A stretch of DNA of 32,000 bases from Ktedonobacterales bacterium (GTDB lineage: Bacteria; Chloroflexota; Ktedonobacteria; Ktedonobacterales; JADMIN01). The stretch lies in the NCBI GenBank assembly GCA_030167145.1, contig CP126532.1:2280001-2312000 (forward strand), read 5' to 3'. Made by a program: the position numbers and the translations under genes. The notes below the pieces were generated by a model. The model made no database searches. It saw only the letters and a list, made by a program, of their open reading frames with translations, and was not told the origin of the DNA. The stretch's first letter is position 1. Each line of letters begins with the position of its first letter. This document shows, piece after piece, positions 1 to 32,000 of the stretch.

Positions 1-818
1 CATTTGTGGTGCATTTGGAAACGCTTGGCTCGCAAACGCTCGCTACTGCGCCAACATATCTCACTACTGATGCCGGCCTGACGTGGCAACTTCTCACGCC
101 ATCGGACTCAGATGTGCGCAGCATCAGGCCCTGGCCCACAGGATTGGTTGCTGGGCATCTGTTTGCCACGCTCTGCTGCGATCCGCTTACTCCCACTGGG
201 CAAGATACGGTCGAGCGATTCCCCAATGGGAGCTGGCAGATAGTGAATACCCAGCCACACGATGCGCACCTGCCCTCTCTGCAATCCGCCAACTCGTTCG
301 CAGTAGACCCGGACGATCCGCAGCGGCTGTATATCGCCGCGAACTATGGAGATGCAAATACTGGCGGGATGGGGATCTTTGCCTCCACTGATGGAGGTGC
401 GACGTGGAAAGCCATCTATCACATCACCAATTTGAACCTGGCAGTGATCTGGACAGAGCCAGATGGGCGCATCTACGTGCAACAGACCGTGGGCACTGAA
501 ACACCAACGCAGTACCAGCTCTATTACGGCGCGAATCATGGCGCTAGCTGGACGCCAATCGCGCTGCATGATCGTAGCTCCGGCGGCGAGCAGGTCATCA
601 CAAGCGCGGCGAATCGCGTCGTCACGGTCACGGCAGGACACGTATTCAGTCTCGACCCATCAACAGGTGTTTACAGCTTGCTGGGCACTGCCCCCGAATT
701 TGGCGGCGATATTCATGTCGCGGGCTTCTTTCAATGCACCATTGCAGAGGGGACGACGCCGACGCTGGTGTGTGGCAGCCAGTCGGACATCTACGCCCGT
801 CCACTTCCAGCAGCCTAG
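1..818 (+). CDS. BNR/Asp-box repeat beta-propeller protein (C-terminal part, 5' end outside window)
   Basis: The ORF is open to the window edge, and the listed GTG at nt 6 is probably not the real start. Two Asp-box motifs (STDGGATW, ANHGASWT) are typical of BNR/sialidase/Ycf48-like propellers. Stop TAG at 816-818. Confidence 0.6.
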   Translation, partial: FVVHLETLGSQTLATAPTYLTTDAGLTWQLLTPSDSDVRSIRPWPTGLVAGHLFATLCCDPLTPTGQDTVERFPNGSWQIVNTQPHDAHLPSLQSANSFAVDPDDPQRLYIAANYGDANTGGMGIFASTDGGATWKAIYHITNLNLAVIWTEPDGRIYVQQTVGTETPTQYQLYYGANHGASWTPIALHDRSSGGEQVITSAANRVVTVTAGHVFSLDPSTGVYSLLGTAPEFGGDIHVAGFFQCTIAEGTTPTLVCGSQSDIYARPLPAA

Positions 819-895
819 CCGGCATTGCACGGCGCCTCACCTCCCCGGACTATAATTGCTGGCAGATTGAACAAATCGTTGACCAGCAAGAGCGC

Positions 896-2311
896 ATGAC
901 CGAGGAGGCTGCGATGATGGCAGATGTGCAGAGCTACGACGCGATTATAATCGGCGCGGGGCAGGCGGGCATGCCCCTCTCCATGGCGCTCGCCAGAGCA
1001 GGCCGCCGCACCGCGATCATCGAGTCCACCCATGTCGGCGGCACCTGCATCAACGAAGGCTGCACGCCCACCAAGACGATGATTGCCAGCGGACGCGTCG
1101 CGTACCTCGCCCGGCGCGGCGCGGACTACGGGGTGCATACCGGCGCGCTGAGTGTGGATATGGTGAAGGTGCGTCAGCGCAAGCGCGACATCGTCAACAG
1201 CTTCTGCGATGGTGACCAGCGCCGCATCGAAGATACCCCCGGTGTAGATCTGATCTTCGGGGAGGCTAGCTTCATCGCCCCCAAGACGCTGGCAGTGCAG
1301 GGCAACGATGGCACGCTGCGCCACCTCAGCGCGCCAACCATCCTCATCAACGCTGGCGCACGCCCCAGCACACCCAACCTCCCCGGACTCGACACTGTAT
1401 CCGCGCTGAATTCGACCAGCATCATGGAGCTAGATACTGTGCCAGAGCATCTGCTGGTGCTTGGCGGCGGCTATGTCGGTCTGGAGTTCGGTCAGCTTTT
1501 CCGACGGCTCGGCAGCCGTGTCACGATCATCCAGCGTAGAACCCACCTGCTCGCCCGCGAAGATGACGACGTAGCTGAGGCGGTCGCGGACATTCTGCGC
1601 CAGGACGGCATCGAAATCCTGCTCAATAGCAGCGCCACGCGCGTCGCACAGGATGCCTCCGGCGCGGTCGCGCTTCGCGTCATGTCGCCCGCTGGCGAGC
1701 GCACACTGACTGGCTCGCATCTGCTGGTCGCGGTTGGCCGCATGCCCAATAGCGACCGGCTGAATCTCCCCGCGGCGGGCATCATGACCGATAGCCACGG
1801 CTTCATCCATGCTAATGACAAGCTCGAAACCAGTGTACCAGGCATCTACGCCCTGGGTGACGTGAAAGGTGGCCCAGCTTTCACGCATATCTCCTACGAC
1901 GACTTTCGCATCATCCGCACGAACCTGATCGAAGGCGGCAACACCAGCATTGCCGGGCGGCTGGTGCCCTACACCGTCTTCATTGATCCACAGCTTGGCC
2001 GCGTCGGGCTGACCGAACGCGAGGCACGCGAGCAGGGCGCGAATATCATCGTCGCAAAGATGCCGATGAACTACGTGGCCCGCGCGCTGGAGGTGGACGA
2101 GGCGCGCGGCTTCATGAAGGCTATCGTGGACCGCGACAGCAAACAGATTCTCGGCGCGGCAATTCTGGGCATCGAGGGCGGCGAGATCATGGCGATGCTG
2201 GAGATCGCCATGCTCGGCAAGCTGCCCTACACCACGCTGCGCGACGCCGTCTTCGCCCATCCGACGCTAGCCGAAGCGCTCAACAACCTGTTCACCAGCA
2301 TCGAGAGGTAG
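896..2311 (+). CDS. Class I FAD-dependent pyridine nucleotide-disulfide oxidoreductase, RclA/YkgC-like (MerA-core related, no NmerA domain)
   Basis: ATG 896 was chosen because the ORF opens at 734 but overlaps the upstream gene. FAD fold YDAIIIGAGQAGMPLS; redox-active disulfide GGTCINEGCTPTK; NAD(P) fold VLGGGYVGLEFGQ; C-terminal dimerisation region FAHPTLAEALNNLF. The overall layout closely recalls E. coli RclA. Confidence 0.85.
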   Translation: MTEEAAMMADVQSYDAIIIGAGQAGMPLSMALARAGRRTAIIESTHVGGTCINEGCTPTKTMIASGRVAYLARRGADYGVHTGALSVDMVKVRQRKRDIVNSFCDGDQRRIEDTPGVDLIFGEASFIAPKTLAVQGNDGTLRHLSAPTILINAGARPSTPNLPGLDTVSALNSTSIMELDTVPEHLLVLGGGYVGLEFGQLFRRLGSRVTIIQRRTHLLAREDDDVAEAVADILRQDGIEILLNSSATRVAQDASGAVALRVMSPAGERTLTGSHLLVAVGRMPNSDRLNLPAAGIMTDSHGFIHANDKLETSVPGIYALGDVKGGPAFTHISYDDFRIIRTNLIEGGNTSIAGRLVPYTVFIDPQLGRVGLTEREAREQGANIIVAKMPMNYVARALEVDEARGFMKAIVDRDSKQILGAAILGIEGGEIMAMLEIAMLGKLPYTTLRDAVFAHPTLAEALNNLFTSIER

Positions 2312-2385
2312 CCTCAACTGGACAGGCCCGCGCCTGAATTGATACGGCGGCGAGGGCGTGTCACACACATGGCGATTTTCACGGA

Positions 2386-2417
2386 GGGACTTTTTACTGC
2401 TATCGGTAAAAAGTCCC
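2386..2417. promoter_or_regulatory. Perfect inverted repeat GGGACTTTTTAC-N8-GTAAAAAGTCCC (copy 1 of the GACTTTTTAC palindrome family)
   Basis: Read directly: arms 2386-2397 and 2406-2417 are exact reverse complements. Lies in the 440-bp intergenic region upstream of dinD. Confidence 0.5.
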
Positions 2418-2433
2418 TCAGCAAAGACATCTG

Positions 2434-2465
2434 CCGACTTTTTAACCGCGTCGTTGAAAAGTCCG
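2434..2465. promoter_or_regulatory. Imperfect inverted repeat CCGACTTTTTAAC-N6-GTTGAAAAGTCCG (copy 2 of the same family)
   Basis: Read directly: 13-nt arms with 2 mismatches, sharing the GACTTTT core with copies 1 and 3. Its centre is 48 bp from copy 1. Confidence 0.45.
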
Positions 2466-2504
2466 AAACAACACTACCCTGAACCACCACGATACACGCC
2501 AGTA

Positions 2505-2513
2505 TGCTATACT
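2505..2513 (+). promoter_or_regulatory. Candidate extended -10 promoter element TGCTATACT (for dinD)
   Basis: TGn + TATACT. The identical 9-mer recurs at 13138-13146 upstream of another gene. No convincing -35. Confidence 0.3.
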
Positions 2514-2752
2514 GTATTCAGAACGTGCGATGGACGTACCCGTTAGCGCGGATACGCCCATCTAACCCCGACGCTGTAGAGGGCAGCGTATAAGGCTTCG
2601 TCCAGGATAGCACACAAGTAGGGCGAATCTTGTCCCATATGTCCGCATCCTGGCCAGTCCTCACACACATCCCTCATCAGCGCCCGCAAGGTCGTTCACG
2701 AAAGGCGCATGATGTCCATGCGCCACAAGCACCGCGAGAGGGAGCGAGTAGC

Positions 2753-3625
2753 ATGCCAGCAGAACCCCAAGTGTCCGCGTTCGAGTCCATCAAGCACATC
2801 ACCGAAGATGGCAGCGAGTATTGGAGCGCCCGCGAGTTGATGAAGCTCCTGGGCTACACCCGGTGGCAGAATTTTGGAGAAGTCATTGACGAGGCCAAGG
2901 AAGTCTGTCGCACAAACGGCGGTGACGTGGACCGACTTTTTACTGACAGCAGTAAAAAGTCCCGTGGGCGTGATGCGCAAGACTACCATCTCACCCGCCA
3001 TGCCTGCTACATCGTTGCTGAGAGCGCCGACGGGCGTAAACCGCAGGTCGCGCTCGCCAAAATCTACTTCGCGCTGACCACCGAACGCTACGAGTTACTC
3101 GCGCAATCGGAAGAAGATCGCCTTCGCATCGAGCAGCGGCGCAAGCTCTTGCGGCACAACGCGGAACTCGCACTGCAAGCTCGTGCCGCTGGCGTGATGA
3201 CTGACCGCGAGTTTGCCACCTTCTTCAACGCTGGCTATCGCGGCCTCTATCGCGAGCGGCAACATGAAATCCGCGCACGCAAAGGGCTGAAGCATGGTCA
3301 GGACATCAGCGACTTTATGGGCAGCCTGGAGGTCGCCGCAAATGACTTTCGCGCGGCCCTTGCCCGCCAGTTGCTTGCGGACCGCGGTGTTACGGGCGTC
3401 CCGGCGGCGAACGCCACGCACTATGAAGCCGGTGACTCGGTACGCGCACTCTTAGTAACAAAGGGCATCCATCCAGAGCAGCTTCCCACACCTGCCAAAA
3501 GCTATCAGCAACTGCTCTACGAAGAGGAAGCGCGCCAGCGCATTCTCGCTGAGGACGACCAGGGACTATGGTCACTGCTGTCACCGGCGGCAGTGGATAA
3601 TCCGCAGGCAGAAGAAGACGAGTAG
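2753..3625 (+). CDS. dinD: DNA damage-inducible protein D (DinD family)
   Basis: Start ATG 2753 is preceded by GGGAGCGAG. The N-terminus FESIKHITEDGSEYWSARELMKLLGY and the later blocks HACYIVAES, FFNAGYRGLY, RKGLKHGQDISDFMGSLEVAAN and EQLPTP parallel E. coli DinD over its whole length. The upstream part of the ORF (2630-2752) has no DinD counterpart. Confidence 0.85.
   Translation: MPAEPQVSAFESIKHITEDGSEYWSARELMKLLGYTRWQNFGEVIDEAKEVCRTNGGDVDRLFTDSSKKSRGRDAQDYHLTRHACYIVAESADGRKPQVALAKIYFALTTERYELLAQSEEDRLRIEQRRKLLRHNAELALQARAAGVMTDREFATFFNAGYRGLYRERQHEIRARKGLKHGQDISDFMGSLEVAANDFRAALARQLLADRGVTGVPAANATHYEAGDSVRALLVTKGIHPEQLPTPAKSYQQLLYEEEARQRILAEDDQGLWSLLSPAAVDNPQAEEDE
2934..2961. promoter_or_regulatory. 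Perfect inverted repeat GACTTTTTACTG-N4-CAGTAAAAAGTC (copy 3), located inside the dinD coding sequence
   Basis: Read directly: arms 2934-2945 and 2950-2961 are exact reverse complements. Encodes DRLFTDSSKKS within DinD. Confidence 0.45.
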
Positions 3626-3650
3626 TAACCGTCTTTCGTCCCGGCGCATT

Positions 3651-4052
3651 TCACGGCCCCTTCGCGCTGGGCGGCGCGACACGGGTCAGGCGCATGTAGT
3701 CATGCACACCGATGAAGCGAAGGATCAGGCGGACGGGAAGTGGCGCCCAGCGCTGGTCTGGATCGCTGATGATGCGCGGGTGGGTGAGGGCGACTTTGCG
3801 CCCCTGCGTCACCAGTTCGCAGCCGCCCGCCGCCTGCACGTTGCGCACCCAGTCGCGCGCCGCGCCGTAGGTGAGCGCGATGATGTAGTCGTTCTTGTCG
3901 CGGAAGGCATTGACTGGCGTGCGAAACGTCCGCCCGGAGCGGCGCCCGGTGTGAATGACGATGGCGAATCCCGGCACTCGCCCGGCGAATGTTCGAGTGA
4001 CGCGATTGGTTGTCTGGCGGTTGAAACGTGCCAGCCACGGTGGCAGGGCCAT
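3651..4052 (-). CDS. Deazaflavin (F420)-dependent nitroreductase-family oxidoreductase (DUF385/Ddn-like)
   Basis: ATG 4052 with GAGGAG 8 nt upstream. The sequence NRVTRTFAGRVPGFAIVIHTGRRSGRTFRTPVNAF...YIIALTYGAARDWVRNV...G is the typical DUF385 split beta-barrel signature. Last gene of the minus-strand tetR-ABC cluster. Confidence 0.8.
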   Translation of the reverse strand: MALPPWLARFNRQTTNRVTRTFAGRVPGFAIVIHTGRRSGRTFRTPVNAFRDKNDYIIALTYGAARDWVRNVQAAGGCELVTQGRKVALTHPRIISDPDQRWAPLPVRLILRFIGVHDYMRLTRVAPPSAKGP

Positions 4053-4132
4053 GGCATTGCTCCTCACCTGGATTGCGCATGTCTCGTATGCTTGGCAATT
4101 GCGCTGATGTGGGCACTCATCCCAGCCACTGG

Positions 4133-5287
4133 CTACACGCGCTCTTGCCGCAGCGAGAACGCCGCCAGCACCACCATCAGCACCGCAAAACCCACCAGAA
4201 ACGCCAGATCTGGCCACACATCGCTGAAGCCCATCCCTTTGAGCATCACATCTTGCAGCGCGAAATTGGCATAGGTCAGCGGCATGACATACGCGAGTTG
4301 CTTCAGCACCACCGGCAGCGTCGCCACCGCAAAAAACAGCCCGCCCAGCAATATCTGCGGCACCAGCAGCAGCGGAATGAACTGGATCACCTGCAACTCG
4401 TTGCGCGCGAACGCCGAGACGAAGATGCCCATATTCACCGCGCCGATGGTCAGCACGAGCGTTACCAGAAAGATCAGCCCCAGGTTTCCTGCGTAATGCA
4501 CCCGCAGCACACCCACGACGAACAGCAGGATGATCAGCGATTGCAGCAGCGCGAAGAGCGTGAAACCCAGCACGTAGCCCATCACCAGCTCGCTCTTGGT
4601 CAGCGGCGAGACCATCAGCCGCTCGATGGTTCCCTGCGAGCGCTCGCGCAGAAAGGAGACGGAGGTGAGCAGGAAGATGAAAAAGAACGCGAAGAGGCCG
4701 ACAAAGAGCGGCGCCAGGCTATCGGTCTGAGTGTACTGCGGGCCGCCGTAGAGGTAGCTCACTGCCACCGGCGTAGCAGTCACTGGCGCGGTCAGCCCGG
4801 CGGGAAGAGATGCGCCCTGCTGCTGCGAGGCCAACGCAGCCACGAGTTGCGCCACCAGCCCGCGCAGTTGCTTCGCCGCCGCTGGATTCGAACCTTCCAG
4901 CCGCAGCACCGGCGCTGGCGCGCTACTGTCCAGCGTGGCGGGGAAGACCAGCACGCCATCGGCGTCGCCATCGCGTAGCGTCGTATCCACCGCGTCGCGG
5001 ACAACCGTCTTGACGGTGACGCCGCCCTGGCCATTCAGTTGCGCCCGCACCTGGCTCACCAGCGCCGCCCCAAACGGACCATCTGGCGGCACGATGCCCA
5101 GCGTCAGCCCCGACGACGAGCTGTTCATGACGAAATTGAGCAGCGTCATCACCAGCAGCGGGGCCAGGAATATCAAGGCCATCGTGCGCCGGTCGCGCGT
5201 GAACTGCCGCACGATGCGCCCCGCCAGCGCCAGAACTCTGCGAATAGACATACCAACCACGACCTTTCTCTCGCCCACATCACCCAC
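4133..5287 (-). CDS. ABC-2 type transporter permease
   Basis: N-terminal TM segment, large extracytoplasmic loop, then five C-terminal TM segments (typical YhhJ/ABC-2 layout). GTG 5287 lies 4 nt after the stop of the ATPase gene, which suggests translational coupling. Alternative start ATG 5251. Confidence 0.85.
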   Translation of the reverse strand: MGDVGERKVVVGMSIRRVLALAGRIVRQFTRDRRTMALIFLAPLLVMTLLNFVMNSSSSGLTLGIVPPDGPFGAALVSQVRAQLNGQGGVTVKTVVRDAVDTTLRDGDADGVLVFPATLDSSAPAPVLRLEGSNPAAAKQLRGLVAQLVAALASQQQGASLPAGLTAPVTATPVAVSYLYGGPQYTQTDSLAPLFVGLFAFFFIFLLTSVSFLRERSQGTIERLMVSPLTKSELVMGYVLGFTLFALLQSLIILLFVVGVLRVHYAGNLGLIFLVTLVLTIGAVNMGIFVSAFARNELQVIQFIPLLLVPQILLGGLFFAVATLPVVLKQLAYVMPLTYANFALQDVMLKGMGFSDVWPDLAFLVGFAVLMVVLAAFSLRQERV

Positions 5288-5290
5288 GCA

Positions 5291-6055
5291 CTACGCCTGC
5301 GCCTGAGCCTCGGCTGTCACACTCTGCCGCTGGGCGAAGTAGAGGAATGCCTTGTCGAAATCCTCTTGGCCAGACTCGCGGCGCAGCCCGGCGGGCGTAT
5401 CCACGGCCAGCAGCGTGCCGAAGCGCAGCAGCGCCAGCCGTGTGCAGCGCGCCGCTTCGTCCAGGTGGTGCGTCGAGACCAGAATCGTCACGCCCTCGGT
5501 ATTGAGCCGGGCGAAGTAGTCCCAGAACGCCATGCGCAGTTCGGGGTCAATCCCTACCGTCGGCTCGTCGAGAAACAGCAGCCGTGGCTGGTGAATCAGC
5601 GCGCAGGCCAGCGAGACGCGCTGGCGCATGCCGCCGCTCAGCGTCGCCACCGGCGCGTCCACACGTTCCAACAGGTCCACCAGCCGCAGCGTGTCGGTGA
5701 TACGCCCGGCAAGCGCGCGCCCATGTAGCCCATAGATTGCGCCGAAGAATGCCAGATTCTCGCGCACGCTCAGCTCGCTATAGAGCGCGCTGGATTGCGT
5801 CATGTAGCCGATCTGCGCGGCAACGCGCCGGTCGGGCATGATGCGCCCCAGCACCCGCACCGTCCCGCCGGTCGGCTTGCCCAACCCCAGTAGCAGCCGG
5901 ATCAACGTCGTCTTGCCAGAGCCATTGGGGCCGATCAGCCCAAACGTCTCGCCCGCACGCACCGTCAGCGTCACCCCGCTCAGTGCGCGCACCTGCCCGA
6001 ACGCCTTGCTGACGTTCGCCAGCGCCACTGGCGCGTTCGCGAGTTCATCGCCCAT
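5291..6055 (-). CDS. ABC transporter ATP-binding protein
   Basis: ATG 6055 with GGAGGG 6 nt upstream. Walker A GPNGSGKTT, Q-loop, signature LSGGMRQR, Walker B LLFLDEPT, H-loop STHH. Confidence 0.92.
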   Translation of the reverse strand: MGDELANAPVALANVSKAFGQVRALSGVTLTVRAGETFGLIGPNGSGKTTLIRLLLGLGKPTGGTVRVLGRIMPDRRVAAQIGYMTQSSALYSELSVRENLAFFGAIYGLHGRALAGRITDTLRLVDLLERVDAPVATLSGGMRQRVSLACALIHQPRLLFLDEPTVGIDPELRMAFWDYFARLNTEGVTILVSTHHLDEAARCTRLALLRFGTLLAVDTPAGLRRESGQEDFDKAFLYFAQRQSVTAEAQAQA

Positions 6056-6102
6056 AGTAGCCCTCCACTCGTGCCACACAGGTCACACAGCGACATTCAC
6101 TG

Positions 6103-6120
6103 AATGAACACTCATTCAAT
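6103..6120. promoter_or_regulatory. Candidate TetR operator AATGAACACTCATTCAAT (between tetR stop and ABC ATPase start)
   Basis: Palindromic half-sites (TGAATGA-N4-TCATTCA around it). 15/18 identical to the 18-mer at 6742-6759. Lies 48-65 nt upstream of the ABC ATPase start. Confidence 0.5.
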
Positions 6121-6145
6121 CATGCCGCGAAAAAAATGCCGCGAA

Positions 6146-6727
6146 TCACGGGGCCGCGACGCCGCAGAGCAGATTATCTATGATGTCGGTGATATACGGC
6201 TCGGCAGGCGCGCCGGTGAGACGCAGCGCCAGGATCGAGCCGACCAGCATCCGCGCCGTTGCCTCGGCATTGTGGGGGCGCAGCTCCCCCGCCGCGATGC
6301 GTCCATTGAGATACCCGACCAGCAGCGCGATGCCCATCTGTTGCAGCACCCGGATGCGCTGGAGCATCTCAGGGCGGCTGAGCGCCTCATGAAAGACGAT
6401 GCGCAGCAGATCTTGCCGTTCGCCCATCAGGGCATAGCCGCGTGTCGCGGCGAGCAGCATAAACTCGCGCACGGGCAGTGTCTCAGCCTGGGCAAATAGG
6501 GCGGTCATCTCCGCCAGCGGGTTGTGTCTCTCGATGATTGCCCAGAACAGGGCGTCTTTATTCTCGAAGTAGTGGTAGATCAGCCCCGGCGCGACCCCCG
6601 CCGCGTCGGCAATGTCGCGAATGCTGGTGCGTTCCATTCCCTTCTCCGCGAAGAGCCGGCGCGCAACGTCAATGAGTTGGTTGCGTCGCTCTTGCGCCTG
6701 CGCCTCGCGCTTTGTGGACGTGGTCAC
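6146..6727 (-). CDS. TetR/AcrR family transcriptional regulator
   Basis: HTH TSIRDIADAAGVAPGLIYHYFENKDALF. GTG 6727 is preferred: it has RBS GAGGTG 4-5 nt upstream and lies downstream of the predicted promoter and operator. The longest ORF reaches ATG 6754, which sits inside the operator. Confidence 0.88.
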   Translation of the reverse strand: MTTSTKREAQAQERRNQLIDVARRLFAEKGMERTSIRDIADAAGVAPGLIYHYFENKDALFWAIIERHNPLAEMTALFAQAETLPVREFMLLAATRGYALMGERQDLLRIVFHEALSRPEMLQRIRVLQQMGIALLVGYLNGRIAAGELRPHNAEATARMLVGSILALRLTGAPAEPYITDIIDNLLCGVAAP

Positions 6728-6741
6728 GGGCCACCTCGATG

Positions 6742-6759
6742 ATTGAACGATCATTCAAT
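6742..6759. promoter_or_regulatory. Candidate TetR auto-operator ATTGAACGATCATTCAAT
   Basis: ATTGAA-N6-TTCAAT palindrome immediately downstream of the predicted tetR -10. 15/18 identical to 6103-6120. Confidence 0.5.
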
Positions 6760-6771
6760 GGAACGACACCA

Positions 6772-6801
6772 ACTATAGCCGTGACGCGGGTGCGTTGTCA
6801 A
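6772..6801 (-). promoter_or_regulatory. Sigma-70-type promoter of tetR: TTGACA-N18-TATAGT
   Basis: On the minus strand, a perfect -35 TTGACA (6801-6796) and -10 TATAGT (6777-6772) with an 18-nt spacer. The operator follows directly. Confidence 0.55.
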
Positions 6802-7031
6802 GAGTTCAACCTGTTGCCCACAACATCCACGTAATGTTGTACTATGGCGTATTGCCACATATCGTACACCGTATACCGTATGTGGCCCATATTATGCTGG
6901 CTACTGCTGTGCTTCCGCACGGGCAGATCCGCATCTCACCTTGGGGCGCGCTCCCCCTACGGACACAAACTGATGCTGTCCATTGGCACTCGATTCCAAG
7001 CAGCCATTATCATAGGATTCCTGAGACTTCC

Positions 7032-9122
7032 ATGCAGAAGAGACCTCACGACAATGATGTCGCCGTGACGCCACAGCCGTCCTCCTACGCGCTTGACGAC
7101 CCCGCCCGGCTGGCCGCACTCCAGCGAACCGCCCTGCTCGATACTCCTGCCGAAGAATCATTTGACCGGCTGGCGCGACTGGCGAGCAGGGCGTTGCATG
7201 TGCCTATCGCGCTGGTGAAGCTGATCAGCGCTGACCGGCAATTCTTCAAGAGCAGTGTTGGCCTGCCTGAGCCGTGGGCTTCCATCCGGGAGCTACCGAG
7301 CACACAATCATTCTGCCACCATGTGATCGCCACTGGCGGGCCGCTGATGATCGCGGACGCGCGAACCGATCCATTAGGGGATGAGAATGCTGCCGTGCAG
7401 AAGTTGAACGCCATTGCCTACGCGGGTGTCCCATTGGTTACGGCCGATGGGCTACCGATTGGCACCTTTTGCGTGATGGATACGCAACCGCGCCACTGGA
7501 CGCAAGAAGAGATGGGCATCCTGCGCGATCTGAGCGCATCAGTGATGGTCGAAATCGAGCTGCGTGTCGCTCAGCGCGAGGCTGAGCGCCGCGAGCAGGA
7601 AGTGGAGCGCGAGCGCCACGCAAAGATTGGCGCCTTGGAAGCGCTGAATGAGCGTATGGGCAACATCCTCGAAAGCATCACCGATGCCTTCTTCGCGCTG
7701 GACGCTGACTGGCGCTTCACCTATGTCAACGCTGAAGCCGAGCGCATCCTTCGCCGCCCACGCAAGGAATTGCTTGGGCAGAGCATCTGGCAGATGTTCC
7801 CCGACGTGCTGGAGCGCGTCTTCCACAAGCAGTACCGGCGCGCTGTAGAGCAGCATAAGGTCGTCGCCTTCGAGGCATACTACGCGCCGGATCAGGTCTG
7901 GGCCGATGTGCGCGTGTATCCCACACGCAACGCCCAGGGCGGCTACGATGGTATCACCGTCTACTTTCGCGATATTACGAAGCGGAAACGCGCTGAGGAA
8001 GCCTACACGGCGCTGCTCGCGCGTGAGCGGGCCGCGCGCAAGGACGCCCAGGACATTGAGGCGCGGTTGCGGGCCGTGCTCGATGTTTTGCCGGTGGGCG
8101 TGGTGATGGCCGATGCCCAGGGACGTCCGCTGGAGATGAACGCTGCTTTCAAAGGCATCTGGGGTGAGCCAGCCCCGCCCGTGGATGGCGTCGCGCAGTA
8201 CGGCAAATATCGCGGCTGGTGGGCGGGAACAGACCACCTCATCGCGCCTGAAGAGTGGGGAGTGGCGCGGGCGGTGCGCTATGGCGAAACCGTTATCAAC
8301 AAAGAAGTGGACATCGAAACCTTCGATGCCAAGCGCAAGACGGTGCTGACCTCAGCCGCGCCAATCCGCGATACAACGGGCGCGATTCTGGGTGGGGTTA
8401 TCGCCGAATTGGACGTCACCCAGCACAGGCAACTCGAACGCGAGCGCGCGGAGATGCTGAACACGGTGGCCCATGAGATGAAAACGCCGCTGACCAGCAT
8501 CAAGGCGATGGCGCAGCTCATCCGCAAACGCGCCCGGCGCGGCGCGCCACAAGAGCCAGCACATTTCGAGCAAATTGATCGCTCCACGGAGCGCCTAGAG
8601 CGGCTGGTCAACGACCTTGTAGACGCGGCGCGGCTCGATACCAATCTGCTGATCATCGAACTGGCGCACGCGGACTTGAAAACCATCTGCGAGCAGGCCG
8701 CCGAGGAACAGATCGCCCTGGCTGGTCGTGTCGTTACGCTGGAACTGCCAGGGCGGCCACTCGACGCGGAGGTGGACCAGCAACGCATCGGTCAGGTGCT
8801 GGCGAATCTGCTCTCGAATGCGCTCAAGTATTCGCCTGACGGCTCGCCGGTATTATTGCGATTGGCACGCGAGGGCAACACCGCGCGCTTCGAGGTGGTG
8901 GATCGCGGTCCTGGTATTCCCGTGGCGGCGCGCGCACAACTCTTCGACCGTTTCTATCGCGTGCCCAATATTAAGGTGTTGCATGGCTCAGGCGTGGGAT
9001 TGGGCCTGGGGCTCTACATCTGCCACAGGCTCGTCGAGTTGCACGGCGGTCAGCTAGGCGTCGAGAGTGTCGTCGGTGAGGGGACGACCTTCTGGTTCAC
9101 GCTTCCGCTGGCGCGCTCCTGA
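7032..9122 (+). CDS. Sensor histidine kinase, GAF-PAS-PAS-HisKA-HATPase_c (soluble)
   Basis: ATG 7032; the 79 codons upstream are AT-rich, atypical and judged non-coding. GAF start LDDPARLAALQRTALLDTPAEESFDRLARLA; coiled-coil; PAS LESITDAFFALDADWRFTYVNAEAERIL; second PAS LDVLPVGVVMADAQGRPL; H-box VAHEMKTPLTSI; N box NLLSNALKYSP; G boxes DRGPGI and GSGVGLGL. Confidence 0.9.
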   Translation: MQKRPHDNDVAVTPQPSSYALDDPARLAALQRTALLDTPAEESFDRLARLASRALHVPIALVKLISADRQFFKSSVGLPEPWASIRELPSTQSFCHHVIATGGPLMIADARTDPLGDENAAVQKLNAIAYAGVPLVTADGLPIGTFCVMDTQPRHWTQEEMGILRDLSASVMVEIELRVAQREAERREQEVERERHAKIGALEALNERMGNILESITDAFFALDADWRFTYVNAEAERILRRPRKELLGQSIWQMFPDVLERVFHKQYRRAVEQHKVVAFEAYYAPDQVWADVRVYPTRNAQGGYDGITVYFRDITKRKRAEEAYTALLARERAARKDAQDIEARLRAVLDVLPVGVVMADAQGRPLEMNAAFKGIWGEPAPPVDGVAQYGKYRGWWAGTDHLIAPEEWGVARAVRYGETVINKEVDIETFDAKRKTVLTSAAPIRDTTGAILGGVIAELDVTQHRQLERERAEMLNTVAHEMKTPLTSIKAMAQLIRKRARRGAPQEPAHFEQIDRSTERLERLVNDLVDAARLDTNLLIIELAHADLKTICEQAAEEQIALAGRVVTLELPGRPLDAEVDQQRIGQVLANLLSNALKYSPDGSPVLLRLAREGNTARFEVVDRGPGIPVAARAQLFDRFYRVPNIKVLHGSGVGLGLGLYICHRLVELHGGQLGVESVVGEGTTFWFTLPLARS

Positions 9123-10317
9123 TGGTGAGGTCAGCCCGTACCACCGACTCGCGATACTGATTGGCCCGCGTGCCGCCGGATAACAACTCCTTGCTGGTGG
9201 CCCGCAGGCGCGCGCGGCGCTCCACCAGGCTGAGTGCTGGCTCCGCGACCGCTGGATCGTCCACTACCCACGGCGAGACGGCCAGGAACTGGCCCAGTAG
9301 TGGCTCACCGGTGACGGTATGGGTGTAGTCGTCCACGCCGACGAAGGCATGGGGTATCGCGGGTGGAGTATCCGCGCGGGCGGTGATGGTGGATTGGCCA
9401 TCGAAGGAGATGTCGAAGAAATTGCCGGTCTGCATGGGACAGACGTTATAGCGCAGATGCGGATAGCGTGGCTGGATCGAGCCAAGCACCGAGTTCAGCC
9501 ATTCGGCGGGCTGCCACTCGTGGCCTGCGCCCGGCCCAGCCCAGAGCGTGTCGTTGGCGTCGTTCTGGACGACAATCTCCGCCTCTTGCGCCTCCAGGTG
9601 CCGCAGGTACTCTGGCGTGAAGGCATCCAGGCTGATGGCGACGCCGAGCCGGCCCGCTGCCGTAGGGATGACGCGCACATCGTCCAGCTTTCCTGGCGTC
9701 AGGCGCAGGGTCGCCAGTTCCGTGTGCGTCAGAAAGACCTTGTTTACGCGACCCAGCAGAGCGCCATCCGGCCCAAACACCAGCGCGGCGTTGTAGACCT
9801 CTGGCCCCACTGGCAGGTACACGGCATCCGCGCCAGGGCATCCCCAGCGGCGGATGTCGCGCGGGTCGGTGGAGCGGCGCACATGCGGGGCGAGCGTGGT
9901 GGCGGCGATATGCGTGCGGTGGCGCGCGGCAAGTGTGGCGAGTGTCTCGTACATGGGACGGTAGAGCGCGTCGGTGAGCGCCAGCAGCAGCGCACGTGGC
10001 AGTGGCGTTCCGGGCCAGCGGCGGCGATAGGCCAGCACGCGCGGCAGATGCGCCAGCGCCAGCAACGTCAGCGCGGTCTGCGCTGTGCGCGCTCGCCGTG
10101 CGAGCCACCCACGCGAACCCGCCAGCCCCGCTGGCAGGCCGAGCAGTTCGCCCAGCGCGAGCAAGTTGGGCTGGTCGGGGACGAGGTGCGGCGCGGCCAG
10201 CCCGACGATGCGGTCCAGTTCGGCGCGGAAGCCCGCCTCGGTCGCAGCGGCAGCCATGTTGATGCGGTTGCCTACCGCGACCACGCGCACCAGGCGCTCA
10301 CGCTCGTCCGCGCTCAT
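9097..10317 (-). CDS. Carbon-nitrogen hydrolase (nitrilase superfamily)-like protein with Ser at the nucleophile position
   Basis: Fold-defining blocks: RVVAVGN...LLALGE (Glu), VYNAALVFGPDGALLGRVNKVFL (Lys), GRLGVAISLDAFTPE (the usual IC-x-D/E reads ISLD). The 3' end overlaps the convergent kinase gene by 26 bp. Confidence 0.6.
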   Translation of the reverse strand: MSADERERLVRVVAVGNRINMAAAATEAGFRAELDRIVGLAAPHLVPDQPNLLALGELLGLPAGLAGSRGWLARRARTAQTALTLLALAHLPRVLAYRRRWPGTPLPRALLLALTDALYRPMYETLATLAARHRTHIAATTLAPHVRRSTDPRDIRRWGCPGADAVYLPVGPEVYNAALVFGPDGALLGRVNKVFLTHTELATLRLTPGKLDDVRVIPTAAGRLGVAISLDAFTPEYLRHLEAQEAEIVVQNDANDTLWAGPGAGHEWQPAEWLNSVLGSIQPRYPHLRYNVCPMQTGNFFDISFDGQSTITARADTPPAIPHAFVGVDDYTHTVTGEPLLGQFLAVSPWVVDDPAVAEPALSLVERRARLRATSKELLSGGTRANQYRESVVRADLTIRSAPAEA

Positions 10318-10333
10318 ACACTGGCGCCTCTCG

Positions 10334-10723
10334 CTATTTCGCGACGGCTGGAGCGGTGGTCAGCTTCTTGTAGCGCGCGGCGCTTGCCTCGCCCAGGCCC
10401 ATCGCACCCAGGAAGAACAGGATATGCAGCGTCGCGATGACGGGTGTGATTCCGGTGCCTTTCTGGATCAGCCCAATGATCGCCAATCCCAAACCGACAG
10501 CGAACGCGCCCACGACCAGGCCGAGCGAGCCACCCTTCAGCCCCTGCGCGGCGCTGACGATCCAGAGGGCCACCACGAAGAGGATACCGACCAGCATGTG
10601 CAGATTGATCAACTGGAGGTCGTGGACTTGCTTGGGGGCAGCATTGGTCCAGAAAATGATGCCCAGCACCAGGTTGATCAGAAAGAACAGACGCAACAGC
10701 ATGGACGAGATGCGGACAAACAT
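10334..10723 (-). CDS. Small integral membrane protein (4 predicted TM), hypothetical
   Basis: ATG 10723 with GGGAG 7 nt upstream. Hydrophobic throughout (LLRLFFLINLVLGIIFW, LVGILFVVALWIV, LVVGAFAVGLGLAIIGLI, ILFFLGAMGLG). Stop lies 16 nt before the CN-hydrolase start, so probably an operon. Confidence 0.65.
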   Translation of the reverse strand: MFVRISSMLLRLFFLINLVLGIIFWTNAAPKQVHDLQLINLHMLVGILFVVALWIVSAAQGLKGGSLGLVVGAFAVGLGLAIIGLIQKGTGITPVIATLHILFFLGAMGLGEASAARYKKLTTAPAVAK

Positions 10724-10808
10724 GGAAGTCTCCCTTGTTCCGTACACGGCGCAGAAGCAATGACAAGCCAGAAGCGTGCTTCTGGCGGGATGGGTCTCTG
10801 CTCGAACA

Positions 10809-10832
10809 CATATAGTCACGTTTGACTATATG
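10809..10832. promoter_or_regulatory. Perfect palindrome CATATAGTCA-CGTT-TGACTATATG (candidate operator)
   Basis: Read directly: 10-bp arms with a 4-bp spacer, in the AT-richer divergent region between the membrane-protein/CN-hydrolase operon and the mannosyltransferase-like gene. Confidence 0.45.
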
Positions 10833-10951
10833 TGAGTATACAGTCATCGCATATGATAGGTCAAGACGTATGTGACACTGCTGAGAAGTCCGCGCGGGTA
10901 GCGCGCCAGGTCAGAGCGTCGTGGCATGGTAGCCGCAACGGCATGCTGGCA

Positions 10952-10980
10952 TTGGCGGCGCGTGCATCTTCCGCTATAGT
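10952..10980 (+). promoter_or_regulatory. Candidate promoter TTGGCG-N17-TATAGT
   Basis: -35-like TTGGCG (10952-10957) and -10 TATAGT (10975-10980) with 17-nt spacing, about 105 nt upstream of the 11086 start. Confidence 0.3.
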
Positions 10981-11085
10981 GGAACATGCGAAGAGAAGCG
11001 AAATGGATGCCGCGCGGTTTCGGTGGCGCGAACAATACAGGTGGCACGGACATTCCTGTCCGCAAGCATGCGCGGCAGTGAGAGG

Positions 11086-12333
11086 ATGCGGAGAGTGAGC
11101 AATGTACGGGTGGCGGAAGCCACGGACAATACGGCGACGCCTGCGGGGCGCGGCATTTCGGCGGGTGGCTGGCTCGCGGCGTGGATATCGCGGCTGGGGC
11201 TGACGCCCGCGCTGGTGCGGTTCGCGGCGCTGGTGTTCGTCGTTTCGCGGGCGGGATTTGTCGCCCTGACATTCCTCGCGCAGCGCTTTCTCCCCCACAT
11301 CGGCCACCAGCCGATTACCTCCTTCACCGACTCGTGGGCGCGCTACGACGCAACCTATTACGCCCGCCTCGCCGCCGACGGTTATCAGATGCAGGTGCCG
11401 TGGCGCGCGGCGTTCTTCCCACTGATGCCATGGCTAACGCACCTTGTCGCCCTGCCATTTGAGGGACTTGGCCCGCGCTACGCCGCCGACTATATCGCGG
11501 CGATGGTCGTCTCGAATGTCTGCTTCTTCGTTGCGCTGCTGGGGCTGGCGGCATTGGCGCTGCGCGATACGGATGGCGACGCGGGTACGGCGCGGCGGGC
11601 GATCCTCTATATGACGCTCTTCCCTACTGCGCTGTTCTTCTTCGCGGGCTACGCCGAGTCGTTGTTCTTGATGCTGGCGGTGTGGTGTGTGGTGGCGCTG
11701 CGCCGCCGCGCGTGGTGGGTGGCGGGCGCGCTGGGCCTGTGCGCGGCGATGACGCGACAAGTTGGCCTGTTTCTGGCGCTGCCGTTCGCCTGGGAATATG
11801 CCAAGAGCATCGGCTGGCAGCCGCGCCGTATCCGCGCGAATGCGCTGGCGGTGTGCCTGATCCCTTGCGGCCTGCTGGTCTTCATGGGGTGGCTGTGGTG
11901 GCATGTGGGCGATCCACTGGCCTTTGAGCATGCGGAGCACTACTGGCAGCATGTCTTCACACCGCCCTGGACCACGTTTGTACGGGCTATTCACTACTTC
12001 CCGAACCAACATAACCCGATTCTGCACTTTGCCGAAGTGGTGGATATCTTCGCCGTGCTGCTGGTGGGCGTGCTGATTATCATGGGCGCGCGGCGGCTGC
12101 CCATCGGCGATACGGCCTATAGCGCGGCGGTCTGGCTGCTGGTGATCTGCTATCCAATCGTGGGCTGGCCGCTACTCTCGGACGGCCGCTATATGCTTCA
12201 GGTGTTTCCGGCGTTCCTGCTGCTGGCGCGCTTTGGCCGCAACCGCTGGCTAAACATCGTGGTGCTCATCGTTTTCACGGTCTTGCTGTTTGGCATGACA
12301 CAGTATTTCGTCCGTGGCGCGGTGATCGTCTGA
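11086..12333 (+). CDS. Polytopic membrane glycosyl/mannosyltransferase-like protein (PIG-V/GT-C-like)
   Basis: About 11 TM segments. N-terminal loop motif WARYDATYYARLAADGYQ...AFFPLMPWL resembles the PIG-V-type mannosyltransferase family. The start is uncertain: ATG 11068, ATG 11086 and GTG 11110 are all possible, and the ORF opens at 11023. Confidence 0.6.
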   Translation: MRRVSNVRVAEATDNTATPAGRGISAGGWLAAWISRLGLTPALVRFAALVFVVSRAGFVALTFLAQRFLPHIGHQPITSFTDSWARYDATYYARLAADGYQMQVPWRAAFFPLMPWLTHLVALPFEGLGPRYAADYIAAMVVSNVCFFVALLGLAALALRDTDGDAGTARRAILYMTLFPTALFFFAGYAESLFLMLAVWCVVALRRRAWWVAGALGLCAAMTRQVGLFLALPFAWEYAKSIGWQPRRIRANALAVCLIPCGLLVFMGWLWWHVGDPLAFEHAEHYWQHVFTPPWTTFVRAIHYFPNQHNPILHFAEVVDIFAVLLVGVLIIMGARRLPIGDTAYSAAVWLLVICYPIVGWPLLSDGRYMLQVFPAFLLLARFGRNRWLNIVVLIVFTVLLFGMTQYFVRGAVIV

Positions 12334-12486
12334 GTGGGCTGGCGCTGGTGTTGCGGGCGCTGCCAGGCAACCAGCAGCCATGCGGGTGCGTAGATACGCT
12401 GAGAACGGCGGCGGTACGGCACGCCGTGTGCTGTCACGCCAGCAGACGCCAATCACCAGCGATGTTCGTGGAAGGTGCGCCAACCC

Positions 12487-13059
12487 ATGACCCAGCTCGA
12501 CCCATCTCAGACCGTCTATCAAGGCAAGATCTTCAGTGTGCGGAAGCAGCCGGTGCCGCAGCCGAACGGCGCGATAGCGATGTACGATATCGTAGACCAT
12601 GTGGACGCCGTCGCCATCGTTGCGCTGCGCACTGAAGCGGGGGAGGCGGAGCCGCTGGTGGCGCTGGTGCATCAGTCGCGCCCGGCGGTCGGCCAGCAGA
12701 CGTGGGAGATTCCCGCTGGGCTGATGGACGACCCGGAGGATGGGGGCGATCCGGAGGCCACCGCCAGACGCGAACTGGCCGAAGAAATCGGCTACGAGGC
12801 AGGGAATCTGCGATTGCTGGTACGCGAATACTCGTCGGCGGGTTTCACCAATGAGATGCTGTGGATCTACCTCGCCACTGATCTGCGCGCGCTGCCCGTC
12901 GCCACAGCGCCCGATCCCTTCGAGATCACGCGTGTGGAGTGGGCGCCGCTGAGTGTGGCGATGGAGCGATGTCTGAACGATCCCGTCGCCGACAGCAAAA
13001 CGCTGATCGGCCTCTGGCTGGCCCGCGACGCGCTGACCGCCGATGAGATGTCGCGCTAG
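12487..13059 (+). CDS. NUDIX hydrolase (ADP-ribose pyrophosphatase-like)
   Basis: Nudix box GLMDDPEDGGDPEATARRELAEEIGY (G-x5-E-x7-REUXEEXGU). ATG 12487 is preceded by GGAAGGTG. Confidence 0.88.
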   Translation: MTQLDPSQTVYQGKIFSVRKQPVPQPNGAIAMYDIVDHVDAVAIVALRTEAGEAEPLVALVHQSRPAVGQQTWEIPAGLMDDPEDGGDPEATARRELAEEIGYEAGNLRLLVREYSSAGFTNEMLWIYLATDLRALPVATAPDPFEITRVEWAPLSVAMERCLNDPVADSKTLIGLWLARDALTADEMSR

Positions 13060-13137
13060 CCAATCGTGCGCCCATACGGTATGTGTAGCCAGAGCGCGGT
13101 TGCGCACGTCTGAAGAAGAGCGCATACCTGCCGGGCG

Positions 13138-13146
13138 TGCTATACT
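13138..13146 (+). promoter_or_regulatory. Candidate extended -10 element TGCTATACT
   Basis: Same 9-mer as 2505-2513; 58 nt upstream of ATG 13204. Confidence 0.3.
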
Positions 13147-13203
13147 CGATACGATGGGGCGTTGTGGGGACAACACCCGATAGGGCGAGGGGGAACGAAG
13201 GCG

Positions 13204-14217
13204 ATGCTGAACCGCAGATCGCGGGCGGGGACACAGCGGCACAATGGCAGCCACCACGGCAGCGGCAGACCGTCGCCAGCGCGAGACACATGGCAGAGCG
13301 ATGAGGCCAGCACCACCAGCACCACCAGCGCCCGCCCAGCCACCTCGGCCCAGCCCCGCCGCCAGCCACCAGCCGCGCCTATGCCTGTGCCGGACGCCAG
13401 TGGGAGCGCATGGAAGCACGCCCGGCCCGCGCTCAACATTGCCCGCGCCGCGCTGGTGCGGTTCACGCGCAGCCGCTGGCTGCTGGCGACGCTGGCGGCG
13501 GTGATCCTGATCTACTTCTCGTGTTTTCGTGATCCCGTCAGTGTCTCTCACTTCTTCGACCTCGCTTCCTTCGCGGGTGCGCTGCTGACGATTGGCGGCG
13601 TCTATCTGCTGACACAGAGTGTGATGCCGCCGCGCCGCTATCTGCGGCTGGCCCCCCGACGCGACTACCTCGCCGCCGTGGGCGGACTGACGCTGGCGGC
13701 GTGCGCGCTGGCGGCGGGGTTGGCGCTGCTGCTGGCGCTGCTGGGATTGCTCACGCGGCGTTTCGTTGATCCCGTGACGGGCGGGACCGTGCTGACGGCG
13801 ACAGGGCAGGGTATGGTCGTGGCGGGCAGCATTGGCCTGATGGCCAATAGCGCGCTGCTGGCGGCGGTGGCTGTGGCGCTGACGCTGCCCATAGGTGTGC
13901 CGCTGCCGCGCTCGTGGACGCCAGGCCGCGACCGGCTCATCCTCCGTTTCCAGATCATTCTGATCCTCCTACTGGCGTGGCTCAGCCTGGCGCTCTACTC
14001 CTACAGCGCTGGGGCGCCCGCCGCGCTGACGGTGTTGCGGCTGCCGCTGCTGCCGGTGGCGGTGTGCTACGGCTTCGCGCAGACGGGCGTTATCGGCCTG
14101 ACGGGACTATTGGCGCTGCTGACCGAAGCGGTGTACATCGCCGGGCTGATCGCGTTCGCGGATTATGGACTGCGCCGCCGCCACGCGACTTTTGCGCCCC
14201 GCCACACGGCCCGCTAG
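13204..14217 (+). CDS. Hypothetical polytopic membrane protein with S/T/P/R-rich cytoplasmic N-terminus
   Basis: ATG 13204 with GAGGGGGAA upstream. About 80 low-complexity residues are followed by 6-7 hydrophobic segments. No recognisable family motif. Confidence 0.55.
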   Translation: MLNRRSRAGTQRHNGSHHGSGRPSPARDTWQSDEASTTSTTSARPATSAQPRRQPPAAPMPVPDASGSAWKHARPALNIARAALVRFTRSRWLLATLAAVILIYFSCFRDPVSVSHFFDLASFAGALLTIGGVYLLTQSVMPPRRYLRLAPRRDYLAAVGGLTLAACALAAGLALLLALLGLLTRRFVDPVTGGTVLTATGQGMVVAGSIGLMANSALLAAVAVALTLPIGVPLPRSWTPGRDRLILRFQIILILLLAWLSLALYSYSAGAPAALTVLRLPLLPVAVCYGFAQTGVIGLTGLLALLTEAVYIAGLIAFADYGLRRRHATFAPRHTAR

Positions 14218-14272
14218 CGTCTATACGGCCTGCCGCCACGCACGCTGCCAGTCCATCGCAGGCTCGCACACC

Positions 14273-14662
14273 TCATGCGCTTTGCACGCGGGTCGCGGCT
14301 TGGGCGACGACATCCAGCAGCGCATCCATATCAAAGGGTTTATTGAGGGTAGGCGCGACAAGGGTAAGGATGTAGGGTTGCGCCGCCGCCAGCAAGGTGC
14401 GTTCGTCTGCCGTGAAGACAATATAGGCGTGCCGCTCTGCCAGTGGAGGCCGTGCCACGATTTCGCGCAGCACCTCCACGCCGTTCATGTTCGGCATCAG
14501 CAGGTCTACCAGCACAATCAGCGGCGTGCCACTGGCTTCAAGAATCTGGAGCGCCTCGGGGCCGGTGGCGGCCTCAAGGACGGAGTAGCCTTCGTCTTCC
14601 AGGACCATCCGCACGGTGGCGCGGATGCTTTCGTCGTCGTCAAAGATCAGCACGCTCGCCAT
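14273..14662 (-). CDS. Single-domain response regulator (CheY-like receiver)
   Basis: ATG 14662 with GAGGGG upstream. Acidic pocket FDDDE, phospho-acceptor LVDLLMP, T at FTAD, K at LNKPF. No output domain and no adjacent kinase. Confidence 0.88.
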   Translation of the reverse strand: MASVLIFDDDESIRATVRMVLEDEGYSVLEAATGPEALQILEASGTPLIVLVDLLMPNMNGVEVLREIVARPPLAERHAYIVFTADERTLLAAAQPYILTLVAPTLNKPFDMDALLDVVAQAATRVQSA

Positions 14663-14918
14663 CCCTTGCCCCTCGCTTCCCATATCCACATGCGGCATCC
14701 ACAAGAACACGCTACGGCAACTTTTCCACCTGTTCCTTTTGCACGCCTCTACCATATCTGAAGTCTGGGATGTTGGCAATACTCGAAATGGAGTTCAGAT
14801 TTTGGTGCGTTTCCCCCTTTCGCGGGCGCGGCGGCTATGGTACTCTTGTGCGCAACAACACGGCTGCATCTGTGTGTTTCATTCCACAGCGCCGGCTGTG
14901 GCGAAGGGAGATGTGTTC

Positions 14919-16631
14919 ATGCGGCAATCTTCGGCTTCTCCGCCACGCGGCGCGGTGCGCGTGTGGCTCAGGATGGCGGCGCTGCCACTGGCGCTTTGCT
15001 TGCTGCTGGCGCTGATTGCGCTGGTGACGCCTGCGGTGGCTGCCTCGCCTGGGGCGGGCGCCACCGCACGAGCTGGCGGCGCAGTGCTGGCCGAGCGCGC
15101 GGCGCTGCGCACACCCGCCAGCTTCGCGCATACGCTGCACGTGCCCACCGACTACCCGACGATCCAGGCGGCGGTGGATGCGGCGCAGCCCGGCGACCTG
15201 GTCTTGATCGCGCCGGGGGTCTACCACGAAGCGGTCAAGGTCAAGAATCCGGGCATCACGATTCGCGGGGTAGACCGCAATAGCGTGATTCTGGACGGGC
15301 AATCGAAGCTGCCGAATGGCTTTACGGTGCAGGCGGACAATGTCATCATCGAGAATATGACCGCGCACCACTACCTGGGTAACGGCTTTTTCTGGCAGTA
15401 TGTGCATGGGTATCGTGGCAGTTACCTGACGGCCTACGACAACGGCGACTACGGCATCTACGCTTTCGGCGCGATTACTGGGGAGTTCGACCATAGCTAC
15501 GCTTCGGGCAGCCCGGATTCGGGGTTCTACATTGGCCAGTGCTATCCGTGTGATGCGCTGATTACCGATGTGAAATCGGAGTGGAATGGGCTGGGCTATT
15601 CCGGCACGAACGCGGGTGGCAATCTGATTATTCAGAACTCGGAGTGGGATTTGAATGGCGCGGGAGTGGTGCCGAACACGCTGGATACGGAGAAGTATCC
15701 GCCGGAGCATGGCACGACGGTCCGCAACAATCTGGTCCACGATAACGGCAATCCCGATGCGCCCGCGAACAAGTCTACGCATCCGGCGATTGGCGCGGGC
15801 ATCGCGGTGCCGGGCGGCGACCTGAATTATATCACCGGCAATACCGTCTGGAACAACGCGGACTACGGCATTCTGGTGGTGGGGAATGTGGACGAACACT
15901 TGTGGCTGGCGTCGGGCAATGTGGTGACGGGCAACACGGTGAAGGGGTCGGGCATTGCGGACCTGGCGCTGGGCGGGCCGACTGGCGCGAACAATTGCTT
16001 CAGCGACAATACGGCGGCGACGACGCTGCCGCCGCTGCTGGAGGTGACGCATGCGTGTGGCTCGCCGCTGGCGCTGAATGGCGGCGGCGATATGAGCGTG
16101 ACGCTGAATCTGCTCGCGGTCTATATGAATACGGCGGGCGGGAGCTATACGCCGCGAGATTACCGGCTGCTGCCCGCGCCGCCCGCGCAGGCGAACATGC
16201 CGGACATCACGGTTGGTCCCGCGCCGATCTTCACCGAAGACTTCCCGATTGATGATTCGCCCACCGGCGCGCTGCCCGCCGCCGTGGGTAAAGGAGGCTC
16301 CGCTATGCTCGCGCCGTTTGGCTTCACCAGCTATTCGATTGTTCAGGTGCTGCTGGGTCTGTATGGGAACTGGTCGTTCTTCGCGCTATATGCGGTTTGG
16401 CTGGCAATTGCCTGCGTGGAGTTGTCGCGGCGGGATGATCTCTCTGGCGGGCGCAAGCTGGGGCTGGGCGCGCTGGTGGTGGGCATCCCGGTGATCGGGG
16501 CGATTGTGTACTATTTCACGGCGTCGAAGCTGAGCCGGGGATTCCGGCTGGCGCTGGTGGTGGGCGCGCCGCTGCTGCTGCTGGCGCTGACGGTGCTGCT
16601 GCTGGTGGTGGCGTCGCAGACGTTGGGGTAG
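14919..16631 (+). CDS. Secreted right-handed beta-helix (NosD/CASH-like) protein with C-terminal PLDc_N-type membrane anchor
   Basis: ATG 14919 with AAGGGAG 8-9 nt upstream. Signal peptide ...LALIALVTPAVAA. YPTIQAAVDAAQPGDLVLIAPGVYHE start, followed by repeated N/G-rich beta-helix turns. C-terminus WLAIACVELSRRDDLSGGRKLGLGALVVGIPVIGAIVYYF plus a final TM segment. Confidence 0.8.
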   Translation: MRQSSASPPRGAVRVWLRMAALPLALCLLLALIALVTPAVAASPGAGATARAGGAVLAERAALRTPASFAHTLHVPTDYPTIQAAVDAAQPGDLVLIAPGVYHEAVKVKNPGITIRGVDRNSVILDGQSKLPNGFTVQADNVIIENMTAHHYLGNGFFWQYVHGYRGSYLTAYDNGDYGIYAFGAITGEFDHSYASGSPDSGFYIGQCYPCDALITDVKSEWNGLGYSGTNAGGNLIIQNSEWDLNGAGVVPNTLDTEKYPPEHGTTVRNNLVHDNGNPDAPANKSTHPAIGAGIAVPGGDLNYITGNTVWNNADYGILVVGNVDEHLWLASGNVVTGNTVKGSGIADLALGGPTGANNCFSDNTAATTLPPLLEVTHACGSPLALNGGGDMSVTLNLLAVYMNTAGGSYTPRDYRLLPAPPAQANMPDITVGPAPIFTEDFPIDDSPTGALPAAVGKGGSAMLAPFGFTSYSIVQVLLGLYGNWSFFALYAVWLAIACVELSRRDDLSGGRKLGLGALVVGIPVIGAIVYYFTASKLSRGFRLALVVGAPLLLLALTVLLLVVASQTLG

Positions 16632-16673
16632 ACCTAACCCCCTGCCCCCTTCCCTGCGAGGGAAGGGGGTTTT
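16632..16673 (+). terminator. Intrinsic terminator; also copy A of the REP-like element
   Basis: Stem CCCCCTTCCCT (16645-16655) / AGGGAAGGGGG (16659-16669), loop GCG, then TTTT. Starts 1 nt after the stop codon at 16631. Confidence 0.75.
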
Positions 16674-16679
16674 CGCGCT

Positions 16680-17270
16680 CTCGGCCATAAATGGCCGGAG
16701 CACAGGCGTACAGGCATGAATGCCGGAGTGAGTACAGTGACCGGAGTGGCCGAATTTCATTTTTCGCCGCAGGTGGCAGTTGCCGATATGGCCGATTTTC
16801 TTTGGGGTGAATGACGGGATGTGGCTGGAAATGACGGGAGATGGGGGGAGATTTTTCGCCGTTTTCGCCGCAATTGCGTGTTGATTGGAGTTGCCAGAGT
16901 TGCCGATATGGCCGATTTTTGAGATTGCGCGCGGAGGGCAAGTGGGTGATGGGGGCAGTTCTCGGCCTGAAGCGCCGAGGGTAATCGTGTCCGTAGGGGC
17001 GGCGCGGTGAGGCGAGGGAGTTGCCGATTCTGCCGATTTTCGCCGCGCTGGCAGACAGGAATGTCTGCCCCACTGATGGCCGCAATGGCCGCAGATGCAG
17101 TTGCCGATGTTGCCGATGTTGCCGATTTTTGGGTTGTGCATTTTTTTCGCCGTTTTCGCCGCAATTGCGCGTTGCCGATTTCGCTGGTGAATGCAGAGCG
17201 CCGCTCCTCCGGGGTGTGGGAGGGAGCGGCGCCGTGTTGTGGCTCACCGAGGGTGTTGTGCTGCCTGGAG
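16680..17270. repeat. Repeat-dense non-coding locus: five clusters of 9-bp units (GTTGCCGAT / ATGGCCGAT / TCTGCCGAT) plus longer direct repeats
   Basis: Three perfect tandem GTTGCCGAT units at 17100-17126. Further 9-bp clusters at 16779-16796, 16889-16916, 17019-17037 and 17171-17179. Perfect 22-nt repeat AGTTGCCGATATGGCCGATTTT at 16778-16799 and 16898-16919. 32-nt repeat TTTTTCGCCGTTTTCGCCGCAATTGCG(T/C)GTTG at 16852-16883 and 17143-17174 (31/32). CCGGAG motif three times at 16695-16746. Hairpins at 17050-17069 and 17198-17232. Confidence 0.85.
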
Positions 17271-17276
17271 ATAATA

Positions 17277-17292
17277 TAGAACATATGTTCTA
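17277..17292. promoter_or_regulatory. Perfect Cheo-type LexA (SOS) box TAGAACATATGTTCTA
   Basis: 16-bp perfect palindrome matching GAAC-N4-GTTC. It is the only such site in the window. It abuts a perfect TTGACA hexamer (17295-17300) and lies 113 nt upstream of the antitoxin ATG. Confidence 0.6.
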
Positions 17293-17404
17293 GGTTGACA
17301 AGGAAGGAGGGCGGGGTATCTGGCGGAGATGGCGTGATTCCACTGTGTGCTACACTGCAACGGAGCGGAGGAAGCAACACACATAGGCAAGAGGAGTGTC
17401 ATCC

Positions 17405-17746
17405 ATGGCAACGGAGGTTCATCTCGAAGCTATCGTCCAGACGGGCGGGAAGATCGAGCTTGCTCTCCCCGACCTCATGCCTGGCCAGAGAGTCAAGGTT
17501 ACCATTGAGATCGCAGACGAGACTTCGGCTACTACTGCGTGGGAACAAGAGCATGGGCAAGATACAACGCCTGCTCCACCACGCCGGTATACGGCCCTCG
17601 AACTGATGAAGCTGCCACTGGCGGAGCGCCATCGCATCTTGGAGGAAGCTGCTGAAGAAGCTGCCGAAGAATATCGCACAAACCCAGAACTGACAGATTT
17701 TGAGGCCTTCGGGGAGGACGATTTGTATGACGACCATCCCGAATAG
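17405..17746 (+). CDS. Putative type II antitoxin (MazE position), acidic C-terminus
   Basis: ATG 17405 with GAGGAG 9 nt upstream. Small protein with an N-terminal beta-rich segment (VHLEAIVQTGGKIELALPDLMPGQRVKVTIEI) and an acidic helical tail. Its 3' end overlaps the toxin start by 20 nt. Confidence 0.65.
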   Translation: MATEVHLEAIVQTGGKIELALPDLMPGQRVKVTIEIADETSATTAWEQEHGQDTTPAPPRRYTALELMKLPLAERHRILEEAAEEAAEEYRTNPELTDFEAFGEDDLYDDHPE

Positions 17747-18080
17747 AGGCGAGATATGGATGGTCCAGTTCGATCCACAAGTGGCAGAAGAAATCGGCAA
17801 GTTACGACCTGCTGTTGTCGTCAGCGTGCCTGCCGTGGGGCGATTGCCGCTGCGGATCGTCGTCCCACTCACTGACTGGAAGCCGCGTTATGCGAATTTC
17901 CGGTGGTTCATTCATGTCACACGGACAGCAGAGGATGGCTTGGCGAAAGACTCTGGCGCAGACGCTTTTCAGATAGAGTCATTATCCATCCAGCGTTTTC
18001 GGAGTAAGCTCGGCATAGTCACAACAGCACAGATAGATGAAATTGCCGCTGCCATCGCGCTCTGTGTCGGTATGCCATAG
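17727..18080 (+). CDS. mazF: Type II toxin, PemK/MazF family endoribonuclease
   Basis: PNRGEIWMVQFDPQVAEEIGKLRPAVVVS is the family's signature N-terminus. ATG 17727 with GGAGG about 10 nt upstream. Confidence 0.88.
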   Translation: MTTIPNRGEIWMVQFDPQVAEEIGKLRPAVVVSVPAVGRLPLRIVVPLTDWKPRYANFRWFIHVTRTAEDGLAKDSGADAFQIESLSIQRFRSKLGIVTTAQIDEIAAAIALCVGMP

Positions 18081-18154
18081 AGGCCGTCAAGGAATACACC
18101 ACATATATTGCGCCCGCGCTGAAGACGTTTACGTTTGGGAGCTAGGGGCAGAAA

Positions 18155-18190
18155 CCCAACCCCCGACCCCTTCCCTACAAGGGAAGGGGT
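18155..18190. repeat. REP-like element copy B (CCCAACCCCCGACCCCTTCCCT-ACA-AGGGAAGGGGT); probable bidirectional terminator
   Basis: 10-bp stem 18167-18176 / 18180-18189, between the convergent mazF (stop 18080) and the lipoprotein gene (stop 18202). Confidence 0.6.
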
Positions 18191-18201
18191 GGCCAATACC
18201 T

Positions 18202-18855
18202 CTAGGCGGTGGGGGTGGGAAGCTTGCCGTAGATCCAATTGGGTTCGTAGGCGGGGCGCAGCCAGACGCGGTTGTACGTGGCCCAGGCGGTGTCGGGGGT
18301 GAGGGAATTCCACGCGAAGTGGGCCGCTGTGCTGGCGTTGAGGATGGCGGCTCCGTAGGAATCGGTGTAGGTGTTGCCGTAGTCGTCGAAGATTGGCCCC
18401 TGGATGGTGACGGTGATCTCGTCGAGGGTGATGTTGGGCGTGGCGTCGGGCGTCCAGAGGGCATGCTGCGCCTGGAAGCAGAGCGCCATGGTGAGTTCAT
18501 GCGCGGCGTTGACTTGGGCAATGGTGAGTGGTACGTCGCTGCTGCTGAGGGCGCCGGTGATGGCGAGGGTGTGGCGTTGTGGGTCGTAGGTGGCGGTGGT
18601 GCGCGCGACGGCGCTGCCGAAGGCTTGCTGCGCGTGGAGGGCGAAGAGTTGTTGCGTGGTCGGGGTGGCATCAGGCGCACTGGGGGTGGCTGTCGCGCGT
18701 GATGTGTGGCGGCTGGCGCTGGATGTGGGCGCGCAGCCGCCAGCGGCGAGGATGGTGAGGAGCGCGAGCAGGGCGACACAGAGGCCGCGAGGGGCGCGCT
18801 GTGCGTGATGGGCGGGGATTCCGCGAAGATGGTTCAGCATGGAAGAGATGCGCAT
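18202..18855 (-). CDS. Hypothetical lipoprotein
   Basis: ATG 18855 with AAGGAGG upstream. Signal peptide plus lipobox LTILAAGGC, then an S/T/P-rich linker and a globular domain with no motif I recognise. Confidence 0.65.
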   Translation of the reverse strand: MRISSMLNHLRGIPAHHAQRAPRGLCVALLALLTILAAGGCAPTSSASRHTSRATATPSAPDATPTTQQLFALHAQQAFGSAVARTTATYDPQRHTLAITGALSSSDVPLTIAQVNAAHELTMALCFQAQHALWTPDATPNITLDEITVTIQGPIFDDYGNTYTDSYGAAILNASTAAHFAWNSLTPDTAWATYNRVWLRPAYEPNWIYGKLPTPTA

Positions 18856-18993
18856 GGCGGTGAACTGCCTCCTTGGGAGGCAAGTATAGCGGATGCGAAG
18901 GGGGCCGCGAAGGCGCTATTTCAAAACTAGCGAGATGTGTGGGTAGGGGTGCGGGGCATGCGCGCTGGAAACGGCCCCAGCGCGCATGATAGA

Positions 18994-20526
18994 TCACTGT
19001 ACAGTTGATGTGGCTGTCCCTTGCCCTGTCGCTGCATTTCCGGTGGATTGCGGCGGTCGCGGGTGGAGGGGCAGCAGGATGGCAGCGAGCAGGCCGATGG
19101 CGGCAAAAGCAATCATCACGATGAGGGCGAGGGCGTAGTTGGCGTTCGCATTCGCCGCGGTGAGCTGGATGACCAGCACTGAGCCGACAATGGCCGTTCC
19201 CAGGGAAGACCCGAGATTCGAGACGCTGCGCGAGAGGCCGGAGATATCGCCCTGATCGCGTTCGGGGAATTCGGACTGGACGACGTTAACCGACATCGTC
19301 AACATGATGCCGATGCCACCGCCCGCCAATAGCAATCCGGGGATGATGTTCAGGATACTCGATGTGGCATTGGTCAGCAGCAACACCAGCAGCAGACCGA
19401 CGATGGTGCCGATGAAGCCTGCGACGATGAGCACCTTTTCGGGCCACCGCTTGGAGAGCCGACCGGCGATGACGGATGTGAGCAGGATGCCGACGGTGGC
19501 GGGCACCAGGGCCAGGCCCGATTCGATGGCGGAGAAGTGGCGGATCTGTTGCAGGAAGACGGAGATGACGAAGAAACTCCCCTGTAAGGTGAGCCACTGA
19601 ATGAGTTGGGTCGTAAGTCCGAGATTGGAGGTACGCACGCGGAACATTCTAGAGTGCAGAAGCGGCTCTTTGCCCGCGCGCTCGTCGGAGCGGATATGCA
19701 GGAAGAACCAGATCAGGAAGAGGACGCCGATGGCTACATAGAGCCAGACGGGTGAGATGCCGCCTTCAGGAATGACGACCGTGTTGCCAATGTAATAGTC
19801 CTGTTTGGCGGTGGTCCAGCTATAGACACCGGCCTGGAGCACCCCCAGCACGATCCAGAAGAGTCCAAGCGCGGAGAGTATCGCGCCGAGCAGGTCAAAG
19901 CGGGGGACGGCGCCATGTATGCCGGGGTCGGCGATCATGCGATAGGCGAGGTAGATGATGACAGCCACGACCAGCACCTGGAGAATGAACGAAGCGCGCC
20001 AACTGATCGTCGTGGTGATGATGCCGCCGATGAGCGGTCCGGCGGAGGCGCCAATGCCGCCAGCGGCGCTGATGATGCCGAACGAGCGGGCGCGCGTGGG
20101 GAGCGTGGTGAAGAAGACGGTGACGAGAATGTAGACGGGAGGGATCATGAACGCGGAGCCGATGCCTTCCAGCAAGGAATAGCCGACAATCAAGACGCCC
20201 AGGCTGGGGGCCAGCGCGGCTAGAAGCGCGCCCGCCCCATAGATGGAAAGGCCGAGCAAAAAACAGAATTTGCGGCCCCAGATGTCGGTCAGTTTGCTGC
20301 CAGGGATCATGAGGGCCGCCATGGTGAGGGTGAAGAGGCTGATCGCCGTTTGCACGCCGATGACTGTGGTGTTGAGGTCAGTGGCGATGCTGCTGACGGC
20401 GACGTTCATGTTGCTGCCGGCATAGCTGGCGATGAACTGCGTGAGCGCGAGCGGCACGAGCACCGATGAGGCGGTGGATCCAGAGGTTGAGAGTGCGCCT
20501 CTTCGGGCGCTCGCGGGGGTGTCCAT
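18994..20526 (-). CDS. MFS transporter, DHA2 (EmrB/QacA-like, 14-TMS) family
   Basis: ATG 20526 with AGGAGG 7 nt upstream. 14 hydrophobic segments. Motif A-like GSKLTDIWGRKF and motif C-like region. Length is typical of DHA2 drug:H+ antiporters. Confidence 0.88.
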   Translation of the reverse strand: MDTPASARRGALSTSGSTASSVLVPLALTQFIASYAGSNMNVAVSSIATDLNTTVIGVQTAISLFTLTMAALMIPGSKLTDIWGRKFCFLLGLSIYGAGALLAALAPSLGVLIVGYSLLEGIGSAFMIPPVYILVTVFFTTLPTRARSFGIISAAGGIGASAGPLIGGIITTTISWRASFILQVLVVAVIIYLAYRMIADPGIHGAVPRFDLLGAILSALGLFWIVLGVLQAGVYSWTTAKQDYYIGNTVVIPEGGISPVWLYVAIGVLFLIWFFLHIRSDERAGKEPLLHSRMFRVRTSNLGLTTQLIQWLTLQGSFFVISVFLQQIRHFSAIESGLALVPATVGILLTSVIAGRLSKRWPEKVLIVAGFIGTIVGLLLVLLLTNATSSILNIIPGLLLAGGGIGIMLTMSVNVVQSEFPERDQGDISGLSRSVSNLGSSLGTAIVGSVLVIQLTAANANANYALALIVMIAFAAIGLLAAILLPLHPRPPQSTGNAATGQGTATSTVQ

Positions 20527-20708
20527 TTTCTCGCCTCCTATCCGGCGTTTCCTATCGGGTCTCGTGTGCCTGGCAAACCTCAGCGCGTCTCAGACGCTAC
20601 TGGGCGCGTACCCTGTGGCCAGTCACGTTCCCGACCACTGGATGCACCGCCATGGCGAATCGCTACGATAGCTATGCCAGATGTATGCCACGGTTCAGCG
20701 GATACGGA

Positions 20709-20744
20709 CCTAACCCCCAACCCCTTCCCTTGTAGGGAAGGGGT
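20709..20744. repeat. REP-like element copy C (CCTAACCCCCAACCCCTTCCCT-TGT-AGGGAAGGGGT)
   Basis: 10-bp stem 20721-20730 / 20734-20743, with the same conserved 5' flank as copies A and B. Confidence 0.6.
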
Positions 20745-20825
20745 GAACGGACAAGCACGAATGTCCGCCTCACCAGGGAAGGGGTGAACGGACAAGCACG
20801 AATGTCCGCCTCACCAGGGAAGGGG
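20734..20825. repeat. Perfect 41-bp tandem repeat (2.2 copies)
   Basis: Unit AGGGAAGGGGTGAACGGACAAGCACGAATGTCCGCCTCACC at 20734-20774 and 20775-20815 (identical), with a partial third copy at 20816-20825. The unit begins with the right arm of REP copy C and contains its own CGGACA/TGTCCG hairpin. Confidence 0.9.
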
Positions 20826-20864
20826 AGAAAGGAGAGAATCGCCGCCCACTTGAACACCTGTATG

Positions 20865-20873
20865 TGGTACAAT
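20865..20873 (+). promoter_or_regulatory. Candidate extended -10 element TGGTACAAT for the helicase-fusion gene
   Basis: TGn + TACAAT, 84 nt upstream of GTG 20957. A TTGAAC hexamer at 20850-20855 is too close (12 nt) to serve as a canonical -35. Confidence 0.35.
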
Positions 20874-20956
20874 GGCAGGGTGCGCCGCCGCAAAATACCG
20901 TAGCTCATGCTGGTCCGATCCATGGGCAGTCCAGTCACATATAAGGAGCCGCATTC

Positions 20957-23900
20957 GTGGAGGATCTCGCCCGTCCGCGCCACACCGCGCACCGGCTCTT
21001 GCGCTGGCTCGCGGACGAACTGCGCGCACCGCTCTCTGAGGCGACGCCGATAGATGCGCTGGCCGAACGCCTGGGCCTGGATGTGGCGCTGTTCCCGCCG
21101 CAGGGCCGTCGCACACAGACGCTTGGCTGGCTGGAACCCGGTGAAAATCTGATCTTCCTGCGCGATGGCCTGCCTGAGCCGGTGCGCCGCTTTACCCTGG
21201 CCCACGAGATCGGCCATGCGGTGCTGCACCGCCCTGGCGGGCTGCCGCTGGCCCTGGGCGGTAGCCTCCCCAACGTCCGCGACGATGCCTTTGACAGCGG
21301 TATACCGGACTGCGACGACGGCGATTTCGCGCTGCCGCTCGACCCGGAAGCCGCCACAGGCGAAACGCTTGGCTCCGGCCAGGCCTACAGCGCACGCGCA
21401 CGCCGCGAGAGCGAGGCCAATGCCTTTGCCTCGGCGCTGCTGCTGCCCACCGAAACGCTGCTCGCGGCGTATCTTGCTCATCCCTATGGCAGGCGCCCGC
21501 AGCCGCGCATGCTCGCTCGCCGCTTTGGTGTCTCGGAAGACATGCTGCTGCGCCGCCTGGCCGATCTGCTGGCGCTGCGCGCTCGCAATGAGCGGGACGA
21601 TGACGAGCCAGCGCCAGTGATAGCCGCGAGCGCCGTCCAGCGGTTCGACGTGCTTGACCGCTGGCAGCGCGCCGCCGCCGAAGCCAATGCGCCCGCGCTG
21701 GTCGTCGCTGGCCCCGGCACGGGCAAAACGAGCACACTCGTCGCCCGCGTCGCCTATCTGGTGCGGCAATGCGGCGTCGCGCCGGAGCGCATTCTCGCGC
21801 TGACCTTCTCCAATAAGGCCGCCAACGAAATGCGCGAGCGGCTGATGCATTTGCTGCTTGCGCCTGACCCGTCATCAGGGGCTGCGGTCGCCGATCTTCG
21901 CGGGTTGCCGACGGTCAGCACCATCCATGCGTTCTGTGGCGATCTGCTGCGCCGCTATGCGCCGCTGGCCGGTCTGCGCCCGGATTTCCGCCTTGTCAGC
22001 GAGACCGACGGGTATTTCCTGTTGCGCAACCTTTCCGCTGAGCTGGCGCTGAATCACTATCAGCCGCTCAGCGCCCCCGCGCTGCACTTCCCGACGCTGC
22101 TCGGCGCTATCTCGCGCGCTAAAGACGAGCTGGCTGGACCCGAACGCTACGCCGCCGTCGCCCACACGCTGAGCGAGGCCGCTGACTCACCAGAGGCGCG
22201 CGAGGCCGCCGAGAAATCGCGTGAAGTCGCCAGCATCTACAGCGCCTATCAGGCCGCGCTGGATGCGCGCGGTGACGCCGACTTCGGCGACCTGATTCGC
22301 CTGGCTGTGCGGCTGCTGCGTGAGCAACCCGACGTGCTCGCCGCCGTGCATGGGCAGTATCAGCACATCCTGGTGGACGAGTTTCAGGACATCAACCGGG
22401 CGATGGGCGTGCTGCTGCGTACCCTTGCCAGTGATGAGAGTCGCCTCTGGGCCGTGGGTGACGCCAACCAGGCGATTTACCGCTTCCGGGGGGCGTCGCC
22501 TGCTAATCTTGCCCGTTTCAACGTCGAATATCCTGCCGCGCAGGTTCATACCCTACAGCAAAACTACCGCTCGGTGCCCGCCGTGCTGGACGCCGCCGCC
22601 GGTGTCGCTGCCGCCTTCCTCGAACGCGACGAAGCGCGCCCGCTCGCGCCAGCGCGCGCCAGCGCCGATGGTCCCGCGCTCACGCTGGCCAGCGCCGACG
22701 ACGAAGTGGGAGAGATGGCGGGACTGGCCGCCGCGATACGCGCGCATGCCGATGACGGGCGTCCGCTGCGCGATCAGGTGGTGCTTTGCCGCACGCGCCG
22801 CCAGTGTCAGCGTGTCGCCGCCGCGCTGGCCGATATGGGTATTGCTACGCAACTGGTCTCGCCGCTGCTGGACCAGCCGGACGTGAAAGACCTGCTCTCG
22901 GTCGTCGCGCTCGCCGCAGAGCAGAGCGGCATCGGCCTGTTGCGCGCGGGCAACCTGCCAGACCATCCATTCTCGCACTCGGACGCGCGCCTGCTCTTGC
23001 AGCACGCGCAGCGCCAGGGTGTCTCGCCCGTCACGCTGCTGCTGACTGGACTGGACGCCATCCCCGAACTCAGCGCATCGGGCCGACGGGGACTCCAGCG
23101 CCTGAGCCGTGTGCTGGCCGAGCTACGCCAGGCGCCCGACACGCTCACCGGACTCGCGCGCTATGTCTTCGGCTCAACCCGCCTGGGCGCGCGGCTGCTG
23201 GTTGCGGTCCCCACGGGCGACGAACGCGCCACCGCGCACGCGCTGCACCTGATCCAACTGCTAGCGCTCACCGCCAGCTTTGAGGAGCATCAGCGCGCTC
23301 AGCGCCTCGTCAGCGGCAGCGCCGCGCGGCCCGCTTCGCAGCTCGCCGATTGGCATGCCTTGCTCGATTATATTCGCGTGGTCTCGGTGCTGCGGCAGGA
23401 AGCGCGCAGCGACAACGGAGATGGCCCTGGCGAGACGGATGAGCGTGTGCGCGTGCTCACCGTTCACGCCAGCAAAGGGCTGGAATTTCCGGTCGTGTAT
23501 GTGCCCGGACTTGCCGACCGCCGCTTCCCGATGCAGCGCCGGGGCAACGCCGCGCCGCTGCCGCCGGGCCTCAGCGAAGATGACGAGTGCGAGCAGCGCG
23601 ACCCCAACGCGCACCTCGCGGAAGAAGCCTGCCTCTTCTACGTCGCCGTCACCCGCGCCCGCGACGAACTGATTCTCAGCCATGCCGACCGCTATGGGCG
23701 CATGCGCTACAAGCCTTCGCCGTTTCTTGCGCCCATCGCCGAGCGCCTGGGCGACCGGCTGCGCCATATCCGCTGGCCAGATGAGGAAGCGACGCTCTCC
23801 CGAGGCGTGTCCGGGGAGCGCACGACGACGCCCACGCGCGCCTATGTGGAGCCGCTGCCCGCGCCCGCGCCGGATGCCGCTATCTCGCCCGCGGCCATCG

Positions 23901-24838
23901 AGACCTACGGCCGTTGCCCGCGCCAGTTCGCGTATCGCTATGTCTATGGCCTCAAACCGCGCGAGATCGGCATGATGACCCTGCGCCGGGCGCTGCACAA
24001 TACCCTGCGCGACCTGCGGCAACAAGTTCATTTCGCTGCACCCACCGCCCCCGACGCCAACGGCGATACACTCACCGGCACACCCGGCGGCCTCACCCTG
24101 CGCGACACGCTCGCCCTCTTCGAGACGCACTGGCACACGGCGCTGCTCTACGAGCGCGGCGAGTTCGCCGCAAAATCGGTGGCTTCGGTCACTGAGGGCG
24201 CCGCTGTTTCGGCAGATCCGGCGACTGCGGCAACTCCGGACATCGAAAGCGATCCGTTTGTCGAGGTCTACCGGCGGCATGGACGGCAGGTGATCGAGCG
24301 GGCGTGGCTCACGCTGACGCAGGCCACCCCGCCACAGCATCCCGTGGATGAACTGGACGCTTCGGCGCGCTTCGAGCACTCCGTCACTGTGCAGATTGGC
24401 AACCGGCAGATCGCCCTGACGGTAGATCGTGTCGAGCCGGAGGCTGAGCCACCCGTTGCGGCTCCCGCGCCCACATCCGCACCGAATGGCAGACGCGCCG
24501 GGCAGAGCGAACGCGCAGCCAATGCGCAGCCACTGCGCTATGTGCGCCACCGCGTCGGCCCCAGCCGCGCCGCTCAGGCCGACCTCCGGGCGCTGCTCTA
24601 CACCCTCGCCGCCGAACAGACCGCCGAGCAATCCACCCGGCAGGCGCGCCCCGTGCTCTATCAGCATAATCTCAGCACCGGCGAGGTGGAGCGTGTAGAA
24701 TTAGACACACGCAAGCTCACGCGACTCCGCGAAAATCTGGTGGATATTCTGGCGGGCATGGAGAGCGGCATCTATCCGCCACGACCCGACCCCAATACGT
24801 GCCAGAACTGCCCGTTCCTGCTCGTTTGCCCTGCATAG
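20957..24838 (+). CDS. Fusion protein: ImmA/IrrE (COG2856) Zn-metallopeptidase domain + UvrD/PcrA-type SF1 helicase + C-terminal Cas4/AddB-like 4-Cys PD-(D/E)XK-type module
   Basis: GTG 20957 with AAGGAG 8 nt upstream. Peptidase: FTLAHEIGHAVLH (HEIGH at 21203-21217) and ESEANAFASALLLP. Helicase motifs: GPGTGKT, LTFSNKAANEM, TIHAFC, LVDEFQD, VGDANQAIYRFRGA, QNYRS, TVHASKGLEFPVV, FYVAVTRARDEL. C-terminus: YGRCPRQFAYRY ... TVDRVE ... C-QN-C-PFLLV-C. Confidence 0.85.
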   Translation: MEDLARPRHTAHRLLRWLADELRAPLSEATPIDALAERLGLDVALFPPQGRRTQTLGWLEPGENLIFLRDGLPEPVRRFTLAHEIGHAVLHRPGGLPLALGGSLPNVRDDAFDSGIPDCDDGDFALPLDPEAATGETLGSGQAYSARARRESEANAFASALLLPTETLLAAYLAHPYGRRPQPRMLARRFGVSEDMLLRRLADLLALRARNERDDDEPAPVIAASAVQRFDVLDRWQRAAAEANAPALVVAGPGTGKTSTLVARVAYLVRQCGVAPERILALTFSNKAANEMRERLMHLLLAPDPSSGAAVADLRGLPTVSTIHAFCGDLLRRYAPLAGLRPDFRLVSETDGYFLLRNLSAELALNHYQPLSAPALHFPTLLGAISRAKDELAGPERYAAVAHTLSEAADSPEAREAAEKSREVASIYSAYQAALDARGDADFGDLIRLAVRLLREQPDVLAAVHGQYQHILVDEFQDINRAMGVLLRTLASDESRLWAVGDANQAIYRFRGASPANLARFNVEYPAAQVHTLQQNYRSVPAVLDAAAGVAAAFLERDEARPLAPARASADGPALTLASADDEVGEMAGLAAAIRAHADDGRPLRDQVVLCRTRRQCQRVAAALADMGIATQLVSPLLDQPDVKDLLSVVALAAEQSGIGLLRAGNLPDHPFSHSDARLLLQHAQRQGVSPVTLLLTGLDAIPELSASGRRGLQRLSRVLAELRQAPDTLTGLARYVFGSTRLGARLLVAVPTGDERATAHALHLIQLLALTASFEEHQRAQRLVSGSAARPASQLADWHALLDYIRVVSVLRQEARSDNGDGPGETDERVRVLTVHASKGLEFPVVYVPGLADRRFPMQRRGNAAPLPPGLSEDDECEQRDPNAHLAEEACLFYVAVTRARDELILSHADRYGRMRYKPSPFLAPIAERLGDRLRHIRWPDEEATLSRGVSGERTTTPTRAYVEPLPAPAPDAAISPAAIETYGRCPRQFAYRYVYGLKPREIGMMTLRRALHNTLRDLRQQVHFAAPTAPDANGDTLTGTPGGLTLRDTLALFETHWHTALLYERGEFAAKSVASVTEGAAVSADPATAATPDIESDPFVEVYRRHGRQVIERAWLTLTQATPPQHPVDELDASARFEHSVTVQIGNRQIALTVDRVEPEAEPPVAAPAPTSAPNGRRAGQSERAANAQPLRYVRHRVGPSRAAQADLRALLYTLAAEQTAEQSTRQARPVLYQHNLSTGEVERVELDTRKLTRLRENLVDILAGMESGIYPPRPDPNTCQNCPFLLVCPA

Positions 24839-24860
24839 CCTGTCACTCAAAGGAGGCGTC

Positions 24861-25118
24861 ATGTCTGGCTCAGTCACCGTTCATACCTGCTACATCGCCG
24901 AATTCCCGCATGCCCTGCCGCACCGCGAAGAGGCGACGCTGCGCCCCTGCGGCCACTATGCCTGCGACCCGCACACCATCACCTATTACGGCACCGGCGA
25001 AGAGGGCGACAGCCGCGAGGGCGACTATTGCATGGTCTGCTATGAGCGCACCTTCCCCGGCATGTGCCCCGATAGAGTGTTGCGCGCCGCGATCCGCACC
25101 GCCGAAACGCAGGCATGA
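24861..25118 (+). CDS. Small cysteine-rich protein (85 aa, 6 Cys; putative Zn-ribbon-like), hypothetical
   Basis: ATG 24861 with AAAGGAGG 5 nt upstream, 22 nt after the helicase stop. Cys pairs C30/C35 and C57-x2-C60, plus C10 and C69. Confidence 0.6.
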   Translation: MSGSVTVHTCYIAEFPHALPHREEATLRPCGHYACDPHTITYYGTGEEGDSREGDYCMVCYERTFPGMCPDRVLRAAIRTAETQA

Positions 25119-25122
25119 AGAG

Positions 25123-25206
25123 GTAGGGGCGTCCGGCGCGCCAGCGGGCGTCCGGCGCGCCAGCGGGCGTCCGCCGCGCCAACGGGCGTCCGCCGGACGC
25201 CCCTAC
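25123..25206. terminator. GC-rich composite hairpin: 16-bp inverted repeat enclosing 19-bp tandem repeats
   Basis: GTAGGGGCGTCCGGCG (25123-25138) pairs with CGCCGGACGCCCCTAC (25191-25206). Inside are GGGCGTCCGGCGCGCCAGC x2 (25127-25164), a variant at 25165-25183, and a self-palindromic unit GGGCGTCCG-C-CGGACGCCC (25184-25202). No U-tract, so terminator function is uncertain. Confidence 0.4.
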
Positions 25207-25247
25207 GCTGCCGTAGGCGCATACCACGAGAACCGAGGATATTCGCA

Positions 25248-26474
25248 ATGTTGAGCGTCGAAGAGGCCCGCGAGCGCATCCTTGCTCAGTTCAGTCCGCT
25301 GCCCGCCGAAGACGTGCCGCTGGCGCAGGCGCTGGGCCGTGTGCTGGCGGCGGATGCCATCGCCCAGGAGCAGCTACCGCCCTTCGCCAACTCCGCGATG
25401 GACGGCTACGCGGTCCGCGCGGGCGATACGCTCGGCGCGTCGGAGGCGTCGCCCCGGCGGCTGCGGCTGGCGGGTGAAGTTCCGGCGGGCCGCGTCTACG
25501 CAGGCACGGTGAACGCTGGCGAAACGGTGCGCATCCTCACCGGCGCACCGCTGCCCGATGGCGCGGATGCCGTGCTGCAGCAGGAGCTGACGCGCGCGGG
25601 CGACGGCTGGATCGAGTTCCTTTCCGAAGCGCCAACCGGCAATAACGTGCGCGCCGCTGGCGACGACATCGCCCCTGGCGCGCTGCTGGCCGCTGCTGGC
25701 ATGGAGATCGGCCCCGCTGAGATTGCGCTGCTCGCCGCCGCTGGCATCCATCCGGTTCGCGTCATGCGGCGCCCGCGCGTCGCCATCCTCTCCACCGGCG
25801 ACGAACTGGCCCCAGCAGGCGAACCGCTGCGCCCCGGCCAGATCCGCGAGAGCAACGGCCCGTATCTAGTTGCCGCCGTGCTGCGCGCGGGCGGGGACCC
25901 GGTTCACCTGGGCATCGCCCGCGACCGCGAAGACGACCTGCGCGCCAAGCTCAGCGCAGCGCAAGATGCGGACCTGGCGCTCACCTCTGGCGGCGTCTCG
26001 GTCGGAGACTATGATCTGGTCAAGCAGATTCTCGAAGAGCAGGGCACAATGAACTTCTGGCGTGTGCGGATGCGCCCCGGCAAGCCGCTCGCCTTCGGCC
26101 TGCTCGGCGGTACGCCGCTGCTCGGCCTCCCCGGCAACCCGGTCTCCGCCGCCGTCACGTTCGAGCTATTCGGACGGCCCGCTATCCGTCGCCTGCTCGG
26201 CTGTCGCGAGGTGGAACGGCCCACTATCGAAGTCGTGCTGGAAGGCGAAGACATCGAGCGCGCGGACCGACGCCACTTCGTGCGCGCCCGGCTGGAGTCG
26301 CGCGGCGGCACGCTCATTGCGCGGACGACTGGCGCGCAAGGCTCGCACCTGATCTCGTCGCTTCAGGGGGCCTCGTGCCTGCTGGTGATCATGGAAGGCG
26401 AGGGGGTTGTACGTCAGGGAGATATGGTCTCGGCGCTACTGCTGAATGATGCGCTGCCATGGGGGAATGCCTAA
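25248..26474 (+). CDS. moeA: Molybdopterin molybdotransferase MoeA
   Basis: LSVEEARERIL...PLAQALGRVLAADAIA...LPPFANSAMDGYAVRAGD, MoCF-binding region ILSTGDEL...IRESNG, and LTSGGVSVGDYD...PGKPLAFG...LGLPGNPVSA are canonical MoeA blocks. Confidence 0.92.
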   Translation: MLSVEEARERILAQFSPLPAEDVPLAQALGRVLAADAIAQEQLPPFANSAMDGYAVRAGDTLGASEASPRRLRLAGEVPAGRVYAGTVNAGETVRILTGAPLPDGADAVLQQELTRAGDGWIEFLSEAPTGNNVRAAGDDIAPGALLAAAGMEIGPAEIALLAAAGIHPVRVMRRPRVAILSTGDELAPAGEPLRPGQIRESNGPYLVAAVLRAGGDPVHLGIARDREDDLRAKLSAAQDADLALTSGGVSVGDYDLVKQILEEQGTMNFWRVRMRPGKPLAFGLLGGTPLLGLPGNPVSAAVTFELFGRPAIRRLLGCREVERPTIEVVLEGEDIERADRRHFVRARLESRGGTLIARTTGAQGSHLISSLQGASCLLVIMEGEGVVRQGDMVSALLLNDALPWGNA

Positions 26475-27153
26475 GCTCTTGAAAGCATGCTTCTTTGATG
26501 CCAATGGTGTGCTGTATCATCGCACCGACCGGACACGCCACCGGCGGGCGTTTCTGGCGCGGCATGGGATCGCTGGCGTGCTGGAAAGCACGCGCGACGC
26601 AACGGGTGGGGTCTATCTCGGCGCGTACTTCGCTGTCTATCGCCGCGCGTTCATTGGGCAGGCGAGCGAGGTCGAACTTTTCGATGCGCTGCTGGCCGCG
26701 CATGGCGTGACGGATGCGCGGTTGCTGGAGGAGGGGCGCCAGGCGATGGCTGACGATCAGGCGGATATCACGCTGTATCCTGGCGTGATCGTGACGTTGG
26801 GGGCGCTGCGGGCGCGTGGTGTGCGGCTGGGGGTGATTACCGATAGCGCGTCGTCATCGGCGGATAAGCTGCGCTGGTTTCGCGGGCAGGGGCTGACGCT
26901 GGGCTGGGATGCCTTCGCGAACTCGTGCGAGGTGGGGGCGCGCAAGCCGGACGCGCGCATCTATCGGGCCGCGCTGACGCAGGCGGACGTGGTGGCGGGG
27001 GAGAGTGTTTTCGTGGGGCACAAGGCGAGCGAACTGGTGGGCGCGCGGGCGCTCGGCATGGCGACGGTGGCGTTCCGGCCGGATGCTGACGCCGAAGCGC
27101 CAATGACGCTGTTCGATTTCGTTGATCTGCTCGCGTTGCCGTTTCTTGCGTGA
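26467..27153 (+). CDS. HAD-superfamily hydrolase-like protein (variant catalytic motifs)
   Basis: ATG 26467 overlaps the moeA stop (ATGCCTAA). Motif I reads FFDANGVL (D-x-N rather than D-x-D), motif II VITDS, motif III K in ARKPD, and motif IV reads FVGHKASE instead of GD-x3-D. Confidence 0.7.
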   Translation: MPKLLKACFFDANGVLYHRTDRTRHRRAFLARHGIAGVLESTRDATGGVYLGAYFAVYRRAFIGQASEVELFDALLAAHGVTDARLLEEGRQAMADDQADITLYPGVIVTLGALRARGVRLGVITDSASSSADKLRWFRGQGLTLGWDAFANSCEVGARKPDARIYRAALTQADVVAGESVFVGHKASELVGARALGMATVAFRPDADAEAPMTLFDFVDLLALPFLA

Positions 27154-27416
27154 TTTGGCTTTGCTGCTCATCCCGATGGAAAGATAGGGTGAGTTCTACG
27201 CTATTTTGCGGGCCTTCGCGGTCTTGTGAAACACCGATGGATGCGGTACCACATGTGGCAAGCAATGCTTATTCGTATGGTGGCTAGTAGGCGTACCTCA
27301 TCCTAAAACGGCTCAGGGGTGTATCTCTTACAGCGCAGACGGCGAACAATGCGCCGCTGATGTGAATCATCTGTTGGTTGACCATCTCGCTCAGTGGCAG
27401 CGAAAGGGAGACGTGA

Positions 27417-28118
27417 ATGGCAACGCGCACCACCTCTGCTCATTCTGGCACGACCGGCGCGACACAGGCCGCGAGCTACGAACGCTTTGCCGGCGTCTGC
27501 GCACTGCTTGGCGGCGTAGGGAGCATCCTCTATTCGGTCGTCTTTGTGATTCTGAAGAACGTGCTGCTGTATTCGTTGCTGCTGACGCTCGGTGGTCTGC
27601 TGGCCAGCGCGGTGCTGGTGGGGGTGTATAGTCGTGTGCGCGAGGCCAACCGCGACTTCGCGCTGCTGGCGCTGCTGCTGGGGGTGGTGGCGGCGCTGGG
27701 GAGCTTTGGGCATGGGGCGTATGACCTGGCGAACGCGCTGCATCCCGAAGCGGGGCCTACACGGGTGCTGAGCACGGCGGCATCTGCGACGGCGATCTCG
27801 ACGCTGCCAAGCGAGATAGACGCACGCGGCGCGCTGACGTTTGGGTTATCGGGGCTGGCGCTGCTGGTATTTTCGTGGCTGATTGTGCGCAGCGGGCGCT
27901 TGCCGCGCGGGCTGGGATACCTCGGCTATGCGCTGGGCGTGTTGCTGATATTGACCTATCTGGGGCGGTTGATCGTGCTGGACCCGGCGAGCGACGCCGG
28001 TAAAGTCTTTATCCTGGCGCCCGCCGCGCTGACAGGCCTGATTGTCAATCCGATCTGGTATCTCTGGCTCGGTAGCGCGCTGCTGAGGGTCACACAGCGC
28101 GAGGGCGCGGCACCATGA
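27417..28118 (+). CDS. DUF4386-like membrane protein
   Basis: ATG 27417 with AAGGGAG 7 nt upstream. About 6 TM segments; size and pattern (FAGVCALLGGVGSILYSVVF... GLGYLGYALGVLLIL) are typical of DUF4386. Confidence 0.6.
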   Translation: MATRTTSAHSGTTGATQAASYERFAGVCALLGGVGSILYSVVFVILKNVLLYSLLLTLGGLLASAVLVGVYSRVREANRDFALLALLLGVVAALGSFGHGAYDLANALHPEAGPTRVLSTAASATAISTLPSEIDARGALTFGLSGLALLVFSWLIVRSGRLPRGLGYLGYALGVLLILTYLGRLIVLDPASDAGKVFILAPAALTGLIVNPIWYLWLGSALLRVTQREGAAP

Positions 28119-28573
28119 CGCGCATCTACACAAGCGCAACCATCGAGCGCGGCATCGAAGATGTGTTTGCGTATGTCACGGCTCCGGGCCATTGGCCAGA
28201 ATGGCACCCGTCGTCGTTGGATGTGAGCGGCGCGACGGACCATGCGCTGGATGTGGGCGAGCAATGCACGGAGCATTTTCGCGTTGCGGGGCGTGAGGGG
28301 TATGTGGTGTGGACCGTGACGGAGCGTGACGCGCCGCGCCGCTGGGTAATCGCGGGCACTATCGTCGGGGGCGGCAGCGGCGTGATTACGTATGCGCTCA
28401 CCGCCCACGATAGCGGCATGACATCGTTTGAGCGCACATTTGAGTATCCGACGCCCAACCCGTTGCTGGCGCTGCTCGATACGCTGGTGTTGCGGCGGCG
28501 CATCACCGCTGAATCGCAGGAGGCGCTACGTCGCCTGAAGGCGCGGCTGGAAGCGTCGGGGACGATTTCGTAG
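28115..28573 (+). CDS. SRPBCC (START/polyketide cyclase-like) family protein
   Basis: ATGA start/stop overlap with the upstream gene. IERGIEDVFAYVTAPGHWPEWHP is a typical SRPBCC N-terminus. Confidence 0.75.
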   Translation: MTRIYTSATIERGIEDVFAYVTAPGHWPEWHPSSLDVSGATDHALDVGEQCTEHFRVAGREGYVVWTVTERDAPRRWVIAGTIVGGGSGVITYALTAHDSGMTSFERTFEYPTPNPLLALLDTLVLRRRITAESQEALRRLKARLEASGTIS

Positions 28574-28821
28574 GGTAGCGTGGGGAGTATGTCGGGGGTA
28601 CTTGCTGGCTATGGTGGAGTGTCCGCGGCGCGATGGCGAGCACGGAGGTTTCGCAAACGCCGCAGATGTGGTATGCTATGCACTATGGCTGTGTCTTCAA
28701 GGCATGCGGTATGTGCGGAAGAGCAGCGCAAGCGGCAGTCAGTCGCAGGTTTTCTAACACAGCGAAAGGAGCGCGCAGTTCGGGCAAGGCTGAAAGGCAG
28801 GCCCACTGCGAAACGTACAGC

Positions 28822-29028
28822 GTGAGCGAAGTTGTGATCAAAGACGGCGAGTCATTCGAGACCGCTCTGAAGCGCTTCACCCGCAAGGTCCAGCAAGACG
28901 GTTTGCTTTCTGAGGCCAAGCGCCGCCAGCACTATGAGCCGCCCAGCGTCAAGCGCAAGCGCAAGGCGGATGCGCGCGAGCGCAAGGCACGTAAGGCGCG
29001 CGCCAAGGCCGCAGCACAAGGCTACTAA
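28822..29028 (+). CDS. rpsU: 30S ribosomal protein S21
   Basis: (V->M)[47 protein letters not shown] plus a basic tail is the canonical S21 sequence. GTG 28822 was chosen by homology to the S21 N-terminus; the ORF opens at 28633. Confidence 0.88.
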
Positions 29029-29057
29029 GGGCCGCGAACCCGCGCGACATCGCTCCC

Positions 29058-29112
29058 AGCCGGTCAGGTTCCTCATGTGGAGGGCGTACCTGACCGGCTA
29101 GAGTTGTTTCTG
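29058..29112. terminator. Hairpin terminator between convergent rpsU and the DinB-fold gene
   Basis: AGCCGGTCAGGT (29058-29069) pairs with ACCTGACCGGCT (29088-29099) with an 18-nt loop, followed by the T-rich AGAGTTGTTTCTGGGTTGTT. Confidence 0.55.
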
Positions 29113-29145
29113 GGTTGTTGGGCTGTTGATGCGCTCCGCTAGGGG

Positions 29146-29742
29146 TTATTGTGGAAGCGGGCGGGGGAAATCGGGCAGTTCGCTCAGCCGCTGGATCTGG
29201 GTCCAGTGGTCGAGGTCGTGGGTGATGGCGAGCAGTACCCAGCCGCGCAGGCTCAGGTTGCCAAAGAAGGTCGAATCGCGCTGGGCGGTGAGGTCGGCGT
29301 CGGGCGGAATGCTGGCGATGAAATGGAGCAGGCGCTCGGTGGCGGCGGCAAGATCGGGGGCCAGTTCGTCCTGGGGGACATCCTGGCGGGCGTGGTCGCC
29401 GAGGCCACGGGGCATGAGATCGAAGTGTTCGCGCTGGCCGATCAGGCGGCCCATGTGGAGCAGATACCAGTTTTCGGTGGCGATGAGGTGGGTGATGACT
29501 TCGGTGGCCGACCAGCGATCTTCGTCGCTGCCGACAGCGACCGTGGCATCAAACGGCGGGCGGATGAGCAGTTGCTCTTGCGTCCAGTCCGCCGCAATCG
29601 CCTGGAGCATGCCGCGGGTCATCCGCAACGCGCTGGCCAGTTCGGCAAGAGTATAGTGTGTCGCCTCAGATTCGATGGTGGTTTCCTGGCGCCCCAGACG
29701 GCGGCGATAGTCTCGCAGCGCGTCGTAGGTCAATTCCCCCAT
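29146..29742 (-). CDS. DinB-family (DinB/YfiT-like four-helix bundle) protein; not DNA polymerase IV
   Basis: ATG 29742 with AAGGGAG 7 nt upstream. Contains WSATEVITHL and ITHDLDHWTQI His motifs spaced as in the DinB_2 metal triad. Confidence 0.7.
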   Translation of the reverse strand: MGELTYDALRDYRRRLGRQETTIESEATHYTLAELASALRMTRGMLQAIAADWTQEQLLIRPPFDATVAVGSDEDRWSATEVITHLIATENWYLLHMGRLIGQREHFDLMPRGLGDHARQDVPQDELAPDLAAATERLLHFIASIPPDADLTAQRDSTFFGNLSLRGWVLLAITHDLDHWTQIQRLSELPDFPRPLPQ

Positions 29743-29902
29743 AGTTTGCTCCCTTCTGGCACAGCTCTGGCATGGCGTTTGTGGCGGTGACGCCCGCATC
29801 TTCAAGGCAATGGTATCATGTAGAAGGCGATGGCCGCACATCACGCGGATCTGCGCGGTTCGGCGTGTGTTCTTTTCAGTTGGGAATTGTCGCGGAGATA
29901 GT

Positions 29903-30145
29903 ATGCTCGATCAATTGCGGGGGCGCAATCTGGCGCATGTTGGCTGTACGCTCGGCTTGTTGTGCGGACTGGTTCTCGGTATGTTTGGCGCGATTGCCAT
30001 CGTGACGTTCATTGCCACGGCGTCGGCGGTGAACTGGGCGACGGCGACATTCTTCATCGTCACGTTCGCCCTTGGCGCGCTCGGCTACTGGCTGGGGGGG
30101 CGGTATTCGCGGCGGCGCTGGGGAACCGATGATACTGTCGAATAG
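29903..30145 (+). CDS. Small membrane protein (2 TM), hypothetical
   Basis: ATG 29903 with GGAGA 5 nt upstream. Two clear hydrophobic helices followed by a basic tail (RYSRRRW). Confidence 0.5.
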   Translation: MLDQLRGRNLAHVGCTLGLLCGLVLGMFGAIAIVTFIATASAVNWATATFFIVTFALGALGYWLGGRYSRRRWGTDDTVE

Positions 30146-30253
30146 GCGCGTCCGTCACCTATGCGTCAACCACAACGCACCCTGTACGTATCTCTCAGCA
30201 GGGGTGGTTTGTACAAGGTATTCGTACCACTCACATGAGAAAGAGAGCGTCCG

Positions 30254-30652
30254 ATGAGCCAGCCGTATCAGCCACAACAGACCGCGACCGCTTACGCGCC
30301 GCAGCAGGTGCGCGCCTTCGACCATAGCCAGGTGACGGCGGCATTCGAGTTGCCGGGCCGCAAGATTGTCGCGAATTATGGGATTGTGCGAGGGATTATT
30401 GTGCGCTCGCGCAATCTCTTCGGGCAGATCGGCGCGGGGTTCCAGACGCTCTTCGGTGGGAATATCTCACTGTATACCCAACTCTGTGAACGCGCACGGC
30501 TTGATGCCTACGAACTGATGATCCAGCATGCGGCGGAGTTGGGTGCGAATGCGGTTATCTGCGTCCGCTATGATGCGACGGAGATCGCCGCTGGGGTCAC
30601 GGAGGTGCTGTGCTACGGGACGGCGGTTACGGTGGCGCCCGCGGATGCCTGA
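30254..30652 (+). CDS. YbjQ/UPF0145 (DUF74) family protein with Q/P-rich N-terminal extension
   Basis: GIVRGIIVRSRNLFGQIGAGFQTLFGG...Y..L..AR..A...M...A.ELGANAVICVRYD matches the YbjQ family pattern. Confidence 0.8.
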   Translation: MSQPYQPQQTATAYAPQQVRAFDHSQVTAAFELPGRKIVANYGIVRGIIVRSRNLFGQIGAGFQTLFGGNISLYTQLCERARLDAYELMIQHAAELGANAVICVRYDATEIAAGVTEVLCYGTAVTVAPADA

Positions 30653-30678
30653 GACGGGCGCGAGGACGCTGACCGGAT

Positions 30679-31464
30679 TCAGAACGCCTCAGCAGAGGGC
30701 GCGGCATAGCTGGAGATGACGAGGATGCCGCGCGCCAAGAGCGCTGAGGCGATTCCGACGACCTGGTTCTCAGGGAGGTCGGACAGCTCGCGCGCGATGG
30801 CCCAGAGTGGCGCGCGGCCATTGACCGAGGCGAGCAGTTTCCACTCCTCGCGCTGAAGCTGAATGGGGATGGGGCTGGCGGGGTCCACATCGGAGAAGGT
30901 GAGCACAGCCTCCGGCCCCAACGAAGCCGCTTCACGGCCACGCGGCGACTGGCCGAGCATGGGCTGTGATGCCGGCGCGGGCTGACCGCCCGCATGGAGC
31001 GCGCGGGCGACGACGGCGCCAACGGGCAGGGGCAATGAGACGCGCTCAGGCGGTGGGGGAGTGCCATCCTGGAAGGCGAAGTCGCCATCGGGCCAGGAGA
31101 GCAGCGTACCCAGCAAGCTGACCGCATCATCCAGGAGGAAGGCGCGCAGGTGATCTTGCGATAGGAAACCCGCGCGCAGAAGCGCCTGCACTGCCTGGAC
31201 ATCTGGAATGGAGCCAACCTGGGCGAAGGGGACACGTAAGACCGACTCGATCTGTTCGGGCGGCAGATAGCCGAGACGGGCGAGCTGGCGCGCGATTGGG
31301 AACGAGGCGCCGACGCGGTCGCCGAGGAGCCATTGCCCCTGGCCGAAGTAGATCTCCGCTTGTTTATCGTGCAGGACGACCAGCACGCCGGTGAGCCGAT
31401 TGACTTCGATGACGCGCAATACATCGGGCAACGGATGTTGCCGCAGATTTCCAGACAGAGGCAT
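30679..31464 (-). CDS. DUF4388 (PATAN-type) domain protein
   Basis: ATG 31464 with GGGAGA 7 nt upstream. The N-terminus SGNLRQHPLPDVLRVIEVNRLTGVLVVLHDKQAEIYFGQGQWL is the DUF4388 signature. Confidence 0.72.
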   Translation of the reverse strand: MPLSGNLRQHPLPDVLRVIEVNRLTGVLVVLHDKQAEIYFGQGQWLLGDRVGASFPIARQLARLGYLPPEQIESVLRVPFAQVGSIPDVQAVQALLRAGFLSQDHLRAFLLDDAVSLLGTLLSWPDGDFAFQDGTPPPPERVSLPLPVGAVVARALHAGGQPAPASQPMLGQSPRGREAASLGPEAVLTFSDVDPASPIPIQLQREEWKLLASVNGRAPLWAIARELSDLPENQVVGIASALLARGILVISSYAAPSAEAF

Positions 31465-31754
31465 CCTGAATCTCCCGACGAGTAACAGTGGGCCGTGCGC
31501 GCTACGTCGCTGGTCGCTGTTCGCCAGTATACACCATCGCGGTGAGCAGAAGAAATGGCGTATGGGCGAGATGACGCGCGGACTCCTACATAATAGTCTA
31601 CCGCAGGGAGTCACCTGGATCAGTTCTATGGTGCAACCTGGATGGGCGTGAATACAGTACAATCTTGTGCATGTCACGGTGGGGTCACGAACCCAAATGA
31701 TGTGCGGATGCAGGTTATTCCCCGGCGCACGGGTGGAATCAGGATACGACTGAC

Positions 31755-32000
31755 GTGGTGAAGGTTAACGGTGGTCTGGGAAAGGCGGGCGAAGCAGAGC
31801 AGCCAGCGGCGACGGCGCATGCTGCCATGACAGGCGCACACGATACACACGATACACACGATATGCACGACACGGCGAATGATACGGGGGCGCGGGCAAC
31901 GGTTGCGCTGCCGGATGCGGCAAGGGATGAGCACGATGCGTATGCGGCTTTGCGCTACCCCGATTTCCGGCGGCTGCTGGTGGGGAGATTTCTGGGGACG
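31755..32000 (+). CDS. Probable MFS transporter, N-terminal fragment (runs off window)
   Basis: Frame is open from 31701 to the window end and was not in the supplied ORF track because it has no stop. It ends in LRYPDFRRLLVGRFLGT, a typical MFS N-terminal motif. Start is uncertain (GTG 31755/31758, ATG 31827 or 31863). Contains an (HDT)n 9-bp repeat at 31838-31873. Confidence 0.4.
   Translation, partial: MVKVNGGLGKAGEAEQPAATAHAAMTGAHDTHDTHDMHDTANDTGARATVALPDAARDEHDAYAALRYPDFRRLLVGRFLGT

What the first reader, a model, noticed from the sequence alone, without database searches (positions are those of the whole stretch)
17277..18080. The only perfect Cheo-type LexA box in the window sits upstream of the mazEF-like toxin-antitoxin operon
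TAGAACATATGTTCTA (17277-17292) is a 16-bp perfect palindrome matching the Gram-positive/Chloroflexi-type SOS operator core GAAC-N4-GTTC. A manual scan of all GAAC occurrences found no other match in 32 kb. It lies 2 nt upstream of a perfect TTGACA hexamer (17295-17300; possible -10 TATCTG at 17317-17322). It is 56 nt upstream of an extended -10-like TGCTACACT (17348-17356), ahead of the overlapping antitoxin and MazF genes. SOS-controlled toxin modules are known in E. coli (for example tisB, symE, yafNO and dinJ-yafQ). A LexA-gated MazF would link DNA damage to mRNA cleavage in this lineage. The adjacent iteron-like array might add a second regulatory layer.
Basis: partly seen in the sequence, partly recalled or inferred. 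Interest (0 to 1): 0.6.

Follow-up and report, generated by a model that had tools for sequence, protein, structure and literature searches.

The report
SOS box belongs to neighbouring cassette
The perfect palindrome is very probably a real DNA-damage (LexA-type) operator, but it sits inside a promoter that fires away from the MazEF toxin-antitoxin genes into a dispersed repeat element, so the proposed damage-gated toxin is most likely an accident of neighbourhood.

Summary
TAGAACATATGTTCTA (17277-17292) is the only GAAC-N4-GTTC in the window, and it is the top-scoring match in the whole 5.07-Mb genome to a matrix built from the genome's own intergenic boxes. The same motif lies beside the promoters of both lexA paralogues and recA, and just upstream of ruvB, a PolX-like gene, a Rad52-like gene and two DUF6504 genes.

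The one sigma-70-like promoter overlapping the box points left: TTGTCA (17301-17296), a 17-nt spacer that contains the box, then TATATT (17278-17273). This promoter, the box and a conserved leader (GGTGAGCC, then a GCGCCGC-based hairpin) form a cassette present in 19 copies. In 13 copies the cassette reads into arrays of ATCGGCAAC/CGGCGAAAA units: 144 units downstream in the forward orientation, 0 reversed, 2 upstream. So the "iteron-like array" is what the boxed promoter transcribes.

mazEF has its own extended -10 (TGcTACACT, 17348-17356), which puts the box near -79. No homologous antitoxin-MazF locus examined carries a box, including the genome's second mazF.

Earlier agents of this scan described the cassette and the array family separately on other DNA of this genome. 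The polar link between them, and the reassignment of this box, are shown here.

The parts
17277..17292 (.). LexA-type (Cheo-type) operator, a perfect 16-bp palindrome with core GAAC-N4-GTTC at 17279-17290.
   Evidence: It is the top site genome-wide against the genome's own box matrix. The same motif occurs at lexA1, lexA2, recA and ruvB.
17273..17301 (-). Leftward sigma-70-like promoter: -35 TTGTCA (17301-17296), a 17-nt spacer holding the box, and -10 TATATT (17278-17273). The predicted start is near 17266.
   Evidence: It is the only promoter-like site found in 16600-18300. The same layout occurs at about 15 other boxes. It aligns with 18 paralogous cassettes.
17186..17248 (-). Conserved cassette leader: GGTGAGCC (17248-17241), then a GC-rich hairpin (17233-17197) on a GCGCCGC/GCGGCGC base.
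   Evidence: Fold of -34.7 kcal/mol, z -3.5. All 19 copies fold alike, with differing upper stems. The leader is conserved in three other genomes of the family.
16766..17189 (-). Repeat array. Read on the minus strand it carries ATCGGCAAC units and GCGGCGAAAACGGCGAAAA modules. It is one copy of a dispersed family.
   Evidence: 38 clusters genome-wide. Polarity relative to the cassettes is shown. A homologous copy is L012.
16633..16669 (.). REP-like GC hairpin between the array and the convergent beta-helix gene. It is the probable end of the leftward transcript.
   Evidence: Sequence. It appears as a stable hairpin in the 647-nt fold. A second copy lies at about 18155-18190.
17348..17356 (+). 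Probable mazEF promoter, an extended -10 TGcTACACT, 48 nt before the antitoxin ATG.
   Evidence: Sequence. TACACT is the -10 hexamer that the scan pairs with a -35 at lexA1 and at two other box sites. The homologous TA pair in L026 has TGcTATAAT 40 nt before its ATG. This assignment is an inference.
17405..17746 (+). Antitoxin, 113 aa. The N-terminal part has no Pfam match. The C-terminal tail recurs next to MazF genes in many genomes.
17727..18080 (+). MazF/PemK-family toxin, 117 aa. It overlaps the antitoxin gene by 20 nt.
   Evidence: PF02452, E 2.8e-21. It is one of two such genes in the genome.

Best explanation
The palindrome is the LexA operator of a leftward promoter that heads a dispersed cassette-plus-array element. 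It is not the operator of mazEF.

In undamaged cells, LexA (one or both of the two intact paralogues) would occupy the spacer between TTGTCA and TATATT and block RNA polymerase. After DNA damage, RecA-stimulated LexA self-cleavage would free the promoter. Transcription would start near 17266 on the minus strand, pass the conserved GGUGAGCC motif and the GC hairpin (a promoter-proximal terminator or attenuator in other copies), and run into the roughly 420-nt ATCGGCAAC/CGGCGAAAA array. It would stop at the REP-like hairpin in front of the convergent beta-helix gene.

mazEF is transcribed divergently from its own extended -10 promoter about 50 nt behind the cassette's -35, and is probably autoregulated like other type II modules.

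Shown: the sequence architecture, its 19-fold recurrence, its polarity, its conservation in other genera, and the absence of the box from homologous TA loci. Inferred: LexA binding, promoter activity, transcript ends, and the independence of mazEF.
For: 1. The motif is the organism's SOS box. lexA1 has TAGAACGTGAGTTCTA 3 nt after a TTGACA-18-TACACT promoter. lexA2 and recA have boxes 2 nt after TTGACG-17-TATAAT and TTGACG-17-TACAAT. ruvB, PolX-like, DinB_2, Rad52-like and two DUF6504 genes also follow boxes.
2. The only promoter-like site in 16600-18300 is on the minus strand, with the box in its spacer.
3. The layout -35, N5, box, TATAnT recurs at about 15 sites.
4. Nineteen copies share a C-rich tract, the -35, the box, a TATACT -10, the GGTGAGCC leader and a hairpin. 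Ours is one of them. Every copy folds into a hairpin with a constant base and a variable, still-paired upper stem, mostly followed by a U-rich tail on that strand only.
5. Array units behind the cassettes number 144 forward, 0 reversed and 2 upstream. Thirteen of 19 cassettes have at least 4 units within 1.2 kb downstream, against a genome background of 0.11 per 1.2 kb.
6. L012 is a module-by-module homologue of our minus strand.
7. Box plus leader is conserved in three other genomes from two other genera of the family, where it precedes genes whose translated motifs suggest primase/helicase-type functions (my reading, no Pfam scan run).
8. No box occurs at any homologous TA locus or at the second mazF, where the best score is 2.4 bits.
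9. The homologous TA pair in L026 has TGcTATAAT at the position of our TGcTACACT.
Against: - There are no transcript or binding data. Every promoter is a consensus match.
- Our copy's hairpin lacks a clear U-tract (UCUGCAUUC), and no gene follows on that strand, so the product at this locus has no assigned function.
- The plus-strand TTGACA is a perfect hexamer only 2 nt from the box. A LexA dimer at about -45 of a weak TTGACA-16-TATCTG promoter could still dampen mazEF.
- Divergent promoters 50 nt apart can be coupled through supercoiling.
- The matrix ranking is partly circular.
- Several cassette boxes have a mismatched right half-site (GTCC, ATTC, GTAC), so a cassette-specific regulator other than LexA is not excluded.
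Confidence: 0.65

Rival explanations
1. Shared operator. LexA bound at the box represses the leftward cassette promoter and also lowers mazEF transcription. It could do this by sitting just upstream of a rightward TTGACA-16-TATCTG promoter, or indirectly through promoter competition or supercoiling coupling.
For: TTGACA at 17295-17300 is perfect and lies 2 nt from the box. The two transcription units are back to back, with about 47 nt between the cassette's -35 and the mazEF -10. SOS-controlled TA modules exist elsewhere, for example yafNO and symE in E. coli and higBA in Caulobacter (papers listed).
Against: TATCTG lacks the conserved final T and matches only 3 of 6 positions, and the scan reports no plus-strand promoter. 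The TTGACA is the reverse reading of the cassette's own -35. No TA homologue has a box. In the three bona fide SOS promoters resolved here (lexA1, lexA2, recA) the box lies 2-3 nt after the -10, and in the cassettes it lies inside the spacer; it is never upstream of the -35.
Confidence: 0.15
2. One reading: the box is the dedicated LexA operator of mazEF, making MazF a damage-gated mRNA interferase.
For: The box lies 113 nt upstream of the antitoxin ATG, and no other gene lies closer. recA in this genome also has its box more than 150 nt from the start codon.
Against: At recA the promoter lies directly against the box. Here the only promoter against the box points the other way. The box is part of a 19-copy cassette whose other copies have no link to TA genes. 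No TA homologue has a box.
Confidence: 0.05
3. The palindrome is bound by a regulator other than LexA, such as a cassette-specific or element-encoded repressor, or the MazE-like antitoxin. It resembles the SOS box only by descent or by chance.
For: The cassette boxes share more than the LexA half-sites: the consensus is tcGAACa.ATGTTCTATACT. Several have a degenerate right half. Type II antitoxins often bind palindromes near their promoters.
Against: The identical core and TA flanks occur at lexA1, recA, ruvB and other repair genes that are not cassette copies. The half-sites are kept while the N4 varies, both among copies and in other genera. Antitoxin homologues elsewhere have no such palindrome. 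A better candidate for an antitoxin operator is the direct repeat GCAACGGAG at 17357-17365 and 17408-17416.
Confidence: 0.1
4. Inert relic. The cassette and array form a decaying dispersed repeat with no current promoter or operator activity at this locus.
For: No gene lies downstream, the U-tract after the hairpin is degenerate, and the genes behind other arrays are unrelated housekeeping genes, at least one with its own promoter.
Against: This copy has the best box in the genome (8 of 8 core positions plus perfect flanks) and a 10-of-12 promoter, which is not what decay predicts.
Confidence: 0.05

Closest known systems
Bacillus subtilis LexA (DinR) operators, the Cheo box CGAAC-N4-GTTCG, also reported for the Dehalococcoides LexA (from my own knowledge of the literature; not retrieved here)
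   Same: The same GAAC-N4-GTTC inverted repeat. It is placed inside or directly after the core promoter. lexA is autoregulated and recA carries a box.
   Different: The flanks here prefer TA (TAGAAC...GTTCTA). The genome has two lexA paralogues. Many sites belong to a multi-copy cassette rather than to single repair genes.
SOS-controlled toxin modules: E. coli yafNO, dinJ-yafQ, tisB/istR, symE/symR (PMC2814082, PMC1891008) and Caulobacter higBA (bioRxiv 10.1101/2020.07.22.216945)
   Same: A LexA box lies near a toxin-antitoxin operon.
   Different: I did not read these papers (one search gave titles and abstracts only); from general knowledge of LexA repression I assume the operator overlaps the module's own promoter there. 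Here it overlaps a divergent promoter, lies at about -79 of the likely TA promoter, and is absent from every homologous TA locus examined.
BIME/REP mosaic elements of enterobacteria
   Same: Dispersed, intergenic, modular arrays of short repeats and hairpins in many copies, with no coding capacity.
   Different: The arrays here are polar and are headed by a promoter-operator-terminator cassette. I know of no BIME with its own SOS-type promoter.
LexA sites in front of small-RNA genes in Mycobacterium tuberculosis (ChIP-seq study, PMC3381160, abstract seen)
   Same: LexA binding sites that control non-coding transcripts rather than repair proteins.
   Different: Those are single loci, not a repeated cassette family with arrays.
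SOS-controlled early promoters of temperate phages and satellites, for example GIL01 P1 (PMC4551915)
   Same: In relatives the same cassette precedes genes that look like primase/helicase-type genes of mobile elements (motifs read by eye). This suggests a mobile-element origin for the cassette.
   Different: At this locus the cassette drives no protein gene.

Membership tests
LexA (Cheo-type) SOS operator | Inverted repeat GAAC-N4-GTTC | tested here: met
   Perfect core plus palindromic TA flanks at 17277-17292.
LexA (Cheo-type) SOS operator | Same motif at the organism's own lexA and recA promoters | tested here: met
   lexA1 has TAGAACGTGAGTTCTA, lexA2 has CTGAACTAATGTTCCA and recA has TAGAACTAATGTACTA, each 2-3 nt after a -10 hexamer.
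LexA (Cheo-type) SOS operator | Operator overlaps a core promoter so that the bound repressor occludes RNA polymerase | tested here: met
   Met for the leftward promoter TTGTCA-17-TATATT, which holds the box in its spacer. This rests on consensus matching only.
LexA (Cheo-type) SOS operator | LexA binds the site and the transcript is damage-inducible | not testable with these tools
   Needs EMSA or ChIP, and RNA measurements after mitomycin C or UV.
SOS-regulated toxin-antitoxin module | LexA operator overlaps the TA operon's own promoter | tested here: not met
   There is no plus-strand promoter at the box. The likely TA promoter TGcTACACT at 17348-17356 puts the box centre near -79 (inference).
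SOS-regulated toxin-antitoxin module | The box-TA association is kept in homologous loci | tested here: not met
   No GAAC-N4-GTTC in the 19 same-order loci fetched around antitoxin homologues, best 6 of 8 upstream of the nine examined. No AGAAC-N4-GTTCT in any of the 43 homologue loci, including 24 from other phyla. The second mazF has a best score of 2.4 bits.
Type II MazEF toxin-antitoxin | PemK/MazF-fold toxin preceded by a small overlapping antitoxin gene | tested here: met
   PF02452 at E 2.8e-21. The antitoxin stop at 17746 overlaps the MazF ATG at 17727.
Type II MazEF toxin-antitoxin | The antitoxin is recognisably related to partners of MazF elsewhere | tested here: met
   The C-terminal 55-113 tail recurs directly upstream of MazF homologues in several genomes of the order. 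The same tail occurs in other phyla, where the MazF neighbour was not checked. The N-terminal domain has no Pfam match.
Dispersed SOS-box promoter/leader cassette of this genome (described by an earlier agent of this scan) | -35, N5, box, TATAnT, then GGTGAGCC-N7-GCGCCGC hairpin, all on one strand | tested here: met
   Ours aligns with 18 other copies across all these blocks and folds like them.
Dispersed mosaic repeat arrays of this genome | Clusters of GTTGCCGAT / TTTTCGCCG units in intergenic DNA | tested here: met
   Seven GTTGCCGAT units lie at 16779-17171. It is one of 38 such clusters genome-wide.

The most novel reading that the evidence does not exclude
A Ktedonobacterales genome has spread an SOS-operated promoter plus terminator-leader cassette, probably of mobile-element origin, to about 19 sites. 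At 13 of these it drives polar, non-coding arrays of 9-nt units. DNA damage would then switch on a whole family of repeat-array RNAs (protein sponges, antisense or read-through regulators) or expose arrays of DNA-binding sites. The roughly 19 extra operators could also buffer free LexA. The copy next to mazEF would be one node of that network, and could couple to the toxin module indirectly.
Probability: 0.3. Interest if true: 0.6.

Novelty: new variant of a known kind. Interest (0 to 1): 0.4.

Why it matters
For the finding as written, the result is a caution. The best SOS box in a genome can sit next to a toxin-antitoxin operon without controlling it, and promoter orientation and paralogue comparison decide the assignment. 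If this locus were annotated as an "SOS-regulated MazF", that label would probably be wrong.

The positive result is that the SOS regulon of this Chloroflexota lineage includes a multi-copy promoter-operator-leader cassette that heads non-coding repeat arrays. That is not part of the classical picture of LexA regulons. If it is transcribed, it gives a handle on what these abundant mosaic arrays do.

Tried and rejected
- **Rfam:** a scan of 16400-18400 at E up to 1 found nothing.
- **Minus-strand ORFs across the array** (251, 243 and 207 aa): rejected as coding. They translate the repeats, the spacings between units (120, 121, 80 and 9 nt) are not all in frame, and array length and content differ between copies.
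- **Synteny in the two same-genus genomes:** only the beta-helix gene is shared, at about 70% DNA identity. The neighbours differ, so no with/without-insertion comparison is possible.
- **A plus-strand promoter overlapping the box:** I looked for GATAAT or TAATAT at 17270-17277 with a -35, and for TTGACA-16-TATCTG. None passes the scan.
- **Genes behind other arrays:** I expected repair functions. They turned out to be HisRS, TilS, lipoyl synthase, aldehyde dehydrogenase, a Ser/Thr kinase, hydantoinase and others, so the arrays are not SOS leaders of repair genes.
- **A strict cassette pattern across 169 genomes of the order:** it hit only 4 genomes. The pattern demands a perfect box, so this undercounts the true distribution.
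- **Pfam on the antitoxin:** only a sub-threshold VasI hit, which I disregarded.

Full report
**1. Observation**

The sequence is as described.
- The perfect 16-bp palindrome TAGAACATATGTTCTA is at 17277-17292.
- TTGACA is at 17295-17300, TATCTG at 17317-17322 and TGCTACACT at 17348-17356.
- A 113-aa ORF starts at ATG 17405, has an AGAGGAG ribosome-binding site 8 nt upstream, and ends at 17746.
- That ORF overlaps by 20 nt a 117-aa ORF (17727-18080), which is a PemK/MazF toxin (PF02452, E 2.8e-21).

GAAC-N4-GTTC occurs once in the 32 kb. That count alone is weak evidence, since 18 of 100 shuffles give at least one match.

**2. Is it the organism's SOS box?**

The window is G000:C1:2280001-2312000 of a single-contig genome of 5.07 Mb and 62.6% GC. 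The closest named relatives of the antitoxin are Ktedonobacterales MAGs.

The genome has two lexA genes. Both have the AAG cleavage motif and the Ser and Lys catalytic residues.
- lexA1 carries TAGAACGTGAGTTCTA 3 nt after a TTGACA-18-TACACT promoter.
- lexA2 carries CTGAACTAATGTTCCA 2 nt after TTGACG-17-TATAAT.
- recA carries TAGAACTAATGTACTA 2 nt after TTGACG-17-TACAAT.

Of 71 core matches in the genome, 31 lie in the roughly 15% of DNA outside my crude gene calls. Genes behind such sites include ruvB, a PolX-like protein, DinB_2, a Rad52/22-family protein and two DUF6504 proteins.

A matrix built from the intergenic sites has the consensus TATAGAAC-ATAT-GTTCTATA. It ranks the window's site first in the genome at 29.2 bits. 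That rank is partly circular, because perfect-core sites seeded the matrix.

**3. Which promoter does the box belong to?**

The consensus scan of 16600-18300 finds one promoter-like site, and it is on the minus strand: TTGTCA (17301-17296), a 17-nt spacer, and TATATT (17278-17273). The 12-bp core lies inside the spacer.

Across the strong boxes of the genome there are two layouts.
- **Type 2:** the box lies 2-3 nt after the -10. This is seen at lexA1, lexA2, recA, one DUF6504 gene and others.
- **Type 1:** -35, N5, box, TATAnT, so the box lies in the spacer. This is seen at about 15 sites.

The window's site is a clean type 1, directed leftward and away from mazEF. Its proposed -10, TATCTG, fails the scan.

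**4. The promoter is part of a multi-copy cassette**

Downstream of type-1 promoters there is a recurrent leader: CGGTGAGCC, about 7 nt, then GGCGCCGC opening a GC-rich hairpin that closes with GCGGCGC.

Nineteen copies combine a box matching at least 7 of 8 core positions with this leader. They align from a C-rich tract about 10 nt upstream of the -35 through the hairpin. On the plus strand of the window, that places the cassette boundary near 17315.

All 19 copies fold into a strong hairpin. The base is constant, while the upper stem differs in sequence and length and stays paired. Most are followed by a U-rich tail on that strand only. Our copy folds at -34.7 kcal/mol, z -3.5, although its tail (UCUGCAUUC) is a poor U-tract.

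A strict pattern (perfect box, TATAnT, leader) also hits three other genomes, belonging to two other genera of the same family. There the hairpin has a clear U-tract. The cassette precedes genes whose translated sequence motifs suggest primase/helicase-type functions; I read these by eye and ran no family scan on them. The half-sites are kept while the N4 varies, both among the paralogues and across genera, as expected for a selected operator.

**5. The array is what the cassette transcribes**

The "iteron-like" GTTGCCGAT array is not unique. The genome holds 38 clusters of at least 3 units, and 75 copies of the 18-mer TTTTCGCCGTTTTCGCCG.

Wherever a box-type promoter lies next to a cluster, it reads into the cluster so that the transcript carries AUCGGCAAC. 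Over the 19 cassettes the counts are:
- 144 forward units within 1.2 kb downstream;
- 0 reversed units downstream;
- 2 units upstream;
- a genome background of 0.11 units per 1.2 kb.

Thirteen cassettes have at least 4 units downstream and none has that many upstream.

The copy upstream of a hydantoinase gene (L012) matches our minus strand module by module. It has the promoter-box, GGTGAGC, the hairpin, a second hairpin (ggggcagacattcYtgtctgcc), AAAATCGGCAGMATCGGCAAC units and GCGGCGAAAACGGCGAAAA modules. The gene behind it has its own extended -10, TGaTACAAT.

In most copies a co-directional gene follows the array. These genes are unrelated housekeeping or metabolic genes: HisRS, TilS, lipoyl synthase, aldehyde dehydrogenase, a Ser/Thr kinase, a molybdoenzyme and hydantoinase. 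So the composite behaves as a dispersed intergenic element, not as a dedicated leader for repair genes.

At our locus the transcript would meet the REP-like hairpin at 16633-16669 and then the 3' end of the convergent beta-helix gene. No Rfam family matches. The long minus-strand ORFs are translations of the repeats.

**6. The mazEF side**

- The best candidate promoter is the extended -10 TGcTACACT (17348-17356). The scan pairs TACACT as the -10 with a -35 at lexA1 and at two other box sites.
- The closest full-length homologue pair is in a same-genus genome (L026; antitoxin 47% and MazF 43% identical). It has TGcTATAAT 40 nt before its ATG, against 48 nt here.
- With a start near 17363, the box centre lies at about -79, outside any RNA polymerase footprint.
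- None of the 19 same-order loci fetched around antitoxin homologues contains GAAC-N4-GTTC, and the best match upstream of the nine examined is 6 of 8 core positions.
- None of the 24 loci from other phyla contains AGAAC-N4-GTTCT.
- The genome's only other mazF (C1:3403041-3403358) has nothing above 2.4 bits within 2.4 kb.
- A direct repeat GCAACGGAG (17357-17365 and 17408-17416) brackets the region from the promoter to the start codon. It is a more natural candidate for antitoxin autoregulation. This is speculative.

**7. Conclusion and odds**

- **About 0.65:** the box is the operator of the leftward cassette, and mazEF is independent.
- **About 0.15:** a shared operator. LexA at about -45 of a weak rightward promoter, or supercoiling and competition between back-to-back promoters, also affects mazEF.
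- **About 0.05:**
- **About 0.10:** a non-LexA binder.
- **About 0.05:** an inert relic.

Nothing here is experimental. Promoters, starts and LexA binding are all inferred from sequence architecture, recurrence and conservation.

**8. Relation to earlier notes of this scan**

Earlier agents working on other windows of this genome described two things separately:
- a portable SOS-box promoter with a leader hairpin in front of phage-derived genes;
- a dispersed mosaic array family likened to BIMEs.

I used those notes as leads and re-derived both features from the genome.

**9. Literature**

SOS-controlled toxin modules are known in E. coli and Caulobacter (PMC2814082, PMC1891008, bioRxiv 10.1101/2020.07.22.216945). 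LexA sites at small-RNA genes are known in M. tuberculosis (PMC3381160). My three full-text searches surfaced no paper describing LexA boxes embedded in a dispersed repeat cassette or an SOS regulon in Ktedonobacteria. The library is incomplete, the third query was loose and only its 12 top-ranked hits were inspected, so this is not proof of absence.

Noticed in passing
G000:C1:3784931-3785570 (L001:1465-2106 +) and C1:467709-468365 (L002:1042-1698 -): There are two intact lexA paralogues. Both have the AAG cleavage site and the Ser/Lys dyad, and each has its own GAAC-N4-GTTC box directly after its -10. Which one binds the cassette boxes is unknown.
   Followed up: partly
L025, L029, L031, L035 and G000:C1:3403041-3404830 (-): In relatives, and at this genome's second mazF, the toxin's partner is a protein of about 400-480 aa with an N-terminal XRE-type HTH (by sequence motif), encoded after what looks like the 3' end of an hsdM-like methylase gene (read by eye; no family scan run). 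It ends in the same roughly 55-aa tail as the short antitoxin here. The MazF-neutralising tail therefore appears to be a portable module.
   Followed up: partly
window 17345-17365 and 17396-17416: A direct repeat (GTGTGCTACACTGCAACGGAG and GTGTCATCCATGGCAACGGAG, 76% identical) spans the mazEF -10 and the start codon. It is a possible antitoxin operator.
   Followed up: no
window 16633-16669, 18155-18190 and about 20709-20744: REP-like GC hairpins (CCCCTTCCCT-loop-AGGGAAGGGG) bracket the array-plus-mazEF segment. Similar hairpins occur in relatives' cassette loci (L051, L054) and after the leader in the copy at C1:3094975.
   Followed up: no
G000:C1:1502108 (L006:1501): A strong box (AATAGAACATTAGTTCTAAT, 26.3 bits) lies between two convergent genes, with no downstream gene on either strand. 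It is an orphan SOS site, possibly for a small RNA or small ORF.
   Followed up: no
L004:1614-1991 and L018:1497-1889: Two DUF6504 genes each sit behind a perfect box. One shares the identical core GAACATATGTTC with the window's site.
   Followed up: partly
L004:1330-1370 and 2230-2340: The genome is rich in other short intergenic tandem repeats (TGGGGACACA x4, GGACGAAA x8, GTGGAGTCATT x3) that are unrelated in sequence to the GTTGCCGAT arrays.
   Followed up: no
G000:C1:1962672, 4224000, 3739223, 2496318, 4894548: There is a cassette subfamily with near-identical boxes (GAACAAATATTC and close variants), the -10 TATACT, and a longer hairpin with a CTGGGC...GCCCCA upper stem. These copies look recently duplicated.
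   Followed up: no
L050, L051, L052, L054 (other genera of the family): The same box-promoter-leader-terminator cassette precedes genes whose translated motifs suggest primase/helicase-type functions (GDPGLGKS; AARAYTRRGWRVVP; read by eye, no family scan). This suggests the cassette originated as an SOS-controlled early promoter of a mobile element.
   Followed up: partly

Follow-up and report, generated by a model that had tools for sequence, protein, structure and literature searches.

A fusion of a DNA-activated-type zinc protease, a DNA-unwinding motor and a predicted inactive iron-sulfur nuclease fold belongs to a large, uncharacterized family

Introduction

CapP is an ssDNA-activated M78 peptidase which, together with CapH, derepresses CBASS, Bil and Bub immune operons. 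Its active site consists of H97, E98, H101 and E128, and ssDNA releases a switch loop that carries C114 and D117/D118 (PMC13228613, PMC10904395). IrrE/PprI is also stimulated by ssDNA (PMC13228613, PMC10904395), and the GAF domain of both CapP and IrrE provides half of the ssDNA-binding groove. IrrE/PprI is paired with DdrO in the Deinococcus radiation response and ImmA with ImmR in ICEBs1 and prophages; each has an XRE repressor as its own substrate, and the repressor gene usually lies adjacent. Several regulator modules (CapH+CapP, CapW/BrxR and CapK+CapS) serve Type II Bil and Bub operons, and those known respond to DNA damage.

Here we describe a gene on contig CP126532.1 of a Ktedonobacterales bacterium, in a stretch of 32,000 nucleotides (the window). 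An earlier note on this DNA, made from the sequence alone, had read the gene as a fusion of an M78 peptidase, a UvrD helicase and a four-cysteine Cas4/AddB-like module. It had also called the sensing of DNA by such peptidases mostly indirect, which is out of date given that CapP and IrrE are directly activated by ssDNA (PMC13228613, PMC10904395).

Results

The fusion is encoded by one uninterrupted reading frame with the start and ribosome-binding site that the note had proposed (Table 1). Peptidase_M78, UvrD-helicase, UvrD_C and PDDEXK_1 were all matched in a Pfam scan, and the motifs of the three parts are invariant in the 105 full-length relatives in which invariance was scored; two further sets comprised 21 species loci and 70 sister-clade representatives. 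The gene joins a DNA-activated-type zinc protease to a motor that unwinds DNA and an iron-sulfur nuclease fold predicted to be inactive. A mis-join at the peptidase-helicase junction is refuted by an identical protein (P0001) on a 5.07-Mb JGI contig and by uninterrupted orthologs in 21 of 23 species-level loci. The uninterrupted orthologs include those of Thermogemmatispora tikiterensis T81, Dictyobacter alpinus and Ktedonobacteria bacterium brp13; in a split or frameshifted copy (L085), the break falls in the peptidase-helicase linker. Because more than 100 protein clusters and 24 Ktedonobacteria species share this architecture, the fusion is not an assembly artifact. The rarity implied by the note did not hold, since the fusion belongs to a large, uncharacterized family. 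The note's remark that it knew of no characterized protein with this architecture agrees with our literature search, in which no paper described a peptidase-helicase-Fe-S protein.

Table 1. Features of the fusion gene and its downstream neighbor, in window coordinates.
Feature	Position	Strand	Details	Basis
Ribosome-binding site	20943..20948	+	AAGGAG, 8 nt 5' of GTG start	direct sequence reading
Fusion gene	20957..24838	+	1293 codons + stop, GTG start	Pfam matches; identical to P0001
CapP/IrrE-type M78 zinc-peptidase domain	20957..21571	+	aa 1-205, with helical HTH-like tail	PF06114; family profile
HEIGH zinc-binding/catalytic motif	21203..21217	+	H83, E84, H87	conservation across three sequence sets
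Candidate cysteine-switch loop	21311..21325	+	C119-x3-D123, between HExxH and third zinc ligand	alignment position
E151-S-E-A-N-A-F-A-S-A-L-L-L-P block	21407..21448	+	E151 invariant	aligns with CapP E128/E131
Peptidase-helicase linker	21572..21652	+	aa 206-232, variable, low complexity	unconserved alignment columns
UvrD/PcrA-type SF1A helicase core	21653..23758	+	aa 233-934, motifs all intact	PF00580, PF13361, solved structures
Cas4/AdnA/AddB-like iron-sulfur PD-(D/E)XK-fold domain	23759..24835	+	aa 935-1293	AF2, Foldseek, Pfam
C987	23915..23917	+	first Fe-S cysteine (RCPRQ; GRCPRQFAY)	invariant in 105 relatives, 21 loci and sister clade
D1157	24425..24427	+	motif II Asp retained	invariant in 105 relatives; strand beta-2 of AF2 model
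V-R1197-H-R1199-V-G	24542..24559	+	at canonical h-(D/E)-x-K-x-G position	conservation and model
C1282-x2-C1285-x5-C1291	24800..24829	+	other three Fe-S cysteines	invariant in all sets
Cys/His-rich mini-protein	24861..25118	+	85 aa, six Cys	ORF reading
Inverted repeat	25123..25206	+	16 bp, perfect, around 19-nt tandem repeats	sequence

The N-terminal domain scored 66.7 bits with Peptidase_M78 (cut-off 22), and its family profile matched CapP (7t5t) at 2.5e-10 and IrrE (3dte) at 1.9e-6, CapP being the best solved-structure match. HELGHxxLHR and E-x-x-A-[ND]-x-F-A are common to the fusion and CapP, and the M78/COG2856 fold and catalytic motifs are shared with IrrE and ImmA, although ImmA is a stand-alone protein of ∼170 aa. 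HEIGH is kept in 105/105 relatives, 21/21 species loci and 70/70 sister-clade representatives (E84 in 69/70). The conserved positions of the E151-x-E-A-N-x-F-A-x-x-L-L-L-P block, which holds the presumed third zinc ligand E151, are invariant in the full-length relatives. The peptidase retains every catalytic residue, as the note had read, and the invariance of zinc ligands and catalytic Glu in 105 + 21 + 70 sequences spanning ∼30% identity argues for selection for catalysis.

Between these motifs lies a loop with a Cys and acidic residues, as in the CapP cysteine switch. C119 never varies among the 105 relatives, 103 of which have D123, the loop is kept in 21/21 species loci, and both residues match CapP C114 and D117/D118 in position and chemistry. 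From this alignment we infer that the loop may be a cysteine switch that holds the peptidase inactive, a feature that IrrE lacks. Loops of this Cys/Asp type occur in 50 of 70 sister-clade proteins. Two observations count against a switch: the Ktedonobacteria loop exceeds that of CapP by ∼20 aa, and the Cys is missing in 20/70 sister-clade members. Unlike CapP and IrrE, the fusion has no GAF domain; the helicase starts ∼30 aa past the HTH-like helix, and what follows instead is a helicase of 700 aa and then an Fe-S domain of 360 aa. As the GAF domain of CapP also contacts substrate, substrate recognition must differ in the fusion.

The central region carries the complete SF1A motif set that had been proposed (Walker A GPGTGKT, DEFQD, GDxxQxIYRFRGA, NYRS, TVHxxKGLEF and VAxTRA), with all motif residues invariant in the 105 relatives. 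UvrD-helicase matched at aa 237-525 (3e-67) and UvrD_C at aa 532-910. The nearest solved structures are PcrA (2.4e-66), then UvrD1 and UvrD, and public annotations of the family read PcrA/UvrD. These similarities, along with the predicted loss of catalysis in the nuclease appendage (see below), would suit a PcrA/UvrD-like repair helicase whose terminal domains are structural or regulatory appendages without a proteolytic role. We consider this quite unlikely given that the fusion scores 319 bits with the PcrA equivalog model, about one third of the cut-off of 911, and that the peptidase residues are invariant in all three sequence sets. The fusion differs from PcrA, UvrD and Rep in having a Cas4-like domain in place of the C-terminal region that follows domain 2A, and an added N-terminal peptidase.

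The C-terminal domain scored 52 bits with PDDEXK_1 (cut-off 22). Foldseek analysis with its AF2 model (pLDDT 81) returned ACE1 (5e-7), AdnA (7e-5) and AddB (2e-4), as well as Cas4, Dna2 and Exo5. Its fold and four-cysteine arrangement match AdnA, AddB, Cas4 and ACE1, and the order of a UvrD-type motor and then a PD-(D/E)XK-fold domain is reminiscent of AdnAB, AddAB and RecBCD; however, the fusion has no partner subunit gene. The Cas4/AddB-like fold and cysteines described in the note were therefore recovered, whereas the catalytic, metal-binding (D/E)xK motif is missing. R1197, which the model places on strand beta-3 at the canonical distance from Y1215, is found in 105/105 relatives, and the sister clade has R (48), Q (5), K (5) or E (3) at that position. 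Because an invariant Arg replaces the acidic residue, the nuclease looks dead and the domain is predicted to be inactive, contrary to the end-processing activity suggested earlier. Relative to all these helicase-nucleases and Fe-S nucleases, the fusion has R-x-[RK] for (D/E)xK and RxxxY for QxxxY, which makes end resection by this domain unlikely. Its role is probably to hold a DNA strand or end, or to guide it, without cutting.

The mini-protein ORF, preceded by GGAGG, begins 22 nt past the fusion stop, as the note had observed. It is probably co-transcribed with the fusion in the window, and the inverted repeat that follows is likely the transcription end of this two-gene unit. The note had named the mini-protein as a candidate partner or substrate, a role in which it might serve the fusion protein exclusively. 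The close spacing, the separate ribosome-binding site, the terminator-like hairpin common to both genes, the adjacency in the window, L004 and L005, and the very strong sequence conservation (58-84% identity) are in keeping with that role. On the other hand, 22 of 25 species loci, one of them from a 58%-identical relative, have no mini-protein gene within 7-10 kb of the fusion; the mini-protein sits among unrelated genes with no fusion in 3/3 more distant loci, and the entire sister clade lacks it. The gene contexts largely refute this role, and we regard it as extremely improbable.

The Ktedonobacteria fusions are monophyletic and sister to a clade of ∼1138-aa proteins from rhizobial plasmids, Planctomycetota and other Proteobacteria. 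In that clade, an ECF-sigma-like gene (up1, which matches ECF sigma models), a 195-aa gene (up2) and the fusion gene precede a Bil/Bub ubiquitin-like operon. Of 37 informative metagenome loci, 35 had this cassette, which was also present in L169-L171 and on Rhizobium etli plasmid pRetNXC12d. The fusion genes are directly upstream of bilABCD or bubA-E, in defense islands and on plasmids, the same position from which the DNA-damage sensors CapH+CapP, CapW and CapK+CapS control Bil/Bub operons. They differ from these modules in gene content and, whereas CapH+CapP is divergent, are co-directional with the immune genes inside the same operon. The Bil/Bub literature searched does not mention this sigma-like, 195-aa and fusion gene set.

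Given this co-directional placement, the sister-clade fusion could be an effector or a conjugation target and not a regulator. If the fusion were an anti-phage or anti-plasmid effector acting on its own, its helicase and Fe-S domain would sense foreign DNA ends or replication intermediates and the peptidase would cleave a host or phage protein, aborting infection. The defense islands, conjugative plasmids and neighboring R-M, AbiE and Zeta toxin genes of the sister clade, next to Bil/Bub, are consistent with such a role; the helicase resembles GajB-type defense helicases only generically. Yet no specific PADLOC model matched the fusion, it was absent at 80 viral M78 loci, and the Ktedonobacteria gene, apparently single-copy in the loci examined, tracks species grouping in coaX/plsC synteny without defense or mobile genes. 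An effector is thus an unlikely explanation here.

The Ktedonobacteria fusion is inherited vertically among housekeeping genes. No Bil/Bub genes were found beside the window's own clade, no conserved operator or LexA-type box upstream of the fusion, and no XRE, sigma or up2 homolog in the window or 27 related loci. The fusion, which indeed has no adjacent HTH gene, thereby differs from CapP, IrrE and ImmA in having neither an XRE-type CapH gene nor another XRE repressor gene beside it. That no such substrate gene (XRE, sigma or up2) is linked in the Ktedonobacteria loci, and that no operator or LexA-type box is conserved upstream, are points against a regulatory role.

This lack of a linked substrate gene and the housekeeping context would fit a DNA-tracking protease, an analog of SPRTN/Wss1 with a helicase, in which the motor meets a tightly bound or cross-linked protein on ssDNA and the tethered peptidase degrades the obstacle. 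UvrD/PcrA helicases are established protein-displacing translocases, and here an intact motor is covalently joined to an intact peptidase. Obstacle clearing is nonetheless doubtful, as the characterized M78 peptidases (ImmA, IrrE and CapP) are all site-specific cleavers of regulators and none is promiscuous, the genes linked to the sister clade are a sigma-like regulator and immune operons, not repair genes, and the fusion has no SprT/Wss1-like features.

Discussion

The reading that we favor, though tentatively, is that the fusion is a DNA-licensed regulatory protease, present here as an orphaned, vertically inherited chromosomal version. The N-terminal CapP/IrrE-type zinc peptidase would be kept inactive by the C119/D123 loop, and an active UvrD/PcrA-type 3'-5' ssDNA motor would take the place of the GAF domain. 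The motor and Fe-S domain would contact ssDNA or a DNA end, ssDNA beside the peptidase would displace the switch loop, and the peptidase would then cleave a specific regulatory protein. The earlier proposal that DNA engagement licenses proteolysis has become more plausible with the CapP-like peptidase, the ssDNA activation of CapP and IrrE and the Cys/Asp loop, and we infer it on these grounds.

Likely targets of the sister-clade peptidase would be the co-operonic upstream ECF-sigma-like protein and the conserved soluble ∼195-aa protein, and the likely output would be that the adjacent Bil/Bub immune operon is expressed or activated. The copy in the window has lost all of these neighbors; being inherited vertically among housekeeping genes, it would most likely be a chromosomal sensor of ssDNA or DNA damage whose substrate would be encoded elsewhere. 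For the family as a whole, the sister branch inside Bil/Bub immune operons points to a protease that is switched on directly by DNA.

Results

A peptidase, a helicase and an Fe-S domain in one reading frame

The fusion gene encodes an M78 peptidase, a UvrD/PcrA-type helicase and a Cas4-like Fe-S domain. The earlier note had read these modules by eye in one ORF of 1293 codons, and an HMM scan bore this out with matches to Peptidase_M78, UvrD-helicase, UvrD_C and PDDEXK_1. An 85-aa ORF, here called the mini-protein gene, lies just 3' of the fusion gene, and the inverted repeat beyond it is likely a GC-rich terminator without a T tract. Because this repeat comes directly after the mini-protein ORF, the two genes are probably one transcription unit.

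The window lies on a 5.07-Mb contig of JGI metagenome 3300045419. Around the fusion gene stand genes for an MFS transporter, MoeA, a HAD hydrolase, ribosomal protein S21 and other proteins of this kind. Neither Pfam nor PADLOC revealed mobile-element or defence genes among the neighbours in the window, and no known RNA elements were found there. Two further features lie 5' of the fusion gene. One is a tandem repeat, each 41-nt unit of which holds a GGACA-N8-TGTCC hairpin; a CCCCTTCCCT/AGGGAAGGGG stem stands before it, and the repeat does not recur elsewhere in the window. The other is a 113-aa ORF that precedes a PemK_toxin gene, apparently as a type II toxin-antitoxin pair.

Positions of the features discussed (nucleotides of the window or of the retrieved locus; residues of the fusion protein for domains)
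Feature	Sequence	Position	Strand	Description
Fusion gene	window	20957-24838	+	single uninterrupted ORF, 1293 codons; GTG start; AAGGAG 8 nt 5'
Peptidase_M78 (PF06114)	fusion protein	aa ~52-89 and ~146-201		two stretches; Pfam, 66.7 bits (cut-off 22)
UvrD-helicase (PF00580)	fusion protein	aa 237-525		Pfam
UvrD_C (PF13361)	fusion protein	aa 532-910		Pfam
PDDEXK_1	fusion protein	C-terminus		Pfam
Mini-protein ORF	window	24861-25118	+	85 aa, six Cys; 22 nt past fusion stop; GGAGG before start
Inverted repeat	window	25123-25206		16 bp, perfect; GTAGGGGCGTCCGGCG / CGCCGGACGCCCCTAC; encloses 3.5 copies of a 19-nt repeat
41-nt tandem repeat	window	20734-20833		2.4 copies, 96% identical; intergenic, 125-220 nt 5' of fusion gene
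113-aa ORF, then PemK_toxin gene (106 aa)	window	~17405-18080	+	~3 kb 5' of fusion gene
Frame-broken fusion copy	L085	5301-9111		peptidase (229 aa) and helicase in different frames
Divergent 2-TM protein gene	L004	7093-7749	-	example
Divergent 2-TM protein gene	L014	8826-9587	-	example
Divergent 2-TM protein gene	L024	8854-9612	-	example
Cassette	L169	8747-16443		also in metagenome loci L172-L251
Cassette	L170	8630-16162
Cassette	L171 (Stieleria)	8615-15794
Cassette	L252 (R. etli plasmid)	4567-11826
AddB/AddA-like pair	L252	12007-15396		follows Bub operon
XRE-HTH-M78 fusion gene	L171	6860-8107	-	415 aa; ~500 nt 5' of cassette

The fusion recurs across Ktedonobacteria

Among 5.8 billion proteins searched, over 110 matching clusters are named as Ktedonobacterales and have 42-60% identity, full-length coverage and the same Pfam set. 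In a survey of one genome per GTDB species, scanned with the N-terminal domain and then by tblastn, the peptidase, helicase and C-terminal domain were contiguous in 24 Ktedonobacteria species, including Thermogemmatispora tikiterensis T81, Dictyobacter alpinus Uno16 and Ktedonobacteria bacterium brp13. The ORF was uninterrupted in 21 of 23 species loci. The two exceptions (L013 and L015) and a separately found copy (L085, broken within the variable linker) are probably indel errors rather than natural splits, the contigs seeming to be from long-read MAGs as judged by their names alone; a genuinely split version would nonetheless be instructive. A mis-join or frameshift between peptidase and helicase, of which the earlier note had warned, is ruled out by the 21 uninterrupted species loci and the more than 100 protein clusters.

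Two CPR loci (L031 and L032) carry an M78 gene ~4 kb from a UvrD gene, unfused. A phage origin was rejected, as 80 viral M78 loci held no helicase, C-terminal-domain or mini-protein matches.

The peptidase is intact and carries a loop cysteine

M78 peptidases such as ImmA, IrrE and CapP are proteolytic switches in prophage and ICE induction, in the Deinococcus radiation response and in many immune operons. The window protein has the HExxH motif and the downstream Glu zinc ligand, the latter in the E-x-x-A-N-x-F-A motif, that define M78/COG2856. H83, E84, H87 and E151 do not vary among 105 aligned full-length relatives, 21 species loci and 70 representatives of the sister clade described below, save that E84 is found in 69 of the 70. 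H91, R92, C119, E136, Y144, S145 and R150 are also invariant among the 105 relatives. A profile of the N-terminal family matched CapP best (7t5t, 2.5e-10), then an HTH-M78 protein and then IrrE (1.9e-6), and the HELGHxxLHR sequence of CapP is common to the window family. In one Ktedonobacteraceae subgroup (L016, L019-L024, L026 and L028), HxxLHC replaces HxxLHR at alignment position 92, which places a second conserved Cys immediately past the zinc motif.

Direct stimulation by ssDNA has been reported for IrrE/PprI (PMC10904395). In CapP, the zinc is capped by a "cysteine switch loop" (C114, D117, D118) until binding displaces the loop (PMC13228613). The window family has a Cys-x3-Asp-[LVI] motif (C119, D123) in the loop between HExxH and the third ligand, and this Cys is invariant in the 105 relatives and the 21 species loci. 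The loop is longer than the switch loop of CapP. A loop Cys with CapP-like spacing is found in 50 of 70 sister-clade representatives. From these alignments, we infer that the C119/D123 loop is a candidate CapP-like cysteine switch.

The fusion differs from CapP and IrrE in what follows the peptidase. Whereas those proteins have a C-terminal GAF domain that forms an ssDNA groove, the fusion protein has no GAF domain, and its helicase begins at approximately residue 233, right after an HTH-like helix and a ~27-aa linker. No XRE-family HTH gene is adjacent in the window, as had been noted before, and no HTH neighbour is conserved across 25 Ktedonobacteria loci.

The helicase is complete and is not the housekeeping PcrA

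SF1A motifs Q, I, Ia, II, III, IV, V and VI are all present in the region matched by PF00580 and PF13361, and the diagnostic residues of motifs I, II, III, IV, V and VI are invariant among the 105 full-length relatives. The nearest solved structures are PcrA (2.4e-66), UvrD1, UvrD and Rep, with AdnB and AddA further off. Against the NCBIfam equivalogs, the protein scored 318.7 bits for pcrA (cut-off 911) and 223.5 bits for uvrD (cut-off 1144), which rules out a PcrA/UvrD orthologue. Since its PcrA score is only about one third of the cut-off, the fusion helicase is a distinct paralogue, separate from housekeeping PcrA. No second helicase or nuclease gene that could supply a partner subunit of an AddAB, AdnAB or RecBCD complex adjoins it in the window.

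An intact peptidase joined to an intact motor would also suit a protease that clears roadblocks or crosslinks. We consider this unlikely.

The C-terminal domain has a nuclease fold and a substituted active site

PD-(D/E)XK nucleases are characterized by an h-(D/E)-x-K-x-G motif and a QxxxY motif. No PDB sequence matched the C-terminal domain in HMM or sequence-only searches, and the domain was placed by fold search alone. With an AlphaFold2 model of residues 935-1293 (pLDDT 81), Foldseek retrieved ACE1 (5e-7), AdnA (7e-5) and AddB (2e-4), in addition to Cas4 SSO0001, Dna2 and Exo5. The fold and the C...CxxCx5C tetrad are thus common to this domain and the Cas4/AddB/AdnA-type Fe-S nucleases, and C987, C1282, C1285, C1291 and D1157 are invariant among the 105 full-length relatives.

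The catalytic D...(D/E)xK and QxxxY residues are a different matter: D1157 is kept, but the acid and the Q are both replaced by Arg. The canonical h-(D/E)-x-K-x-G position reads V-R1197-H-R-V-G, with R1197 invariant and residue 1199 either R or K in the 105 relatives; the Q of QxxxY is Arg in these relatives and in the 21 species loci, where motif III is typically F-V-R-T-R-F-G-K. In the model, D1157 lies on strand beta-2, R1197 on strand beta-3 and Y1215 on the following helix, which are the sites of the canonical motifs, a register set by model secondary structure and spacing rather than by residue-level structural alignment. Because the metal-binding acid is replaced by Arg, the C-terminal domain as modeled is very probably not a nuclease, and an active Cas4/AddB-type nuclease was rejected on motif III. 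The earlier assignment to the iron-sulfur nucleases is therefore retained for the fold and the four Cys, yet not for the (D/E)xK acid. Among the 70 sister-clade representatives, all have the four Cys, and the motif III acid position is occupied by R in 48, Q in 5, K in 5 and E in 3. Because the same loss is seen there, the dead nuclease is ancestral to the whole family.

A repair helicase to which inert appendages are attached would accord with the closeness of the helicase core to PcrA/UvrD and the substituted C-terminal site. This reading is improbable when set beside the invariant zinc-binding and catalytic residues of the peptidase.

Gene context in Ktedonobacteria is housekeeping synteny

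Clustering of neighboring ORFs across 25 Ktedonobacteria loci recovered a divergently transcribed protein with two TM helices at 15 loci, type III pantothenate kinase at 10 and an acyltransferase at 10, and no HTH or defence gene. The conserved neighborhood is housekeeping synteny only. The divergent protein (~220 aa, no Pfam match, encoded 80-340 nt 5' of the fusion gene) was considered as a partner and rejected: it travels as part of a coaX (upstream) and plsC (downstream) block that is missing from the window, where an MFS gene stands instead, and it is unrelated to the 195-aa protein of the sister clade. Control by SOS/LexA was likewise discarded, as neither a conserved LexA-type or Cheo-type box nor a shared 8-mer was found 5' of the fusion gene in 26 loci.

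The mini-protein, proposed in the earlier note as a partner or substrate, belongs to a family of 103 clusters (58-84% identity) seen in Ktedonobacteria-type sequences only. C10, H17, H21, C30, H32, C35, H38 and C57 are invariant and C60 nearly so, and these nine Cys/His residues suggest two putative zinc sites. An AF2 model (pLDDT 88) had no significant fold match in the PDB, and its weak matches were RING/FYVE-type zinc fingers. A partnership would fit the probable shared transcription unit in the window, but the two genes adjoin each other only there and in L004 and L005. At 22 other species loci, among them L002, whose fusion protein is 58% identical, no mini-protein gene lies within 7-10 kb of the fusion gene, and in three genomes further removed it follows unrelated genes. 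We read the adjacency as local synteny rather than as evidence of partnership, and we regard a functional pairing as very improbable.

A sister clade is linked to ubiquitin-like immune operons

An exhaustive HMMER search of 1.84 billion representatives was carried out with residues 200-1293. The best 150 matches scored 344-1031 bits, nearly all were 1110-1200 aa long with the helicase starting at residue ~190-220, and seven of eight sampled matches had the M78, UvrD and PDDEXK_1 set in Pfam. Named members include Planctomycetota (Stieleria maiorica QEG01558.1, Rubripirellula, Novipirellula, Phycisphaerae), Bradyrhizobium and Hydrocarboniphaga, and many plasmids of Sinorhizobium, Rhizobium, Agrobacterium, Mesorhizobium, Shinella, Cereibacter and Robbsia; 83 plasmid records covered at least 80% of the query. 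Because identities of 47-57% are found across phyla, these sequences indicate horizontal spread of the family. Between the window protein and that of the Rhizobium etli plasmid, a single segment aligns from HExxH to the first Fe-S Cys (31% over 965 aa, E = 6e-98).

A neighbor-joining tree of the helicase core (662 columns, 73 sequences, generic UvrD outgroups), which is a simple distance tree, recovered the family as monophyletic with two sister clades. One comprises 21 Ktedonobacteria species with no ubiquitin-like genes; the other, of ~1138-aa proteins, is linked to the bacterial ubiquitin-like Bil and Bub operons. The window's clade is sister to the Bil/Bub-linked clade and not nested in it. 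With the same Pfam set and monophyly against the UvrD outgroups, the two clades have their three-domain architecture and their ancestry in common.

In the sister clade, the fusion gene sits in a co-directional cassette of an ECF-sigma-like gene, a 195-aa gene, the fusion gene and a Type II Bil or Type I/II Bub operon. On the Bradyrhizobium, Hydrocarboniphaga-type and Stieleria contigs, tightly packed or overlapping genes of ~225-270 and ~195 aa precede the fusion gene, and immediately 3' of it stands a Type I or II Bub operon (multiubiquitin/E2, JAB/ThiF, DUF6527) or a Type II Bil operon (BilA_UBL_2, BilB-like, a JAB-like gene, BilD_N). The R. etli plasmid pRetNXC12d has the same cassette in its RefSeq annotation. 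A metagenome scan with the sister-clade N-terminal domain gave 80 loci. At least two Bil/Bub genes lay directly 3' on the same strand in 35 of the 37 that had a full-length gene and at least 3 kb downstream. For the 59 loci with at least 1.5 kb upstream, tblastn gave lower bounds of at least 43 for the 195-aa gene and at least 41 for the first gene. The first gene product matches ECF sigma-factor models (Sigma70_ECF above cut-off in L171; Sigma70_r4_2, 2.8e-12). The 195-aa protein is soluble, has no Pfam match, and its profile had no matches in the PDB. By tblastn (E < 1e-3), no homologues of the sigma-like gene, the 195-aa gene or Bil/Bub genes were detected in the window or in 27 Ktedonobacteria loci.

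The cassettes are often on rhizobial plasmids or in defence islands, the latter being the setting of all three of L169-L171. On the R. etli plasmid, an AbiEii system lies 5' of the cassette and an AddB/AddA-like pair follows its Bub operon, while Stieleria has a separate XRE-HTH-M78 fusion gene 5' of its cassette.

Such islands would be a natural setting for a stand-alone defence effector. For the window protein, however, the PADLOC check proposed earlier returned generic GajB/UvrD-core matches alone; Gabija and other known defence systems were rejected, as there was no specific full-length model match or partner such as GajA. We give an effector of this kind little likelihood.

Discussion

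The architecture described here is uncharacterized yet widespread, and is annotated only as "PcrA/UvrD-like". The literature searched contains no description of an M78-UvrD fusion, in agreement with the earlier note, no mention of a helicase in Bil/Bub operons or of the cassette, and no report of the family's tie to ubiquitin-like immune operons. The ssDNA-activated M78 peptidase switch itself is known, and the family would be a new form of it. The earlier reading of a protease licensed by DNA thus keeps its fusion and its intact peptidase and helicase residues, and loses its nuclease and mini-protein elements.

The best-supported reading, which we hold tentatively from sequence comparison, makes the fusion a regulatory protease licensed by DNA. 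In it, the GAF sensor of a CapP-type peptidase would have given way to an ssDNA motor and an Fe-S domain that binds DNA without cutting it, and contact with ssDNA or DNA ends would turn on cleavage of one particular protein. The sister clade offers obvious candidate substrates in the co-encoded sigma-like and 195-aa proteins, and the Bil/Bub operon would be the obvious output. The window's clade has a stand-alone, chromosomal version of the machine that is inherited vertically.

A broader proposal is possible, if somewhat doubtful: that the whole family is an unrecognized class of DNA sensor, in which motor and nuclease-dead Fe-S domain read DNA ends or ssDNA and directly unlock a CapP-like cysteine-switch protease. 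In Proteobacteria and Planctomycetota, it would cleave the co-encoded 195-aa or ECF-sigma-like protein and so switch on Bil/Bub; in Ktedonobacteria, domestication would have turned it into a class-wide DNA-damage switch on the chromosome, with a substrate encoded elsewhere.

To our knowledge, the triggers and functions of Bil/Bub ubiquitin-like operons are still unknown. Published work places DNA-damage-responsive CapH+CapP, CapW or CapK+CapS upstream of many of them, and the sister-clade fusion, if the proposal is true, would be a fourth type of regulator. Its near-obligate position between a sigma-like regulator and Bil/Bub operons makes it an undescribed conserved component that is testable on rhizobial plasmids.

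That ssDNA can directly activate M78 peptidases has been shown only recently (PMC10904395, PMC13228613). Because the peptidase is here welded to an ssDNA motor in place of the usual sensor domain, the family is natural "Rosetta-stone" evidence for the M78-ssDNA link, and it allows DNA engagement, ATP hydrolysis and proteolysis to be studied side by side in one polypeptide. For the Ktedonobacteria, it represents a class-wide, uncharacterized genome-maintenance or signaling gene that is now mis-annotated as PcrA/UvrD.
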